Positions 1 to 64,000 of a DNA stretch of 64,000 nucleotides are shown here, piece by piece. The DNA lies in contig CP158635.1 of assembly GCA_050273025.1 (NCBI GenBank), positions 10,974,001 to 11,038,000 of the forward strand. Direction: 5' to 3'. This DNA comes from Cenococcum geophilum (taxonomy: Eukaryota). Below the pieces are notes generated by a model. The model was not told the DNA's origin. It searched no databases and worked only from the letters and a program-made list of their open reading frames with translations. Each line of letters opens with the position of its first letter. Positions within the stretch are counted from its first letter, which is position 1. The position numbers and the translations under genes were made by a program.

Positions 1-898
1 TCGTCCGCTTAGCTATCTATAATATCCGCACCGCCCGCTTAGCTATCTACTATATTTATACCACCCGCTTAGCCGTCTACTATATCCACATCGCCCCTAC
101 TAACGCAGGCATAAGCTAATACTTAACTATCTCTCCTATTTATCCTTAACCTATAGGCGCCGCTAAGGAAATATAAAATACTTTATAGTAATTTAGTCTT
201 TTAGCTCTAGACTAAGTAGACTTTAGGGCTAGCGGGTAGGCCGTTAATTAAAGCTCTTAACCGCTACTAGGGGGCACGCTAGTAGGTTAATAGCGAGGCT
301 ATATTTTATAGCTGTCGCTATAAGATAATTAAGGATATAAGACGGCGCGTAAAAGACGGTATAGTAAGAAATAAGAGATAGGCTATTAATTAGCTAAAAC
401 AGCTACAAAGCCGGCATTCTTTAGATTGGCTTTATAAGAATATCTAAATAGTTATTTTACTATAGTAACCAAGACGCCTTAATGTATAACTATATTAGTA
501 ACTAAGACGCCTTAATATATAACTGCACTGCAGTAATTAAGACGCCTTAATATAGGATTATAGTGACTAAGACGCCTTAATATAGGACTATAGTAACCGT
601 AGTGCAGTCCTATATTAAGACGTCTTAGTTACTAGAGTATAGTCCTATATTAAGGCGTTTTAGTCACTATAGTATAAGTATATTAAATTTAGAGCAACAT
701 TACGCGACCCCCTAGAAGTACCGATTAAACTTAAATTATATACCTTTTCGCCTAAAATCGCGCGCGAGGGTATTTAGGGGCGATTGCTATATAACCTTAT
801 ATAGGGTTCGGGCGTATTATTAGTAGAGGTAGCCCTAACCTTATATTAACCCGGGTTATAACTGTGCTAAATTAGCCCCCCCGATATATAATAGGTAT
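1..898 (+). mobile_element. 3' part of a RIP-degraded CryptonF-like element (GCR1_C-like coding end, subterminal repeats, 3' terminus), copy 1
   Basis: Near-identical to ~8510-9374 and ~9670-10542. With RIP reversed it reads YRMLRAV..WTLGLAGGPSIEALDRCWGARWR..FYSRRRKII (GCR1_C-like). Ends with the shared terminus AATTAGCCCCCCCGATATATAAT-AGGTAT. Confidence 0.75.
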
Positions 899-3800
899 AG
901 GGGAGGAAGCTATAAAGGAGGAAGGGGAGATATAGGATAAGGAGGCCCTAAACGCCCTATTTAACTAAATAGTCTAATACTTAGTTATAAATAGTTATGT
1001 CTTCGCTATTACTAAACTTTATATATAGCAGTTAAAAGGTAAGACTACGTAGCCACTATAGGGGGCAAAGCTCTTAGTAGTACTGGACAGCATCCGCTAT
1101 AATAAGGACTAAATTTAACACGTTAACTTTATTAATTAAGGCCTATTTATAATTACTAGCGGCTATAACATTAAAGGGCTTAAAAAGGCGATTACTTAGT
1201 GCTAGGAGACGGGCTCTAAGATATTAGGTTTAGTTAAGTCTTACCTTTAAACTGTAGCTAATGTTACGGCACTGGCAGAAAGCGGCAGCTATGGTAGACG
1301 TTATGGTAGACGCAGGGCTCACGTGACTCTTACGTGACTAGGGATTATATATAACTCCTCACGTTGCTGCTTGTCCTTTCCTTTCCTTTTCTCTAGCTTT
1401 AGATTCTCGTTTATAGACAATCCAATCGTACAGGCTTACGCGACCCTTTTGCCGTGCTTATGTCTTAATTAACTAAGTCGCTAACATTATCTAAAGCTCA
1501 CTCTACTCTTTCTTCCTAAGAAGGAACTTAAATATATCTACAAGAACACAGAACAGGACCCCAAGGACATTACTAGGACCATAAGGACAGGACCTAAAAG
1601 AAAAGAATAGAACCCTAAGGAAAGGACCTACAAGATATACACAGACCAGAACCCCTAAAGAAATTACCCGGAATTACCCAACACCCCTACCACTATGCCA
1701 CGAACCACAGTAGCAGGTAAAGCAGCTATAGGACCCTTAAATACTTTAGACAAAGAAACAATTAACGTTTCAACCCCCTAGGCGGAGCTTGCGGCTGCTA
1801 ATGCCGAAATTAAACGATTGCGAGAGCTGCTTAAAGCTAGAGATACCCCTATATCTAATAATAAGTCATTATTAGACAACTAAAGACTTACTATAGTCCT
1901 TTAGGCCCTATCCTAGCGCCTTAATGGATCTACCGAGACCCATATAGCACCGAAGCGGTTAGTAAAGGTCGCGGACCCCCTACTACTTACAGACGGAACT
2001 AACCCTATATTTAACAATTGGAAGCTTTAATTACGGAATAAGCTTAAAGTTAATACAGACTACTTCCCTAATGCCTAAGCCAGAATGGCCTATGTCTTCG
2101 GCCGTACTGGCGGAGACGCCTAGACGCATTTACGCCCGCGATACACGGAAGACTTAGCAGACCCCTTTATCTCTAAAGAAGAAATAATTAAATACTTATC
2201 TTCTATTTATAAAGACCCTTTTAAAGTATAGAACGCCTGCCTTAGCTATAAAAGCCTAAATATGAAAACAACGGAGACCTTTTTGGCCTTCTAAACCTGC
2301 TTTCTATACCTGGCCGGATAGGCCCAGATCTCCTAAGAAGACCTGCTGCTAGACCTCTTCGACAAGCTTACCCTAGACCTACAGCGGGCCGTATTGCCAG
2401 CTTATACTACGGTATAGACGTTAAAGGAACTTATAGACTATTGCCTAGCTATTAACTAAGGCCTCCGTTAAATTAAGGCACGCGCTAACCGGCTAAAAAC
2501 TAGAAACCTTGCAAACTAGGCCGCAAGTACTACAAGTACGGCCTATAGTGCCCCGGCACGATCGGCAACTCCTACAGCTAACCCGGCAGCTAGCCGCATA
2601 GCTACCCCTACTGCGGGCCCGGTGTACACCCGGCCTATATATAGCGACCCCTATATATAGGCCCTTAGCGATTAAGGAGCTTGCTTCTTATGCGGTTAAA
2701 TAGGCCACCCTATAAGGAACTGCCTAATAAAGGCAAGGATAAATAAGGTCCTATTAATTTAGGAGGATAGTATAGAGCTAGAAAAAGAGGAACCCTAGAG
2801 AAAAACTCCTCTCTAGGGTTAAAAGGGATCGATATATTATATATTAATCTAGGTCGGCTAGTTAATAGGAGAAGCTGCACTATCCCTTATACTTTATTTC
2901 GCAATAGATATTAAGTTTTAACCTCTGCTTTAGCTGACTTAGGAGCAAATGCCTTTACCTTAATTAATATAAAGTGCGCTGCAAAACTGGCTAATTTTTT
3001 AAATGCACCCCTTAAAGAACTACCTAAACTAATCCCTATTTACGGTTATAACGGATAGATAGGGCTACCTATTATAACTATCTTGCGGATCTACCTCCGC
3101 GTTAACGGACGAAGGTAGTATAACGTCCCCTTTCTTATTACGGACTTAGGAAGCCATAATATAATCTTAGGAAGAAAATGGCTAGCCTATTTAGGCTTAT
3201 AGCTTAAAGTACGGAGTAGACGGCTTATCTGGCCCGAAACTCTACCCTTAACCCCTTCCTTTATAAAAGAAATTAGCATTATAATAGAAAACCTTATACA
3301 GCCCTAGATTAATACCATTTACTAGGCCGATGCTATGCGCAGAGACTAGGCCTTTAAGAAGGACATATAGCTTAACCCGCAACGGATCCGTATACTACGC
3401 CGCCCTTAGACTATCTATATTACGCCACCCGCACTAGAGACCTAGGAAGTCGGTAGTGACCTAGCTAAGTTCTCTATAGAGAACCCTATGAAGCCATAAA
3501 GGAAAGCTAGGGATATTGGACGCTACACTAAACTAATAAATAGGAAGGACAACTTACGGAAAATGGAACGTAAGCTAAGGAAGGCTATAAACTTTATACC
3601 GTAAACCACGGCCTAACGGACGCCAAAGAAACCTACGGACCTCCTACTAGTTAATGTCTGCTGTATTAGCGCTGTAGGATTCTACCAGAACTTAGTTCAG
3701 CCTAATACCATTACCTTTACAACTAGCCTATACAAAATTAACCAAATAATTAAGGAAAAGGAAAGTAAGCTTAGTAGATAGGAAAGCGGGCTTACGGATA

Positions 3801-6800
3801 AAGAACTAGTGGAGCAAAAACTGCCTAATTAATACCGGAAATTCAAGGATATATTCTCTAAGGCAGTATCTAATATGCTTTCACCCTACTAACTATATAA
3901 CTACAAGATCGAGATTAAGCAAGATAAGGGAAGCACCCTTAGCTTTAGCCCTCTCTACCCATAGTCTATTGCCGAATTATAGGCCACGAAGTAGTACCTT
4001 ATTAATAACCTAAATAAGGGCTTTATCAAGCCTAGCTAAGCCCCTTTTAACTTACCTATTCTCTTTATTAAAAAGCTAAATAGAGAACTACGCTTCTATA
4101 TTAACTACCGTAAGCTAAATAATATAACCCGTAAGGACCGCTACCCGCTGCCCTTACTTAATAAGACTCTTACCTAAATAAGTAGAGCTAAGGTTTTTAT
4201 AAAGCTTAATATCCGCTAGGCCTTTTACTAAATTAGGATAGACCCCAGGTCTAAGAATCTTACTATATTCCGGACCTATTACGGGACGTATAAATATAAG
4301 GTACTTTCTTTTAGACTAACTAACGGACTAGCTACATACCAGCGGTATATAAATGATGTACTCTTTAACTACCTTAACGACTTCTATACGGCCTATTTAG
4401 ATAATATTATAATCTACTCGGAGAACGAACTGGAATACGAGGAGTATGTCTATAAAGTCCTATAACGGCTCCGTAAAGCTAGCCTCTAGGCCAATATTAA
4501 GAAGTCGGAATTTAGTATTAAGCGTATAAAGTACCTAGGTTTTATTATTAGCACGGACGGAATTAAGGCCAACCTAGAGAAAATAACCGCAATTAACTAG
4601 TGGACGCCCCCATAGACCGTAAAGGGGGTGTAATTATTTTTAGGTTTCTATAACTTCTACTAACGCTTTATTAAGAACTATAGCAGGATCGCCTGGCCTC
4701 TTAACCGCCTTACTAGGAAAGACTAGCCCTTTTACTTTAACGCTATATATATGCAGGCCTTTAATAAGCTTAAAAAACGGCTAGTGTCGGCCCCCCTACT
4801 TACCCACTTTAACCCAGAACGGCCCTTAATGCTAGAAACTAATGCCTTAGACAGCGTAATAGCTAGTGTTTTTTCCTAGAAGCAACCGGACAGAGAATAG
4901 CACCCTGTCGCATACTATTTAAAGACTATAATAAATACTAAACTAAACTACCACATCCATGATAAAGAAATGCTAGCTATTATTTCTAGCTTTTAGCACT
5001 GGCGTATATAGCTAAAGGGGACCCCTAAACCCATTAAAGTAGTATTAGATTATAAGGCCCTAGAATACTTTATAACAACTAAGGCCCTTACGGCCCAGCA
5101 GGCACGCTAGGCGGATATCCTATCTTAGTTTAACTTCTTAATTATGTATAGACTAGGCGCTATAAACCGTGCGGATGCTTTTACTAGGCGCGAATAAGAC
5201 CTAGGTGACTATACGGCTGTAAAGATCTTATTATAGACCTAGACGCTACTATGACTAGAGCACCTTAACCCCCGGATATAGGCAGAACTAAGTATAGACT
5301 CCTTGGGCGCCGAGATGTATCCTATTGACCCTTTAGGACTTAACTTAATCGACAAATTACTGCAGATAAACTGTACGGCCCCTTCTCTACAGGAGTACCG
5401 TAAAAAGGCAAAGAACGTTACTAGCCTATGGTCCCTTAAAAATGGATTACTTAAGCATTAGGAACGGCTGGTAGTGGTAAAGGAATAGAACTTACGGACT
5501 CGGCTTATTGCTGAAGTACATACCTAGGTCTCTACGGCCTACCCTAGAAAGAATAAGACCTATAGGATTATTAGCGACCGCTATTACTAGCCTGGAATGG
5601 TTATAGATATCGACCGCTATATACGGAACTATAACGACTGCCATAGGTCTATAATCCCACGAGATAAGACTCTAGGATTATTAAAACCCCTCCTAATACC
5701 CGACCGCCCCTAGCAATATATCTCTATAGACTTTTATAAGCTACCTCCAGACCGTGACGGATATGATATAGTTATAATCCTGGTTAACCGCTTTGGCAAG
5801 CGCCTGTTCTTAATTCCCTATTACAAAAATATTAATACTAAAAAGGCAGCCCAACTGTATATCCACTACGTCTACCGAATTTATGGACCACTAGACACTA
5901 TTATATCCAACCACGGGCCGCAGTTTATATTAGCCTTTTGGAATAAGTTTACCTAGATCCTAGGCATTAAGCTAAAGCTTTCTATGGTATATTACCCCCA
6001 GATAGACGGTTAAACGGAGATTATAAATTAATACTTAGACTAGAGACTCCGGCCTTTCGTTAACTACTTCTAGAATAACTAGGCCGAACTGTTGCCCTTA
6101 ATAGACTACGCCTAAGCGACCCTACCCCACGACTCTACCGGATTTGCCCCTATTTAACTAGAAATGGGTTACCTACCCCGCACAAGCTTTAACTAGGAAA
6201 GACCAGAAGGGCCCCAGACCGTACGCGAAAAACTATTTTATAAGGAAGCCTAGCAGTACGCTAAGCGCTTAGAAGAAGCCTGGAAAGTAGCCTATACAAA
6301 CCTAGAAAAGGCCTAGAAGTTAATAGAATAGCAGGCAAATAAGCATAGGCGCGAGCCTAACTTTACTGTAGGCGATATGGTCTAGGTTATAATAAAGAAC
6401 TAGAAGACAGAACGGCCTAGCCGTAAGCTAGACTATAAGATAGCAGGACCGTATAAGATTCTTAATAAAGTAGGCAACTTGTATAAGGTTAAGCTCCTAG
6501 ACTTAATTAAAGTCCACCCTATCTTCTTACCGGATAAGCTACGAAAAGCTATAAATAACCCACTGCCCGGACAAAAGAATAAACCTCCCCTACCAATTTA
6601 AGTTAACGATAATAATAAATAGGAAATTAAAGAAATACTGGCCTGTAAACTTGTAAAGGGAACGTTAAAGTATCGTGTTAGTTGGAAAGGATATAACCTA
6701 GACCCCACTTGGTACCCTATATAGAACTTTATAGGTAGCCCCTATAAGCTTTAAGAGTTCTATAGCCGTTACCCTAATAAACCCAAACCGCTAAAGTACC

Positions 6801-9374
6801 TAGATAAGTGGATAGAATGCTGGTATAATAAAGACGATAAGCTACTAGAAGAATATAAGGACAAGAACGCCCTAGAAATTTCTTAGTCACGTAAGGTATT
6901 GAGATATCTAGGAACTTCGACCGGCGGTCGAAGTTGTCTAATTGGTCAGATTCTCTTGCCAAGACTTTTAGCGGCAAAGCCTAAGGGCAGGCTTTTTTGG
7001 AGGGGGGGGTAATGTTACGGCACTGGCAGAAAGCGGCAGCTATAGTAGACGTTATAGTAGACGCAGGGCTCACGTGACTCTTACGTGACTAGGGATTGTA
7101 TATAACTCCTCGCGTTGCTGCTTGTCCTTTCCTTTCCTTTTCTCTAGCTTTAGATTCTCGTTTATAGACAATCCAATCGTATAGGCTTGCGCGACCCTTT
7201 TGCCGTGCTTATGTCTCGATTAACTAAGTCGCTAACAGCTAAGCATTTATTAGGTTTATATATACCCTACCTAGTTTATATAGCTGCCGTTTTCTAACCC
7301 GTTTTTTAGGCTATACTACTATTACCTATAGTAAAAGTAAATAAGATATTTAGCTTACTAACCTTATCCTTATTAAACTAGAGAATAAAGAGCCTAAACT
7401 AAATAAGTTAGCGTTGTATATAATTATATTAATAATATAAGGGAAGTAGAATTAGTACGGTAAGGTTAAGTATATAGGCTATATACGGAACGCTAACCCT
7501 ATCCTCTACCCCCTCTCTATAATAGCCTTCTACTTCTTTAACTACTAGGGTAAAGATAGCGCTAAGAGCTTTTTATTCTTTTAGTAGCTAGAGGACTACT
7601 ATAACCTATACGTCTTCTCTAGTAGTATTAAAGTACTATAACGGCCGCTAAGCTATTATACGCAGTTTAAATAGAATAAAAAGATATTTTAAGGGGTAGG
7701 AATTTACTTAAAGGAGAAGACCTATAGCGTATATAAGCAGAGCGTCTAATATACTAAGCTTAGCGGCGTTAAGAAGACCTAAATTAAATAGGCTAGACGC
7801 TAGAATACGGATATAATAATAGGAGCCTACCTTAGCTACCTACCCTGTATATTTATATAGTTAATTACTAGCTTCCCAAAGAAAGAAAAGGGCTACTTTC
7901 TTTCCCACGCACGGGAGGTGCTAAAGAAGGCCCTTTATTTAAAGATATAGCCTAAGACTAATATCTAGCTAAAACGCATAGAGGCCTACTACCTAAGTAG
8001 GGCCGATAATAAGGTTATACGGCTTAACCTTATAGGCTTAGGATTTCTACACCTCCTCTACGCGCTTAGGGTAATTCTATTATAGGACTTAGTAATCCTA
8101 CGCAAGCAGTTCCTACTTTACCCCTTATAAAAAAAACCCCTCTTTAGCTATAAGGAGTACCAGAGGTTTACTATATGGGTAAAAAGCTTACTAGCTAATA
8201 TAGTTATACTAAATAAGCTAATAATATGGAAATACTAGCCCGCCTATAAGGCTATAGCTAAGCTAAGATATAAGGCCGCGATCTCTAAAATAAAAGGGGT
8301 TTAATTACGCATATAGACGATCTTAAAACGCCTTAGCAAGATAGAAAGGTTATTAGCATTATTTACACCTATATAGATCTAGTAAAGAAAGATAGGTATC
8401 TAGATAGGGCCTATAGAGTCTATATATCTACCTTTAGGCAAGCCCGTACCGTTTATTATAATATTTACTATATCTACGCCGCCTACTTAGCCGTCTATAA
8501 TATCCGCATTATCCACTTAGCTATCTATAATATCCGCACCGCCTGCTTAGCTATTTACTATATCTATACCGCCCGCTTAGCCATCTATTATATCTATATT
8601 ACCCCTATTAACGCAGGCATAAGCTAATACTTAACTATTTCTCCTATTTATCTTTAACCTATAGGCGCCGCTAAGGAAATATAAAATACTTTAAGGTGGT
8701 AATTTAGTCTTTTAGCTCTAGACTAAGTGAACTTTAGGGCTAGTAGGTAGGCCGTTAATTAAAGCTCTTAACTGCTACTAGGGGGCACGCTAGCGGGTTA
8801 ATAGCGAGGCTATATTCTATAGCCGTTGCCATAAAATAATTAAAGATATAAGACGGTATGTAAAAGACCGTATAGTAAGAGATAAGAGATAGGCTATTAA
8901 CTAGCTAAAATAGCTATAAGGCCGGCATTCTTTAAATTAGCTTTATAAGAACATCTAAATAGTTATTTTACTATAGTAACTAAGACGCCTTAATATATAA
9001 CTATACTGTAGTATAAAACGCCTTAATATAGGACTATAGTAACTAAGATGCCTTAATATAGGACTATAGTAACTGTAGTGCAGTCCTATATTAAGACATC
9101 TCGGTTACTAGAGTATAGTCCTATATTAAGGCGTCTTAGTTACTACAGTATAAGTATATTAAATTTAAAGCAATATTATACGACCCCCTAGAAGTACTAA
9201 TTAAACTTAAATTATATACCTTTTTGCCTAAAATCGCGCGCAAGGGTACTTAGGGGCAGTTACTGCGCGACCCTATACGGGGTTCGGGCGCGTTATTAAT
9301 AGGGGTAGCCCTAACCTCGTATTAACCCGGGTCGTAATTATACCAAATTAGCCCCCCTAATATATAATAGATAT
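893..9374 (+). mobile_element. RIP-degraded CryptonF-like tyrosine-recombinase element (NDC10_II-like plus GCR1_C-like), 5'-truncated, split by a gypsy at 1262-7237, copy 2
   Basis: Coding relics at 899-1261 and 7238-~8930. With RIP reversed: HATVARGES..LADL, GKQNQHGKVEYMGCMRNADPVLCPLSAMAFYFF, KTHS, EDQIRQAGRWN (~7780-7805), YLSYLPR..AGF, LRVILLQDSVIL, followed by the GCR1_C-like region. Confidence 0.8.
1262..7237 (+). mobile_element. Full-length RIP-inactivated Ty3/gypsy chromovirus
   Basis: 225-bp LTRs at 1262-1486 and 7013-7237 (TGTTAC...CTAACA). TSD GCTAA at 1257-1261 and 7238-7242. PPT GGAGGGGGGGG at ~7000. Gag from ~1694, RT YLDD relic at ~4394, RNase H, integrase, and a chromodomain relic (WEIEEIL..KYRVSWKGY) at ~6620-6700. 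Confidence 0.95.
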
Positions 9375-10542
9375 AAGGCCGCGATCTTTAAGATAAAGGG
9401 GGTTTAATTATATATATAGACGATTTTAGAACGCCTTAGCGAGATAGAAAGGTTATTAGCATTATTTACACCTATATAAATCTAGTAAAGAAAGATAGGT
9501 ATCTAGATAGGGCCTATAGAGTTTATACGTTTACCTTTAGATAAGCCTATATTATTTTCTATAATATCTACTATATCCGCGCTACTTACTTAGCTATCTA
9601 TAATATCTGCACTACTTGCTTAGCTGTCTATAATATCTATACTATCCGCTTAGCTATTTATAATATCCGCATCGTCTACTTAGCCGTCTATAATATCCGC
9701 ACCGCCCGTTTAGCTATTTACTATATCCATACCGCCCGCTTAGCCGTCTACTATATCTGCATCGCCCCTACTAACGCAAGTATAAGCTAATACTTAACTA
9801 TCTCTCCTATTTATCCTTAACCTATAGGCGCCGCTAAGGAAATATAAAATGCTTTAAGGTAGTAATTTAGTCTTTTAGCTCTAGACTAAGTGGACTTTAG
9901 GGCTAGCGGGTAGGCCGTTAATTAAAGCTCTTAATCGCTACTAGGGGGCACACTAGTAGGTTAATAGTAAGGCTATATTCTATAGCTATCGCCGTAAGAT
10001 AATTAAGGATATAAGACGGCGCGTAAAAGACGGTATAGTAAGAAATAAGAGATAGGCTATTAATTAGCTAAAACAGCTACAAGGCCAGTATTTTTTAGAT
10101 TAGCTTTATAAGAATATCTAAATAGTTATTTTACTATAGTAACCAAGACGCCTTAATATATAACTACACTAGTAACTAAGACGTCTTAATATATAACTAC
10201 ACTGTAGTAATTAAAACGCCTTAATATAGGACTATAGTAACCGTAGTGCAGTCCTATATTAAGACGTCTTGGTTACTAGAGTATAGTCCTATATTAAGGC
10301 GTCTTGGTCACTACAGTACAAGTATATTAAATTTAAAGCAATATTACGCGACCCCCTAGAAGTACCGATCAAACTTAAATTATATACCTTTTTGCCTAAA
10401 ATCGCGCGCGAGGGTACTTGGGGGCGATCGCTGCGTAACCTCGTGTGGGGTTCGGGCGTATTATTAGCAGGGGTAGCCCTAACCTCGTATTAACCTGGGT
10501 CGTAACCGCGCTAAATTAGCCCCCCCGATATGTAATAGATAT
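9369..10542 (+). mobile_element. 3' portion of CryptonF-like element, copy 3
   Basis: Direct copy of 8266-9374 with the same 3' terminus (CCCCCCCGATATGTAAT-AGATAT). Confidence 0.8.
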
Positions 10543-10699
10543 CGCTAACCTTTTTTTATTAAAAAGTTAATTCTATAGTCTAAGAGACTTTTCTAGCATT
10601 TCTTAAGCGATCTAACTTTATTTATATATAGAGCAGTTACCTTCTTAAACGAGATTGATCTACCCCCCTATAATAGCTATTATCTTAAAAATACCGTCA

Positions 10700-13550
10700 A
10701 ATTAATCCGTAGAAGCAGCTCTATAATTAATTAATATATCTACCCTATTAGCCCCCACAATATTAAGTAAAAAGCGCCGCTAAACGGGTAATATATTAAT
10801 AATTAAATTGCCTACCCCCTCTATAAATATAATACTAGTTAACCGGCGGACGCCTATTTAAATGCTAACTAGAGTATTTGCTAAGTGGATATTACGCTAG
10901 GTAATAAAGGAAGAAAAGCTTAGAGTTATTTTAAAGCATTTACGGGACTAGGGATAGTCTTTTAGTAACCTTTCTTTGGCGTAGCTATAGCTTAATATTA
11001 ATAAAAGAGAAGGCGTAAAAATAAATAAGGTGTAAAAAAAAAAGGTAAAAAAGAAGAAGGTAAAGAGGCTTATTGCTACCCGTTTAGGAAACGAAGAAAT
11101 CCATAATACAATTATAGAGACTGCGGATATCTATTCGGAACTAGTTAATATAGTTATAAATATCCTTTATAAAGAGCTTTGTAATCTTTAGTAAAAGATA
11201 GTTATTTTTAGCCTATAAAAGTTAGATCTAGAGTTTAAAGACGTTTAACTCTTATAGGGCTATAAGGTAATTAGCTAATATACCCCTTTACTTTACTAAC
11301 TAATAGAAGGATTATTAGTATAGTTAAGAACTAATAAATTACGAAATCCGTACCTAGGGTAGGTTATTCTTCTTATATCTATCCTTTTATTAGGCCGCGC
11401 TTAAAGCTCTACTAACTATTTTATTTAGCTTCTTAGTTTTTATCTTTATGGTATAGGTATAAAGCGTTAGGTTTTATTACTACTTTATAATCTAGGGCTT
11501 ATTAACGGATATATAATGCTTAACTATTAAAAGATGGAATTAGCTAAACACTCTAAGGGAGGTTATAATACTAGCGGTAAATATACTGGCGCTAATATTA
11601 TTAAAGACTTACCTTCAATTAATATCCGCTTTTAATAATATCTAACGTAGCTAACGGGGTTTTGACCGCTCCCCTAGTTATAACCGTTTGGAAAATCAAA
11701 GTGAGCCGAAATACTAATTTGGTGAAAAACAACTAACAAAAGTTGCAAACGGTTATAACTAGGGGAGCGGTCAAAACCCCGTTAACCACGTTATATTATA
11801 TATAATAATTTTAACTACCTTAAGCGAACGCGATATTAGTTAATTGGAGATACTAGCGTTTTCTATTCCTATACTATTGGAAAGCTTATTTATAGATCTT
11901 ATATTCCCCCTAGTAGCCTTCTTTAAAGTATACTGTATAACTAGGTATAGCTTTAAATTAAGAATATTACTAAGGCGCTAAGTAATATATATAATAGCAT
12001 TTAAAATTAGATATTTATTTTTATAATTATAGATAATCTCTAAAGCATATACCCTATTACTATAAATAGTATTTTTGAATTTAATACTAAGCTTAAATAT
12101 CCGCGTATACTAGAGATTAATATTCTGCTATTTATAAAGACAACATATATAAACCTATGCCCTATTATAAAGAGCGAGGCTTCTATAAATAGTAACTACC
12201 GCATACTTAAGATAATCTTCCTAAAGCAACTATAGCTTAATTATAATAACGATTTCTAGGACCGATTATATCTAGTATATAGTAACTAGAAAACTATAAA
12301 GCTTATTTATACCTATAAGCAGAAGTGGGTAGAGGCTATGCTCTTATATAATAGCCACTATTAGGTACTACCTATTCTAGGTCTTTAGTACCTTTAGTTA
12401 AACTTCCTATATATAATTATAAGGACTTTCTTTAGTAGTAAGTAATATGCGTAGTAGTACTCTACGATCTATACTTATATAAATCACCTTAGGTAATAAA
12501 ATATTCCTATAGAGCGCCCTCCCTTTTATTATCTTAAGGAGCTAGTACTGCATAGTTTTAATGCCCGTATTATTGCACTCTTTTTAATATATATCCGCGA
12601 TATGCTTAATATTTACAAAAAAGGTGCAGTTAAAAGATATATTGGATTTTTAACGCCTAAGTAGTTTCTATAGTATATTAAGGATATCTGCATAGCGGGT
12701 TTTAGCTCTAAGGTTAGCTATAAGGCTAATAAACTACTTCCTTTACAGCCCTCTACCCACAGAGGTTTTTAGATTATAGATTAATTACTTATAGTTTCTA
12801 ACTCTGCTACTATAAGCTAGCTCACTTAGATTATTAATATAGAGTTCTTTAATTATATTTGGTATCTATAGGTAGTTAAAATATATAAAGTATTAAAATA
12901 TGCTATTAAGTATGCAGATATTAGCCTTTTAAAGCGTATAATTGCCAGCCTTTACCTTTACTTTGCTAGATTAAGGAGTAATAACTATATATTTAAAATA
13001 ATGTACTTTTAGAGATTAGTTATAATAGAGGTGTATAATTTAGTACTTTAGTGGGCTATACTTATAAATAGGCTAATTAATAATTGCGGAGAGCTAAATG
13101 GCTTTTTTAAAGCTGATTGACTTAATAAACTACTAAATCTTTAGCTAAAGGAGTTACTCTAATTACGTGGAAACTTAACCTTTAGAGTAGACTCTCTATT
13201 TAGGTAGAGTGTTCTTACTATAAGCTATACTGGACCTCTTTATACTAAGTTTAAGAATGCGTTTAGTAAGCGGATAATATCCAATTATATAATTAAGTCT
13301 CCTGCGGTTAATATCTAGTCCCTTATAGATATAATTACTAAGAATTTAATTATGCGTTAGCGTATATAAGACATTAGGTTTAAGGCACCTACTATTTTTT
13401 AACTTAGATTAGAGCGGCTCTTATAGGGTAGTATTGCTAATTTTAATATACAGATATCTTATATTAGCGGTTTACTATATAATATAAGGCATATTTCTAG
13501 GGTGTACGATAGGGAGTAGGCAAGCCAAGCATAAGTTATAAGAAGAGTCG
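10700..13550 (+). pseudogene. RIP-degraded DUF6589-type (Academ-like) transposase
   Basis: With RIP reversed: FYLHGIGVKRQVLSLLHNLGLIDGY (~11440-11510), IIYDNFDYLERTRHQLIGD (~11795-11850), LPIPGLWHLQLNFL (~12370-12410), LKYAIKYADIG (~12895), ILMNGLINNRG...DLLNELLNLQLK (~13060-13150). Boundaries approximate. Confidence 0.7.
11645..11791. mobile_element. 147-bp MITE of Tc1/mariner-pogo (Fot1/Tan1-like) type
   Basis: ~46-bp TIRs (ACGTAGCTAACGGGGTTTTGACCGCTCCCCTAGTTATAACCGTTTG and its reverse complement ending ..CCACGT), flanked by TA on both sides. Confidence 0.9.
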
Positions 13551-14335
13551 ATAGAAGAGGACGATATAGTAATAAGGGTAGGCAATAGCCTAGTATAGAG
13601 AAAGAGACGAACTAATAAGGATAAGAGGGCTATAAGCCTAAGGGAGCTTATAAGGAGGTGCCAAGGCCTAGCTAAGGGCTGGCCTTAGCAGCTGCTAAAA
13701 GATCCCTTACATATAACCCTTATAAGGGCGGATTTAATAAGGCTATAGATAATATATTAAAGGACTTTTAAATACTTAGGCTTATAGTACGTTTCTGTCT
13801 TAAATATATTAATTAAGTTCTTTTTATTAATATTAACTCTAGCTAGTGTATAATATTCTTAGCGCGTAGTATATAATGTAGCAGTAAGCTATTCTATAGT
13901 GCGGATAAATAAATATCTTTATCTTAGCTTATGCGGATATTATAATATTAATTAAGTATATCTATTAAATATAAGACAGAGACTTGATTTCTATATATAT
14001 AGTAGCAAAAAGGTAAAAGCTATTATTTTATTATTATAAATTAGCAATAATAGCCAACCCACATTAATAGCTAACTTATATCTACTTATATTTAATATCT
14101 GGTAGCCTAGCATTACGTATAAGTATAATAACACCACGCCTTAGGAACGCAAGCTTATCCTTTATTTTACTTAAAGAATCTTTAAACTTATTAAACTGGC
14201 GATTTATAGCTTAAATATCTTTCGCTATATTAGTTACCTATTTATAAACTATATTAATACACGCGGAAATAGCGATTGCTAAATATACCCTAATAGACCT
14301 AGTATTATCGGAAGCGGTAGCAGCACCTAGCGTGC

Positions 14336-14683
14336 TGTTATAGAGTAAGTATAAGCGACAATAATATATAGCAGAGTAGATATTATTAAGCTATGTATAT
14401 AAACTATATAATAAGATTAAGACGTTATATAAGGAAAGAAGGTAGGGAGGTAGGAAGAAAAGGTATATATTATAGACTTAGTTGCTTAGTTAATATGTGC
14501 ACAGAGTAGAATAGGATTTAGGTGGTAGTCTTAGCAGAACTTGGCAGAATTTAGTGAAACTTAATAAAACTTAGTAGAATATAGCAGAATGCGGTAGATT
14601 GCTATCTCGTGGTCGGTCTCTAGTTGCTAAGTCGGTAGAAATAGGTGGACGTGTATAAGGTGTCATGGGGGTATCTCGTAACA
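14336..14683. mobile_element. Solo LTR
   Basis: TGTTA...TAACA termini with TSD CGTGC at 14331-14335 and 14684-14688. Confidence 0.85.
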
Positions 14684-17600
14684 CGTGCTAGTAATTAGCA
14701 AAAGAGTTAGAGGAGTAGCGGTAGAGTAGGTGCCTCTACGGCCGCGCGTACTACTATAAGTGGGAGTCTTAATTAGTGGGGAGGTCTTAGTAGGGGGAGG
14801 AGGTATAGTAGTATAGGTGGGGATAGTGCGAGAACAAAGCTATACGGATATTATTAATATCCGTATTATTAACACGCGGATATTATACCTTCTTAATAGG
14901 CGTTTTAGCTGGACTATTAGCAGAAGCTAACTTTATATATTTTTTACCCTAAGGTATAACCGGCTCTAGATTTAGTAAACTTTTTTATACGTATATTAGC
15001 TAATAGAATAATAGTATACTATTAACATGTACCTTTTCGTATAACCTACTACCTATATAATATTTTAAGCACGTACCCCTAAAAGAAGGCCTAGAGTCCT
15101 TCTTATAAACGCAATATTTATAGCTATACTTTTTATATAGAGTATATAGCGGGTTACGCAGCTTATTAAAGCTACCCTTAATATTCTAGACGTGTATTAA
15201 CATCCGCTAGCGACTTTTCTTTATATTCTCCTAAATACTAGCTTTTAGAGTATACTATTTATTCGCTAACGGTACTTAAATAGGAAGGCGCTTATTTATA
15301 TTTATAGTACTGCGGAGATTATAAGGGCTATAGAGATTGTAAGGGCTGTGGAGATTATAAGAGTCGGCGTTATTAAGATTCTTATCTTTACTGCTGTCTA
15401 AAGATTCGCTATCTAAAGAAACCTTATAAATGTTTAGGTTACTATAAGAGGTAAATTAGTAAATAAGATATTAAAACAGTATAACTAATATATACGATTT
15501 AATAGCTATCTTGGCCTTTAAATTCATATTAGTAGCCTTTTTAGCCTACCTTTTAAGAAAAGAAGATAAATGAGCCTTATTAAGCCCTTTAGCGTACTAT
15601 TAGGTATGGGAGTTTTAAAATAATATATCCTAGAATATTCTTATAACTTATCTATCATTCTTAAAACGCCTAAGGGGATTAGATAATAAAGCCTAAGGTT
15701 TATACCTATTCGTTTTAGTAAACTTATTAGGGTAATATATATTAACACTATTTCTAGCTTGCTCTTAGTATCTAATACTTAATCCTTATATCTATACTTA
15801 CGCTTTCCTTACTATTCTGCTAAATTTAATTACTATTGCGATATATATGTAGGGGATAGGTTAGGCTTACTATAGGCTAGCGGTGTTAACGACACGGAAG
15901 AATAACATTGGATATTTGTAGTAAAAATACTAGGTGTTGTATAAGGGTGTGGAATATAGCAATATAACTATATAGAAGTGTTATTACTGTCCTATATGCC
16001 GCCTATGCCTACCCTAGCATTATTTATACTAGCGAGCTATACGGATAAGGTGGATAAGCTTCGCTTTAAACGTAAGATAGGTATTAAACCTAGTATAGGT
16101 AGACTGGAATAAGGTATAGGATCTAAAAGCTAGCGCCCTAGGTAGGTAAATTAGTTTAATAAGGTATATCCCTATTAAATTTAGATATAAGCCTTACTAG
16201 CCTACTGCTTTTATTTCTGGGATTAATATTTAACCTTTTATATACCTATACCGTATCTATTAAGGGATATACTAATAGAATAAAACAGTTTCGCGTATAA
16301 TAGTAAATAGTATTAAACAATCTTTAACTATATAATAATGTTTTCTTAACTACTAACTTAACGTAAGTTAATAGGTCGTGGTTGCAGCTTAACCGCAATC
16401 GGTTAGAACTACCAGCTAACTATAAATACACTCCTATTTAAATTATTTGTAAGTACTATAGTAATAATACTCCTACTAATACTGCTATTAGTCCAATATA
16501 TACTATACCAGTATATATTCTTTTAAGTTATTAATCTATATACGCCATAGATATTATAGAAACAGCTATAAGGTAATCTATTCTAGCTATAAGCTATACC
16601 TTTTACTAACTAGGTAAAAATAGGAGTGTTACTATAGTAGGTAAACGTAAAAAAGCGTTATTAAATACTTAAACTAGTAGCAAGAACCCTACTTTAAGTT
16701 AACATAGAATAAGGAAATAAGGATAACTAGTATAATTAACCTTACATCTCTACCTAGCCTACTACTAGGAGTTGCCCACATTCTAGCTAACGGAAGGAAG
16801 AACGTGCTAATATAGAACGAGTATATAAAACCTAGCTAGAACGAGCACGTGGAACCTAGCTAGAATAAGTAATATTATAACTTTAATCTAGTTATATTTA
16901 GGTATAAAGAAAAGTAGATACGTAATAGACCCTATTAATATTGTATATAATATATTAAGCTAGCTAATAATATATAGAATATATATAGCCGCCTCCGGCT
17001 AAAAAGGGTAATCTCTAATAATAAGGATAGTGACTATAAGTTTACACATACTTTTTCTATAAAACGACAGTAATTAAATATTAATAAATCTACTAAATCT
17101 GTTAATAATTTGGTAGTAGAACTAGCTTAGTTAAAGATATAAAGTCTTAATCTTTTAATTAAGGTAGGTTATACCTTTATACATAACCGGAGTGTAACTG
17201 TAATACTTAATAGTCTCCTCTACTATTTAGTACTTAGTAAATAAAATACTCTCTTTACTATCTAATCGCCCACCACTATAAAAAGCAGTATCTTTATAAT
17301 ATACCTCTAGCTCTTAACAATTGCGTATTAATTTAAAATACTCCTCTATATACATAATCCGTACCTTACCGCGTAAATAATTGCGTACTAGTTTAAAATA
17401 CTCTTTTATATACCTAATCCGTACCTTATCGCGTAAATAACTAATATTTAGCTTTATATTTTTCCTAGTAAGCTATATTCGCCTAAACCCTAATATAGCT
17501 TTATCTATAAAATAAGTAATTTCCCTCTAATATAGAGTATACTAACTTAGTATTAAATTTAAAGGGGACCTAAATAGTACTAGGGAAAGTGAGGATAAGT

Positions 17601-19677
17601 TAGACTATAAAGACGATTTTAACCTAACTACTGCGCTATAGGCAAGAGAAGAGAACCTTTAGGTATTATAATAGTAATATATAAAAGAAAACCCACCTAA
17701 GATATAAGCCTATATTTGCGCTTTATAGGTCTATTTTACTAGTAAGGCTAGTAACTAACTTTAGGACTTATAACGGGCATCTTATTAACCTATAGTTCGA
17801 CCGCTTTTTAGGCCTTATTAAGGATATAATAAAAAAGGTATAGTTAGAAGCCATTTTAAAGCAGCTAAAAGTAATATTAAAAAAAGCTAATTATATTTCT
17901 AACCCGGTATCCGCTTATAAGGTATTTATATACTAAAAATATTATATTAAATTGTCTATTAATAATCTTAATATTATATATAGCTATTTAACGTAATAGG
18001 GAACTTTAAGAACTATATAATTATAAAGGCTTATATAGTTATAAGGGAGGTATATAGGCTAGGGTTTAATAATACGCCTAAACTAATTGTAGAACTACTA
18101 ACTAATTACAATTTTATTACACTGGATTATATAAAGGTATTTTGCCCGTACTATTTAGTAAAATACTAATAAGAGTTAATAGCTAAGTAATAACCGCTTC
18201 CGTTTTAATATAATAGTTGCTAGTATAGCTAGTATATTTTATAGTAAAGGAAGGAACGGCCTTACCTAATTACCCTACTCTTATAATATATTTAAAAAGC
18301 TTATTAGCAATACTATTACTTTTATTTTAATAGTAATATATTATATAATTAGGGAGTATAGAACTGGGTTTAAGGGAATAAACAACTTTTATAGTACTAT
18401 TATTAGCGGTTAGTGCATATTTAGTGTTTTACTACTTATTATTATTCTCTAACCTATTATAGAAGCCTATACTAACCTTATAGGCGGCTAAAACTAGATA
18501 TTTAAAAAATAGCAATCTAGAATTTAGCTGTGGCTTTAGCCTATAGTTATTAAATATACTATAGGCCTAATTCCAGATTAATTAACAATAAAAATTATTA
18601 AGAACCTATATAAAGATAACCTTAGCAACTTTATAGCAAATCTAAGCAATAATATAAGAGAGAGGTTCCTTATAAGCCTTAGGGATAATAAAACTAACGC
18701 GATTATTAACTTAGGCTATTTATTAGTAAGCTAGGCTATACTATCTAATCTACTAAGTCTATCTTAAAGGGAGAGCTCTAAAGTAAGCTAGAAAATCTAG
18801 GGCCCTACTACTATTATAATATTTACTAATTTAACTTTTAGAACTAGCTAAGTTTGTTAAATTTAGCAGAATATATATCCTTTGCCCTTATATATTACTT
18901 TATCCTAAATATAGGAACTAATAAGCCTAGGCCGGAAAGGTTTAAATCTAATAAGTTATTTATATAATTTAAGCAGTACTATAGCCTTATAGAGGATAGC
19001 TATAGCTAGTATAGTAATAGGAAAGTAATATTAAATTTAATTAAGAATAAGAAGTAGTATATAAAGTTTATAATATATACTCTAAACTCTAGTATAAAGG
19101 AGCTAGTAGAGTTTTTACTAGGAGATTAGGTATAGGACTTTCTATACTCTCCTATAGGATAACTACGGCTTCTTTATTATATATACTAGCTCTTAATCTA
19201 CCTTTCTTTTAGCCTATATCTACTACTCTTAGTAGCTACTTTTTAGCTATATATATATGCTATACTAGTAAAGCTAAATACTTATAGTATATTATTGTCG
19301 TAGGGAGAGTAGGAAAAGTTTTATACTTTTAGAATATATTATAAAACAGTTGGGATATTATATTAAATTATCTAAAATAATATAATGGATTATACAAGGA
19401 AGTGTATATAATTTGCTTTACTAGCCTTATAAATAGCTTTAAAGTAGCCTTTATTTACTATCTAAAATATACTGTTAGTACAAAAGAGGTAGATGGCTCT
19501 AAATATAATTGTGGTTGTAGGTTACGTACAGGTTGCGCGCAGGCTGCGCGTAGGCTGTATGTTAAAAAAACACGATATAGGCTAGTCGGTCGAGTTGCCA
19601 AATGCCCTCAACTGCGCGCCAATTGCGTCAACCACCAACCATTAAGGCCATTGGTAGGGTACCATACTTTGCCAATA

Positions 19678-22600
19678 TAGTAGTCTATAAATTTGGTAGA
19701 TATAGTAAATATATAGCCGGGCTACCTCTTTAGCATTAATGTTCTTATAATAGGGAATTAAGAATAGGCGTTTGCTAAAGCGGTTAACTATAATTATAAC
19801 TATTATATCCGTTATAGTTTATAGGTAGTTTATAAAAGTCTACAAAGATATACTACTAAGGGCGCTCTAGTATTAGAAGTGGCTTAAATAGTTTTAGGGT
19901 TTTATCTTATAAGGTTATAGCTCTTTAGCAATCCTCGTAGTTCTATATATATTAATTAATATCTCTAATTATTTTTAGCTAGTAGTAGCGGTAGTTAATA
20001 ATTTTTGCGAGTTTTTTTCTTACTAGGGTATACTATAGAGACTTAGTAATAAGCTTTACGGATTAGTCCTATCCGTAGATTATTAATATTAGGGACTATA
20101 AGCTGCTCCTAGTATAGAAGCAATTCTTCCTCCGTTTTAAAATTGGGGGGTTTTTTATAGCTTAATTACGGAGGGCCCTTAGGGTATTGGCCATGCGGTT
20201 TATAGTTAGGAGGCGGTTAATTAGCCTTATTAGCTTATCTAAGAACTCCTCTATTAGTGCTAGCTTGTTTTACTAGGAGTTTAGCTTTTTAAGGATCCGT
20301 AAGTTAAGCTATTCTAGATAGAGGAGGGCACGTATTTAATATTGGGTCTTTAGCTTATCCTAAGGTCCTATATCTTATTCTCTTTAGGTTAGGGTATTAG
20401 CCTTAAAGTTTTACTTACTAAAATAATATATAATCGTAAAGAAGAATTAGGAGAGTATTTCGGCCTACTAGGCTTATTATTTAGTAAGCTGCTTTATAGT
20501 TATAAAGTACTTTAGGGCTTTATAATCTATATATATCTTAATCTAGGAGTTTATACCTTTAAGCTCTACGCACTATTAGAAGAGTAATTAAATAATAGCT
20601 AGTATTTCTTTATTATATACTTTATAGTTATACTTAGCTAAGTCTATTATTTTTAAGAAGAAGGTAATAAGGTACTATTTACCGTCTAGATATAACTATA
20701 ATAGGATTTCCGCTATAACCATATTAGAAGCATCCATTTCTAGTATTAATTTAAGGTCTAGGTTATAGTAATAAAGAATTAGGGAAGAGATAAACCAATC
20801 CTTTATCTCTTTAAAGGATTCTATATAGTTATTATTAAAAATAAAATGCGTATCCTTCCTGGTTAGTTATATAAGAGGTTTTACTATAATTCTGTAGTTA
20901 CAGATAAACTAGTAGTAAAAGTTATAAAAGCTAAGGAAGAATTAGATTCCTTTTATTATATAAGGGGGCTTCTAGTTATAGATTGCCTCTACCTTCTTAG
21001 GGTTAATCTTAATTCCTTTTATAGTCACGATAAACCTAAGGTATTTTATACGTTTTGCCCTAAACTCGCATTTCTTAATATTAACTTATAAGCCTGCGTT
21101 CTATAATCTCTCTAGGACCTTCTTAATATAAACTTAATACTTAAGTTTATTATCTAAGTATATAAGAATGTCATCTAGGTATACTGTATAGAATTTATTA
21201 AGGTAATTAAAAAACGTTATTTATATACCTTTAGTACATAGCTAGTCCGTTTATTAGTCTAAAAAAAAGAACTTTATATTTATAGAAACTATAATAGGTA
21301 TAGAATGTTATTAAATCTTTAAATATAGGGTTTATCCTAATTTAGTAGAAAGCTTAGCGGATATTAAGTTTAGTAAAGATCTTTACCTAGCTTAAATATA
21401 TAAGGGTCTTGTTAATTAAAGGAATAGAATACCGGCCCTTTTAAGTAATAGCGTTTAGCTTTTAATAGTTAATATAAAAATAAAGCCCTCTATTAGGCTT
21501 TTTTATAAATAGGATAGGGGAAGTAAAAGGGGCCTAACTTAGCTTAATAAACCCTTTATCTAAGTTATTAATTAAGTACTACTTTATTACTTTTAGCTTA
21601 TTTATTAATTATTAGTAGAGGGGGCTATAGCCTAGCGAGTTATTAGCTTCTAATTAAATCTTATAATTATATATCTAGTAAGGGGGTAACTTATTTAAGG
21701 CCGCTTTTAAATATATATCCTTATAATCTGTATAAATAGTAAAAAAAGGCGTTTAACTAGTTCCTTATCGGTTTCCTTAGCTAGCTTTTCCTCCCTATTA
21801 TTAATAATTCGGTTAATTTTCTATAGGCTTATTAAAGTAGAACACTATAACACTAATTATGGTAATATTTACTGTAGGGGGGTTATATAATAATAGGGGC
21901 GTATATAACTTTAGGGGCTTCTAGGGTACTAGCGTTATTATTACTTTTAGCTCCTATTATATCTTTTAAAGGTTATCCCTTATATTCTATTAATACGTTC
22001 TTTTCTATACTAGTTAAATCTACGCAATTTAGACGTCGTTTATATTACTATTTATTCCACTTTTATATATAGAGTCCTCTTTAGATATAGCGCTTTAGGA
22101 GAGTATCTTTATTAGTATAGAGTTCTTTCTAGCTTTATAGCAGGCGTCTTCTTAAGTAAAGGCTAGGTCACGAGCCTAAACATCCTACTAGTAGGTAAGG
22201 TTAGCCTTTATAGCTAGTGTCTTATAATTAGTTCGGATTTCCCTAATAAAGGAGGGTAGTTTTAGTCTATCCTCTGGTTAGACAAATTGTCTTTATTATA
22301 CGTTTAGCCAAATATTAAAATAGGATATCTATTTTCGTCTAAGGATTATATTATAGGACCCTAGGTCTAGAATGCAGAAAGGGATACTATATTAGCGTTA
22401 TTTGTTAAGAGCAATATATAACTTTAAGACGTGGGTAACCGGCTAACCAGCTTAGTCGTTATAGCCTTTTACCTAGGTAGGCTTCTTTAATTAGGTAGCT
22501 TTTATATTTAGAAATTTAGCAATATTATTTGCATAAGCAGTATTTATAAAGTAAAGCTATTTACTCTAGTATTAATAAGGGCGGTTATATTTACTCTATA

Positions 22601-24309
22601 TCTATTTTAAGATACTATATATAGAATAGTAAAATACTTTCTACCTATTAACTAACTAAGATTAATCTCTTTAAGATCAATAGGGTACCCTAGGGGGGAG
22701 TCTTTCCCTAGGGTTCTTCTTTTCCTAACTTATCGGATATTTCTCCTTCCTTTATCTCCTTAATATCGCCTATATCTATTAGCTCTAGGCAAGACAAGGT
22801 AAAGTAACCCTCCTGATTATAGTTATAGCATATAGCCAAAGTAGGGTTAATTAGGGTATTACAATAAGTACTAGTTAATGGTATAGTATATAGCTAGTTA
22901 GGCGAGGCTCGCTAGTATATAGATATAACCGCTTTTAGTATAAGAGCTATTATAGCTTATCTTCCTACTCTAACTCCTATAGGTATAGTCAATAAGTTTT
23001 AACTACTGCGATCCCTTTTTATTAATTAGAATAGGTATTAATTTACTTTAGTTCTAAGTCGAGTAACAATTATTAGGCTGCAAGTTTTTAGTAGGTTAGT
23101 AGGTCGTCTAAGGCTACTACAATCTTCTCTTATAGTTAAACCGTTAGCTTATTATATAAGTCTAAACAGTAGTTCTTAAGGGAAACCTAGCCTTTACCTA
23201 CTAAGTGTAAGAATTAAGTCTAGAACTTAGTAAAGGATTAGTTTAACTTTATTATTAAGCTATTATAGTTATAACGCACGTCCTATACTTTATTTAGGTT
23301 TATATATATAGCGGCTAAATGCTATAGTATCTTACTAATAGATATAAAGCGGATAGGAGAGTTGTCTTTAAATTTGACTTAAAGGTAATATTGGGTATCT
23401 CCTATAGTTTAACTAAAGAGGTAAAGCATCTTAGCTTCTTTAGATGGGAAGTAGTTATAGTTAACGCGGAGTTTTCCTTATACTTAAATCCTCTAATTCT
23501 TAAAGGCAGAGTTTATCCCGTTAGATAGGGGTTAGGGGTTAAGGAGCTTAATAAACTTTAATTACTCTATTATTATATCTATACTCCCTAGTATATTATA
23601 TTAAGTAGAGTAAATAGATTAGCTAGGGCTTTAAGAAGGGGAAGCTAGGCTATTTTATAGGGCTATAAGACTTTCTAGAATCTCTTATAGGGTCTCTTAT
23701 ATATTTTTTACTTTAAGATAATTAGCTTTCTAGCTAGCCGCAAGGGCGCAAATCTACTCGCGTATATCTATAACGTTATTATTATCTTTAATTTCTAATC
23801 CTAATTAGATCTTAAGTTCCTCTTAGGTAAAAGTAGCTTTCTTAAATAAGCTTACTTTAGGTACCATTATTAGCTTTTTAGGATTTATTAGTATTATATA
23901 CTTTGGTTTTAATTCTAGGGGTATAAGTCTAGTCCTATCTAGCTTATAAAGTAGGATATCATTAAGGCCTTCCTAGGTAGCGTAGAGTTATTTTAGTGTC
24001 TAAGTATAGTATGTTAACGCGTTATTACAGACGAAGTTTCTTTTAGGGTAAGATATTATTAAGGCCTTCCCAGGCAGCATAGGGTAAGCTTAGTATAATA
24101 TTACAGCTCGTATAAATGCCTCTAAACCAAAGCTTATAGAATACTATATTATAAAGATATTAAGCTAAGAAGAAGGAAAAAGGGGTTACTAGAACCGATG
24201 TAAATAAATATATAGGGTGAGCCGCTAAGGCGCTAGCTCTGGACGAGCCAATTATAGGTCGGCAGAATTTGGTAGAATTTGGCAGGTAATATGCGATAGC
24301 GCCGTTATA
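19678..24309 (-). mobile_element. RIP-degraded Ty3/gypsy element, 3'-truncated inside the integrase
   Basis: 5' LTR at ~24099-24309. Gag with CCHC knuckle (CYNCDQEGHFTLSC, ~22790-22830). RT YLDD at ~21170, then RNase H. Integrase (PERPWQHISVDF..VDRFSKR) breaks off at ~19678; no 3' LTR. Confidence 0.85.
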
Positions 24310-25495
24310 AAAGCGTCTTTAATTATTTTATTATTAATATTACGCGTATTAAGTTCCTTAATTAAATAGCTGTTAGATATATTTAGAGGTATAAAAAAAG
24401 ACATTATAGATAGTAGTATGCTAATTAATAGTAGATAAAATAACAATAATAAAGCTTATAGTGCGATGCTGTAAAGTAGAAGGTACGGAGGTTAATTAAA
24501 GGTAAATATCCACGCTATAGATTTTATTAAATTAGCTTACTAATAAATAATTACTGTTATAGTAACTTATCTTAGTAAATATTAACTACCTTATATACGC
24601 TTATTTGTAACGCGTAAATCCTTTATAGTTAAGTTACTACTAATTAAAGTAAATGGGCGCTGTCTAGTTGACTTACGAAGTAATATTAATATAGAATTAC
24701 TGCTTAATTAAGATGCTAGAGAAGGGTTATAAATAGATATTAGGTTTACTTAGTAAGCGGATTTCTTACTTTTAAAGTGCGTAAGTATATATATTTTTGT
24801 TTTCTTTTACTGTGAGGTAGATCTAATATTGGCTAAAAGGCTTAAGGTATAGTAGCTTAAAAAGAACGGATAATATCTAGTTAAGAGGATTATAAGACGC
24901 TTAAACTAAATAGCTAATATAATATAAGTTCTATGGGTTTTAGGAGCTTTTAGTATAAACTCCAGTATTTCTTTATATAAGAATTTAATGGACTATTTAA
25001 ATATATATATAAAGATTAACAGTTAACACCTAGATATTAATTAGAGCTCTACCCTAGTTTTAGTTAGGTTAATAAATAAGTAAAATGCTGAGGAATATTA
25101 AATACTAACCTGCTAAAGCTGCGTTATATCTAAAACTAAGGGCGGAGATTAAGCACTAGGCCGTAAGTTCTAAGCTATGCCTAGTTTAGAGAGCGGAGAT
25201 TAAATATTAGACTATAAATTCTAAGCCGCACTTAATTTAGAAGGCGGGGATTAAGTATTAGTACGCAAATTTTAAACTATGCCCAGTTTAAAGGGTAACG
25301 ATTAAGTATTAGCCTATAAATTCTAGATTTCTAGATTTCCTACTACCTAGGAACTGATGCTACGCTATAGATTTTAAACTTTAGAATTTTTCGTAATTGG
25401 AGATCTAGTACTATATTATAAATATTAAACCTTAAACTTATCTAAAAGTTAAGACTTAGTGTTATACTATAAGCTCTAATACTTAAACTGCCCTA

Positions 25496-28400
25496 TATAA
25501 CGAAGCCTTATAGGAAATACTATAATGGACTTATTAATGGGCTGGGTATATAGGTTAAGGAATAGTTAATAACAATAATATAACTGGTAGAGTAGTTACC
25601 TAATGAATTAACTCTAATTGTATTCTAAGATTTACTATAAATAAGAGAACTATTTAGATAGGAACTATAGTCCTTTAAATATATAATACTACGGATAAAA
25701 AATATACTAAGTATATTAGTATATTAGTATATTAGTACGTTATATTCCTATATTCTTATATTTTTACGTTCCGAACTTATAATATAACTAGCTATATAAC
25801 TCGGCTACCCCTTATCCTATAGCTTAATTAGTTCTAGCGTCTCCCGTATTATCTTAACTAACCTATTTATATCTCTTTTTAGTAGTTATAGTACTACCAA
25901 TATAAGGTCCGCAACACTATCCCCCTCCTCTTTATCTTTATCCTTAAAGATATCTCCTATCTTTAAGTTGTTTATTAAAGGTATAGCATTCCCGTTTTTA
26001 ATTTAATACTATTTATTATTTTTAATGCCTCCTATTAGATCCTCTGCGTCTAATTATTATAATTAGCTAGTAATATTTATTCTTTTACTTAGTAAAGTTA
26101 TACTGTCCTATTCTTAATATATGGAGAAAAGGTTAGTATACGTTGTGATTACGGCTCCGTTTAGTTACTAACCTTTTTTTTATACTAAGTATACGCAAGC
26201 GAATATGCGGTTATTATATAATGTTTAATCCATCTCTAATACTAAGTATGCATATCTTATAATTCTATATAATTGTCTTATTCCTTATTTAATTTATCTT
26301 AAAATTTCGCGTATTAGTAGCGGCTAAAAGACTAAAGAGTAAGCTAGCTAAGGCTTTTACTAAGGTTTAACGTCATTCTAATAAAGCATCTTAGGCCCTA
26401 AAGGCTTAACTAGATACTTATACTCGATTATCTTATCTAGTAAAGGTTTATAAAAAGGTACGCTCTAAAGAGTTATAACTTATTAAATAAGGTCTCTTTA
26501 AGCTTAAGGCTAAGGAGGCTAAAATAGGTTCTAATTAAAGAGAGGCGGAAATAGTTTATATACTAGTAGTGGATCCCTTAGGTAATCCGGCTCGTTTATT
26601 ACCTTTAACTAATCCCTTTATCTTTAGCTCCGTTTTAATATTACCTAACCTATTTTCTTCTAATACTTCTATACCTTTCCTATAGAGTTTTTTTTTAAGT
26701 TTTATAGTAGTTTCTAGGTAGTCTTATTATAGCCTATCCACTTTACTTTATACTATATTTTATCGTTAATATTCTTATAATTAACAATCTTTAAAACCTG
26801 CTATTTATCTTCCTTTTATCCTCTATACGTGTTTGCTTTATAAACTAGTAGCTCTATATTCCTATACGCTAGCTCTAGCATTGCGATATACTATATAGAG
26901 TAAATCTTTATTTTCGCTGGTAAGTTAAGTCTGTATATAACTTCTAAAATCTTAGCTATAATTTTAAATAGTCTTAGTCTAACGTGGTTTAACTTTTTAT
27001 TTAGTTATTAACTTATAAAACTTTTATATAATAGCTATACTTTATCTCCCTCCTTAAGATCTAGTCCCTTATATCTCCTAGCGTTATAATACTTTTTTTT
27101 ATATTAATTTTACTATAAAATAGAGGTTTTTATAAAGATTTATTAGAGTCTCTATTCTTTATTTCGCTATTCTACTTAATTTTTTTACTTACCTTAGTAA
27201 TAATAATGTCCTAGGCTTATATCCGTAATTTGCCTAAAATAGTAATATCTCTATACCTTTTTATGATGTTATATTTTATATAAACTGTATAACTAGTAAT
27301 AATAATACTTAATTATTCTATGCGTAATTAATATTTCTATTTATCCGTCCGTCTATAGATAATACGTAGTAGAAGCTACTACTCTAACTTCCTATATTAC
27401 TAAAAATACCTCCTAAAATACTGCTATAAATCTTAGATCTCTATCTAATATAATCTTGCTTAGTACTCTATATTTTACAAATACTTCTTTAATATAGATT
27501 CTAGCGATATCTTCTACTAAGATTTCTTCTATATATGCTATAAAGTAGCCCTATTTAGTTAACTTATCTACTATTACTATGATCGCGTTATGCTCTTATT
27601 TAGTAATAGGATCTTTTAACTTTAGCAACTTTATAATAAAGTCCTATAATATTATCTCCTATAGACGTTTTAGTACTTTAATAGGCTATAGCCCCCTATA
27701 TAGTTTATACCTTATTAGCTTATTTCTCTAGCAATCTAAATATTTCTTTATAACTTTTCTTACTAAGCTTTAGATTTTATAAATAATATACTTCTCTTAG
27801 AGTCTTAGCACTAAGCCCATAGCTCCATTGTGTCCTTATATTATTCCCCTATAGAAGTCTTTAATAAACTCTTCTATAATGCTTTTCAGGATATATATTT
27901 TTTTTAATTTATAGTAGTCCGCTTTTAGGTCCTTAGATTATATTTTTTAAATTCTTTTTATCTAATTACTTTCCGGTAATTTATACTCTTAGGTTGCTAT
28001 AATTTTAGGGTAAGTATATCTAATTAGTCTGTCTTTGTCTCTACGTAATATTACCCCTAATGGTTTTTTATTATTTTATAGTTTAGCTTTTCTACTTAAC
28101 GCGTTAGCTCTTATATTCTTAGTTCTAGTAGTATTATCTTCTAACTATAGTATGCTACTAAATGCTATGCGTTTCTATACTTCTGTAGTAAATATACTCC
28201 TAGCATAAAGTCTAATATATTTATTTCCACAACCGTTTTTAGCCCTAGTTAGTAGATTTTAAGGATTAGTTCTTAGATAAACAACTCCTTAAATTCCTTA
28301 AATAACTCTCTTTACTTATTTCTCTATACCTATAGTTCCTCTTTCTTTATAAGTCTTATAAATAGTTTAATATTCTTTAACTATTATGCTATAAACCTCC

Positions 28401-31400
28401 TATAGTAGTTATAGAATTTAAGAAATAATCTTAACTATATTACGTTCTCTAGTTCTTGCTAATTTACTATAGCTTTAATTTTCTTTAGGTCTATACTAAT
28501 ATAACTTAGTTTAATAATAAATCCGATAAAATTGGTCTTCCTAGTAAAGAACTCGTATTACTTAATTACTACTAGCATTTATTCTTCCTATAGTCTCTTT
28601 AAAACCTATTTAACATATTCTCCATATTCTTTCTCGCTTATTTAAGTAGATAATAATATTGTTAAGGTATACTATAATTAACTTATTAAGGTATTCTCCT
28701 AATACGCTATTAATTTGCTTTTAAAACGTTACTAGTATATTTATAAGTCCGAATTATATAACTAATAGCTTATATAGTCCTTCCTTTAACCTAAAGGCTG
28801 CCTTTTATTTATTACCTTCCTTAATTCTAATCCAATAGTATGCCTATCTTAGATTTATTTTTATAAAGATTTACGCGTTACCTATTCTATTTTAGATTTT
28901 GCTAATTAAGGGTTAAGTATACCTATCCTCCCTAGTAATGCTGTTTAACTATCTATAGTTAATATACAGCCTAAGTTTTTCTATTCTTCTTTAGTATAAA
29001 CAGTACTAGATAACCTACTAATAATTGTAATAGTTTAATGTATCCCTTTTATAAGTTCTCTTAAATAAACTCTTTAAGTGCTCTTAGCTCCTTTTCAGTT
29101 AGCTTATAGATTAAAAATTTTTTAGACTTATTCCTGGTTTTAACTCTATTTTATAGTTCTATACTATATATTCTAATAGCTTTTTACTTTCTAGGCTTTA
29201 TAGCTTCTTACTATACTTATACTATCTCTTTAGTATATAACTTAAGCCCTACTTAGTCTCTTTATATATTGCTCCGACTTAGTACTATACTAACTTAGCC
29301 TATTATTACATTTTATATTATTAAGTATTTCTAATATTAACCTAACCTGTAACCTAATTAATCTTTAGATTATATTCTTATAACTAAGGCATCCCTAATA
29401 CTGCCTTATCCTGTCCTAATAGTAGGATATTAAAAGATATCTTAATTTGTCTTCCTTTAATAGTTATCTAAATAGGTCCTGTTTTAAGATTAATAATGCC
29501 TCCTCTATAGGCTATTAGATCTCCTAAAATTATAACTAGTAGATAAGGGTGCTCTTTTTATTTATAAGGTAGTCCTATTTATTTTACTACCGCTAATAAA
29601 ATATAGTTCCTTATTGCTTTACTATCTATTAGTACTTTAAACTATTAATTTTACTAATTAACTTATAAATTTAGGTGTTGTCCTTAAATTCCTTTAAGGG
29701 TCTAAGGCTTTACTACTAGCTCCCTCTGGTTCTATAGGCCTTTACTTTTCCTAACTATTAGCTACTTAATTCTATTATACTTAGCTTACTTTTTAGCCAA
29801 TACCTTGTTTATTTTTTGTCTTTAATATACTATAAATATATATTTTCTAAGCATTCCCATTACTATTATCTATCTAGGTATTCTTCTATAAAGAATCTTC
29901 CTAGTTAAAGTATTAAGTCTCCTAACTTCTAAACTTCTATTAGATGCTATCCGTATATATACTTAGTATTTCTATATTTTTGCTTATCTAGCGCCTAATA
30001 TATTCTTATAGGGTACTTCTAATTCTTTTTTTTGGATTCTTATATATATTATATATATCGTCTATATATATAATCTATGCTAATATATAATATGCCGGGT
30101 GCTTTAGGTTAACTCTTAACTTATCCTTATTTTTAAATTTAAACCTCTATTACACTAATCTAAATATTACTATTTTATTTATAGGTACTAAGATATATTA
30201 TTTACTTCTCTAATCCTCTAATTATTCTTCTAAATCTCTTAATATTATAATTAAGGCTCCCTTAATATAATTTATGCCTTTTTTTATAATTAATTAATCT
30301 CTAATAACTTATTTATCTAACTATATATAAAAGTCTTCCCACTTATTATTATGTTATTACCTATACTACTTTTAATATAGTTCCCTAAGTATATACAGTC
30401 TATCTATAAGAAAGTATCTTTTTATTACTATATCGTAACAGCCCTTTATATATTATTCCTTAAATCTAATTAGAATTTTAAGATCCTCTTCTTCTTCTAG
30501 TTTAGTTAGCTATTTTACTCTTAGTGTGCCTACCTTAGGCTTATTAGTAACTCTTTATATAGGTAATCTTTTCCCTAAGTAGTCCGTTGCTTTTAGTATA
30601 TCTTTTTAGTATATAAAGATTCTTTTCTTAAACTCTTTACTGCTTTTATCTGGCTTTTTTCTTACTAATAGGTTAAAGCCTAATTTATATCAACTTAATA
30701 ATATAAGTAAGTCATATCCCGGGGCACGAAATACGTGTAGTATTGTATACTCTTTAGGATAGTAGTAACTGTCGATTATATAAAGCAAACTACGTAGTTT
30801 ATATACTGATGCGCCTCCCCCCTAATTAGTTAGTGCTTCAGAAGTGCACCAAACGCGTAAGCGGGTGGTTGGTGCACTAAACGCGTAAACGCGTACTCGG
30901 CGTACCGAACGCGTAAGCACGCGGTTAGTACGACAGGTGCTATAATTATATACTAGCGGTACTTAGAAAATAAAACCACTTATATATAGCCTTTGTAATT
31001 GTCTTAATAGAACCATAAAACACATAAGAAAATACATAGGAAATCCCTCCTAAGGTGCCTTCTGGGTTACCTTCCAAATAGTGCTCTAAGCTGGCCGTAA
31101 GTCCTACTTACGGTCCGTAAAATGAACTATACGGCCTTTTAACGGGCCGTAAATGCACTATACAGCCTTCTAACGGGCCGTAACTAAACCATAAATACTC
31201 CGTTAGTCTCGCTCTACCCATTCTATAACCTTTAGGTTAAGCTTATTTATGTTAATTAGGGTTTTAAGAGCTTAACATGGCTTTGCCTTAGTTATAGCGT
31301 CTACTAGGTTGTCTCCGCTACTAATCCATTTAACCTCCGTAATCTTACGTTATTCATAGGCCTAATATAAGCACATTAGGTCGACTATAAGCCTCTTCTC

Positions 31401-34400
31401 TTATATTATACCTAGTTTAACTAGGCAGTTATAAAGGGACTTTAAATCGGTATATAAAACTAGGGGTAACTGCTCCAGTTATAGAATCTTCTAGACCGTT
31501 AATTTAATTACAGCTGCTATATTAAAGCCATAGGCTAGTGCATATAGTTTAAAAGCTAGTACACTTTGGGTTACTTATTTACACTTAATTGAGGACCAGT
31601 ACAATATATTTACGTCCTAATTACAGTCCGTAAGTACAATTACAAAGCCGATTTATAATAATAGGTCTTTATTATTAGTAAAAGATGTATCCGTAAATAC
31701 TAGTAGGCTAAGGGAATTTAGGTCTAGTAATATAAAAGTAAGTCCCCTTACTGCATTATCGATTTGCTACTAAATACGCTTATTAAGCTGCTTAATATTT
31801 TCTTCTTACAGGTCTACTACCTGGGCCGTAAAGGATAGGTCGTAGGCAGATTTAGGTTAACAGACTATAGCAATATAGGCGCCTCTTACACACTATATAG
31901 TGTATTAGTCCTTTATATTTATAGTCTTACGGGTCTCTTTATGGGAACTAGTAAGGTCCGTAGGCTTTGCTATAATAGGCTTTAGGTTTTATACTTAGCG
32001 TTCCTAAATTAGCTTAATTAGGTTGCCCTTTTATATAATTAAGCCTCCATTAAACTTAATTAGAGTCTACTTAGTTAACTGCTCTCACAGCTTTGCTAAG
32101 AACTTTGCCTTTTATAGTTTAGTTTCTTTAGCGTCCGCAAAGGTTTAGTCTACTAGGAAGAGGGTATTATTAGTTTAAAGTCCAATAATACCAAGGCCGT
32201 TTAATAGGGTATATAAGAGGTAGAAGTTATAGGTCAACTATTTTATTTTAAGTTTACTAACGTAATGCTAGTAGTACGTCTTAAACTAATAGTTTCCGGC
32301 TTCTAGTACTCCGTAAAGAGGTTTTATAACCTATAAAATTGTTCCTAGTTATAGGTTAAGCTCAGGGGGTAGCCGTATAAAGATATCCCTACTTAGGTAG
32401 GTATTAGACTATACATAGGCTTACGAGATATCCCGTAGGTAAAGGGTTACAGGTTTACTTTACTATAGTCCGGGCGTAAGTATAAGTATAATCCGTTAAC
32501 TAACTTATTAAATTATAGGCAATTGCGTAAGGACTAAGTCCTTTTCTTAGTCGTTATAGGCTTATACAACAAGCCTTAATTTTTTAAAAGCTTTATTAGT
32601 ACTAGGGTGCTTAATTTTATTAATAAAACGTAAGTTAAATATATAGGCGCCTTACGGAATGTCTCTTTCTATTATAACCGCAAAGACACCCTTTTTAAGT
32701 AGTCCGTTAATTTCTTTACGTTATAAGTCCGTAAATGGGGTTTCCTATACTAAAACTGATATATCCGCAGGCGGAGATTGCCTTGCGGATATTCCTGCGG
32801 AGGTTAGGTAATTCTCTATTATAGGGTTCTTAGTTATAGGGTGCTTTTGGAGGCGTCCTCAACTATATTTTACGGTAGGTTTAGTAGGTTTAATAGGTTT
32901 ACGGGGGACTTCTATAGTAGGCATAGGTGCTTCTAGTTCGTCTAAAGGCAGGGGTACTTCCGGTCTATCTAGTTCGGTAAGTGCTTCCGGTTTATCTAGT
33001 TTGATAAGTGTTTCCAGTTCGTCTGGCTTGATGTTATAGTTGTCTTCGGGCCGAAAGTAGGGTTTTACGGACGTGCTTTTAAAGCTAGTTAGCCCGCTAG
33101 GGAGTTATACGCAGCACGTCTCGTTTTCTACGGCCAGTAGGCAATAAGGTCTATTTTAATTGCCGCTTTTACGCTATATAAGGACTTCAGAGTTAAGCGA
33201 GAGGTCGTGTACTAGGGTTATATTAGGTCCGTTACAGTGGTATAGGGCGTTATTAACAGTTTATTTGGCCCATAGCTTAACTATCTTAGCTATTGCCTTC
33301 CGTATTACGGCTACTTATTCCATAATAGACGGGGCAGGAGGATCCAGTTTGCTTATCCTTAGGTAGGCTCCGTAGACCAAGAGGGTAAGTACTAGTCCGT
33401 CTGGGCTAGTAGTGTTATTGACGGCTTTTACAGCCATCTATAGAGCTAGTTCCTTTTAGATATCCTTATATTCATCTATAATAATCTAGTAAGCTCTCTA
33501 TAAGGCTAGGTGAGCTTGCTTAATAAGCCTAATAAACTAATATGCCTTAACTAGGACAGCTTTTATTAATATAGCCATGGCCGTAGTATACTACTGGAAT
33601 TCCTTACTAATAAAGTTCCTACTAGCGTCGTGGGTAATATACTTAGGGGGTCCAATATATATATTAATCCAGTAGGTCCGTAAAATATCCTAAGTGTATT
33701 TTGTAGATATATTTTACAGCTAACGGGCGGCTTAATAGCAGGTTGCCTCGTTAATTATATATAATACTAGGCTGCTATTAATGTATATAATATCTATATA
33801 TACTAAGTGGTTAAAGTCAAGATCCTTATAAAGGGTAAACTTAAATCGGCCTAGGGAACGTCCGTATTTCTGGCAGTAGGAGCAGTATTTAGTTAGGTGG
33901 TTAATTACCTTCCTATTAACATCGTCGTGCCCAAAGCGTTTAAGGACTCTATACAGCTTTTCAGCTAATAGGTAGCCGAAACGGCGGTATAGGCGGTAGA
34001 TTTCCGTACTAGTAAGGTAGCACGGGTTATAGTTAAAAGATTTCTAAATATACGTCCGTAAGGTCTCTCCCTATATAAGGAACAGGTGTCCAAATTATTA
34101 TATAATTAGTAGGGTAATATACTTACTTCCTAGGGTAGTTATAGGGCTAATTAGGGTGTCCGTAACATTATTATAGTATACCTATAACCTGTCTATATCT
34201 ATAAGGTAGAGTAGAAAAGGGGTATCCGCTTTTACTACGTGGAAGTTAACTAGGCTAATTAGAGTCTTAACTACTACTAATCTAATTAATGCGGTTAAGC
34301 CGATGCTAAACTAGACATTTATAGCCTTAGTTTGCGTAACGTTAATGTCCGTATTATTATTTGTAGTGTTCCTATATATAAGGTATTGTCCGTAACCTAT

Positions 34401-37400
34401 AATAGACTTCTTAGAGGCACTTATATCAATTATAACACCGTAGAATTCCTTAGGGGTATAGCGTTCTGTAGTAATATATGCAAATAAGTCCTATTTATAA
34501 TCCGTAACGTCTATAACGGGGGTATTTATGGACTAGTTTTTAGGCGTAATTAAGTATATAAAGGAACGGTCGGCTAATATAGTCGTAATATTAAAGGCTT
34601 AGCTGTCCGTAAAAGGTCTAAAAGTGGTTAAGAACGTCTCTAAGGTCTTCTGTTCCTAAGTATCTAAGTTAAAGTCGATTATAAGGGCTTCTATTAACTC
34701 ATTAAGAGGCTCCTCTACTTCCTCTCCTTTGTATTCCAAAATAAACTAATTAATTTAGTTATTAAGTCTCTTCCTAGACTTGTTACATTCTTCCTAGGTA
34801 TGCCTTATAGACCAATATCCTTCCTTACTACATATAAAGCACTTCTAATTAGTTTATCTATAGGGATATACTTTTGTATAGGAGTTACTTTAGTAGTTGC
34901 GGGCAGGACTTAGTCGGTGCGGGTACTGCTAGCGGTAGCGGCGGTCCGTAAAGTAGGCATCTAAGTCAGTTTATAGATTTTATAGGTCCGTAATAAAGGC
35001 TTAAGTACTGCCTGGCGGGTTTAAGGCTTTGTACGTTATAATGGAGGACTGTAAATTGTTAATAAGGCCGGCTATAGTATCTGCGGGCTTATAGTAAGCG
35101 TATTTATAGGGTTCTATTTCCTAGTAAGCCGTAATAAGTTTATTATACAGAAAGTCGTCTGTTTGAAGCTTAATATTAAGACCGTACTATAGGTAGCGGA
35201 GGTCTTTAATAAGGATTTGCAGGCACTCTATAGTCGATTTTTTAGTATTCTTATCTATTACGGTCCATAACTTAGTCGCATTCCATTAGGTAAGGATGTC
35301 ACGCCTATATTCTAGCCCTTTAAAGTAGTTACGTATAGCCTTATATAGCTTATTAAAGGGAACACTAAGGGGGTTACTCTTAAGGTTAGTATAGTAGTGG
35401 TTAAGTGCTAGGCCGCGTAGTATAGTAGAGTAGGCTTGGCTAAACTCCTATTTAGGAATATCGGCCTTCTAATAAAGGTCCGTAAAGATAGTCAGTTTAA
35501 AGTTAAAGTTATCGTTTTCACCGCTATACTTAGATTTGTTAGTATAGAGCTTAACCAGGTTAGCTAGCTCCTTGCTATAGGTCTTTACTTAGGTAGGTTG
35601 CGGATCTATAGCTTATAGATTTATAGCTTACGGATATATGGCTTGCGGATCTATAGCTTGCAGATATATAGCTTACGGATCTGTGGCTTAAATAACGGAA
35701 GGGGTTTAGTCCGTGTTTTGGTTTATAGGGGTATTACGGTCCGTAATTTGGGTTACGGGGGTATTACGGTTCGTAATTTGGGTTATAGGGGTATTACGGT
35801 TCGTAATTTGAGTACTAGGTGTGCTTTAGCCCGTAAGATTAATTCTAAAACTGCTTAGGTTTATAGGACGAATTTGGTTAAAAGGGTTAGGTATAAAGCT
35901 AGCGATTATATTAAGTTTAGAAGAAGCAAAGAGTTCCTTAGTAGTATTAAACTAGTCTAGGATTTCTTTCTTAGTCCATTCCGTTTGGTCCTCCTTATAT
36001 ATTGTATTATATAAGGACTATACTACAGTAACTCGTTTGTCCCTTTTAACCTATACGCCTTAGTGACGTAAAAGGGTTCATAGGTTGCGGATGGTAGTAG
36101 GGTTATAGGCCTTAAAAATAGCTTCCGTAAAATCCGCGAAGTCTTCCTAGTACTATTCCCATAGGTCGTCGTTTATAAACTTAAAGTATTTATACTTAAG
36201 GGTTTTAAATTTAATGTAGTCGTTAACGTTAGTTATAGACGTAAGGTCGACTCCCTACCTCTACTTTTCTTGACCTTCATCGACTTGCTTGCTGATATCT
36301 GCCATACTATATTGTATAGTGCGTAGCGGGTGGAGGAGGTCTTGTGGTGGTCCGTAAAATCGGTTAACGGGTCCGTAACAGTTTGTAGAAGGGTAAAAGT
36401 GTCCGTAAGGGGTTTTGATAGGTCCGTAGTAGTCCGTAAAGGGGTAGGAGATCTCTATAGGGGGTCTAAAAAGACGTCGGAGGTATTAAAAGAGGGTGTA
36501 GTAGGAATAGGGGTTTGAGGCTTAAAGGTAGGGGGTTCCGTACAGGTCTGTATTCGCGTTTATTATACTTCCGGTAAACCGTACTAAGACTTAAATAAGT
36601 ATACAGAGTTAGAGATAAGTCCGCAATCCCCGACTTCCGACCTTCTAGTAGGTCGTACTAGGAGTCTAAACAGGTAGTCGCTGTCGTATATCGCTTAGTA
36701 GGAGGTGTCGAGTGATTGCTAATCTGTACGCGCTTACTAATTAGTATTTGTATCAACTTAATAATATAAGTAAGTTATATCCCGGGGCACGAAATACGTA
36801 TAGTATTGTATGCTCTTTGGGATAGTGGTGACTGTCGATTGTATAAAGCAAACTACGTAGTCTATATACTGATGCGCCTCCCCCCTAATTAGTCAGTGCT
36901 TCAGAAGTGCACCAGACGCGTAAGCGGGTGGTTGGTGCACCAAACGCGTAAACGCGTACTCGGCGTACCGAACGCGTAAGCACGCGGTTGGTACGACAGG
37001 TGCTGTAATTATACAGCCTTTATGTTTTTTAACTGAGGTATTAACTTCTTAATCCTGTTACTAAGTCTTATTCGCAATTTTTTTAATAGTCCTTATTCTA
37101 ATGTTAGAGTTTTAATTCTATAATTATCTTAGTTCTAAGCTTGCTTCTTTCTTAAGCTATACTCTCGCCTTAGTTTAACTAGGCGTCCGTAATGTTTTTA
37201 TTGTCAGGTAGCCAAGCCACCTTACCTATTTATATTGTTCTGTATAGCCGTGCCTGGCGTCAAGCCAGTTACTCGCTTACCTTTTATAGGTTTGTGTGGC
37301 TAAGTAGTGCGGAGCTTATCACCTCATACTTATCTCGTCTTAAGAGTCTTAAATTTCACTTATCTTGTTTTAAAAATCTTATGCTTTTAGGAAACTTCGT

Positions 37401-39603
37401 CCTAAGCTTATTTATATATCTTTAAACTAAGCCATTACTCTACTCTATTAGTTTTTGTCTATTATAGGTCCTTAAGCTTATCTTATCCTATTTTAGAAAT
37501 CTTAAGCGTCTCTTATCTCTTTTTAAAAATCTTAAGCTTATAGCTTTTTGCCTTTATTAAGTGCCTAAGTGGCTTATTATCCTATTCCTCTTATATCTTA
37601 CAAAACGATAGATATCGTGTCTAGTAGGGTCTTAATCCCTACTAATATTCCCTATTCTATAGTGGAATTATCCTCTATTTCTATTGCATATCTAAGCTTT
37701 ATATACTCCTAGTTAGTCGCCTATTTTATCTTATAATTGCTACTAATAGTTTAATTATCTTAATCCTTAAATTCTATTGCGTAATAAAACTAGTGCGCGA
37801 GGGCTTTCTCTACTAACTACTAGCTGTATATACTATTATTGTCCTAGTCTAGTTTATAGAGTTAATCCTATTCTCTATCTAACTCTCTTATACCCTAGAG
37901 TCCTCTTAACTTAGGCTCTTATAGCTAATAGCTTACGCTATACTTAGTGTCCTTATAAACTTAGTATGCGTTATTATAATAAAACGCAAAACTATTAATT
38001 AAACATTCTTTTGTTCCTTGTAGTATATTATTATCTCTATATATATATATATATTATCTACTAGTCTTATTCCCTTTACTACGTAGTAACTTTAACTACT
38101 TTTATAGTCTTTAGTAAAATAACCCTATTTTCTATAATTTATATAAGCTCCTTCTTTAAGCTATTTTTTCTGCTATAAAGTCCGCCTAAACGCCTTCTAC
38201 TGCTAAGATCCCTGGTTTAGCCTCTGCTCTTTAGTTCTATAATTACTTAATTCTTAACTTTTAGGTTTCTATAGTTTCTTATTTTACTTCTTAGATTCTT
38301 TAGTACTACTTAGGTTTATTAGCTCTGCGCTATACTATAGTTTTTAGGTTTATTACTGTTGTTACGTCTTTTACGCCTTATATAACTATATAACTCTATT
38401 CTAACCTCTCTTAGCCTATTCCCTCTAGTAGATCCTATTATTAATTTTAATTACTTAATTAATTAATTCTCTAAAGGTATCCATATCTTCTATTAGGATA
38501 ATTATATCCTAGACTTTTTCTTTAAGTCCTTATTTATACTATACTATAAGCGCCTTATTATTCTATTTAACCTATATAGTTAGCGTCTAAAACTATATTA
38601 TATAATTAATCGCTAAAGTGCGTTAGGTTAGGTCTTAAAGTTTTCTTTCTACTATAGTTATTACCTCCAGATCCCTAAATATTTGGGTTAGGTATTCCGC
38701 GAACTTATTCTAACTAGTAAATATATATTATACTTCCTAATTACTAGTTGCTATACCGTTTTTTATACTTCTATAAGGTAGGGTTTAAACTACTTAAGTG
38801 CTCTTCCTATTAGGAATAATCCTGTATACGCTACCTAATCTATAAGTATTACTAACTTCGCCCCTTTTTACGTAACCTTAAAGTGCATTTATATAAGGAA
38901 TCCTTTAAGCTTTAACTTTTTCCCTAAGAATTGTTTAATAGATAATAGCTTAATCTTTACTGCTCTAATTCTATTAATTTTTTCCTTAAGTATCCAGTTA
39001 TTATCTATTAATTAATTAACTATTTCCTATAACTGTCCTACTGTGACTAGATATAAGTTAGTGTCTACTATGCTAATGTCGTTATCTAATCTTAGTGTAG
39101 TTGCTACCATTAATAGCGTTATAACTGCTGCTTTTAGTGGCATATTACTTAACTTCCTTTACTATAACCTTAGTAGTAAATGTGTAACGAAGCCTTATAG
39201 GAAATACTATAATAGACTTATTAATAGGCTGGGTATATAGGTTAAGAAATAGTTAACAATAATAATATAACTGGTGGAGTGGTTACCTAATAAATTAACT
39301 CTAATTATATTTTAAGATTTACTATAAAGAAGAGAACTATTTAGGTAGGGACTGTAGTCCTTTAAATATATAATACTATGCCTAAGAAATGTACTAAGTA
39401 CGTTGGTATATTAGTACGTTGGTATATTACGTTCCTCTATTCCCATATTCCTATATTTTAAACTTATAACGAAACTAGCCACGTAACTTAGCTACCCCTT
39501 ATTCTATGGCTTAATCGGTTCTAGCGTCTCCCATACTATCTTAACTAACCCATTTATATCTTTTCTTAGTAGTCGTACTACTGCCAATATAAGGTCCGTA
39601 ATA
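25496..39603 (-). mobile_element. Full-length RIP-degraded Ty3/gypsy element with a nested copia
   Basis: 421-bp LTRs at 25496-25916 and 39183-39603. TSD CCCTA at 25491-25495 and 39604-39608. PPT at ~25917-25935. RT YLDD relic at ~28655-28670, integrase at ~27000-27900, gag from ~39130. Confidence 0.92.
30686..37015 (-). mobile_element. Full-length RIP-degraded Ty1/copia element
   Basis: 267-bp LTRs at 30686-30952 and 36749-37015 (TGTAT...ATACA). Order is gag, integrase (~33300-33900), RT, RNase H. RT motif GIIGLQTDDTL at ~32160-32192. Confidence 0.92.
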
Positions 39604-40096
39604 CCCTAAGGATTTAAATTTAATGCTGTGCTGTAAGCTTTAATATCCGGATTACTCTAAGGGCTAAGACCTAATATCGTACTGTAAGCTTTAATATCCG
39701 GATTATTCTAAAGGTTAAGATATAGAGCTACCCTATAAGCTATAATACCTAGCCTACCCTAGAGACCAGTTTTTAATGCTATAGTATAAACTTAGATATC
39801 TAGGAGCTGTAGGGAGTTAATATTTCTTATTATAGTATAGACCTTAATACCTAAAAGGCCTATACTTAATACCTAATAATAACTAACGCTAATTATTACC
39901 CTAGGGCTGTTAATACCTAGCCTAACTTTAGGATCCTAAATATCCGCCCTATATTAAAAACTAGACCTAACTGTTATATTACTAGGACTAATATCCATTA
40001 TAGGGTGTTAGTATACTTAGCCTAAAGGTATTTTACTAGCTAGAGTTTAAGCTAGTTAGCTGCGCATTCCTACTAGATATAGGCTAAAAGGGTAAT

Positions 40097-40353
40097 TATT
40101 ACAGTGCTGGTGGAAACTGGTAGATTATAGCTAATAGATATTAGTGGATTATGGCGGACAGTCGCAGACAGTTTCACATAGTTTTAGACAATTGCTGTCG
40201 CGTGACTAGAGGATTGTATATAACGTCGAGCGGCGCCGCCCTTTGTCTCCTTTCCTTTCTCTAGCTTTAGATCCTCGTTTATAGACTACCAATCGTATAG
40301 GCTTACGCGTCCCTCTTGCCGTGCTCGTGCCTTAATTGACTAAGTCGCTAACA
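40097..40353 (+). mobile_element. Solo LTR related to the LTRs at 1262 and 7013
   Basis: 3' half matches 1380-1486 (CTAGCTTTAGAT..TAAGTCGCTAACA). TSD GTAAT at 40092-40096 and 40354-40358. Confidence 0.9.
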
Positions 40354-42590
40354 GTAATAGTATTAGCAGCCCCGTATATAGATTTTTGGTAGATATTAAT
40401 TAAGGTAGCTAGGCTACTTATATTTACAGACGTTAAGCTGCTAATACTATATACCTCTTCACTACCCTAGACCGTGATAACATTCGCTCTATACTATCTT
40501 TTAATTTGCTTACTAATACTAATAGCTAGCTCTCTACCTAATTTGCTTTTTTTACCTCTACTTAAATAAAGGTAATAAACTTATCTAGATTACCACTAAG
40601 CTAATCATAATTCTAATTAGGTAGGTTTTTCTTAAGCGCCTTATAGCTAGTTAGATACTAGGCGCAGCTATAAAGGCGGTAATTTACTTATTAGATATAA
40701 CGTAGCTTAAGGTTAGATTCTAAAGAGTATACTAATATTTTTTCTCTATCTAGTTATAGAACTAGTTTTTTATACTTACGGTAAAGGCCTTTTAGTATAT
40801 TTTTCTTAGAATCCCCTCTATATATAGCTTGCGGATATTAAACTCTTTAAAAGCCCGTAAAGTAGGATTATAGTTAGAGTAATAACCTAAGCTACTAGTG
40901 GACGGAGACTATTCCTTATAGTTCTTTAATATAATCTTTTATAAGTAGCCCTTTTTCTTATTTATAAGAGCATATATATAATAGGAGAGAGCTGCTCTTT
41001 TCTTAGCTTTAGTCTTTAAGCGCCATACTAGCTTTTTTAGTAAAATATCCGTAGGTAAAACTACGGATATTCCACCCAGACTAAGCTTTCGCCCTATATT
41101 AGATGCAGACGGATTAGAATTAGTATCGCTATATATAGATACTCTTAAAGATATATTGCTAGCAAAATTAGTAGCCCGTCCTGTTATAGTACCTATCGCT
41201 TAATATAATATTCGCGGCTAAGTTAACTTAGCTAAGATCGGAAGGCTCTATTAGTACAACCGCGATTTTTAGCTGGCCTAGTAATATCCTTAATTAGAAA
41301 TATCGCTATACCTATTTAACTACTACTATAAGCACCACGTCTAAGTTATTACTATAGTATATTAATGGACTTATCTTTATATATATAATACTACGCAATA
41401 TAGTTAATATTAGGAATATTAGCGCTATAGGTAAGCGCGTTAGAGGAGAGCAAAATACGGATTTCTAAGTTAGGCTTTCTAAACTCCTTACATAGTCTAT
41501 CTTTATCCGCAATAGCTAATAATATATAATAAAGTTAAACAGCTCTTCTAGCTTATGCTTTTTAGTACTTATAATATACTAACCATAAACGAATTAAGTC
41601 CTTATATAGTAATATTAAGTCCTTTAAATTAAGAAAGATAATTATCTTTAGGATCTAGTAAGGGGTTAGCATGTATTAGATTCTTTACTTAGCGGATATA
41701 GTAGTATACGCGCGGTTTATAACAAAGTATAAGCTCTTAAAAAACTTCTTATTTTTTTACTTAACGTATTCTCTAATAATTAATAGATCCAGCCGGTTAA
41801 TTAATGTCCGCACTATATTAATATTACTTTAAAAGCCCGCTAACTTTTAAATAATCTTAAACGTTATATTATTAAGTATTGTAGTATAAGTAAACTAAGG
41901 CTTCCACCCTAATAACGACCGCACTTTCTATAACTATATATACGAATTCTGGAATAAACCCCCCTAACTAGCTATAAGGTATACCTTATTAATTACTACT
42001 AAGCTAATATACGCACGAAAGGTAAGGTTAGTAAGAGTTTTATAAAACCTTTTGCTAACTAATAGCTCTAGTAATATTAAAATATAGGTGTATACTCTAA
42101 TGCGGATTTCCTATAAAAGATATACGGATATTATCTTGGTATATATATAAACCAGCCTTATTTTAGGAAGCTCCTTAATCTTTACCTTTTACTTTATACT
42201 AATCGCATTAAGTAGTAAGATAATAATTACTACTATAGCCTAAAGAAGATATGGCATTGCTTATATTATTATATTCTTACTAAATAAGGTTTTTATAATA
42301 AGTATTATATCTTTTTTCTTAAATAGTAACTACCTAAGGGCTTTAAGTTGCTCCGCATATCCGTAATACGGATATAAAAAAGCAATAGCCTTATTAACCT
42401 TGCTTAGCTACTAAGCCTTACTTTTTCCATAAAGCGCAAAAAGCTAATCTTAAAGGTCCTATAGCCGTCACTCCTAGTTTATTCTATAACTCCTTTAAGT
42501 CTAATTATCTAATACCTAATACGGCCGCGGCTGTTCTAGCGCCTTATTTAACTTCTTCCCTCTCTACCTAGTAGGTTTTAGTGCCGGCAT
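40354..42590 (-). pseudogene. RIP-degraded RecQ-like SF2 helicase (AcademH-type); the host sequence continues at 39604-40096 and 24310-25495
   Basis: With RIP reversed: motif I DMILIAKTSFGKS (~42270-42320), ILISPE (~42065-42085), motif II VVIDEVH (~41975-42000), CTATL (~41875), ILLSSDALACGADIPDI (~41405-41460), motif VI WQRLGRGAR (~41330-41360). Candidate ATG at 42590. Confidence 0.8.
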
Positions 42591-43706
42591 ATAGTAGATT
42601 TTTTTAGATATCTATAACTTAGTAGTTAGCGCGCAATAAGGTTTTAATAGGTGTTATACACTATAATACGGACGCTATATGTCCGCTAGGCTATAATGGT
42701 TTTTTTAGAGTAGCTTTTATAGATCTATACGGGTTTTATATATATTAGCTAGTGTTTAATAAAGTTATATATAGTTACAGAATTGCTAATAACGCTTTTT
42801 TTTTAATGAAAATGATTATAAGATCTGAAAATACCTAAGTAATAAAAATGATGTATTCTAAAAGCCTACATTCTATTATATAATTAATTAACTTTAGGAA
42901 ATAATATAAAATACTAGTATTAAGTTATTTTAATATCCGCAACCTTCGCAACGTAAATATTATCTAAAAAAACTAAGAAACATTAGAAATGTGGCTTAGA
43001 CGTAATTTTAGTAGTTTTGCATAAATATAGTTAGTTAGCTTACGGACCAATTGAAAATCTATACCAATAGAATTACGTCTAAGCCTACTAAGGTAAAATG
43101 TCTAATATAATCTAAGGGTTACCTCAGCAAGCTTAAACGTGATTCCGTTAGTGCGGATTTTTAATTAGTCCGCAACCTAATTAACTACGTTTGTGCAAAA
43201 CCACCGGAATTATATCTAAGAGACATTTCTAATATTTTTTACGCTCTTTAACAATATCCGCGTTACGGAGGTTACGGATATTTAAATAACTTAACACTAA
43301 TATTTTATATTACTTTCTAAAGTTTATTAATTATATAATAGAGCATAGGCTTTTAGAATATATTATTTTTATTAAAAAAACGCGTTTTTAGGGATTGTAG
43401 AACTATATATAATTTTATTAAACGCTAACTAATATATATAAAACCTATATAGATCTATAATAGGTACCTTAAGGCACTTACTATAGCGAGGTGGATATAT
43501 AATATCTCTATTATATTAGATAATCTTCCTCTAAACCTAACTATATACTAACTACTAAGTTATAGATATTTAAGCCAATGTATAGTATACTACTATAAAA
43601 ACTTATTATATAGAGAGGTAGAATGTTAAATAAGATACTAGAATACCTACTACCGTATTAGGTGCCGGATACTCAAAATTAAAGAAGGTATAGGATAGAG
43701 CGGGAG
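42470..43706. repeat. ~1.2-kb imperfect palindrome (two related element ends head-to-head), centre ~43108
   Basis: TTACGTCTAAGCCTACTAAGGTAA (~43073-43096) is inverted to TTACCTCAGCAAGCTTAAACGTGA (~43119-43142). TATAGATCTATA..TATATATATTAG (~42718) pairs with ~43428-43459. The diverged match extends into the helicase 5' end. Confidence 0.85.
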
Positions 43707-44071
43707 CGAGCTACGAACCTTAAAAACCACCAAAAATCGGAAAAACTACACCTTTAATATCTTAACAATGGCTTAATAATAAATTCCGAAATTTTATAAT
43801 TAGCCTTTTATACCTACTTTAAACCTCTTATTAGATTTAAAAGGTAATCTATTAAATAGCTCTAAAGATATTATAATTTAGCTTAAAATTAGGGGCTAAA
43901 ACCCAATATTTTAATAACGGTCAGGCTTATTACGCTAGAATTTTATTTAGAGTCTTAACGCAGGCATAAAAGGCTAATCATAAAATCTCGGAATTTATTA
44001 TTAAGCCATTGTCGAGATATTAAGGTACAGTTTTTCCGATTTTTGGTGGTTTTTGAGGTTCGCAGCTCGCT
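43705..44071. mobile_element. Foldback/MITE-like element with ~115-120 bp inverted repeats
   Basis: AGCGAGCTACGAACCTTAAAAACCACCAAAAATCGGAAAAACT... is inverted to ...AGTTTTTCCGATTTTTGGTGGTTTTTGAGGTTCGCAGCTCGCT. No TSD seen. Confidence 0.75.
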
Positions 44072-44795
44072 GGTGGAACACATTAATAACGTCTGAGCTT
44101 GCTGAAGTAACGCCCCACATCTGCCGATAAGTACGTCTATAGCTAATAGCTGATTCCTAACCCAACGTTTAATCTATCACTCCCATCAGCTTACACCGCC
44201 GCGTGGCATACATCCAGGATTAGGTCACGCCTGTCTTTCATAAAATCAGAATTTGGCACTTATTTGCCAGTTGCCGATCCCAGTTTCCGCGCGCCTCAAT
44301 AACCGCTGCCTTTTGACAGAAACATTGCAAAACCGTAGGGTTAAAGGAGTACAACCGAGGCTATTCGAGTAGCTTCACAGGACTCATTACAATAAAAGCA
44401 CAGCACAAGCATGATCAAGCAACAACTCGAGGCCAAGTACATTAACCTTGCGCTCCTGCGCCAACTTTTAATAAGAGAGTTTACAGTAGGAGGATTCCGT
44501 ATTGATGTATGAATGCTCCTCTCACTGCCAAAACCTTCTTTCTCCATGCTTTAGCTAACCTTGTTTCTAACACCACCAGACCGTCGACGATGATTATGTG
44601 CTAGAAATTCCGCGACGGCTGACACAGGTACTATGGCCTACATAACTGCACTTAGGCTTCATTACTTACAAGACCAAGGATGAAGAAAAGTCAGTTCAGA
44701 AGAGTGGATAGTCTTTGAGTTGGGAAATTCGATTGGCAACTTTTGGCCGCCCACCTTCAATTGGCTTTTACCAGCAATTGCATATTTAGCCTAAC

Positions 44796-47750
44796 CTACA
44801 GCGGTAAACAGGATTTCTGTAGCTTTTCAAGAACCTGAACTTGAAACTCCAAGAGTCTGTCTTCACGTCGCTGCTCTGTCTCATCTGTACCGGCATTTCT
44901 GGTGTAGAAGCGCAAACACGTGATGACGGCGTCGCAGTAGCCGGTCCCCATTCGTTGCGGGATATAGTTCTCAGCTGTACGAATTAAAAGTTTCTCTCTA
45001 TCGTGCAGCTGAAGCCTTGAATCTACCATTTTGTCCACCGTCCTCCATAGCGCAATTTCCAAAAGAGTGACGCCCAACGAGTAATAATCAAACAGAGGAT
45101 GGAATCTCGCTCCTGGAATCTGATACGCAGGGTGCACGAAAATCCTATGTCCGGATTGGGAGAGCGGCCCAGTAGAATATGCTTCTGAGTGATCTTGCCG
45201 GCTGTACTGAAATCCAACCAAGAAGGGATCGGATATCCTAATTTTGTTATAATGTTGACCAGGTTCCTTAAAGAAGACGATGTTAAAGGAAGAAACAGAT
45301 TTGTGGAGCCAGCCAGCTAAATGAATGCTATGAATGCAACAAGTAATTGCTAGAGATAAAGCGAACTTCTGATTAAGCGTCGGGTTGACTTCTGGCTCTT
45401 TTGTATTCCGTATGACATCGAAGAGTGTAATCGGCTCCAAGTCTTCGCAATGCTGCTCTACACCAGGGTAGTCATATAAAAGTCCAAACCGCCGTTTTTC
45501 TGGCTCATGATATACACCTAGGCAATCCAATACTCTCATGTCTTTTGGCTTAGGTTTCATTTGGAGCAGCATAGCCAGCTCTTGGACGCGATTAAAAATC
45601 TCCTTTCCTCTAGCTGCGAACTCCTCATCATTTGTGTTATTCATCCAAACATTGTCGTAAGACCTCTGCTCTACCAAGATCTTCTTTTTGTCGTCCTGCC
45701 GATATCCTTGGTGATACCAACGAATAGATAATGGGTTGGGCTTTATGGGGACTGTTTCCGTGAGGCTGATCAAAGCCGGGTCTATGATATTTACTCCAAG
45801 AGTACCAGGTTGAGAGAGCTGAGCTGATAGTAGAATAGACATGTATCTCGCTGCGGCAAGCATGCTAGCTTCCTGGTGCTGAGAGGAACCTTGAAGCGGG
45901 GTAGTGTTACGGTCAAAATTTGAAAGTATTTGAGATTCTTTAGCTTCAACCGTCAGGAGATGAAAGGCGTTGTCGATGCACTTCTTTGTCGACTCTGATA
46001 GGCATTTGAGAAGAGAATTGTTGGTCGTGGTCAGACATGATAAAACCACTTGGCGACTCTCAACTTCGCCACTAGAACTTTGCAGTGTGACTAACTCACT
46101 CTTGCAAGCTGATAGAAGAGCGAGGATCTCCTTATACATTTTGCTTCCTTGCATGTCATATGGCTTTGTCTGACCCTGAACCGAGTGTACTCCAAGGGTA
46201 TATCCCCATGCACGTAGTCGATTGCTTTCGAGCGCTGTCCTTGCTAGATAGACCGTCGAGAGGTTTGCATGGTCCTGGGGCGCCATCAAGTGCTCGAGCA
46301 GATCTATTATTGTGTGTAACCATTGACGAATAGTAATCTGGTCCAATATTCTGACCACTTCTGCCGATTTTGGTCTTTTGTTTGGATCTGCGATGAGAAG
46401 GTCGGATGAGATGGGGAATAATCCAGCGGAGTAATCAATAGAGTGACGCTCTTCCATGGTCTGAAGCCATGAAACGACCCTCGGACTCAGAGATCCTTCG
46501 TGGTGGAAGCAATTATGCCTTCCGTACAATCCGTCAAGCTGACGTTGTTCCCTAAAGGCCTTTACGCCAGATATCCCTTCAAGGACAAATGTCGCAATCT
46601 CGCTCATAACGCAGCCAAGAGACCATATGTCAAAAGCTCGACTGATGTATAACTCCTCAAGGGTCACGAGGTCATGCGACTCCGGAGCCCCGTAAGTGGG
46701 GAAAGTGTTCTTCCATTTCGTTTTCGTATCTTCACCCGCATCCCTGAGACGCGAGAGACCAAAATCAGCAAGAACCAGAAGTTTTCCACGCACGAGAATA
46801 TTTCGCGGCTTAATGTCATGGTGGTAGCCGTGTCTGATAATTTCATCCGCTTCCTTCCCATTTACGGCTAATGGGCGGAAATTATGTAAATAATGAAGAC
46901 CGTTTGCGAGCCCTCTAACAGAGTCATTTACAGTTTTGGTGTCTCGAAACCATTCTGGAGGGGATATATTAAGAAGCAAATCGTGCAGGTCAGATTCAGC
47001 TGGTTGGAAAAGAAGGTTGCAAAAACCACGCTGCGTGTATGATGCGAGCAAGCAGACGATGTTCTCATTCCTTAGGCTTCTCAAAAGGAACAGAAGATCA
47101 TATTCTCTTTTCTGGGCTTCAGCAGATATGCTTTGTGAGATCTCTTTCCTTATAAGGTCAACGCCCTAGAAGAGTTTCGTTAACACGTCTACAAGGTAAA
47201 ACGAAAGACGACTTACTTGAGCTTTACGCGAGTGATCCCAATTTTGATACAAAGAATGCATAGTAACTTTATACACGGTTGAGAAGCCACCGGATGAGAA
47301 TTGTTTGTCATGAATGAAAGGAAGAATGCGCTGAGGCTCTAGGGCACTATGAAAGTGTTCTCGAAACTTGAATGGAATATACTCCCATTGCAGTTTCTGA
47401 AAGTGAGACGCCGACTCTGGAATCATTTCTGAGAGTTTGGCTTCTGAAAGAGGCAAGGCAGAATCCATCACGCATCTCTCCAAGAACATAGTGAGCTTAG
47501 CTTCCAGCCTCAATTCTATTAGAATTGCGAATATCTTTCGACCATTCTCAAAAATTTCTGCGGCGACAAATTTGTGCTGATGATTTGGAATTGAGAACGA
47601 CGGGCTGGCGAGACTATTTTCAATCTTCTCCTGCGTCAAGAGCTCATGAAGGCTGCCTTCTGATACGAACTGGAGAGTTTGAGTACTTCCATCCTTGTCT
47701 GGAATTTCTCGAAGACGTTGAAGTCCTAGTCGAAGGTTATCAGTGTCCAT
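44796..47750 (-). CDS. Gene A: ~967-aa tandem kinase (Ser/Thr kinase + HeLo-like helical segment + C-terminal pseudokinase); exons 47750-47217 and 47165-44796
   Basis: A 51-nt intron GTAAGT...CTAG (47216-47166) joins the 194-aa and 762-aa ORFs in frame. Kinase 1 has SSGGFSTV, IRKE, HHDIKPRN, DFG, GAPE and DIWSLG. The middle has ARTALESNRLRAWGYTLGV (HeLo-like). Kinase 2 has WLHKSVSSFNI, LVGFQYSR and DYYSLGVTLLEIALW, with no catalytic Asp or DFG. Confidence 0.88.
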
Positions 47751-48119
47751 GTTCGATCTCTATGATTCGTCCTACCCAAAGGCAGCAGACAATCATCTGG
47801 CACAAAGTAGTGTGGTATCTGCAGGCTTCAGTCGCTTATATTTCGGCTCGAATTTTATGCTAGTTGCCTTGTTAGGCAACGATTAGGCATCGATAAGGGC
47901 ACCCGAAGAACGACACCCTATGCAGTAGCGAGCGCACCCCGACCAGTGAAATCTATACACGTAATAGCTTTGCTGTACATGGTAGGGGACATTGGTCCAT
48001 TTTAATGTTGTGGCAACCGTCGATAATACCATCCCAAAGAAGATTTGTTAGAGAATAATTAGAATTACAAACTTATCAAGAGACCTTTATTCAAGGGCAT
48101 CTCAGTGAGCCAACCAGAC

Positions 48120-49860
48120 ATGGAGCACTTGACAGTGTCGTTATTTGAACATTCGCTCTCAACAGGCTCTAGCCCAGACGATCAAAGAGAACTTTTAGAG
48201 CAAAGTCTGTCTCGTCTATTTGCGACGCAGGGCGCAGTAGAGTTTTGGGAATATAGAAGAGAGCAGCATACCCTGCTAGAGCAGACTTTCTCTTCAGCCG
48301 AAGCGTTCAGACTTACTCACATGGTAGGGAATTGGCGTATTCGTACTTAATAGAACGAAGTACCAGGATTACTAACATGGGAGCAAGCAAGACGCGCGAC
48401 CCTCAAAGTCTTGGGACCTGCATCTTTTAAGTACCCTCTATCATATTTTCATTTCACATCACTAATTATATTAATTAGTTTTGTAAACCAGGGTCATTCA
48501 TGGAGCAAACTACAAGTGTCCTCTGAATTGCTCCTACAGATTCTAGCCCACCATCGAATATCATCTTTTCTTATTGACTTCGTTCATTGCTTTGGAGATA
48601 AGGTGACTGGAGATGATAACCCATACTATGGAACATTTCATGCGGCTTTCTCCTTGCCAAATGACGGAAAATCACTGCAATTAAACCAGAATTACGGTAA
48701 TCTGAGCATTAACCCGTCTCATTGACATTCGGTTTATAAATTTCTAGAGTTCTGCTGTCACCTACGTCGCTTCGAAAGACACGATAATAGACAGCTAAAA
48801 GATCCCTGGTCTTTGCGACAAATGACCGCTTATCAGCGGTATGATTTCGACAGCGAGAAGTCGACATGGGTGTTGATTAAAGCTTTCCAAGGCTGTAAAT
48901 CTAGACTACGAACCGTCATCTCTAAAGGTCGCCCCAAACATCCCATGGCCTTGCATCTGTTATTCCTGACGATGGCAACCGAAAACTGGAGGTGGTATAT
49001 CGACTGCCTGCGTCGAAGGCTTGCCGAATTTGTAAGTACCACTCTTGATTGTAGATACACACTTAATCAGGCAGTTGAATAGACCGAAAAGGCGACATTC
49101 TCGTGCGTGGAACAGACCAGAGCGGACTACGACATTAAATTCGCAGACAGCCAGCGCCTTCATACCCTTGAGTCCAAGCTAATCATAGCTATTGCTGTTC
49201 TTGAAGAAAATATCGATATCGGAGAAGGCATGAAAAGGCACTGTAACCGTCTAGAACGAACAGAGAAAACGAAAATCTACAAGAAAATAAAAGAGGTCAT
49301 AATTTGTGACTTAGAGGTGCAAATAGCACATCTGCATCTACATAGACGGGCTGCGGAGCTGCTGATATGCCAGCTGCGTGGGACATGCACTTTGGTTCGA
49401 CACCGCTCTAAACGTTGCTACTCCAGTCTCTAATGCCAGCATAGCTGTTGAAAGTCCTCGATTATAGGAACGATTTGATAATGAAGGATTATAGTAAAAT
49501 TGCAAATGAACTCGCTGGGATCGCCAACGCGCAAAACACGAGCCTGAAAGTTCTCGCCCGTGAAACAAAGCGGGACTCACGGTTGGTGAAAGTTTTAACG
49601 GTCATCGCTATTGCGTACCTTCCGGCCAACCTCATTGCGGTAAACCAGAAATTTCCCGCCTCTAAGTTTTTCTCCAAATGGTCTTATCTAATTGGATCTA
49701 GGCGATTTTCTCATCTGGTCTTGTCAGGACATCCGATCAGGACTTTCACGGATCTTCGTTTCATATAAGCAGAGATTTTTGGATCTATCTTCTAACTTCC
49801 ATAGCAGTTACTATCGTAACAGTATCCACGGCTTTCTGGTGGGACCGACGCGGATACTAG
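48120..49860 (+). CDS. Gene B: fungal CorA-like membrane protein with two C-terminal TM helices, about 7 exons
   Basis: Spliced ORFs give HSWSKLQVS..FLIDFVHCFG, LRRFER..DPWSLRQMTAYQRYD, HPMALHLLFL..ENWRWYI, FADSQRL, DSRLVKVLTVIAIAYLPANLIA|AIFSSGLV, FWIYLLTSIAVTIVTV..WW and a TAG at 49858-49860. GT-AG introns at about 48324, 48431, 48697, 49032, 49395 and 49640. The junctions of the first two exons are uncertain. Confidence 0.82.
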
Positions 49861-50730
49861 GAAATCATGTAACGGCGAATTCGCATGGACACAATACCTG
49901 TTGGATTCAGGGCTCCCAACGATAACCTTACTCATTCATTTATCGCGATATGCTTATCGTTATGAAGTGATATGGATACAATATTGAATCTTATGAATGG
50001 ATGAATATTCATAAGCTTATGGATATATATATGATTTGGAGCGTTGGCGCTAGGCAGTGGTGTTGTAAAGGGGTAGTACGGTGTTCGCAAAGGATTATGA
50101 ATACGCCTATCGTTCTAAAATATACGCACAAATAAAAAATTTATTAGCAAACACACAAATGCCAGCCTTCCTAACCACCCCCGCAAATCTACCACTTACA
50201 ACTAAGTCCTATAGCTTCCCCTACTTCAGAATCTCTTTTCATTGACTTCGACAGCAGTTCCGATAATTCATCTAAAAGACATAAGCCTTATTGATTCGAG
50301 AGGCAGAAAGGGGGTGACGATTTGGGAGGACTCCGAGGACGATCGCTCCCTTAACACCTCGCCAAGCCCGGTGATATTGCTTATTAAGTCAATATCGCGA
50401 TATTATCGCGATATTGAATATCTAGAGGCCTTAATGATATGAATACGATAAGTGGTACGAATATACATTTATTCATTACTGGGAGCCATGGTTGGATTGA
50501 GCTAGAGAAGTTATAATATGCTAGACTCGTAGTATTACGTGGCCACTCATATAGTTGCGTCGCTTATAGAGCTGAACAGCCTAGAAGACACCAATTTTAA
50601 GAGTTCAACAATACCACTATCAGCTGTCAAAGCGTAGGAAAATTCTCCTATTACGTATAGACAAAATGTGATATTACTCGAATAAATGTTTGGTTCGAAT
50701 TAGCTTTCGCCGTTACTATTAACAGATTAT

Positions 50731-53700
50731 CTATTCTTGCTTGGAATATAGAGAGTGATTATGCTCAGCAGCTTGCGTTTCCTCATCGTCCGGCCCCAGG
50801 GTTGAGCGGCAGATTTCCAGAACCAAACCGCTTATTGAAATTGCCTCTTCGCGATCTCCTTGTCGAAATAGAATCCCTGCTGCTTGAGTTCCTACGCGGA
50901 TAAAGGTGGGATTTGATTGTCCGTACCCCAATTCACACTTTTCTAGTGCCTGGGCGATACACTGTCGTGCCTCTACATGTTTTCCCTCTCGCTCCATTAC
51001 CCACGCCAGGATAGCAGACAACTCCAAAGTCTTTTCGCCACCCTCTCCAAATGCCTTCGTGGAGATAGTGATGCATTCACGATACGTTGATTCTGCTTCA
51101 ACTAAATTTCCGCGCTGATTCAAAACAGACGCAAGGTTCCACAACCGTTCCAGAATATCCGGATCATCAGGGCCCAAACATTTCCTACTGTATTCGAGAG
51201 CTTCTCTCTGTACCTCTTCAGCTTCATCAAGTTTGTCTTGACAAACTAGTGCTTTGTGTAAATCGTCGATATTCTCGAGAACTTCAACACAGCAGTTGCC
51301 AAACCGAGCCCTTTTGGCTTCAATAATACGCCGATGAAGATGCTCGGACTCGTCGTGGCGGCCTTTGTCCTGAACATATGTCGCAAGGTTCTGCATACAT
51401 GACCAGGTTTCCTCGGTGTCCATGCCTAGCAAGCCTATTGATAAATCCAATGCTCGTCCATAAATTTTTTCAGCTTCATCACTACCTAGGAGTTCGAGGA
51501 CGTTTCCTAGACCAGATAGTGTCGCCAAAAGTGTCACCTGATTGCCACCAACTCGATGTTCTTGGCGATAAAGCAGGGATCGATAGCATGTCTCTGCTTC
51601 ATGTAACTTGCTATGTTCGAGTAAAAAGTCGCTATAGCTATGCAACGAGACTAAAGTTTCTGGGTGCTCCAAACCAAACATTTGTTCTCCTCCATGAATG
51701 CATATCTCGAACATGTTCTTTGCCTGTTCAAAATCTCCTTTCTTTTCATAAAGCCTTGCCTTTCCGAGGAAAATTTGTAGCGCCACTGGATGGTTTGGTC
51801 CTAGAGTTTCCTGTATCATATTTAAGGCTTCATCGTAGCAGCCAAGGCTTTCGTCATACATTTCCAATCCTAGATAGAGAGTGCCACAATTAGCGAGAGC
51901 CGCGGATCGTAAAGGATGACTATCACCGATGACCAGGCGAAACTCTGGCATTGCTCGATCCAGGAGTTCTTTTGCAAGCTTCACATCTTCCTTATGCAAA
52001 TAGAGAAGCGCCAAATTATTGAGGCTAATCAATGTACTGTAGTGGTGCGGGCCGAACATCTTCTCGCTTAGGCGGAGCTCTTCTTCGCAATATTCCTGGG
52101 CTTGGTCATAATTGGCTTGATAGATGTAAAAGGCGCCAAGATCACTCATAACGTTCAGAGTGGCTTCATGGAGCTTTCCGAAGATAGATTCTCTTTGAGA
52201 AAGGACAGACTTGTAAAGCCTCTCCGCTTCTTCAAAGGACCCTAAATCCTGGAGCAGTTGTGCTTGCATGTGAACGCTAGATAATGTCAAAGGGTGATTC
52301 TCTCCAAAGAGTCGAACTCTTTCGCTAAACAACCATTCGCAATATCGATATGCCGCCTTGTACTTTCCCTACAGGCGATACAATCCCGATAACTCGCTCC
52401 ACAGAACGTGTGTATCGAGATGCTGAGGACCAAATTCGGGATGATTTTCCAACCATTGTACCTGCTCCTCTTGTAGGTCTGCTGCTTTGGCATAGTCGCC
52501 GGCTCTTTTCAAAACTGATGCGAAAGTCGATTTCATGCCCACTGATACCAGGGATTGGCTACCTAAACAACATTCAAGGTCAGATATTTCCCGCTCATAT
52601 CCTTGTATGATCTGATCAAGTGAATAATCTGCTTTGTACGCATCAAAATAATCCACAGGGCGTAGATATCCCTCGTTATTTAAGTTGGTGAGAAAGCGGC
52701 TATGGTATAGGAACGGATCAGAAGTTGGCGATATCTGTGATATAAGTTGTACCTCGCTCTGAAGCTCGGCAGCGGCCCTTCCAGAATTCTGTAACCACTC
52801 TTGGGAAGATCGCTCGCTTGCAGCAATACCAAATCCAATTTTAAAGCAGAGCGCAAGCTGAAAGGCCGAATTCTTCTGGCACCTCAAGCATTTGTTGTAT
52901 CGCGCCTCATGCAATATGCACTTCATAATGTGCTCCCTGACCCTGCGATCAATTTTTACGAACTGCAATATGCTTTCGGAAATCTACAGGCCATTAGCCT
53001 TGAGCTAAGATACAATGAAGGTTTTAAGCACCTGGAAGTCATGGTGTTGCTGGAATTCATTCTCATGATCTTCGATCGTTCCGGGAATGATCTCTTCAGT
53101 CGGAATCCACTCAGTCACATCAAACTCCGGATTGCTTCGTATACCATCTGGAATATTTTTGAGAACTTCTGAGACTACTTGGAAATCCGTCGCTCGGTCG
53201 ACCGGATCAGGGGCAAGTGTCATTTCGAATAGTTTCATTAAACCCTCTTTCTGTCCGGAAGTCGGAGACTCTAACGACCCAACCTGGCTTCGACAGAATG
53301 GGCGCATTTTATCCATCGTTTTTAGACCGTCAATTGTCCTAAAGTTGTGTTTTCCAGCACCTTCTAGAGTGGGATTGTCGGCTAGATCCAGAGCAATTGG
53401 GAATTGATTGGAGAGCTCTTCCCGGAAAAGAACCCATGCACATAACATCCCAAACGAGAATATGTCAGTTTTAATTGCTTCAGAGGGGCTGAGTAGATTT
53501 GATTCGTAGCAAACTTCAGGAGCATTCCAAGGCTTTGAGCATGGGACAGTTATAGCGGAGTCATCTTCATACTCCGTGGAATACCCAAAATCTGAAAGTT
53601 GTGCGGTGAGAGCCTGGCCATTCAAATCCGTTATTAAGATGTTCTGCGGTTTTATATCACCATGTATGATATCTGGACGTGTAAGTAATCTTCACCCGAA

Positions 53701-54314
53701 TGTAAATTGAGACACTCACGACAAGCATGTAATGTTTTCAACGCCTCAGCTACGTTTCGGCACATGCTAATCCGGTCGGATAGAGTAAATTCCCTACCTT
53801 GCCCAGAGGTGAAGAACTGCTGCATATCTCCATGGTGCATGTTCTCATATACCAAGACTGGATCAACAGTAAGATTTTGTTTATCGACGTTCCAGCAAAT
53901 CCCGACCGGATGGTGAATAAAAAGGCAATTCCAGACTGATTTCTTAAAAAAGGGTCTCAGTTCCGACATCAATGCCGCATAGATACGCTCTTCGTCTATG
54001 GCACTTCGAGCATGAGAGTTTTCTATCATGTCGATAGCTTTGAATGCTAGTCTGAATTCAAGACTAAGCAGAGACTGATGGATCTTCGCTGTTCCTCCGC
54101 ATCCTATTAGCCCAAGCCGAGGCTGCCAGGATATTGGGAGAAAGTCGATTAACAGCTTTTGCGCAGTGGCGCAGAAGTAGAGGAAGTTCAGGTGGCAGGT
54201 ATTGTCTCCGCTCCGTTGACCAGATTGCCGAGGTAATGTTGGGAAGAGGACATCGGAGCCTAGAAATGGCCGACTAAACTGTTTGCTGAAGAGATAAAGT
54301 TCGCTTTGAGCCAT
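50731..54314 (-). pseudogene. Gene C: Ser/Thr kinase + Sel1-like repeat + long TPR array (~1162 codons); exons 54314-53720, 53672-53032, 52983-50731; one in-frame TAG at 52371-52369
   Basis: Introns GTGAGT..CAG (53719-53673) and GTGCTT..TAG (53031-52984) keep the frame. Kinase motifs IGCGGTA, LAFK, IIHGDIKPQN, DFG, WNAPE, DIFSFG. Sel1-like AFQLALCFKIGFG..WL. ~42-aa TPRs of the GxxHPxTL type. The frame is open apart from YRL*GKY. Confidence 0.82.
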
Positions 54315-54643
54315 TTGAATGTCTTATTGAATGCTCACTTAAGACACTGTATGTTTTAAAGCTACTAGGTTCTGAGGTCCCTAGTTCCTACAATGACGCT
54401 GATCAAGCGGGGGAACACGTATGCCTGGCTTACAAGTAGGTGTGCTGGAAGGGCAACCCGGTGCTGCTGTGTTACGACTGGCTAGAAACTGCTAGGATGC
54501 GCCATTTTTGAACTTGGACCAATCTCTAGTTGCCCCTACTCGTATTCTAACCCCCACGAACCGTCCTGCTTATTGGCGTTTTAGTGGACCCAACACTAAA
54601 AACACGAAAATTAATCTAATAGAAGAATACTTTAAAAGGCCAC

Positions 54644-54900
54644 TATTACGGCACTGGCAGCAGATTGCGGCATATTTCGGCAGAAAACGGCAGATAGTAT
54701 TAGGCACGTGATTTCCTAATTGTATATAGCATATTCTTTATTATAATAATATTTAATAAACAAATTAAGCTTTTTAATTAATTAATTAATTAATACCTAG
54801 AACTATAATGTAGTACTAACAGATTGTAATAAATTGTAATAAAATTTAGTAGATATAATAGCACTAGGGCGTGTTATTACTATAATATACTATATATTGC
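54644..54900 (+). mobile_element. LTR relic(s) at the right edge of the gene island
   Basis: TATTACGGCACTGGCAG matches the start of the 1262 LTR (TGTTACGGCACTGGCAG). RIP-type AT richness resumes here. The end coordinate is uncertain. Confidence 0.6.
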
Positions 54901-55169
54901 CGTTCTACTGCTATAATTTAGTTTTAGCTTATCTATTTACTAATACTATTACAGACTTAGTTAATTAAGGCGTAAGGCGTAGGTACTATAAGAGGAAAGA
55001 TAGAAGCCTATATAATTAGTAGTTTATTAATTAGGATTTAAAGTTAAAGAAAAGTAAAGTAAAAGATAAGTAGCGCCACTTAAAGTTTTATATAACTATA
55101 ACTACCTACCAAGTTCTGCTATAATTTACTGTTTTTTATTAATACTATAATACTATCCCACCTATTATA

Positions 55170-55416
55170 TATTACGGTACTAACAGAAAATAGTAGAACT
55201 TAGCAGAACTTAGTAAATAGCTATAGTTATATAACTAGAAAATCGTATAAAACTCTAAGCGGCGCTGCTTGCTTTTTCTCCTTTTCTTTTCTCTAGCTTT
55301 AGATCCTTGTTTATAGACAATCCAATTATATAAGCTTGCGCGTCCCTTTTGCCATACTTATACCTTAATTAACTAAGTCGCTAATATTATCTAAAGCTTA
55401 TCTACTTTTTCTTCTT
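55170..55416 (+). mobile_element. 5' LTR and first internal bases of a gypsy from the 1262 family
   Basis: CTAGCTTTAGATCCTTGTTTATAGACAATCCAAT..TAAGTCGCTAATA-TTATCTAAAGCT matches 1393-1500. Confidence 0.8.
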
Positions 55417-56310
55417 TATTACGGACCTTATATTAGCAGTAGTCGCACTACTAAAAAGGGATATAAATAGGTTGGTTAAAATAGTATGGGAGGTATTAGA
55501 ATTAATTAAGCTATAAAATAAGAGGTAATTAAATTACGTGGCTAGTTATATTATAAAGTTTAAAACGTAGAAACGTGGGAATGTGAGAATATATAATATA
55601 CTGACGTACTAATACACTAACGTACTTAGTATATTTCTTATACGTAGTATTATATATTTAAAGGACTACAGTCTTTACCTAGATAGTTCTTTTTTTAAAG
55701 TTAATCTATTAGGTAACCTACTCTACTAATTATATTTACATTATTAACTTTTTTATTTACCTATATACTTACCTATTAATAAGTCTACTATAGTATTTCC
55801 TATAAGGCTTTATTATATATTTACTACTATAGTTATAGTATTAATAAAAGTTAAACAATATACTACCTAAAGCACTAGTTATAATGCTATTAATGGTAGT
55901 AACTACTTTAGGATTAGGAGATACTAGTATAAGAAATAATAACCTATAAGTAGTTATAATAAATTAACTTAAAAGTGTTATGGAGTAGAATAATATTAAT
56001 AATTAAGTACTACTTTAATAATTGTAAGGTATAAAAAAGGAAAAGATTAAAATGCTATTAATTAAGAGGTTAATAGGAGAAAAGTATAAGCTTAAAGAAT
56101 TCCTTATATAAATGCGGTTAAAGATTTAGTGTAAAGGAAGTAGGCTTATAGATATAAGCAATTAAGTGACGTATATAGGACTATTCTTAACGGGTTAGGC
56201 ACTAAAGTAGTTTAAACCTATCTTTAAGTTATAGAGATATAAGCTAATAGGTTAGCTACTACTAATTTAAAAATATAGTATATATTCTTAAGCTAGGAAG
56301 GATTTACTAA
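55417..56310 (+). mobile_element. 5' LTR and gag start of a gypsy from the 25496-39603 family, in opposite orientation
   Basis: Reverse-complement match to LTR 39183-39603 and to the gag 5' region at ~38700-39180. Confidence 0.8.
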
Positions 56311-57790
56311 TAGATATAATAAAGCCTTATAGTAGGAACTACGCTCTTAATTAGAGGATATATGGCATAAACAATATAAACGAACACCGGTATACCCCAA
56401 GGCTTAGCGCTGTCGCCAATCCTATTCCTCTTTTTTGCCTGCACACTCCTACTAGAGCTGCAAGGGGGAACCACTACGGCATTCGGATTTGTTGACGACT
56501 CCAATATACTGACGTATAGCAAGACTACGGAGGAAAACTGCAGAACTATAGAAAGGGCGCATAAGGTATACACGGCGTAGGCACGCCGGCATGGGGTAGT
56601 GTTTGCCCCCAAAAAGTACCACCTTATCCATTTTATAAGGAGCCACAAGAAGTTTAATATAAAGGCTATAGCTAACATATATAGCTTTACGGAAGGCCCA
56701 GTTAGTAACCTACGTGTATTAGGGGTATAAGTTAACTTAAAGCTTAAATGGGGACCGTATGTTAATATTATTAAGACGAAGGCGATTACCCAAATGGCCG
56801 CACTAACCTAGCTTACGGCCTCTATATAGGGCGCTTCCTTCCAGAAGGCGCGGATAATATACTCCGCCATAGTCCGGCCGGTAATCTTATACGGATATAG
56901 TATCTAGTACTCGCTACCGGAGTGGACGAAGCCTAAGGAAATAAGTAAAACTAAACTGCGCTAGCTAGGCGTAGGATAGAACCTATGCCTCCGCACCATT
57001 GCGGGGGCATATAAATTAACGCCAATAGTAGTACTAGAGCATGAGATGGGGTTTCTACCGCTTTAGATGCACCTTAAAGAGCTAGCTATAGCCTACGCGG
57101 AGAGAATATAGGAAGGACCGGCAAGAGAGTATATTAAGAGGGAGTGCAACACTATACGGGCTATAATAGCTTACCAACTCCGGCCTAGAATAAAGCCACT
57201 AATGCGGCCCACTAGACGGGATAAGCTTAAGAGGATAGCGGCCGCTATCTTAGGGACAGATATACGGCTAATAGACGTATCTAAAGCGCAGTATAAGAGA
57301 AGTAGAAGGGCTAGGGTATAAAAGGCGTTTAAGGAGCGGTGGAAAAGGGAATAGGAAAAGTACTAGAGCACGCTTACCTACTATATAACGGCCTAGGCCG
57401 AGCTATAGAACAAGAAAGTCTTTAAACGCTACGCGAGGCTTATAAAGGTAAAGAGTATAATTAATACGCTACTTAGAACCGAGTATATAGGGCTTAACAA
57501 ATACCTCTACTATTAAAAAGTACTAGGGTACCTAACCCCGGCCTACCTATACGGCCATAGCCAACAATTAACAATGTACGTAGTGGTGTTCTGCCCTAGA
57601 TACGCTGCTAGCCGGGCGGAAATATATTACTATACTAGAATATCCTTATATAAAGAGCTCCTAACTAAGCTAAAGGCTACTAAGGCAGTTATGGACTGGT
57701 TTATACAGACAAACCTCCTACTATACCTTTTATTTGCTAAAGAGCTAGCTAGGGTAAAGAAAGGAGGCTAGGAAGCGCTTTAAGAGGCAG
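56310..57790 (+). mobile_element. 5'-truncated Tad1-like LINE (RT C-terminal part and CCHC finger), RIP-mutated
   Basis: GIPQGSALSPILFLF (~56388-56435), GFVDD (~56485), FAPKKYHLIHF, TLLRTEHIGLNKYL, and CPCG..H..FCP (~57545-57598). Confidence 0.88.
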
Positions 57791-57799
57791 AGGATAAAT

Positions 57800-58170
57800 A
57801 CTACAGGGATAGTAGAATATGGTAGAATTTTACAAATAGCAATCTGGTAGAAGTTAGTAGAACTCTAGTAACCCGGTAGAATTTGGTAGAACTTATTAAC
57901 CTGGTAGAATTTGGTAGAATTTAGCAACCTAATAGAAGTTGGCAGAATTTTAGCAACCTAATAGAATTTAGTAGAGTTTTGGCAACCTAATAGAATTTGG
58001 CAGAGTTTTAGTAACCTAACAGAATTTAGTAGAATCTCGGCAACCTGGCAGAATCTAATAACCTAATAGAAGTTGGCAGAACTTTAGTAACCTAGCAGAA
58101 TTTAACAGAATCTGGTAACCTAGTAGAACTTAGTAGAGGTTAATATCCTAATAAAACTTAATAAAACTTA
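57800..58170. repeat. Degenerate ~30-bp tandem array built on GGCAGAA(T) units; LINE 3' region or part of an LTR ending at ~58558
   Basis: Repeated GGTAGAATTTGGTAGAA...AACC(T/C) units are directly visible. Which element owns them is unresolved. Confidence 0.7.
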
Positions 58171-58572
58171 GCAAGGTATAGAGCTGCGTATATTAACGTA
58201 GATATAAATAACGGAACCTTCTATACCACTATTAGCCTTATAGGCCACCGGCCTATGCCCTACTTAAATAACCGGAGCAGCCAGGAACGGAACCTAGGCC
58301 CTAGCTATATACCCCACCAAATAAACCCAGGAGTACGCATTAAGATAGCTTTTCTATAGCGCCTTAAAGAGACGTCTACTTGTGCTTAGCAGTTACTAAT
58401 CAGAAGAGAGGCTATATAGGCCGCATAATAAGCCATATAGGCCGTATAACAAGAAAAGGAGAGGTTTTATCCGGCCCCAGCGGTACGGTTCCCCTTTTAT
58501 ACATGTATATATATACCTATATAGACCCGCTACATGGACCCTAACGGGAGCCGTAACAGCGTAATTAAATAT

Positions 58573-61500
58573 TATAACATAATATAACATAGTAGGAACT
58601 ACGGTGGACTTATTAATAGGCTGGGTATATAGGTATAGAATAGTTAACAACATAAATATAACTGATGAAGTAGTTACCTAATAGATTAACTCTAATTATA
58701 TTCTAAGATTTACTATAAGGAGAGAAGAACTATCTAGGTAGGGACTATAGTCCTTTAAATACATAACCGTACTCCTAAGAAATCCTCCTTATATATAAAG
58801 TACGTCTTATATATAAGGTACGTAAGTTCCTCTTATTCCTCTTATTTAATATATAGCACGTTATATAACCTTAGTTACTATTCCTCGTTATATAGTTCTA
58901 TTAGCTCTATTCTAAACCGTGCCTTAATTAACTAACTAGCTGCTTCTAACTCCTCTCCTAGTAGTTATAATATTAAAGCGTCCGTAATACTATCTCCAGC
59001 CTTTCTATCTTCGTCCTTAAAGATTCTTAATATCTCTAAGTCGTTTATTAGAGGTGTGATATCCGTCTAATTAATTTAGTTAATATCGTTGCTTATTATA
59101 CCTAAAGCCTCTTCTTCTTTACACGCCTAACGTTATGCCCGCACCATTACTGTAATATTATTGCTTAGTGAAATTATACTATCTTTATGTTCTTATTATG
59201 CGAAAGAGGGGTTAGTCTATATTGCGCTAGCAAGTCCATCTTTATAATAACCGTCCTCTTACTTAAAGTACACTAAAGCGAATATTTATTCGTCCTATAA
59301 CGTTCGCTTTACTTCTAATACTAAATATACATATTCTATTATTCTTAATAGTTGTCTAGTTCTCTAATTAATTTGCCTTAGGGTCTTATATTTAATCTAC
59401 TACTACTTATCTTAATAGCGAGTTATCTTAAGCCCTTGCTAAATTAGAATATTCTTATAATGCGGAATAAAAGGCCCTAGATACTTATATCGCGGCGTTT
59501 ACTTAATTACTTTATCTTAAGAAGGTTTATAAAAAGGTTTATTCTAAAGAGTAAAAACTTATAAAACAAGATTTGTAGGAACTTGGTAATAAAAAAATGG
59601 ATTCTTTTCTAGCCGTAAGGAAACAGATCTAAGTAGTTCGGCAACTACTCTTTTTAGGTCCCCCTTAGGTGACTTATTCTTTAGCGATTCTTCTTTATTA
59701 ATACTGCCTAACCTAATCTCTTTTAATACTCCTATACCTTTTTTATAGCATTTTTAGATTCTCTAGTAGCTCCTAGGTAGTCTTATTATAGCCTATCTAC
59801 TTAACCTTATACTATATTTTGTTGTTAATATCCTTATAACTAATAATCTTTAAAACTTACTATTTGTTTTCTTCCTGCCCTCTATATATATCTACTTTAT
59901 AGGCTAGTGGCTTAATATTCCTATATGCTGGCTTTAGCATTATAATATACTATATAGGGTAGATCTTTATTTTAGCTAGTAGGTTTAACTTAAATATAAC
60001 TAGTGAAATTCTTTATATAATTTTAAAAGGTCTTAGTTTAACGTGGTCTAATTTCTTACTTAGTCGTTAACTCTTAAATTTTTTATATAGTAGCCACACT
60101 TTATCTCCCTCCTTAAGATCTAGTCCCTTAGATCTCTTAGCGTTATAGTACCTTTTTATTCTTTTTTATACTTTTTTTGCTAATTCTATAAGGTCTGTAT
60201 AAAGATTTATTAATATCTTTATTCTTTCTTTAGCTATATTACTTATTTTCTTCACTTATTATAGTAATAACAATATTCTTAGCTTATATCTATAATTTGC
60301 CTTAAATAGTAATGTGCCTATTCCTTCTTATAGTGTTATATTATATATAAACTATATAACTGGTAATAGCAATACCTAATTATTCTATACGTGATTAATA
60401 TAATGTTTTAGATACTATTCTAGCGTTTAATTTAATTTTTCTGTTTATCTGTCCGTCTGCGGATAATATATAGTAGAAGTTACTGCTCTAACTCTCTACT
60501 CCACTAAGAATACTTCCTAAAATACTACTATAAATCTTAGATCCCTATCTAATATAATTTTACTTAGTACTCTATGTCTTATAAACACTTCCTTAATATA
60601 GATTCTAGCTATATCTTCTGCTAAGATTTCTTCTATATATGCTATAAAGTAGCCCTATTTAGTTAACTTATTTACTATTACTAAGATTATATTATACTCT
60701 TATCTAGTAATCGGATCTCTTAACCTTAGTAACTTAACGATAAAGTTCTATAATATAACCTCCTATAGTCTCTCTAGTATTTTAATAGGTTATAGCCCTT
60801 CGTATAGCTTATGCCTTATTAGTTTATTCTTTTAGCAATCTAAATACTCCTTTATTACTTTTCTTATAATATTTTAGATTCTGTTAATAATATATTCTTC
60901 CTAAAGTCTTAACACTAAGCCTATTATTCTATTATATCCCTAAGTTATTCCCTTATAGAAATCTTCTACAAAAATGCTCTACTATGCTCTTTAGGATGTA
61001 CTTTACTTCTTAATTTTCGTATATATCTATCTATAGATCTTCTAGCTGTGCTTCTAAAATTCTTTATACCTAAAAGCTTGCTAGTATCTCGTAGACTCTT
61101 TTTAGTTTATTATCTTCTTAAGTTACTACTAGCTTAGGGTGATTATATCTAATCTATCTATCCTTATTTTTATGTAGTATTACTTTTAATGGCTTCTTAT
61201 TATTCTATAATTTAGTCTTTCTGCTAAGTACGTCTATTTTTATATTTTTAGTTCCTTTAGTATACTAAATCTTAAAATAGTATTCTATAAGTATCTCCGC
61301 CTATCTAACCTGCCTTTAATTAAGTTTTTTTATTATTAGAAACCCTATTAGGTTCTTATAATCCGTTTTAACTATAAATAGTTTCTTTACGCCTTATAAA
61401 AATGCTCTCTATTTCTTAAGCACTATAACTATACCTAATAACTCCTTGTTATAGACGTCATAGTTTAACTCTAATAGTATTATCTTCCGACTATAATATA

Positions 61501-64000
61501 ATACTAAATGCTATACGTCCTTATGCTTCTATAGCAAGTATGCTCCTAATATATAGTCTAATATATCTATTTCTATAACCGTGTTTAGTCCTAGTTAGTA
61601 AATTTTAAGGATTAGCTCCTAGGTAAACAGCTCCTTAAGTTCCTTAAATAACTTTTTTTACTTATCTCCCTATACCTATGGTTCCTCTTTTTTTATAAGC
61701 CTAGTAAATAGTTTAATATTCTTTAACTATTATGCTATAAACCTTCTATAGTAGTTGCAAAACCCTAAAAATAACCTTAACTATATTATATTCTCCAGTT
61801 CTTACTAACTTACTATAGCTTTAATTTTCTTTAGGTTTATACTAATATAACCTAGTTTAATAATAAATTTAATGAAATTGGTCTTCCTTATAAAGAACTC
61901 GAATTTCTTAATTATTACTAGCATCTATTCTTCTTATAGTCTTTTTAAGACCTATTTAACGTGTTCCCTATACTCTTCCTTAGTTATTAAGTAGATAATA
62001 ATATTGTTAAGGCATACTATAATAAACTCATTAAGGTATTCTTCTAATACACTATTAATTCTTTTCTAAAATGTTATAGGTATATTTATTAGCCTAAATT
62101 ATATAACTAATAGCTTATATAGTCCTTCTCTTAACCTAAAGGCTACCTTCTATTTATTACCTTCCTTAATTTTAATTTAATGGTACGCCTATCTTAGATC
62201 TATCTTTATAAAGATTTGCGCGTTACCTATCTAATCTTAGATTTCGCTAATTAAGGGTAAAGGATACCTATCTTTCCGAGTAATGCTATTTAACTATCTA
62301 TAGTTAATATATAGCCTAAGTTTTCTATTCTTTTTTAGTACGAATAATACTGGGTAACCTATTAATAACTATAATAGTCTAATATATCCCTTTTACAGGT
62401 TCTCTTAGATAAACTCTTTAAGTACTCTAGACTCCTCTTAAGTAAGCTTATAGGTTAGAAAAAACCTTAGATTTATTCCTAGTTTTAACTCTATTTTATA
62501 GTCCTATACTATATAATCTGCTAGCTTTTTACTTTCTAGGCTCTATAGTTTCTTACTATATTTATAGTATCTCTTTAGTACGTAACTTAAGCCTTACTTA
62601 GTCTCTTTATATATTACTCTAACTTAGTATTATACTAACTTAGTTTACTATTATATTTTATATTATTAAGTATCTTTAATATTAACCTAACCTATAATCT
62701 AATTAATCCTTAGGTTATATTCCTGTAACTAAGGTATACCTAATACTACCTTATCCTGTCCTAATAGTAGGATATTAAAAGACATCTTAATTTATCTTCC
62801 TTTAATAGTTATCTAAATAGGTCCTTTTTTAAGATTAATAATCCCTCCTTTATAGGTTATTAGATCTCCTAAAATTGTAACTAATAGGTAAAGTTATTCC
62901 TTCTATTTATAAGGTAATCCTATTTCTTTACTGCTATTAATAAAATATAGTTCCGTGTTACTCCACTATCTATTAGCGCTTTAAACTACTAATCTTACTA
63001 TTTAATCCTTAAATTTAGGTACTATCCTTAAATTCCTTTAAGGGTTTAAGGCTCTACTACTAGTTCCCTCTAGTCCTATAGGCCTTTACTTTTCCCAACT
63101 ATTAGCTGTTTAATCTTTATATACTTAGCTCGTTCTTTAACCAGTACTTAGTTTGCTTTTTATCTTCTATATACTATAGATATATATTCTTTAGGTATTC
63201 CTACTACTATTATTTATCTAAGTATTCTTCCGTAAAAAATCTTCCTAGTTAAAGTATTAGATCCCCAAACTCTTAGATCTCTATTAGATACTAGCTATAT
63301 ATATACTTAGCATTTCTATACTATTGCTCTTCTAGCGCCTAATATATCTTTATAGGGTATTTCCAATTCTTTTCTTTTAGATTTTTATGCATTTTATATA
63401 TATTGTCTATATATATAATCCATAATAGCGTATAATGTGCTAAGTGCTTTAGGTTAACTCTTAACTCGTCTTTATCTTTAAGTTTAAACCTCTATTATGT
63501 TAATCTAAACGTTATAACTTTATTTATAGGTACTAATATACACTTCTTACTTCTCTAGTCCTCTAATTATTCCTCTAAATTCTTTAACGTTATAATTAAG
63601 GCTCCTTTAATATAAGTTATGGCCTTCTCTATAATAGGGTAGTCCTAAATAACTTATTTATCCAACTACATATAAAAATCTTTTTATTTATTATTATGTC
63701 GTTACCTATACCACTTTTAGTACAGCTATTAGAGTATATATAGCTTATCTACAAGGAAGTATCTTCTTATTACTATATTATAACAGCCCTTTATATATCG
63801 TTTTTTAAACCTAGTAAGGATCCCTAGATCCTCTTTATTTTCCAGTTTAGTAAGCTACTTAGCTCTTAATATGCCTACTCTAAGCCTATTAGTAATTTTT
63901 TATATAGGTGCCCTATCCCTTATATAACCTAGTATACTAAATCTCTTATTTAGTTTCTATTCATGCTATACAATAATTCTTTACCTAAATTCTTCTATAG
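58573..64000 (-). mobile_element. RIP-degraded Ty3/gypsy (diverged relative of 25496-39603): 3' LTR plus pol, running off the window
   Basis: LTR at ~58573-58989 resembles 25496-25916. The internal sequence is colinear with ~25920-30560. RT YLDD relic at ~62000-62015. Confidence 0.9.

What the first reader, a model, noticed from the sequence alone, without database searches (positions are those of the whole stretch)
44796..54314. Isolated three-gene module (kinase-TPR, CorA-like channel, kinase-HeLo-pseudokinase): candidate undescribed fungal immunity or cell-death system
Seen: the only intact-looking genes in 64 kb are three tightly packed, non-housekeeping genes in a GC island walled by RIP'd transposons. 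Established: GxxHPxTL-type TPR arrays act as sensors in fungal NLRs; HeLo domains (HET-S) are membrane-targeting death domains related to the MLKL four-helix bundle; CorA-family proteins serve as defence effectors in some bacterial type III CRISPR systems; fungal incompatibility genes tend to be clustered and accessory. Inference: the TPR-kinase senses a non-self ligand and phosphorylates the tandem kinase and/or the CorA-like protein, causing membrane permeabilisation. This would be an NLR-free sensor-relay-effector cassette. I know of no characterised system with this composition.
Basis: partly seen in the sequence, partly recalled or inferred. Interest (0 to 1): 0.9.

Follow-up and report, generated by a model that had tools for sequence, protein, structure and literature searches.

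The report
Conserved fungal kinase, HeLo, CorA cluster
In the mycorrhizal fungus Cenococcum geophilum, four neighbouring genes recur together in other fungi and look like an undescribed kinase-driven cell-death or non-self-response module, but no experiment has tested this.

Summary
The window comes from Cenococcum geophilum 1.58. The un-RIPed island (about 44.0-54.7 kb) is real, but such islands are ordinary in this genome (78% transposons). It holds four transcribed genes, not three.

- **A:** 967 aa, with an active-looking kinase, a HeLo-like helical domain and a DUF7580 pseudokinase. Its in-frame TAG lies inside an intron.
- **B:** 468 aa, with a full CorA fold (Z 18) but no GMN motif.
- **C:** a kinase-TPR gene of 1162 codons. 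TAG at codon 617 is real and is kept in the RNA. DNA contigs from another sample read CAG there.

The clustering is conserved. Homologues of A and B are neighbours in Pyrenochaeta, Paraphoma and Lophiotrema. A metagenomic fungal contig (L001) carries a paralogous A with C-like, S-like and B-like genes within 12 kb, in a different order. An S-like domain is fused to a B-subfamily protein in Anthostomella.

Functional coupling is therefore likely (about 0.7). The proposed mechanism is a sensor kinase acting on a kinase-fused MLKL-like protein together with a CorA-type channel. It is inferred, not shown. My literature searches found no description of this cluster.

The parts
44411..44711 (+). Gene S: small spliced gene of 58 codons. 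Exons are 44411-44506, 44580-44627 and 44679-44711. It is convergent with gene A, 85 bp from A's stop codon.
   Evidence: GT..AG joints at 44506/44580 and 44625/44677 appear in RNA contigs of runs X6 and X11. The ORF was derived from these joints. An S-like ORF lies convergent to the A-like gene in L001, and an S-like stretch forms the N-terminus of B-subfamily protein P0244. No Pfam family matches.
44796..47750 (-). Gene A, 967 aa. Exon 1 is 47217-47750, the intron is 47166-47216 and exon 2 is 44796-47165 including the stop. GenBank's model (OCK98959.1, 880 aa) starts too late.
   Evidence: The spliced translation equals the Logan-derived protein P0205, 967 aa. The intron joint is seen in RNA contigs. 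P0010 is 100% identical over exon 2.
46356..47303 (-). Gene A N-terminal protein kinase domain (spans the intron). The catalytic-loop, DFG and APE motifs are all present.
   Evidence: Pfam Pkinase scores 72.9 bits against a cutoff of 31.7. Motifs are listed. These residues are at least 90% conserved in the family alignment.
45813..46370 (-). Gene A HeLo-like helical domain (residues 444-629 of the protein).
   Evidence: The AF2 model shows a helical bundle at residues 1-186 of the modelled half; mean pLDDT for the whole model is 86.8. Pfam HeLo PF14479 gives E 0.01 and 16.1 bits, below the cutoff of 23.2. However, 9 of 13 homologous segments match it, best E 7.5e-7, as do 32 of 56 full homologues. 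The nearest Atlas clusters are HeLo plus DUF7580 proteins.
44799..45803 (-). Gene A C-terminal pseudokinase (DUF7580). It has a protein-kinase fold without the catalytic Asp or the DFG Asp.
   Evidence: Pfam DUF7580 scores 34-35 bits against a cutoff of 27. VIA gives Z 20.5 to BRAF, 18.6 to RIPK3 and 18.0 to the MLKL pseudokinase over model residues 190-524. All Foldseek top hits are kinases. The degenerate motifs are shown.
47751..48119 (.). 369-bp intergenic region between the divergent genes A and B (a possible shared promoter).
   Evidence: Start codons are fixed by the gene models. Promoter function is inferred and was not tested.
48120..49860 (+). Gene B, 468 aa, a CorA-fold membrane protein. 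Its seven exons are 48120-48323, 48392-48427, 48480-48696, 48748-49031, 49083-49394, 49445-49639 and 49702-49860.
   Evidence: The spliced translation equals P0004. All six joints appear in RNA contigs. AF2 gives pLDDT 89.3. VIA gives Z 18.3 to M. jannaschii CorA, 18.0 to T. maritima CorA and CmaX, 16-17 to ZntB and 12-13 to Mrs2. Foldseek gives E 1e-10 to CorA. FSS stands in place of GMN.
50731..54314 (-). Gene C, a kinase-TPR gene of 1162 codons. Exon 1 is 53720-54314, exon 2 is 53032-53672 and exon 3 is 50731-52983 including the stop. The TPR array lies at about 50734-52467.
   Evidence: Both introns appear as joints in RNA contigs. Pfam finds Pkinase, nine TPR_12 stretches and TPR_10. The first 616 aa equal P0207, which is found on 30 Logan contigs.
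52369..52371 (-). Premature TAG at codon 617 of gene C, inside the first TPR unit. It is one of four C-to-T changes (coding strand) within 66 bp, relative to DNA contigs from another sample.
   Evidence: RNA contigs X6 and X11 cover 50693-52983 with 0 other letters and show no joint there. One X5 DNA contig (depth 7) reads G at 52306, 52327, 52335 and 52371 where the window has A. At 52371 this gives CAG, Gln.
1..44000 (.). Upstream flank of RIPed transposon relics (LTR retrotransposons).
54700..64000 (.). Downstream flank of RIPed repeats. Positions 59751-63670 repeat 26692-30325.

Best explanation
S, A, B and C form one functionally coupled gene cluster. It is inherited as a unit in Pezizomycotina and most likely acts as a kinase-driven regulated cell-death or non-self-response module.

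Proposed order of events (all inferred):
1. Protein C binds a trigger through its TPR array and its kinase domain becomes active.
2. C phosphorylates or otherwise activates protein A.
3. A combines, in one polypeptide, a RIPK-like active kinase with an MLKL-like unit (a HeLo-type helical bundle followed by a pseudokinase). Phosphorylation of the pseudokinase frees the helical domain.
4. The output at the membrane is ion flux or permeabilisation. The HeLo-like domain produces it together with protein B, a pentamer-type CorA-fold channel that lacks the Mg-selective GMN motif.
5. The 58-aa protein S is an adaptor or regulator that docks on B.

In strain 1.58 the sensor gene C carries a recent nonsense mutation, so this strain probably has a disabled sensor.

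Shown here: the gene models, transcription and splicing, the folds and motifs, the conserved clustering and the strain difference. Every biochemical step is inferred.
For: Gene models and expression:
- All four genes are spliced in RNA contigs of runs X6 and X11.
- The spliced products of A, B and the truncated C occur as Logan proteins P0205, P0004 and P0207.

Linkage of A and B:
- Metagenome locus L001 carries the following genes:
  - An A-like gene at 8711-11515 on the + strand, 35% identical over the full length.
  - A divergent C-like kinase-TPR gene at 8486 to 5511. Its N-terminal exon is 28% identical over 199 aa and ends at the same exon border as gene C's. Its last exon is 27% identical over 379 aa, starting where exon 3 of gene C starts.
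  - An S-like ORF convergent to the A-like gene, at 12022 to 11924.
  - The start of a B-like gene at 525 to 2.
  - A second C-like kinase fragment.

Evidence that the cluster is old:
- The L001 A-like gene falls in a different, paralogous clade from Cenococcum A. Both clades contain Pleosporales, so the association predates that split.
- The A-linked B proteins form one clade of 8 among 45 rows, support 100. That clade also contains the Anthostomella S-B fusion P0244.
- Cenococcum S is 37% identical over 46 aa to the N-terminus of P0244.

Folds and family context:
- B has a CorA fold at Z 18. The A pseudokinase has a kinase fold at Z 20.5, with RIPK3 and MLKL among the tied kinase hits.
- HeLo is the one recurrent Pfam family in the middle domain of A: 9 of 13 segments and 32 of 56 homologues.
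- The nearest Atlas clusters to the C-terminal half of A are stand-alone HeLo (98% of members) plus DUF7580 proteins (a lead only).
[quoted passage not shown] It also notes NOD-less protease-repeat sensors next to fungal gasdermins (PMC12881547, passages and section 18).

Strain difference:
- A loss-of-function allele of the sensor occurs in this strain but not in the other sample examined.
Against: - No functional datum exists for any of the four proteins or their families.
- HeLo is below Pfam's cutoff in the window's own protein.
- A profile of the middle domain found no HET-s or MLKL chain in the PDB at E up to 10.
- The helical domain was never folded and searched on its own.
- The HeLo-like domain is internal, with a kinase in front of it. 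In HET-S and MLKL a free N-terminal helix is held to be needed for membrane attack (PMC12881547 section 18).
- C-like and S-like genes are documented in only 2 of the 5 loci. The neighbours in the three named genomes could not be read.
- Adjacency in those three genomes is inferred from consecutive accession numbers, not from coordinates.
- Four members of the A-linked B clade have no A-like protein among the named hits: Geoglossum, Podospora conica, Xylariomycetidae sp. and Anthostomella. The pairing may therefore not be universal, although that search is word-seeded and capped.
- The B family is large (1569 representative clusters at E up to 0.001) and could have an ordinary transport role.
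- Strain 1.58 lives with a kinase-only C product and expresses A and B, so the truncated C is evidently not lethal.
- The TPR array has no DNA-level internal repeats of the kind seen in hypervariable fungal NLR sensors.
Confidence: 0.45

Rival explanations
1. The cluster is a kinase-regulated ion-transport or stress-signalling unit with no role in cell death or immunity. B would be a divalent-cation channel whose gating is set by the two kinases, with S as a regulatory subunit. The helical domain of A would be a regulatory brace rather than a membrane-attacking domain.
For: - B has the complete CorA/ZntB/Mrs2 fold with two C-terminal membrane helices.
- 34 of 65 relatives match Pfam CorA.
- The family is large and widespread in Pezizomycotina.
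- HeLo is sub-threshold in this protein, and the domain is internal.
- All three large genes are steadily represented in RNA contigs of the two RNA runs laid.
- Strain 1.58 tolerates the truncated C.
Against: - The GMN selectivity motif is replaced throughout the family.
- The C-terminal half of A groups with HeLo plus DUF7580 proteins.
- A TPR_10/TPR_12 array on a kinase, a patchy distribution and a loss-of-function allele in one strain all fit accessory non-self or defence genes better than ion homeostasis.
Confidence: 0.25
2. The cluster is specifically a heterokaryon-incompatibility (allorecognition) locus. Allelic differences in C's TPR array or in A/B would trigger death after fusion of unlike Cenococcum strains, and strain 1.58 would carry a null allele.
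For: - The parts resemble fungal cell-death machinery.
- The sensor gene differs between this strain and one other sample by a nonsense codon and two amino-acid changes.
- Raw RNA reads of another sample with the label of organism B gave 0 reads on the genes among 9.3 million records read. This is compatible with absence or with silence.
Against: - Only one other sample was compared.
- Across the roughly 8.9 kb of listed X5 contig pieces there are only 5 differences, which is very low diversity rather than the deep allelic divergence typical of het loci.
- There is no repeat hypervariability.
- The cluster is conserved across genera and paralogues. That points to a general function rather than a species-specific allelic system.
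Confidence: 0.12
3. The genes are unrelated neighbours. Their co-occurrence reflects retained microsynteny in Dothideomycetes plus chance.
For: - Three of the five loci are from related Dothideomycetes, and their adjacency rests on accession order only.
- Kinases, TPR proteins and CorA-like proteins are all common in these genomes.
Against: - L001 holds all four gene types around a paralogous A, in a different order and orientation and with a RIPed insertion between them.
- A and B are divergently arranged 369 bp apart.
- The A-linked B proteins form one clade that also contains an S-B fusion.
- C-like homology extends over the non-TPR N-terminus and linker, with shared exon borders.
Confidence: 0.1

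Closest known systems
Mammalian necroptosis pair RIPK3 (kinase) and MLKL (four-helix bundle plus pseudokinase)
   Same: An active kinase, a helical membrane-type domain and a pseudokinase occur together. In A the order helical domain then pseudokinase matches MLKL. The pseudokinase model matches RIPK3 (Z 18.6) and the MLKL pseudokinase (Z 18.0) as well as it matches other kinases.
   Different: In A the kinase is fused in front of the MLKL-like unit, so the helical domain is internal. No RHIM or amyloid motif was looked for or seen. The kinase hits are tied with many unrelated kinases, so no specific kinship to RIPK3 or MLKL is shown. A CorA-fold protein, a TPR sensor kinase and a small protein are additional partners.
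Fungal HeLo/HELL proteins (HET-S, HELLP) controlled by NLRs through amyloid templating, and HeLo-plus-kinase-like proteins noted in reviews
   Same: Pfam HeLo is the recurrent family of A's middle domain in relatives. Stand-alone HeLo plus DUF7580 proteins are the nearest Atlas clusters. The review PMC12881547 mentions HELL domains in kinase or pseudokinase proteins.
   Different: The cluster has no NLR and no prion-forming C-terminus was noted. HeLo is internal and below threshold in this protein. The presumed activation is by phosphorylation rather than by amyloid templating.
Fungal gasdermin clusters with NOD-less protease-repeat sensors (het-Q1/het-Q2 type)
   Same: The logic is the same: an executioner gene sits next to a gene that fuses an activating enzyme to TPR/WD40/ANK-type repeats without a nucleotide-binding domain (review passage).
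   Different: The enzyme here is a kinase rather than a protease. The executioner is MLKL-like rather than gasdermin. Two further genes (B and S) belong to the cluster.
CorA / ZntB / Mrs2 / Alr1 metal-ion channels, and CorA effectors of bacterial type III CRISPR systems (the latter recalled, not from any call)
   Same: B has the full-length fold: a cytosolic alpha/beta domain, a long stalk helix and two membrane helices.
   Different: B has FSS where GMN stands. Sequence identity to solved CorA proteins is 8-12%. The window's protein does not reach the Pfam CorA cutoff (E 0.074). The cluster has no nucleotide-signal synthase, so any gating would have to come from kinases or S.
Plant tandem kinase-pseudokinase resistance proteins and plant MLKL-like proteins (Pm13: title and abstract in the listing; tandem kinases are recalled)
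   Same: A kinase plus pseudokinase occur in one immune-type protein. An MLKL-like architecture is used in immunity outside animals.
   Different: This is a different kingdom, no homology beyond the kinase fold was tested, and there is a HeLo-like domain between the two kinase folds.

Membership tests
CorA / MIT superfamily (gene B) | Overall fold: N-terminal alpha/beta cytosolic domain, long stalk helix and two C-terminal membrane helices | tested here: met
   AF2 pLDDT is 89.3, with helices at 308-420 and 442-467. VIA gives Z 18.3 (4ev6, 305 residues aligned), 18.0 (7nh9) and 18.0 (5jrw). The cytosolic domain alone gives Z 17.6 at rmsd 4.0 (8zah). Foldseek gives E 1e-10.
CorA / MIT superfamily (gene B) | GMN motif at the end of the first membrane helix (the motif's role is recalled) | tested here: not met
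   The window protein has FSS at that place after YLPANLIAAI. The family consensus is YLPAxLxAxxFSSxL.
CorA / MIT superfamily (gene B) | Pfam PF01544 above its gathering score | tested here: not met
   The best result is E 0.074 and 12.8 bits against a cutoff of 27, on the exon that encodes the first membrane helix. However, 34 of 65 relatives match at E up to 0.01, best 4e-8. Precomputed PF26616 'CorA-like transporter domain' is listed for all 6 hits, but that model is not in the Pfam copy used here.
Active eukaryotic protein kinase (A N-terminal domain; C N-terminal domain) | Pfam Pkinase above cutoff, with catalytic-loop Asp/Lys/Asn, DFG and APE motifs | tested here: met
   A scores 72.9 bits and the C exon-2 piece scores 52.4 bits, against a cutoff of 31.7. 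HHDIKPRN, DFG and APE are present in A. HGDIKPQN, DFG and APE are present in C. Catalytic activity itself was not tested.
Pseudokinase DUF7580 (A C-terminal domain) | Pfam PF24476 above cutoff, a kinase fold, and loss of catalytic residues | tested here: met
   Pfam scores 34.1-35.4 bits against a cutoff of 27. VIA Z is 20.5 over model residues 193-523. The catalytic-loop equivalent is GWLHKSVSSFN and the DFG equivalent is VGFQYSR, and both lack the Asp. These motifs are conserved in the family.
HeLo domain (PF14479) / MLKL four-helix-bundle superfamily (A middle domain) | Pfam HeLo above its gathering score in this protein | tested here: not met
   E 0.01 and 16.1 bits against a cutoff of 23.2, over profile positions 15-129 of 205.
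HeLo domain (PF14479) / MLKL four-helix-bundle superfamily (A middle domain) | Homology at the level of the family | tested here: inconclusive
   9 of 13 middle segments (best E 7.5e-7) and 32 of 56 full homologues (best E 6.9e-6) hit HeLo, and no other family recurs. Atlas neighbours are HeLo plus DUF7580 proteins. A profile search of PDB sequences found no HeLo or MLKL chain. The helical domain was not folded and searched on its own. Both fold searches of the two-domain model were filled by kinases.
HeLo domain (PF14479) / MLKL four-helix-bundle superfamily (A middle domain) | Domain at the free N-terminus, so that the first helix can be released | tested here: not met
   The domain begins at about residue 444 of 967, behind a kinase domain.
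Fungal NLR (STAND) receptors (gene C) | Central NACHT or NB-ARC NTPase domain | tested here: not met
   No NACHT or NB-ARC Pfam hit on any piece of C at E up to 0.01. There is no hit at all on the 204-aa linker even at E up to 10. No G....GK[ST] motif occurs in the 1162 codons.
Fungal NLR-type TPR sensor arrays (gene C) | TPR_10/TPR_12 repeats, and near-identical internal repeats at the DNA level | tested here: inconclusive
   TPR_12 gives E 3.8e-70 over 9 stretches and TPR_10 gives E 8.8e-53. Tandem Repeats Finder finds no array in 50700-52500.
Heterokaryon-incompatibility locus | Deeply divergent alleles under balancing selection, with death on co-expression | not testable with these tools
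   Only one other sample could be compared. It shows 5 differences over about 8.9 kb of listed pieces, one of which removes the stop.

The most novel reading that the evidence does not exclude
Filamentous ascomycetes possess a necroptosis-like pathway that needs no NLR and no amyloid. A TPR sensor kinase would activate, by phosphorylation, a protein that unites the RIPK-like kinase and the MLKL-like executioner in one chain. That protein would work with a dedicated GMN-less CorA-fold channel and a small adaptor. The four genes would travel as one cassette that has duplicated and diversified as a unit.
Probability: 0.3. Interest if true: 0.85.

Novelty: new variant of a known kind. Interest (0 to 1): 0.68.

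Why it matters
Fungal regulated cell death is known mainly from NLR and amyloid control of HeLo proteins and from protease control of gasdermins. A phosphorylation-controlled MLKL-like system has been suspected from domain architectures, but no gene-level system is defined for it in the papers I searched.

This locus gives a concrete, compact, expressed set of candidate partners: sensor kinase, kinase-fused MLKL-like protein, CorA-fold channel and small adaptor. Natural controls come with it. One is a strain with a nonsense allele of the sensor. Another is paralogous clusters in other fungi. A third is a natural S-B fusion.

The locus would make two questions directly testable. The first is whether necroptosis-type kinase signalling exists in fungi. 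The second is whether a CorA-fold channel can serve as a death or immune effector in eukaryotes.

It also assigns a first genomic context to two uncharacterised families, DUF7580 and the fungal CorA-like transporter domain.

Tried and rejected
- **Complex prediction never ran.** The other tries were not sent on. I first asked for B with the C-terminal half of A. From I asked for the CorA-like part of P0244 with its S-like N-terminus. No co-fold result exists.
- **Whole genome and contig access.** No genome is held for the window, and the L001 record is not held for the genome search. The rest of the B-like gene in L001 and the rest of that contig could therefore not be read.
- **Metagenome scan with alignment A1.** 606 stretches matched a pattern, but only 1 encoded a relative (L001).
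- **Earlier findings of this scan.** Nothing was found by place, by sequence or by words.
- **HeLo via solved structures.** phmmer with the window's middle domain gave 0 hits. A 13-sequence profile gave only two chance-level hits (Gid8, E 5.5 and 7.6).
- **Fold searches of the two-domain A model.** Both lists were filled by kinases, so they say nothing about the helical domain.
- **Idea that S is a free copy of the first helix-strand-strand element of B proteins.** An HMM of 55 B-family N-termini scored S, the P0244 N-terminus and the L001 S exon no better than 400 shuffled controls. Rejected.
- **Weak S-like matches.** I dismissed a match in P0155 (E 0.017 in a 368-protein set) and a 16-aa match inside the L001 C-like gene (E 0.055).
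- **Domain fusions in longer B-family members.** 28 proteins were scanned and only CorA was found.
- **Equal contig length (13151) of A-like P0051 and TPR protein P0123**. Such a coincidence is expected about 0.4 times by chance (my own rough estimate), and I did not use it.
- **Tandem repeats in the TPR DNA.** None were found.
- **Literature.** Searches found no paper that describes this cluster. 'DUF7580' and 'CorA-like transporter domain' each occur in 0 papers of the library. Subscription journals and bioRxiv supplements were not searchable.

Full report
**Origin and context**

Exon 2 of gene A is 100% identical to 'kinase-like protein [Cenococcum geophilum 1.58]' (P0010). Gene C corresponds to K441DRAFT_693173 of the same strain. 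The accessions of A and C are OCK98959.1 and OCK98961.1, and XTI82780.1 and XTI82782.1 in a newer assembly.

The island is real. The five 2-kb bins from 44001 to 54000 have TpA/ApT of 0.63-0.89 and (CpA+TpG)/(ApC+GpT) of 1.19-1.46. All 27 other bins have 1.5-2.08 and 0.23-0.63. Seven of the eight ORFs of at least 150 aa lie in the island.

The flanks carry two LTR pairs, a reverse-transcriptase fragment and a 3.6-kb repeat present on both sides.

This setting is not special here. The 2026 genome paper reports 78% transposons and 73% RIP-affected sequence for this strain (PMC12910237, abstract and passages).

**Gene models**

I built the models by hand. I then checked them against proteins from public assemblies and against RNA contigs.

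- **Gene A (minus strand).**
  - It has one 51-nt intron (47166-47216), whose 3' end supplies the in-frame TAG.
  - The spliced product of 967 aa equals P0205.
  - The joint is present in RNA contigs of X6 and X11.
  - The GenBank model (880 aa) starts too late.
- **Gene B (plus strand).**
  - It has six introns, and the stops in its frame are intronic.
  - The product equals P0004, 468 aa.
  - All six joints are seen in RNA contigs.
- **Gene C (minus strand).**
  - It has two introns (53673-53719 and 52984-53031) and 1162 codons.
  - TAG at codon 617 (52369-52371) lies inside the first TPR unit.
  - Two RNA contigs cross this place with no other letters and no joint.
  - The 616-aa product ending there (P0207) stands on 30 Logan contigs.
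  - Both deposited models (P0083 and P0206) avoid the stop with different introns. Neither intron appears in the two RNA runs laid.
- **Gene S (plus strand, 44411-44711).** The same RNA contigs show two further GT..AG joints left of gene A. These define a 58-codon gene convergent with A.

**The nonsense codon is strain-specific**

DNA contigs of run X5, which comes from another sample, cover the whole island. In the listed pieces (about 8.9 kb) they differ from the window at five places.

- Four of these lie within 66 bp: 52306, 52327, 52335 and 52371. All four are G in X5 and A in the window. On the coding strand this is C to T, twice before A and twice before G.
- The change at 52371 turns CAG (Gln) into TAG.
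- One of the other three is R629W, and two are silent.
- The fifth difference, at 50930, is W1097L (G to T on the coding strand).

The frame stays open for 545 codons after the stop. I read this as a recent clustered cytosine-deamination event, RIP-like, in the 1.58 lineage. The direction of change and the cause are inferred. The X5 evidence is one contig at depth 7.

**What the proteins are**

*Protein A.* It has four parts.
- **N-terminal stretch.** About 150 aa with no family match.
- **Kinase domain.** It scores 72.9 bits, and all catalytic motifs are present.
- **Helical domain.**
  - The C-terminal half of A folds with mean pLDDT 86.8 into a helical bundle (model residues 1-186) and a kinase fold (200-524).
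  - Pfam HeLo is below its cutoff in the window's own protein (16.1 bits against 23.2).
  - HeLo is nevertheless the only recurrent family in relatives: 9 of 13 segments and 32 of 56 full proteins.
  - The nearest Atlas clusters are stand-alone HeLo plus DUF7580 proteins of Ascomycota (a lead only).
  - A profile search of PDB sequences found no HeLo or MLKL chain.
HeLo membership is therefore probable at family level but not settled.
- **DUF7580 domain.** The kinase fold scores Z 20.5 to BRAF. RIPK3 (18.6) and the MLKL pseudokinase (18.0) are tied with many other kinases. Its catalytic-loop and DFG equivalents lack the aspartates. It is therefore a pseudokinase.

*Protein B.*
- It folds with pLDDT 89.3 into a complete CorA architecture.
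- VIA gives Z 18.3, 18.0 and 18.0 to archaeal and bacterial CorA and CmaX, 16-17 to ZntB and 12-13 to Mrs2.
- FSS replaces the GMN motif in this protein and in the family consensus.
- The family has 1569 representative clusters at E up to 0.001. The named members I looked up come from many classes of Pezizomycotina.

*Protein C.*
- It is an active-looking kinase followed by a 200-aa linker and nine TPR_12 stretches.
- It has no NTPase domain or Walker A motif.

*Protein S.* It matches no Pfam family.

**Is it a module?**

- **Adjacency in named genomes.** B-like and A-like proteins have consecutive accession numbers and equal contig lengths in Paraphoma chrysanthemicola, Pyrenochaeta sp. DS3sAY3a and Lophiotrema nucula. 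I infer adjacency from this, because I could not read the coordinates.
- **Locus L001.**
  - It is the single metagenome locus that the scan returned.
  - It holds an A-like gene with the same architecture.
  - A C-like kinase-TPR gene lies head to head with it. Homology covers the non-TPR N-terminus and the linker, and the segments end at the same exon borders. It does not match A.
  - An S-like ORF lies convergent to the A-like gene, as in Cenococcum.
  - Beyond 3 kb of RIPed sequence, the start of a B-like gene lies head to head with a second, degenerate C-like kinase fragment.
- **The A-family tree.** The L001 A-like gene sits in a different clade from Cenococcum A, and both clades contain Pleosporales (quick IQ-TREE). 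The two clusters are therefore paralogous, and the association is older than their split.
- **The B-family tree.** The A-linked B proteins form one clade of 8 among 45 rows (support 100, FastTree). This clade also contains P0244 of Anthostomella pinea, whose first 48 residues are S-like. They are 37% identical to Cenococcum S and 64% identical to the L001 exon. A natural S-B fusion of this kind argues that S works on B.
- **Atlas structure lead.** An S-like fold also occurs in 75-aa Ascomycota proteins and in a cluster of 852-aa kinases (a lead only).

Limits of this evidence:
- C-like and S-like neighbours are documented in only 2 of the 5 loci. The other three could not be read.
- Four species in the A-linked B clade have no A-like protein among the named hits.
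- Three of the five loci are Dothideomycetes.

**Mechanism**

By analogy with RIPK3 and MLKL, and with fungal gasdermin clusters whose neighbour encodes a NOD-less protease-repeat sensor (PMC12881547), I propose the following. C senses through its TPR array and signals by phosphorylation. A is a self-contained kinase plus MLKL-like executioner. B provides or amplifies ion flux at the membrane, and S docks on B. Each of these steps is inferred.

Points against this reading:
- The HeLo-like domain is internal.
- The HeLo score in this protein is sub-threshold.
- Strain 1.58 tolerates a kinase-only C product.
- B's large family might simply be a family of transporters.

The main rival is a kinase-regulated ion-transport unit with no death function. 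An allorecognition role is a narrower variant. Chance neighbourhood is unlikely given L001 and the trees.

**Novelty**

Eight full-text searches found no description of this gene combination. 'DUF7580' and 'CorA-like transporter domain' occur in no paper of the library.

I also read passages of a 2025 review, a 2022 survey of NLR effector domains and a 2025 Sordariales NLR study. None describes the combination. The review mentions HELL domains in kinase or pseudokinase proteins only in passing.

The parts belong to known kinds, but the cassette as a conserved unit appears to be new.

Noticed in passing
window 48427-48480: Intron 2 of gene B (52 nt) has no GT..AG ends in any of the three registers that reproduce protein P0004. 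Read laying prints its ends as TT..AG. The skip stands in RNA contigs of both X6 and X11. It may be a non-canonical splice site.
   Followed up: partly
window 49900-50600: The spacer between the 3' ends of genes B and C behaves as a dispersed repeat. Depth there is up to about 100 (X5) and 135 (X6), against 6 and 55-80 on the genes. Many variant letters and loose ends appear in all four runs. It is the only place where raw RNA reads of X21 landed, at 90-95% likeness.
   Followed up: no
window 50731-54314 and 44796-47750: The deposited annotations are wrong at this locus. Both gene C models (P0083 of 1130 aa, P0206 of 1146 aa) skip the TAG with two different introns, and neither intron appears in the two RNA runs laid. 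The gene A model (P0010, 880 aa) lacks the first 87 residues found in transcript-derived P0205.
   Followed up: yes
window 44400-44800: One RNA contig in each of X6 and X11 runs through both gene S (+) and gene A (-). The two convergent transcripts therefore overlap at their 3' ends, or are merged by the assembler.
   Followed up: no
L001 900-1750 (+) and 6880-7290 (-): L001 holds a second, frame-broken C-like kinase fragment that ends at a RIPed block. The linker region of its intact C-like gene contains a short tandem repeat (three copies of a roughly 20-codon unit are visible in translation).
   Followed up: partly
L001 2001-5000 and 12001-21000: The related locus also lies between extremely AT-rich, RIP-like blocks (GC 0.16-0.31; (CpA+TpG)/(ApC+GpT) of 0.0-0.2 in all but one of the twelve 1-kb bins). 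One such block separates the B-like gene from the rest of the cluster.
   Followed up: partly
window 1259-7237 and 30683-37013: Two LTR-retrotransposon relics have LTRs that are still 95-96% identical, even though the whole region carries the RIP signature.
   Followed up: no
run X21 (coded), whole island: About 9.3 million raw RNA records of a 2026 run with the label of organism B gave no read on any of the four genes. The genes may be silent under those conditions or absent from that isolate.
   Followed up: no
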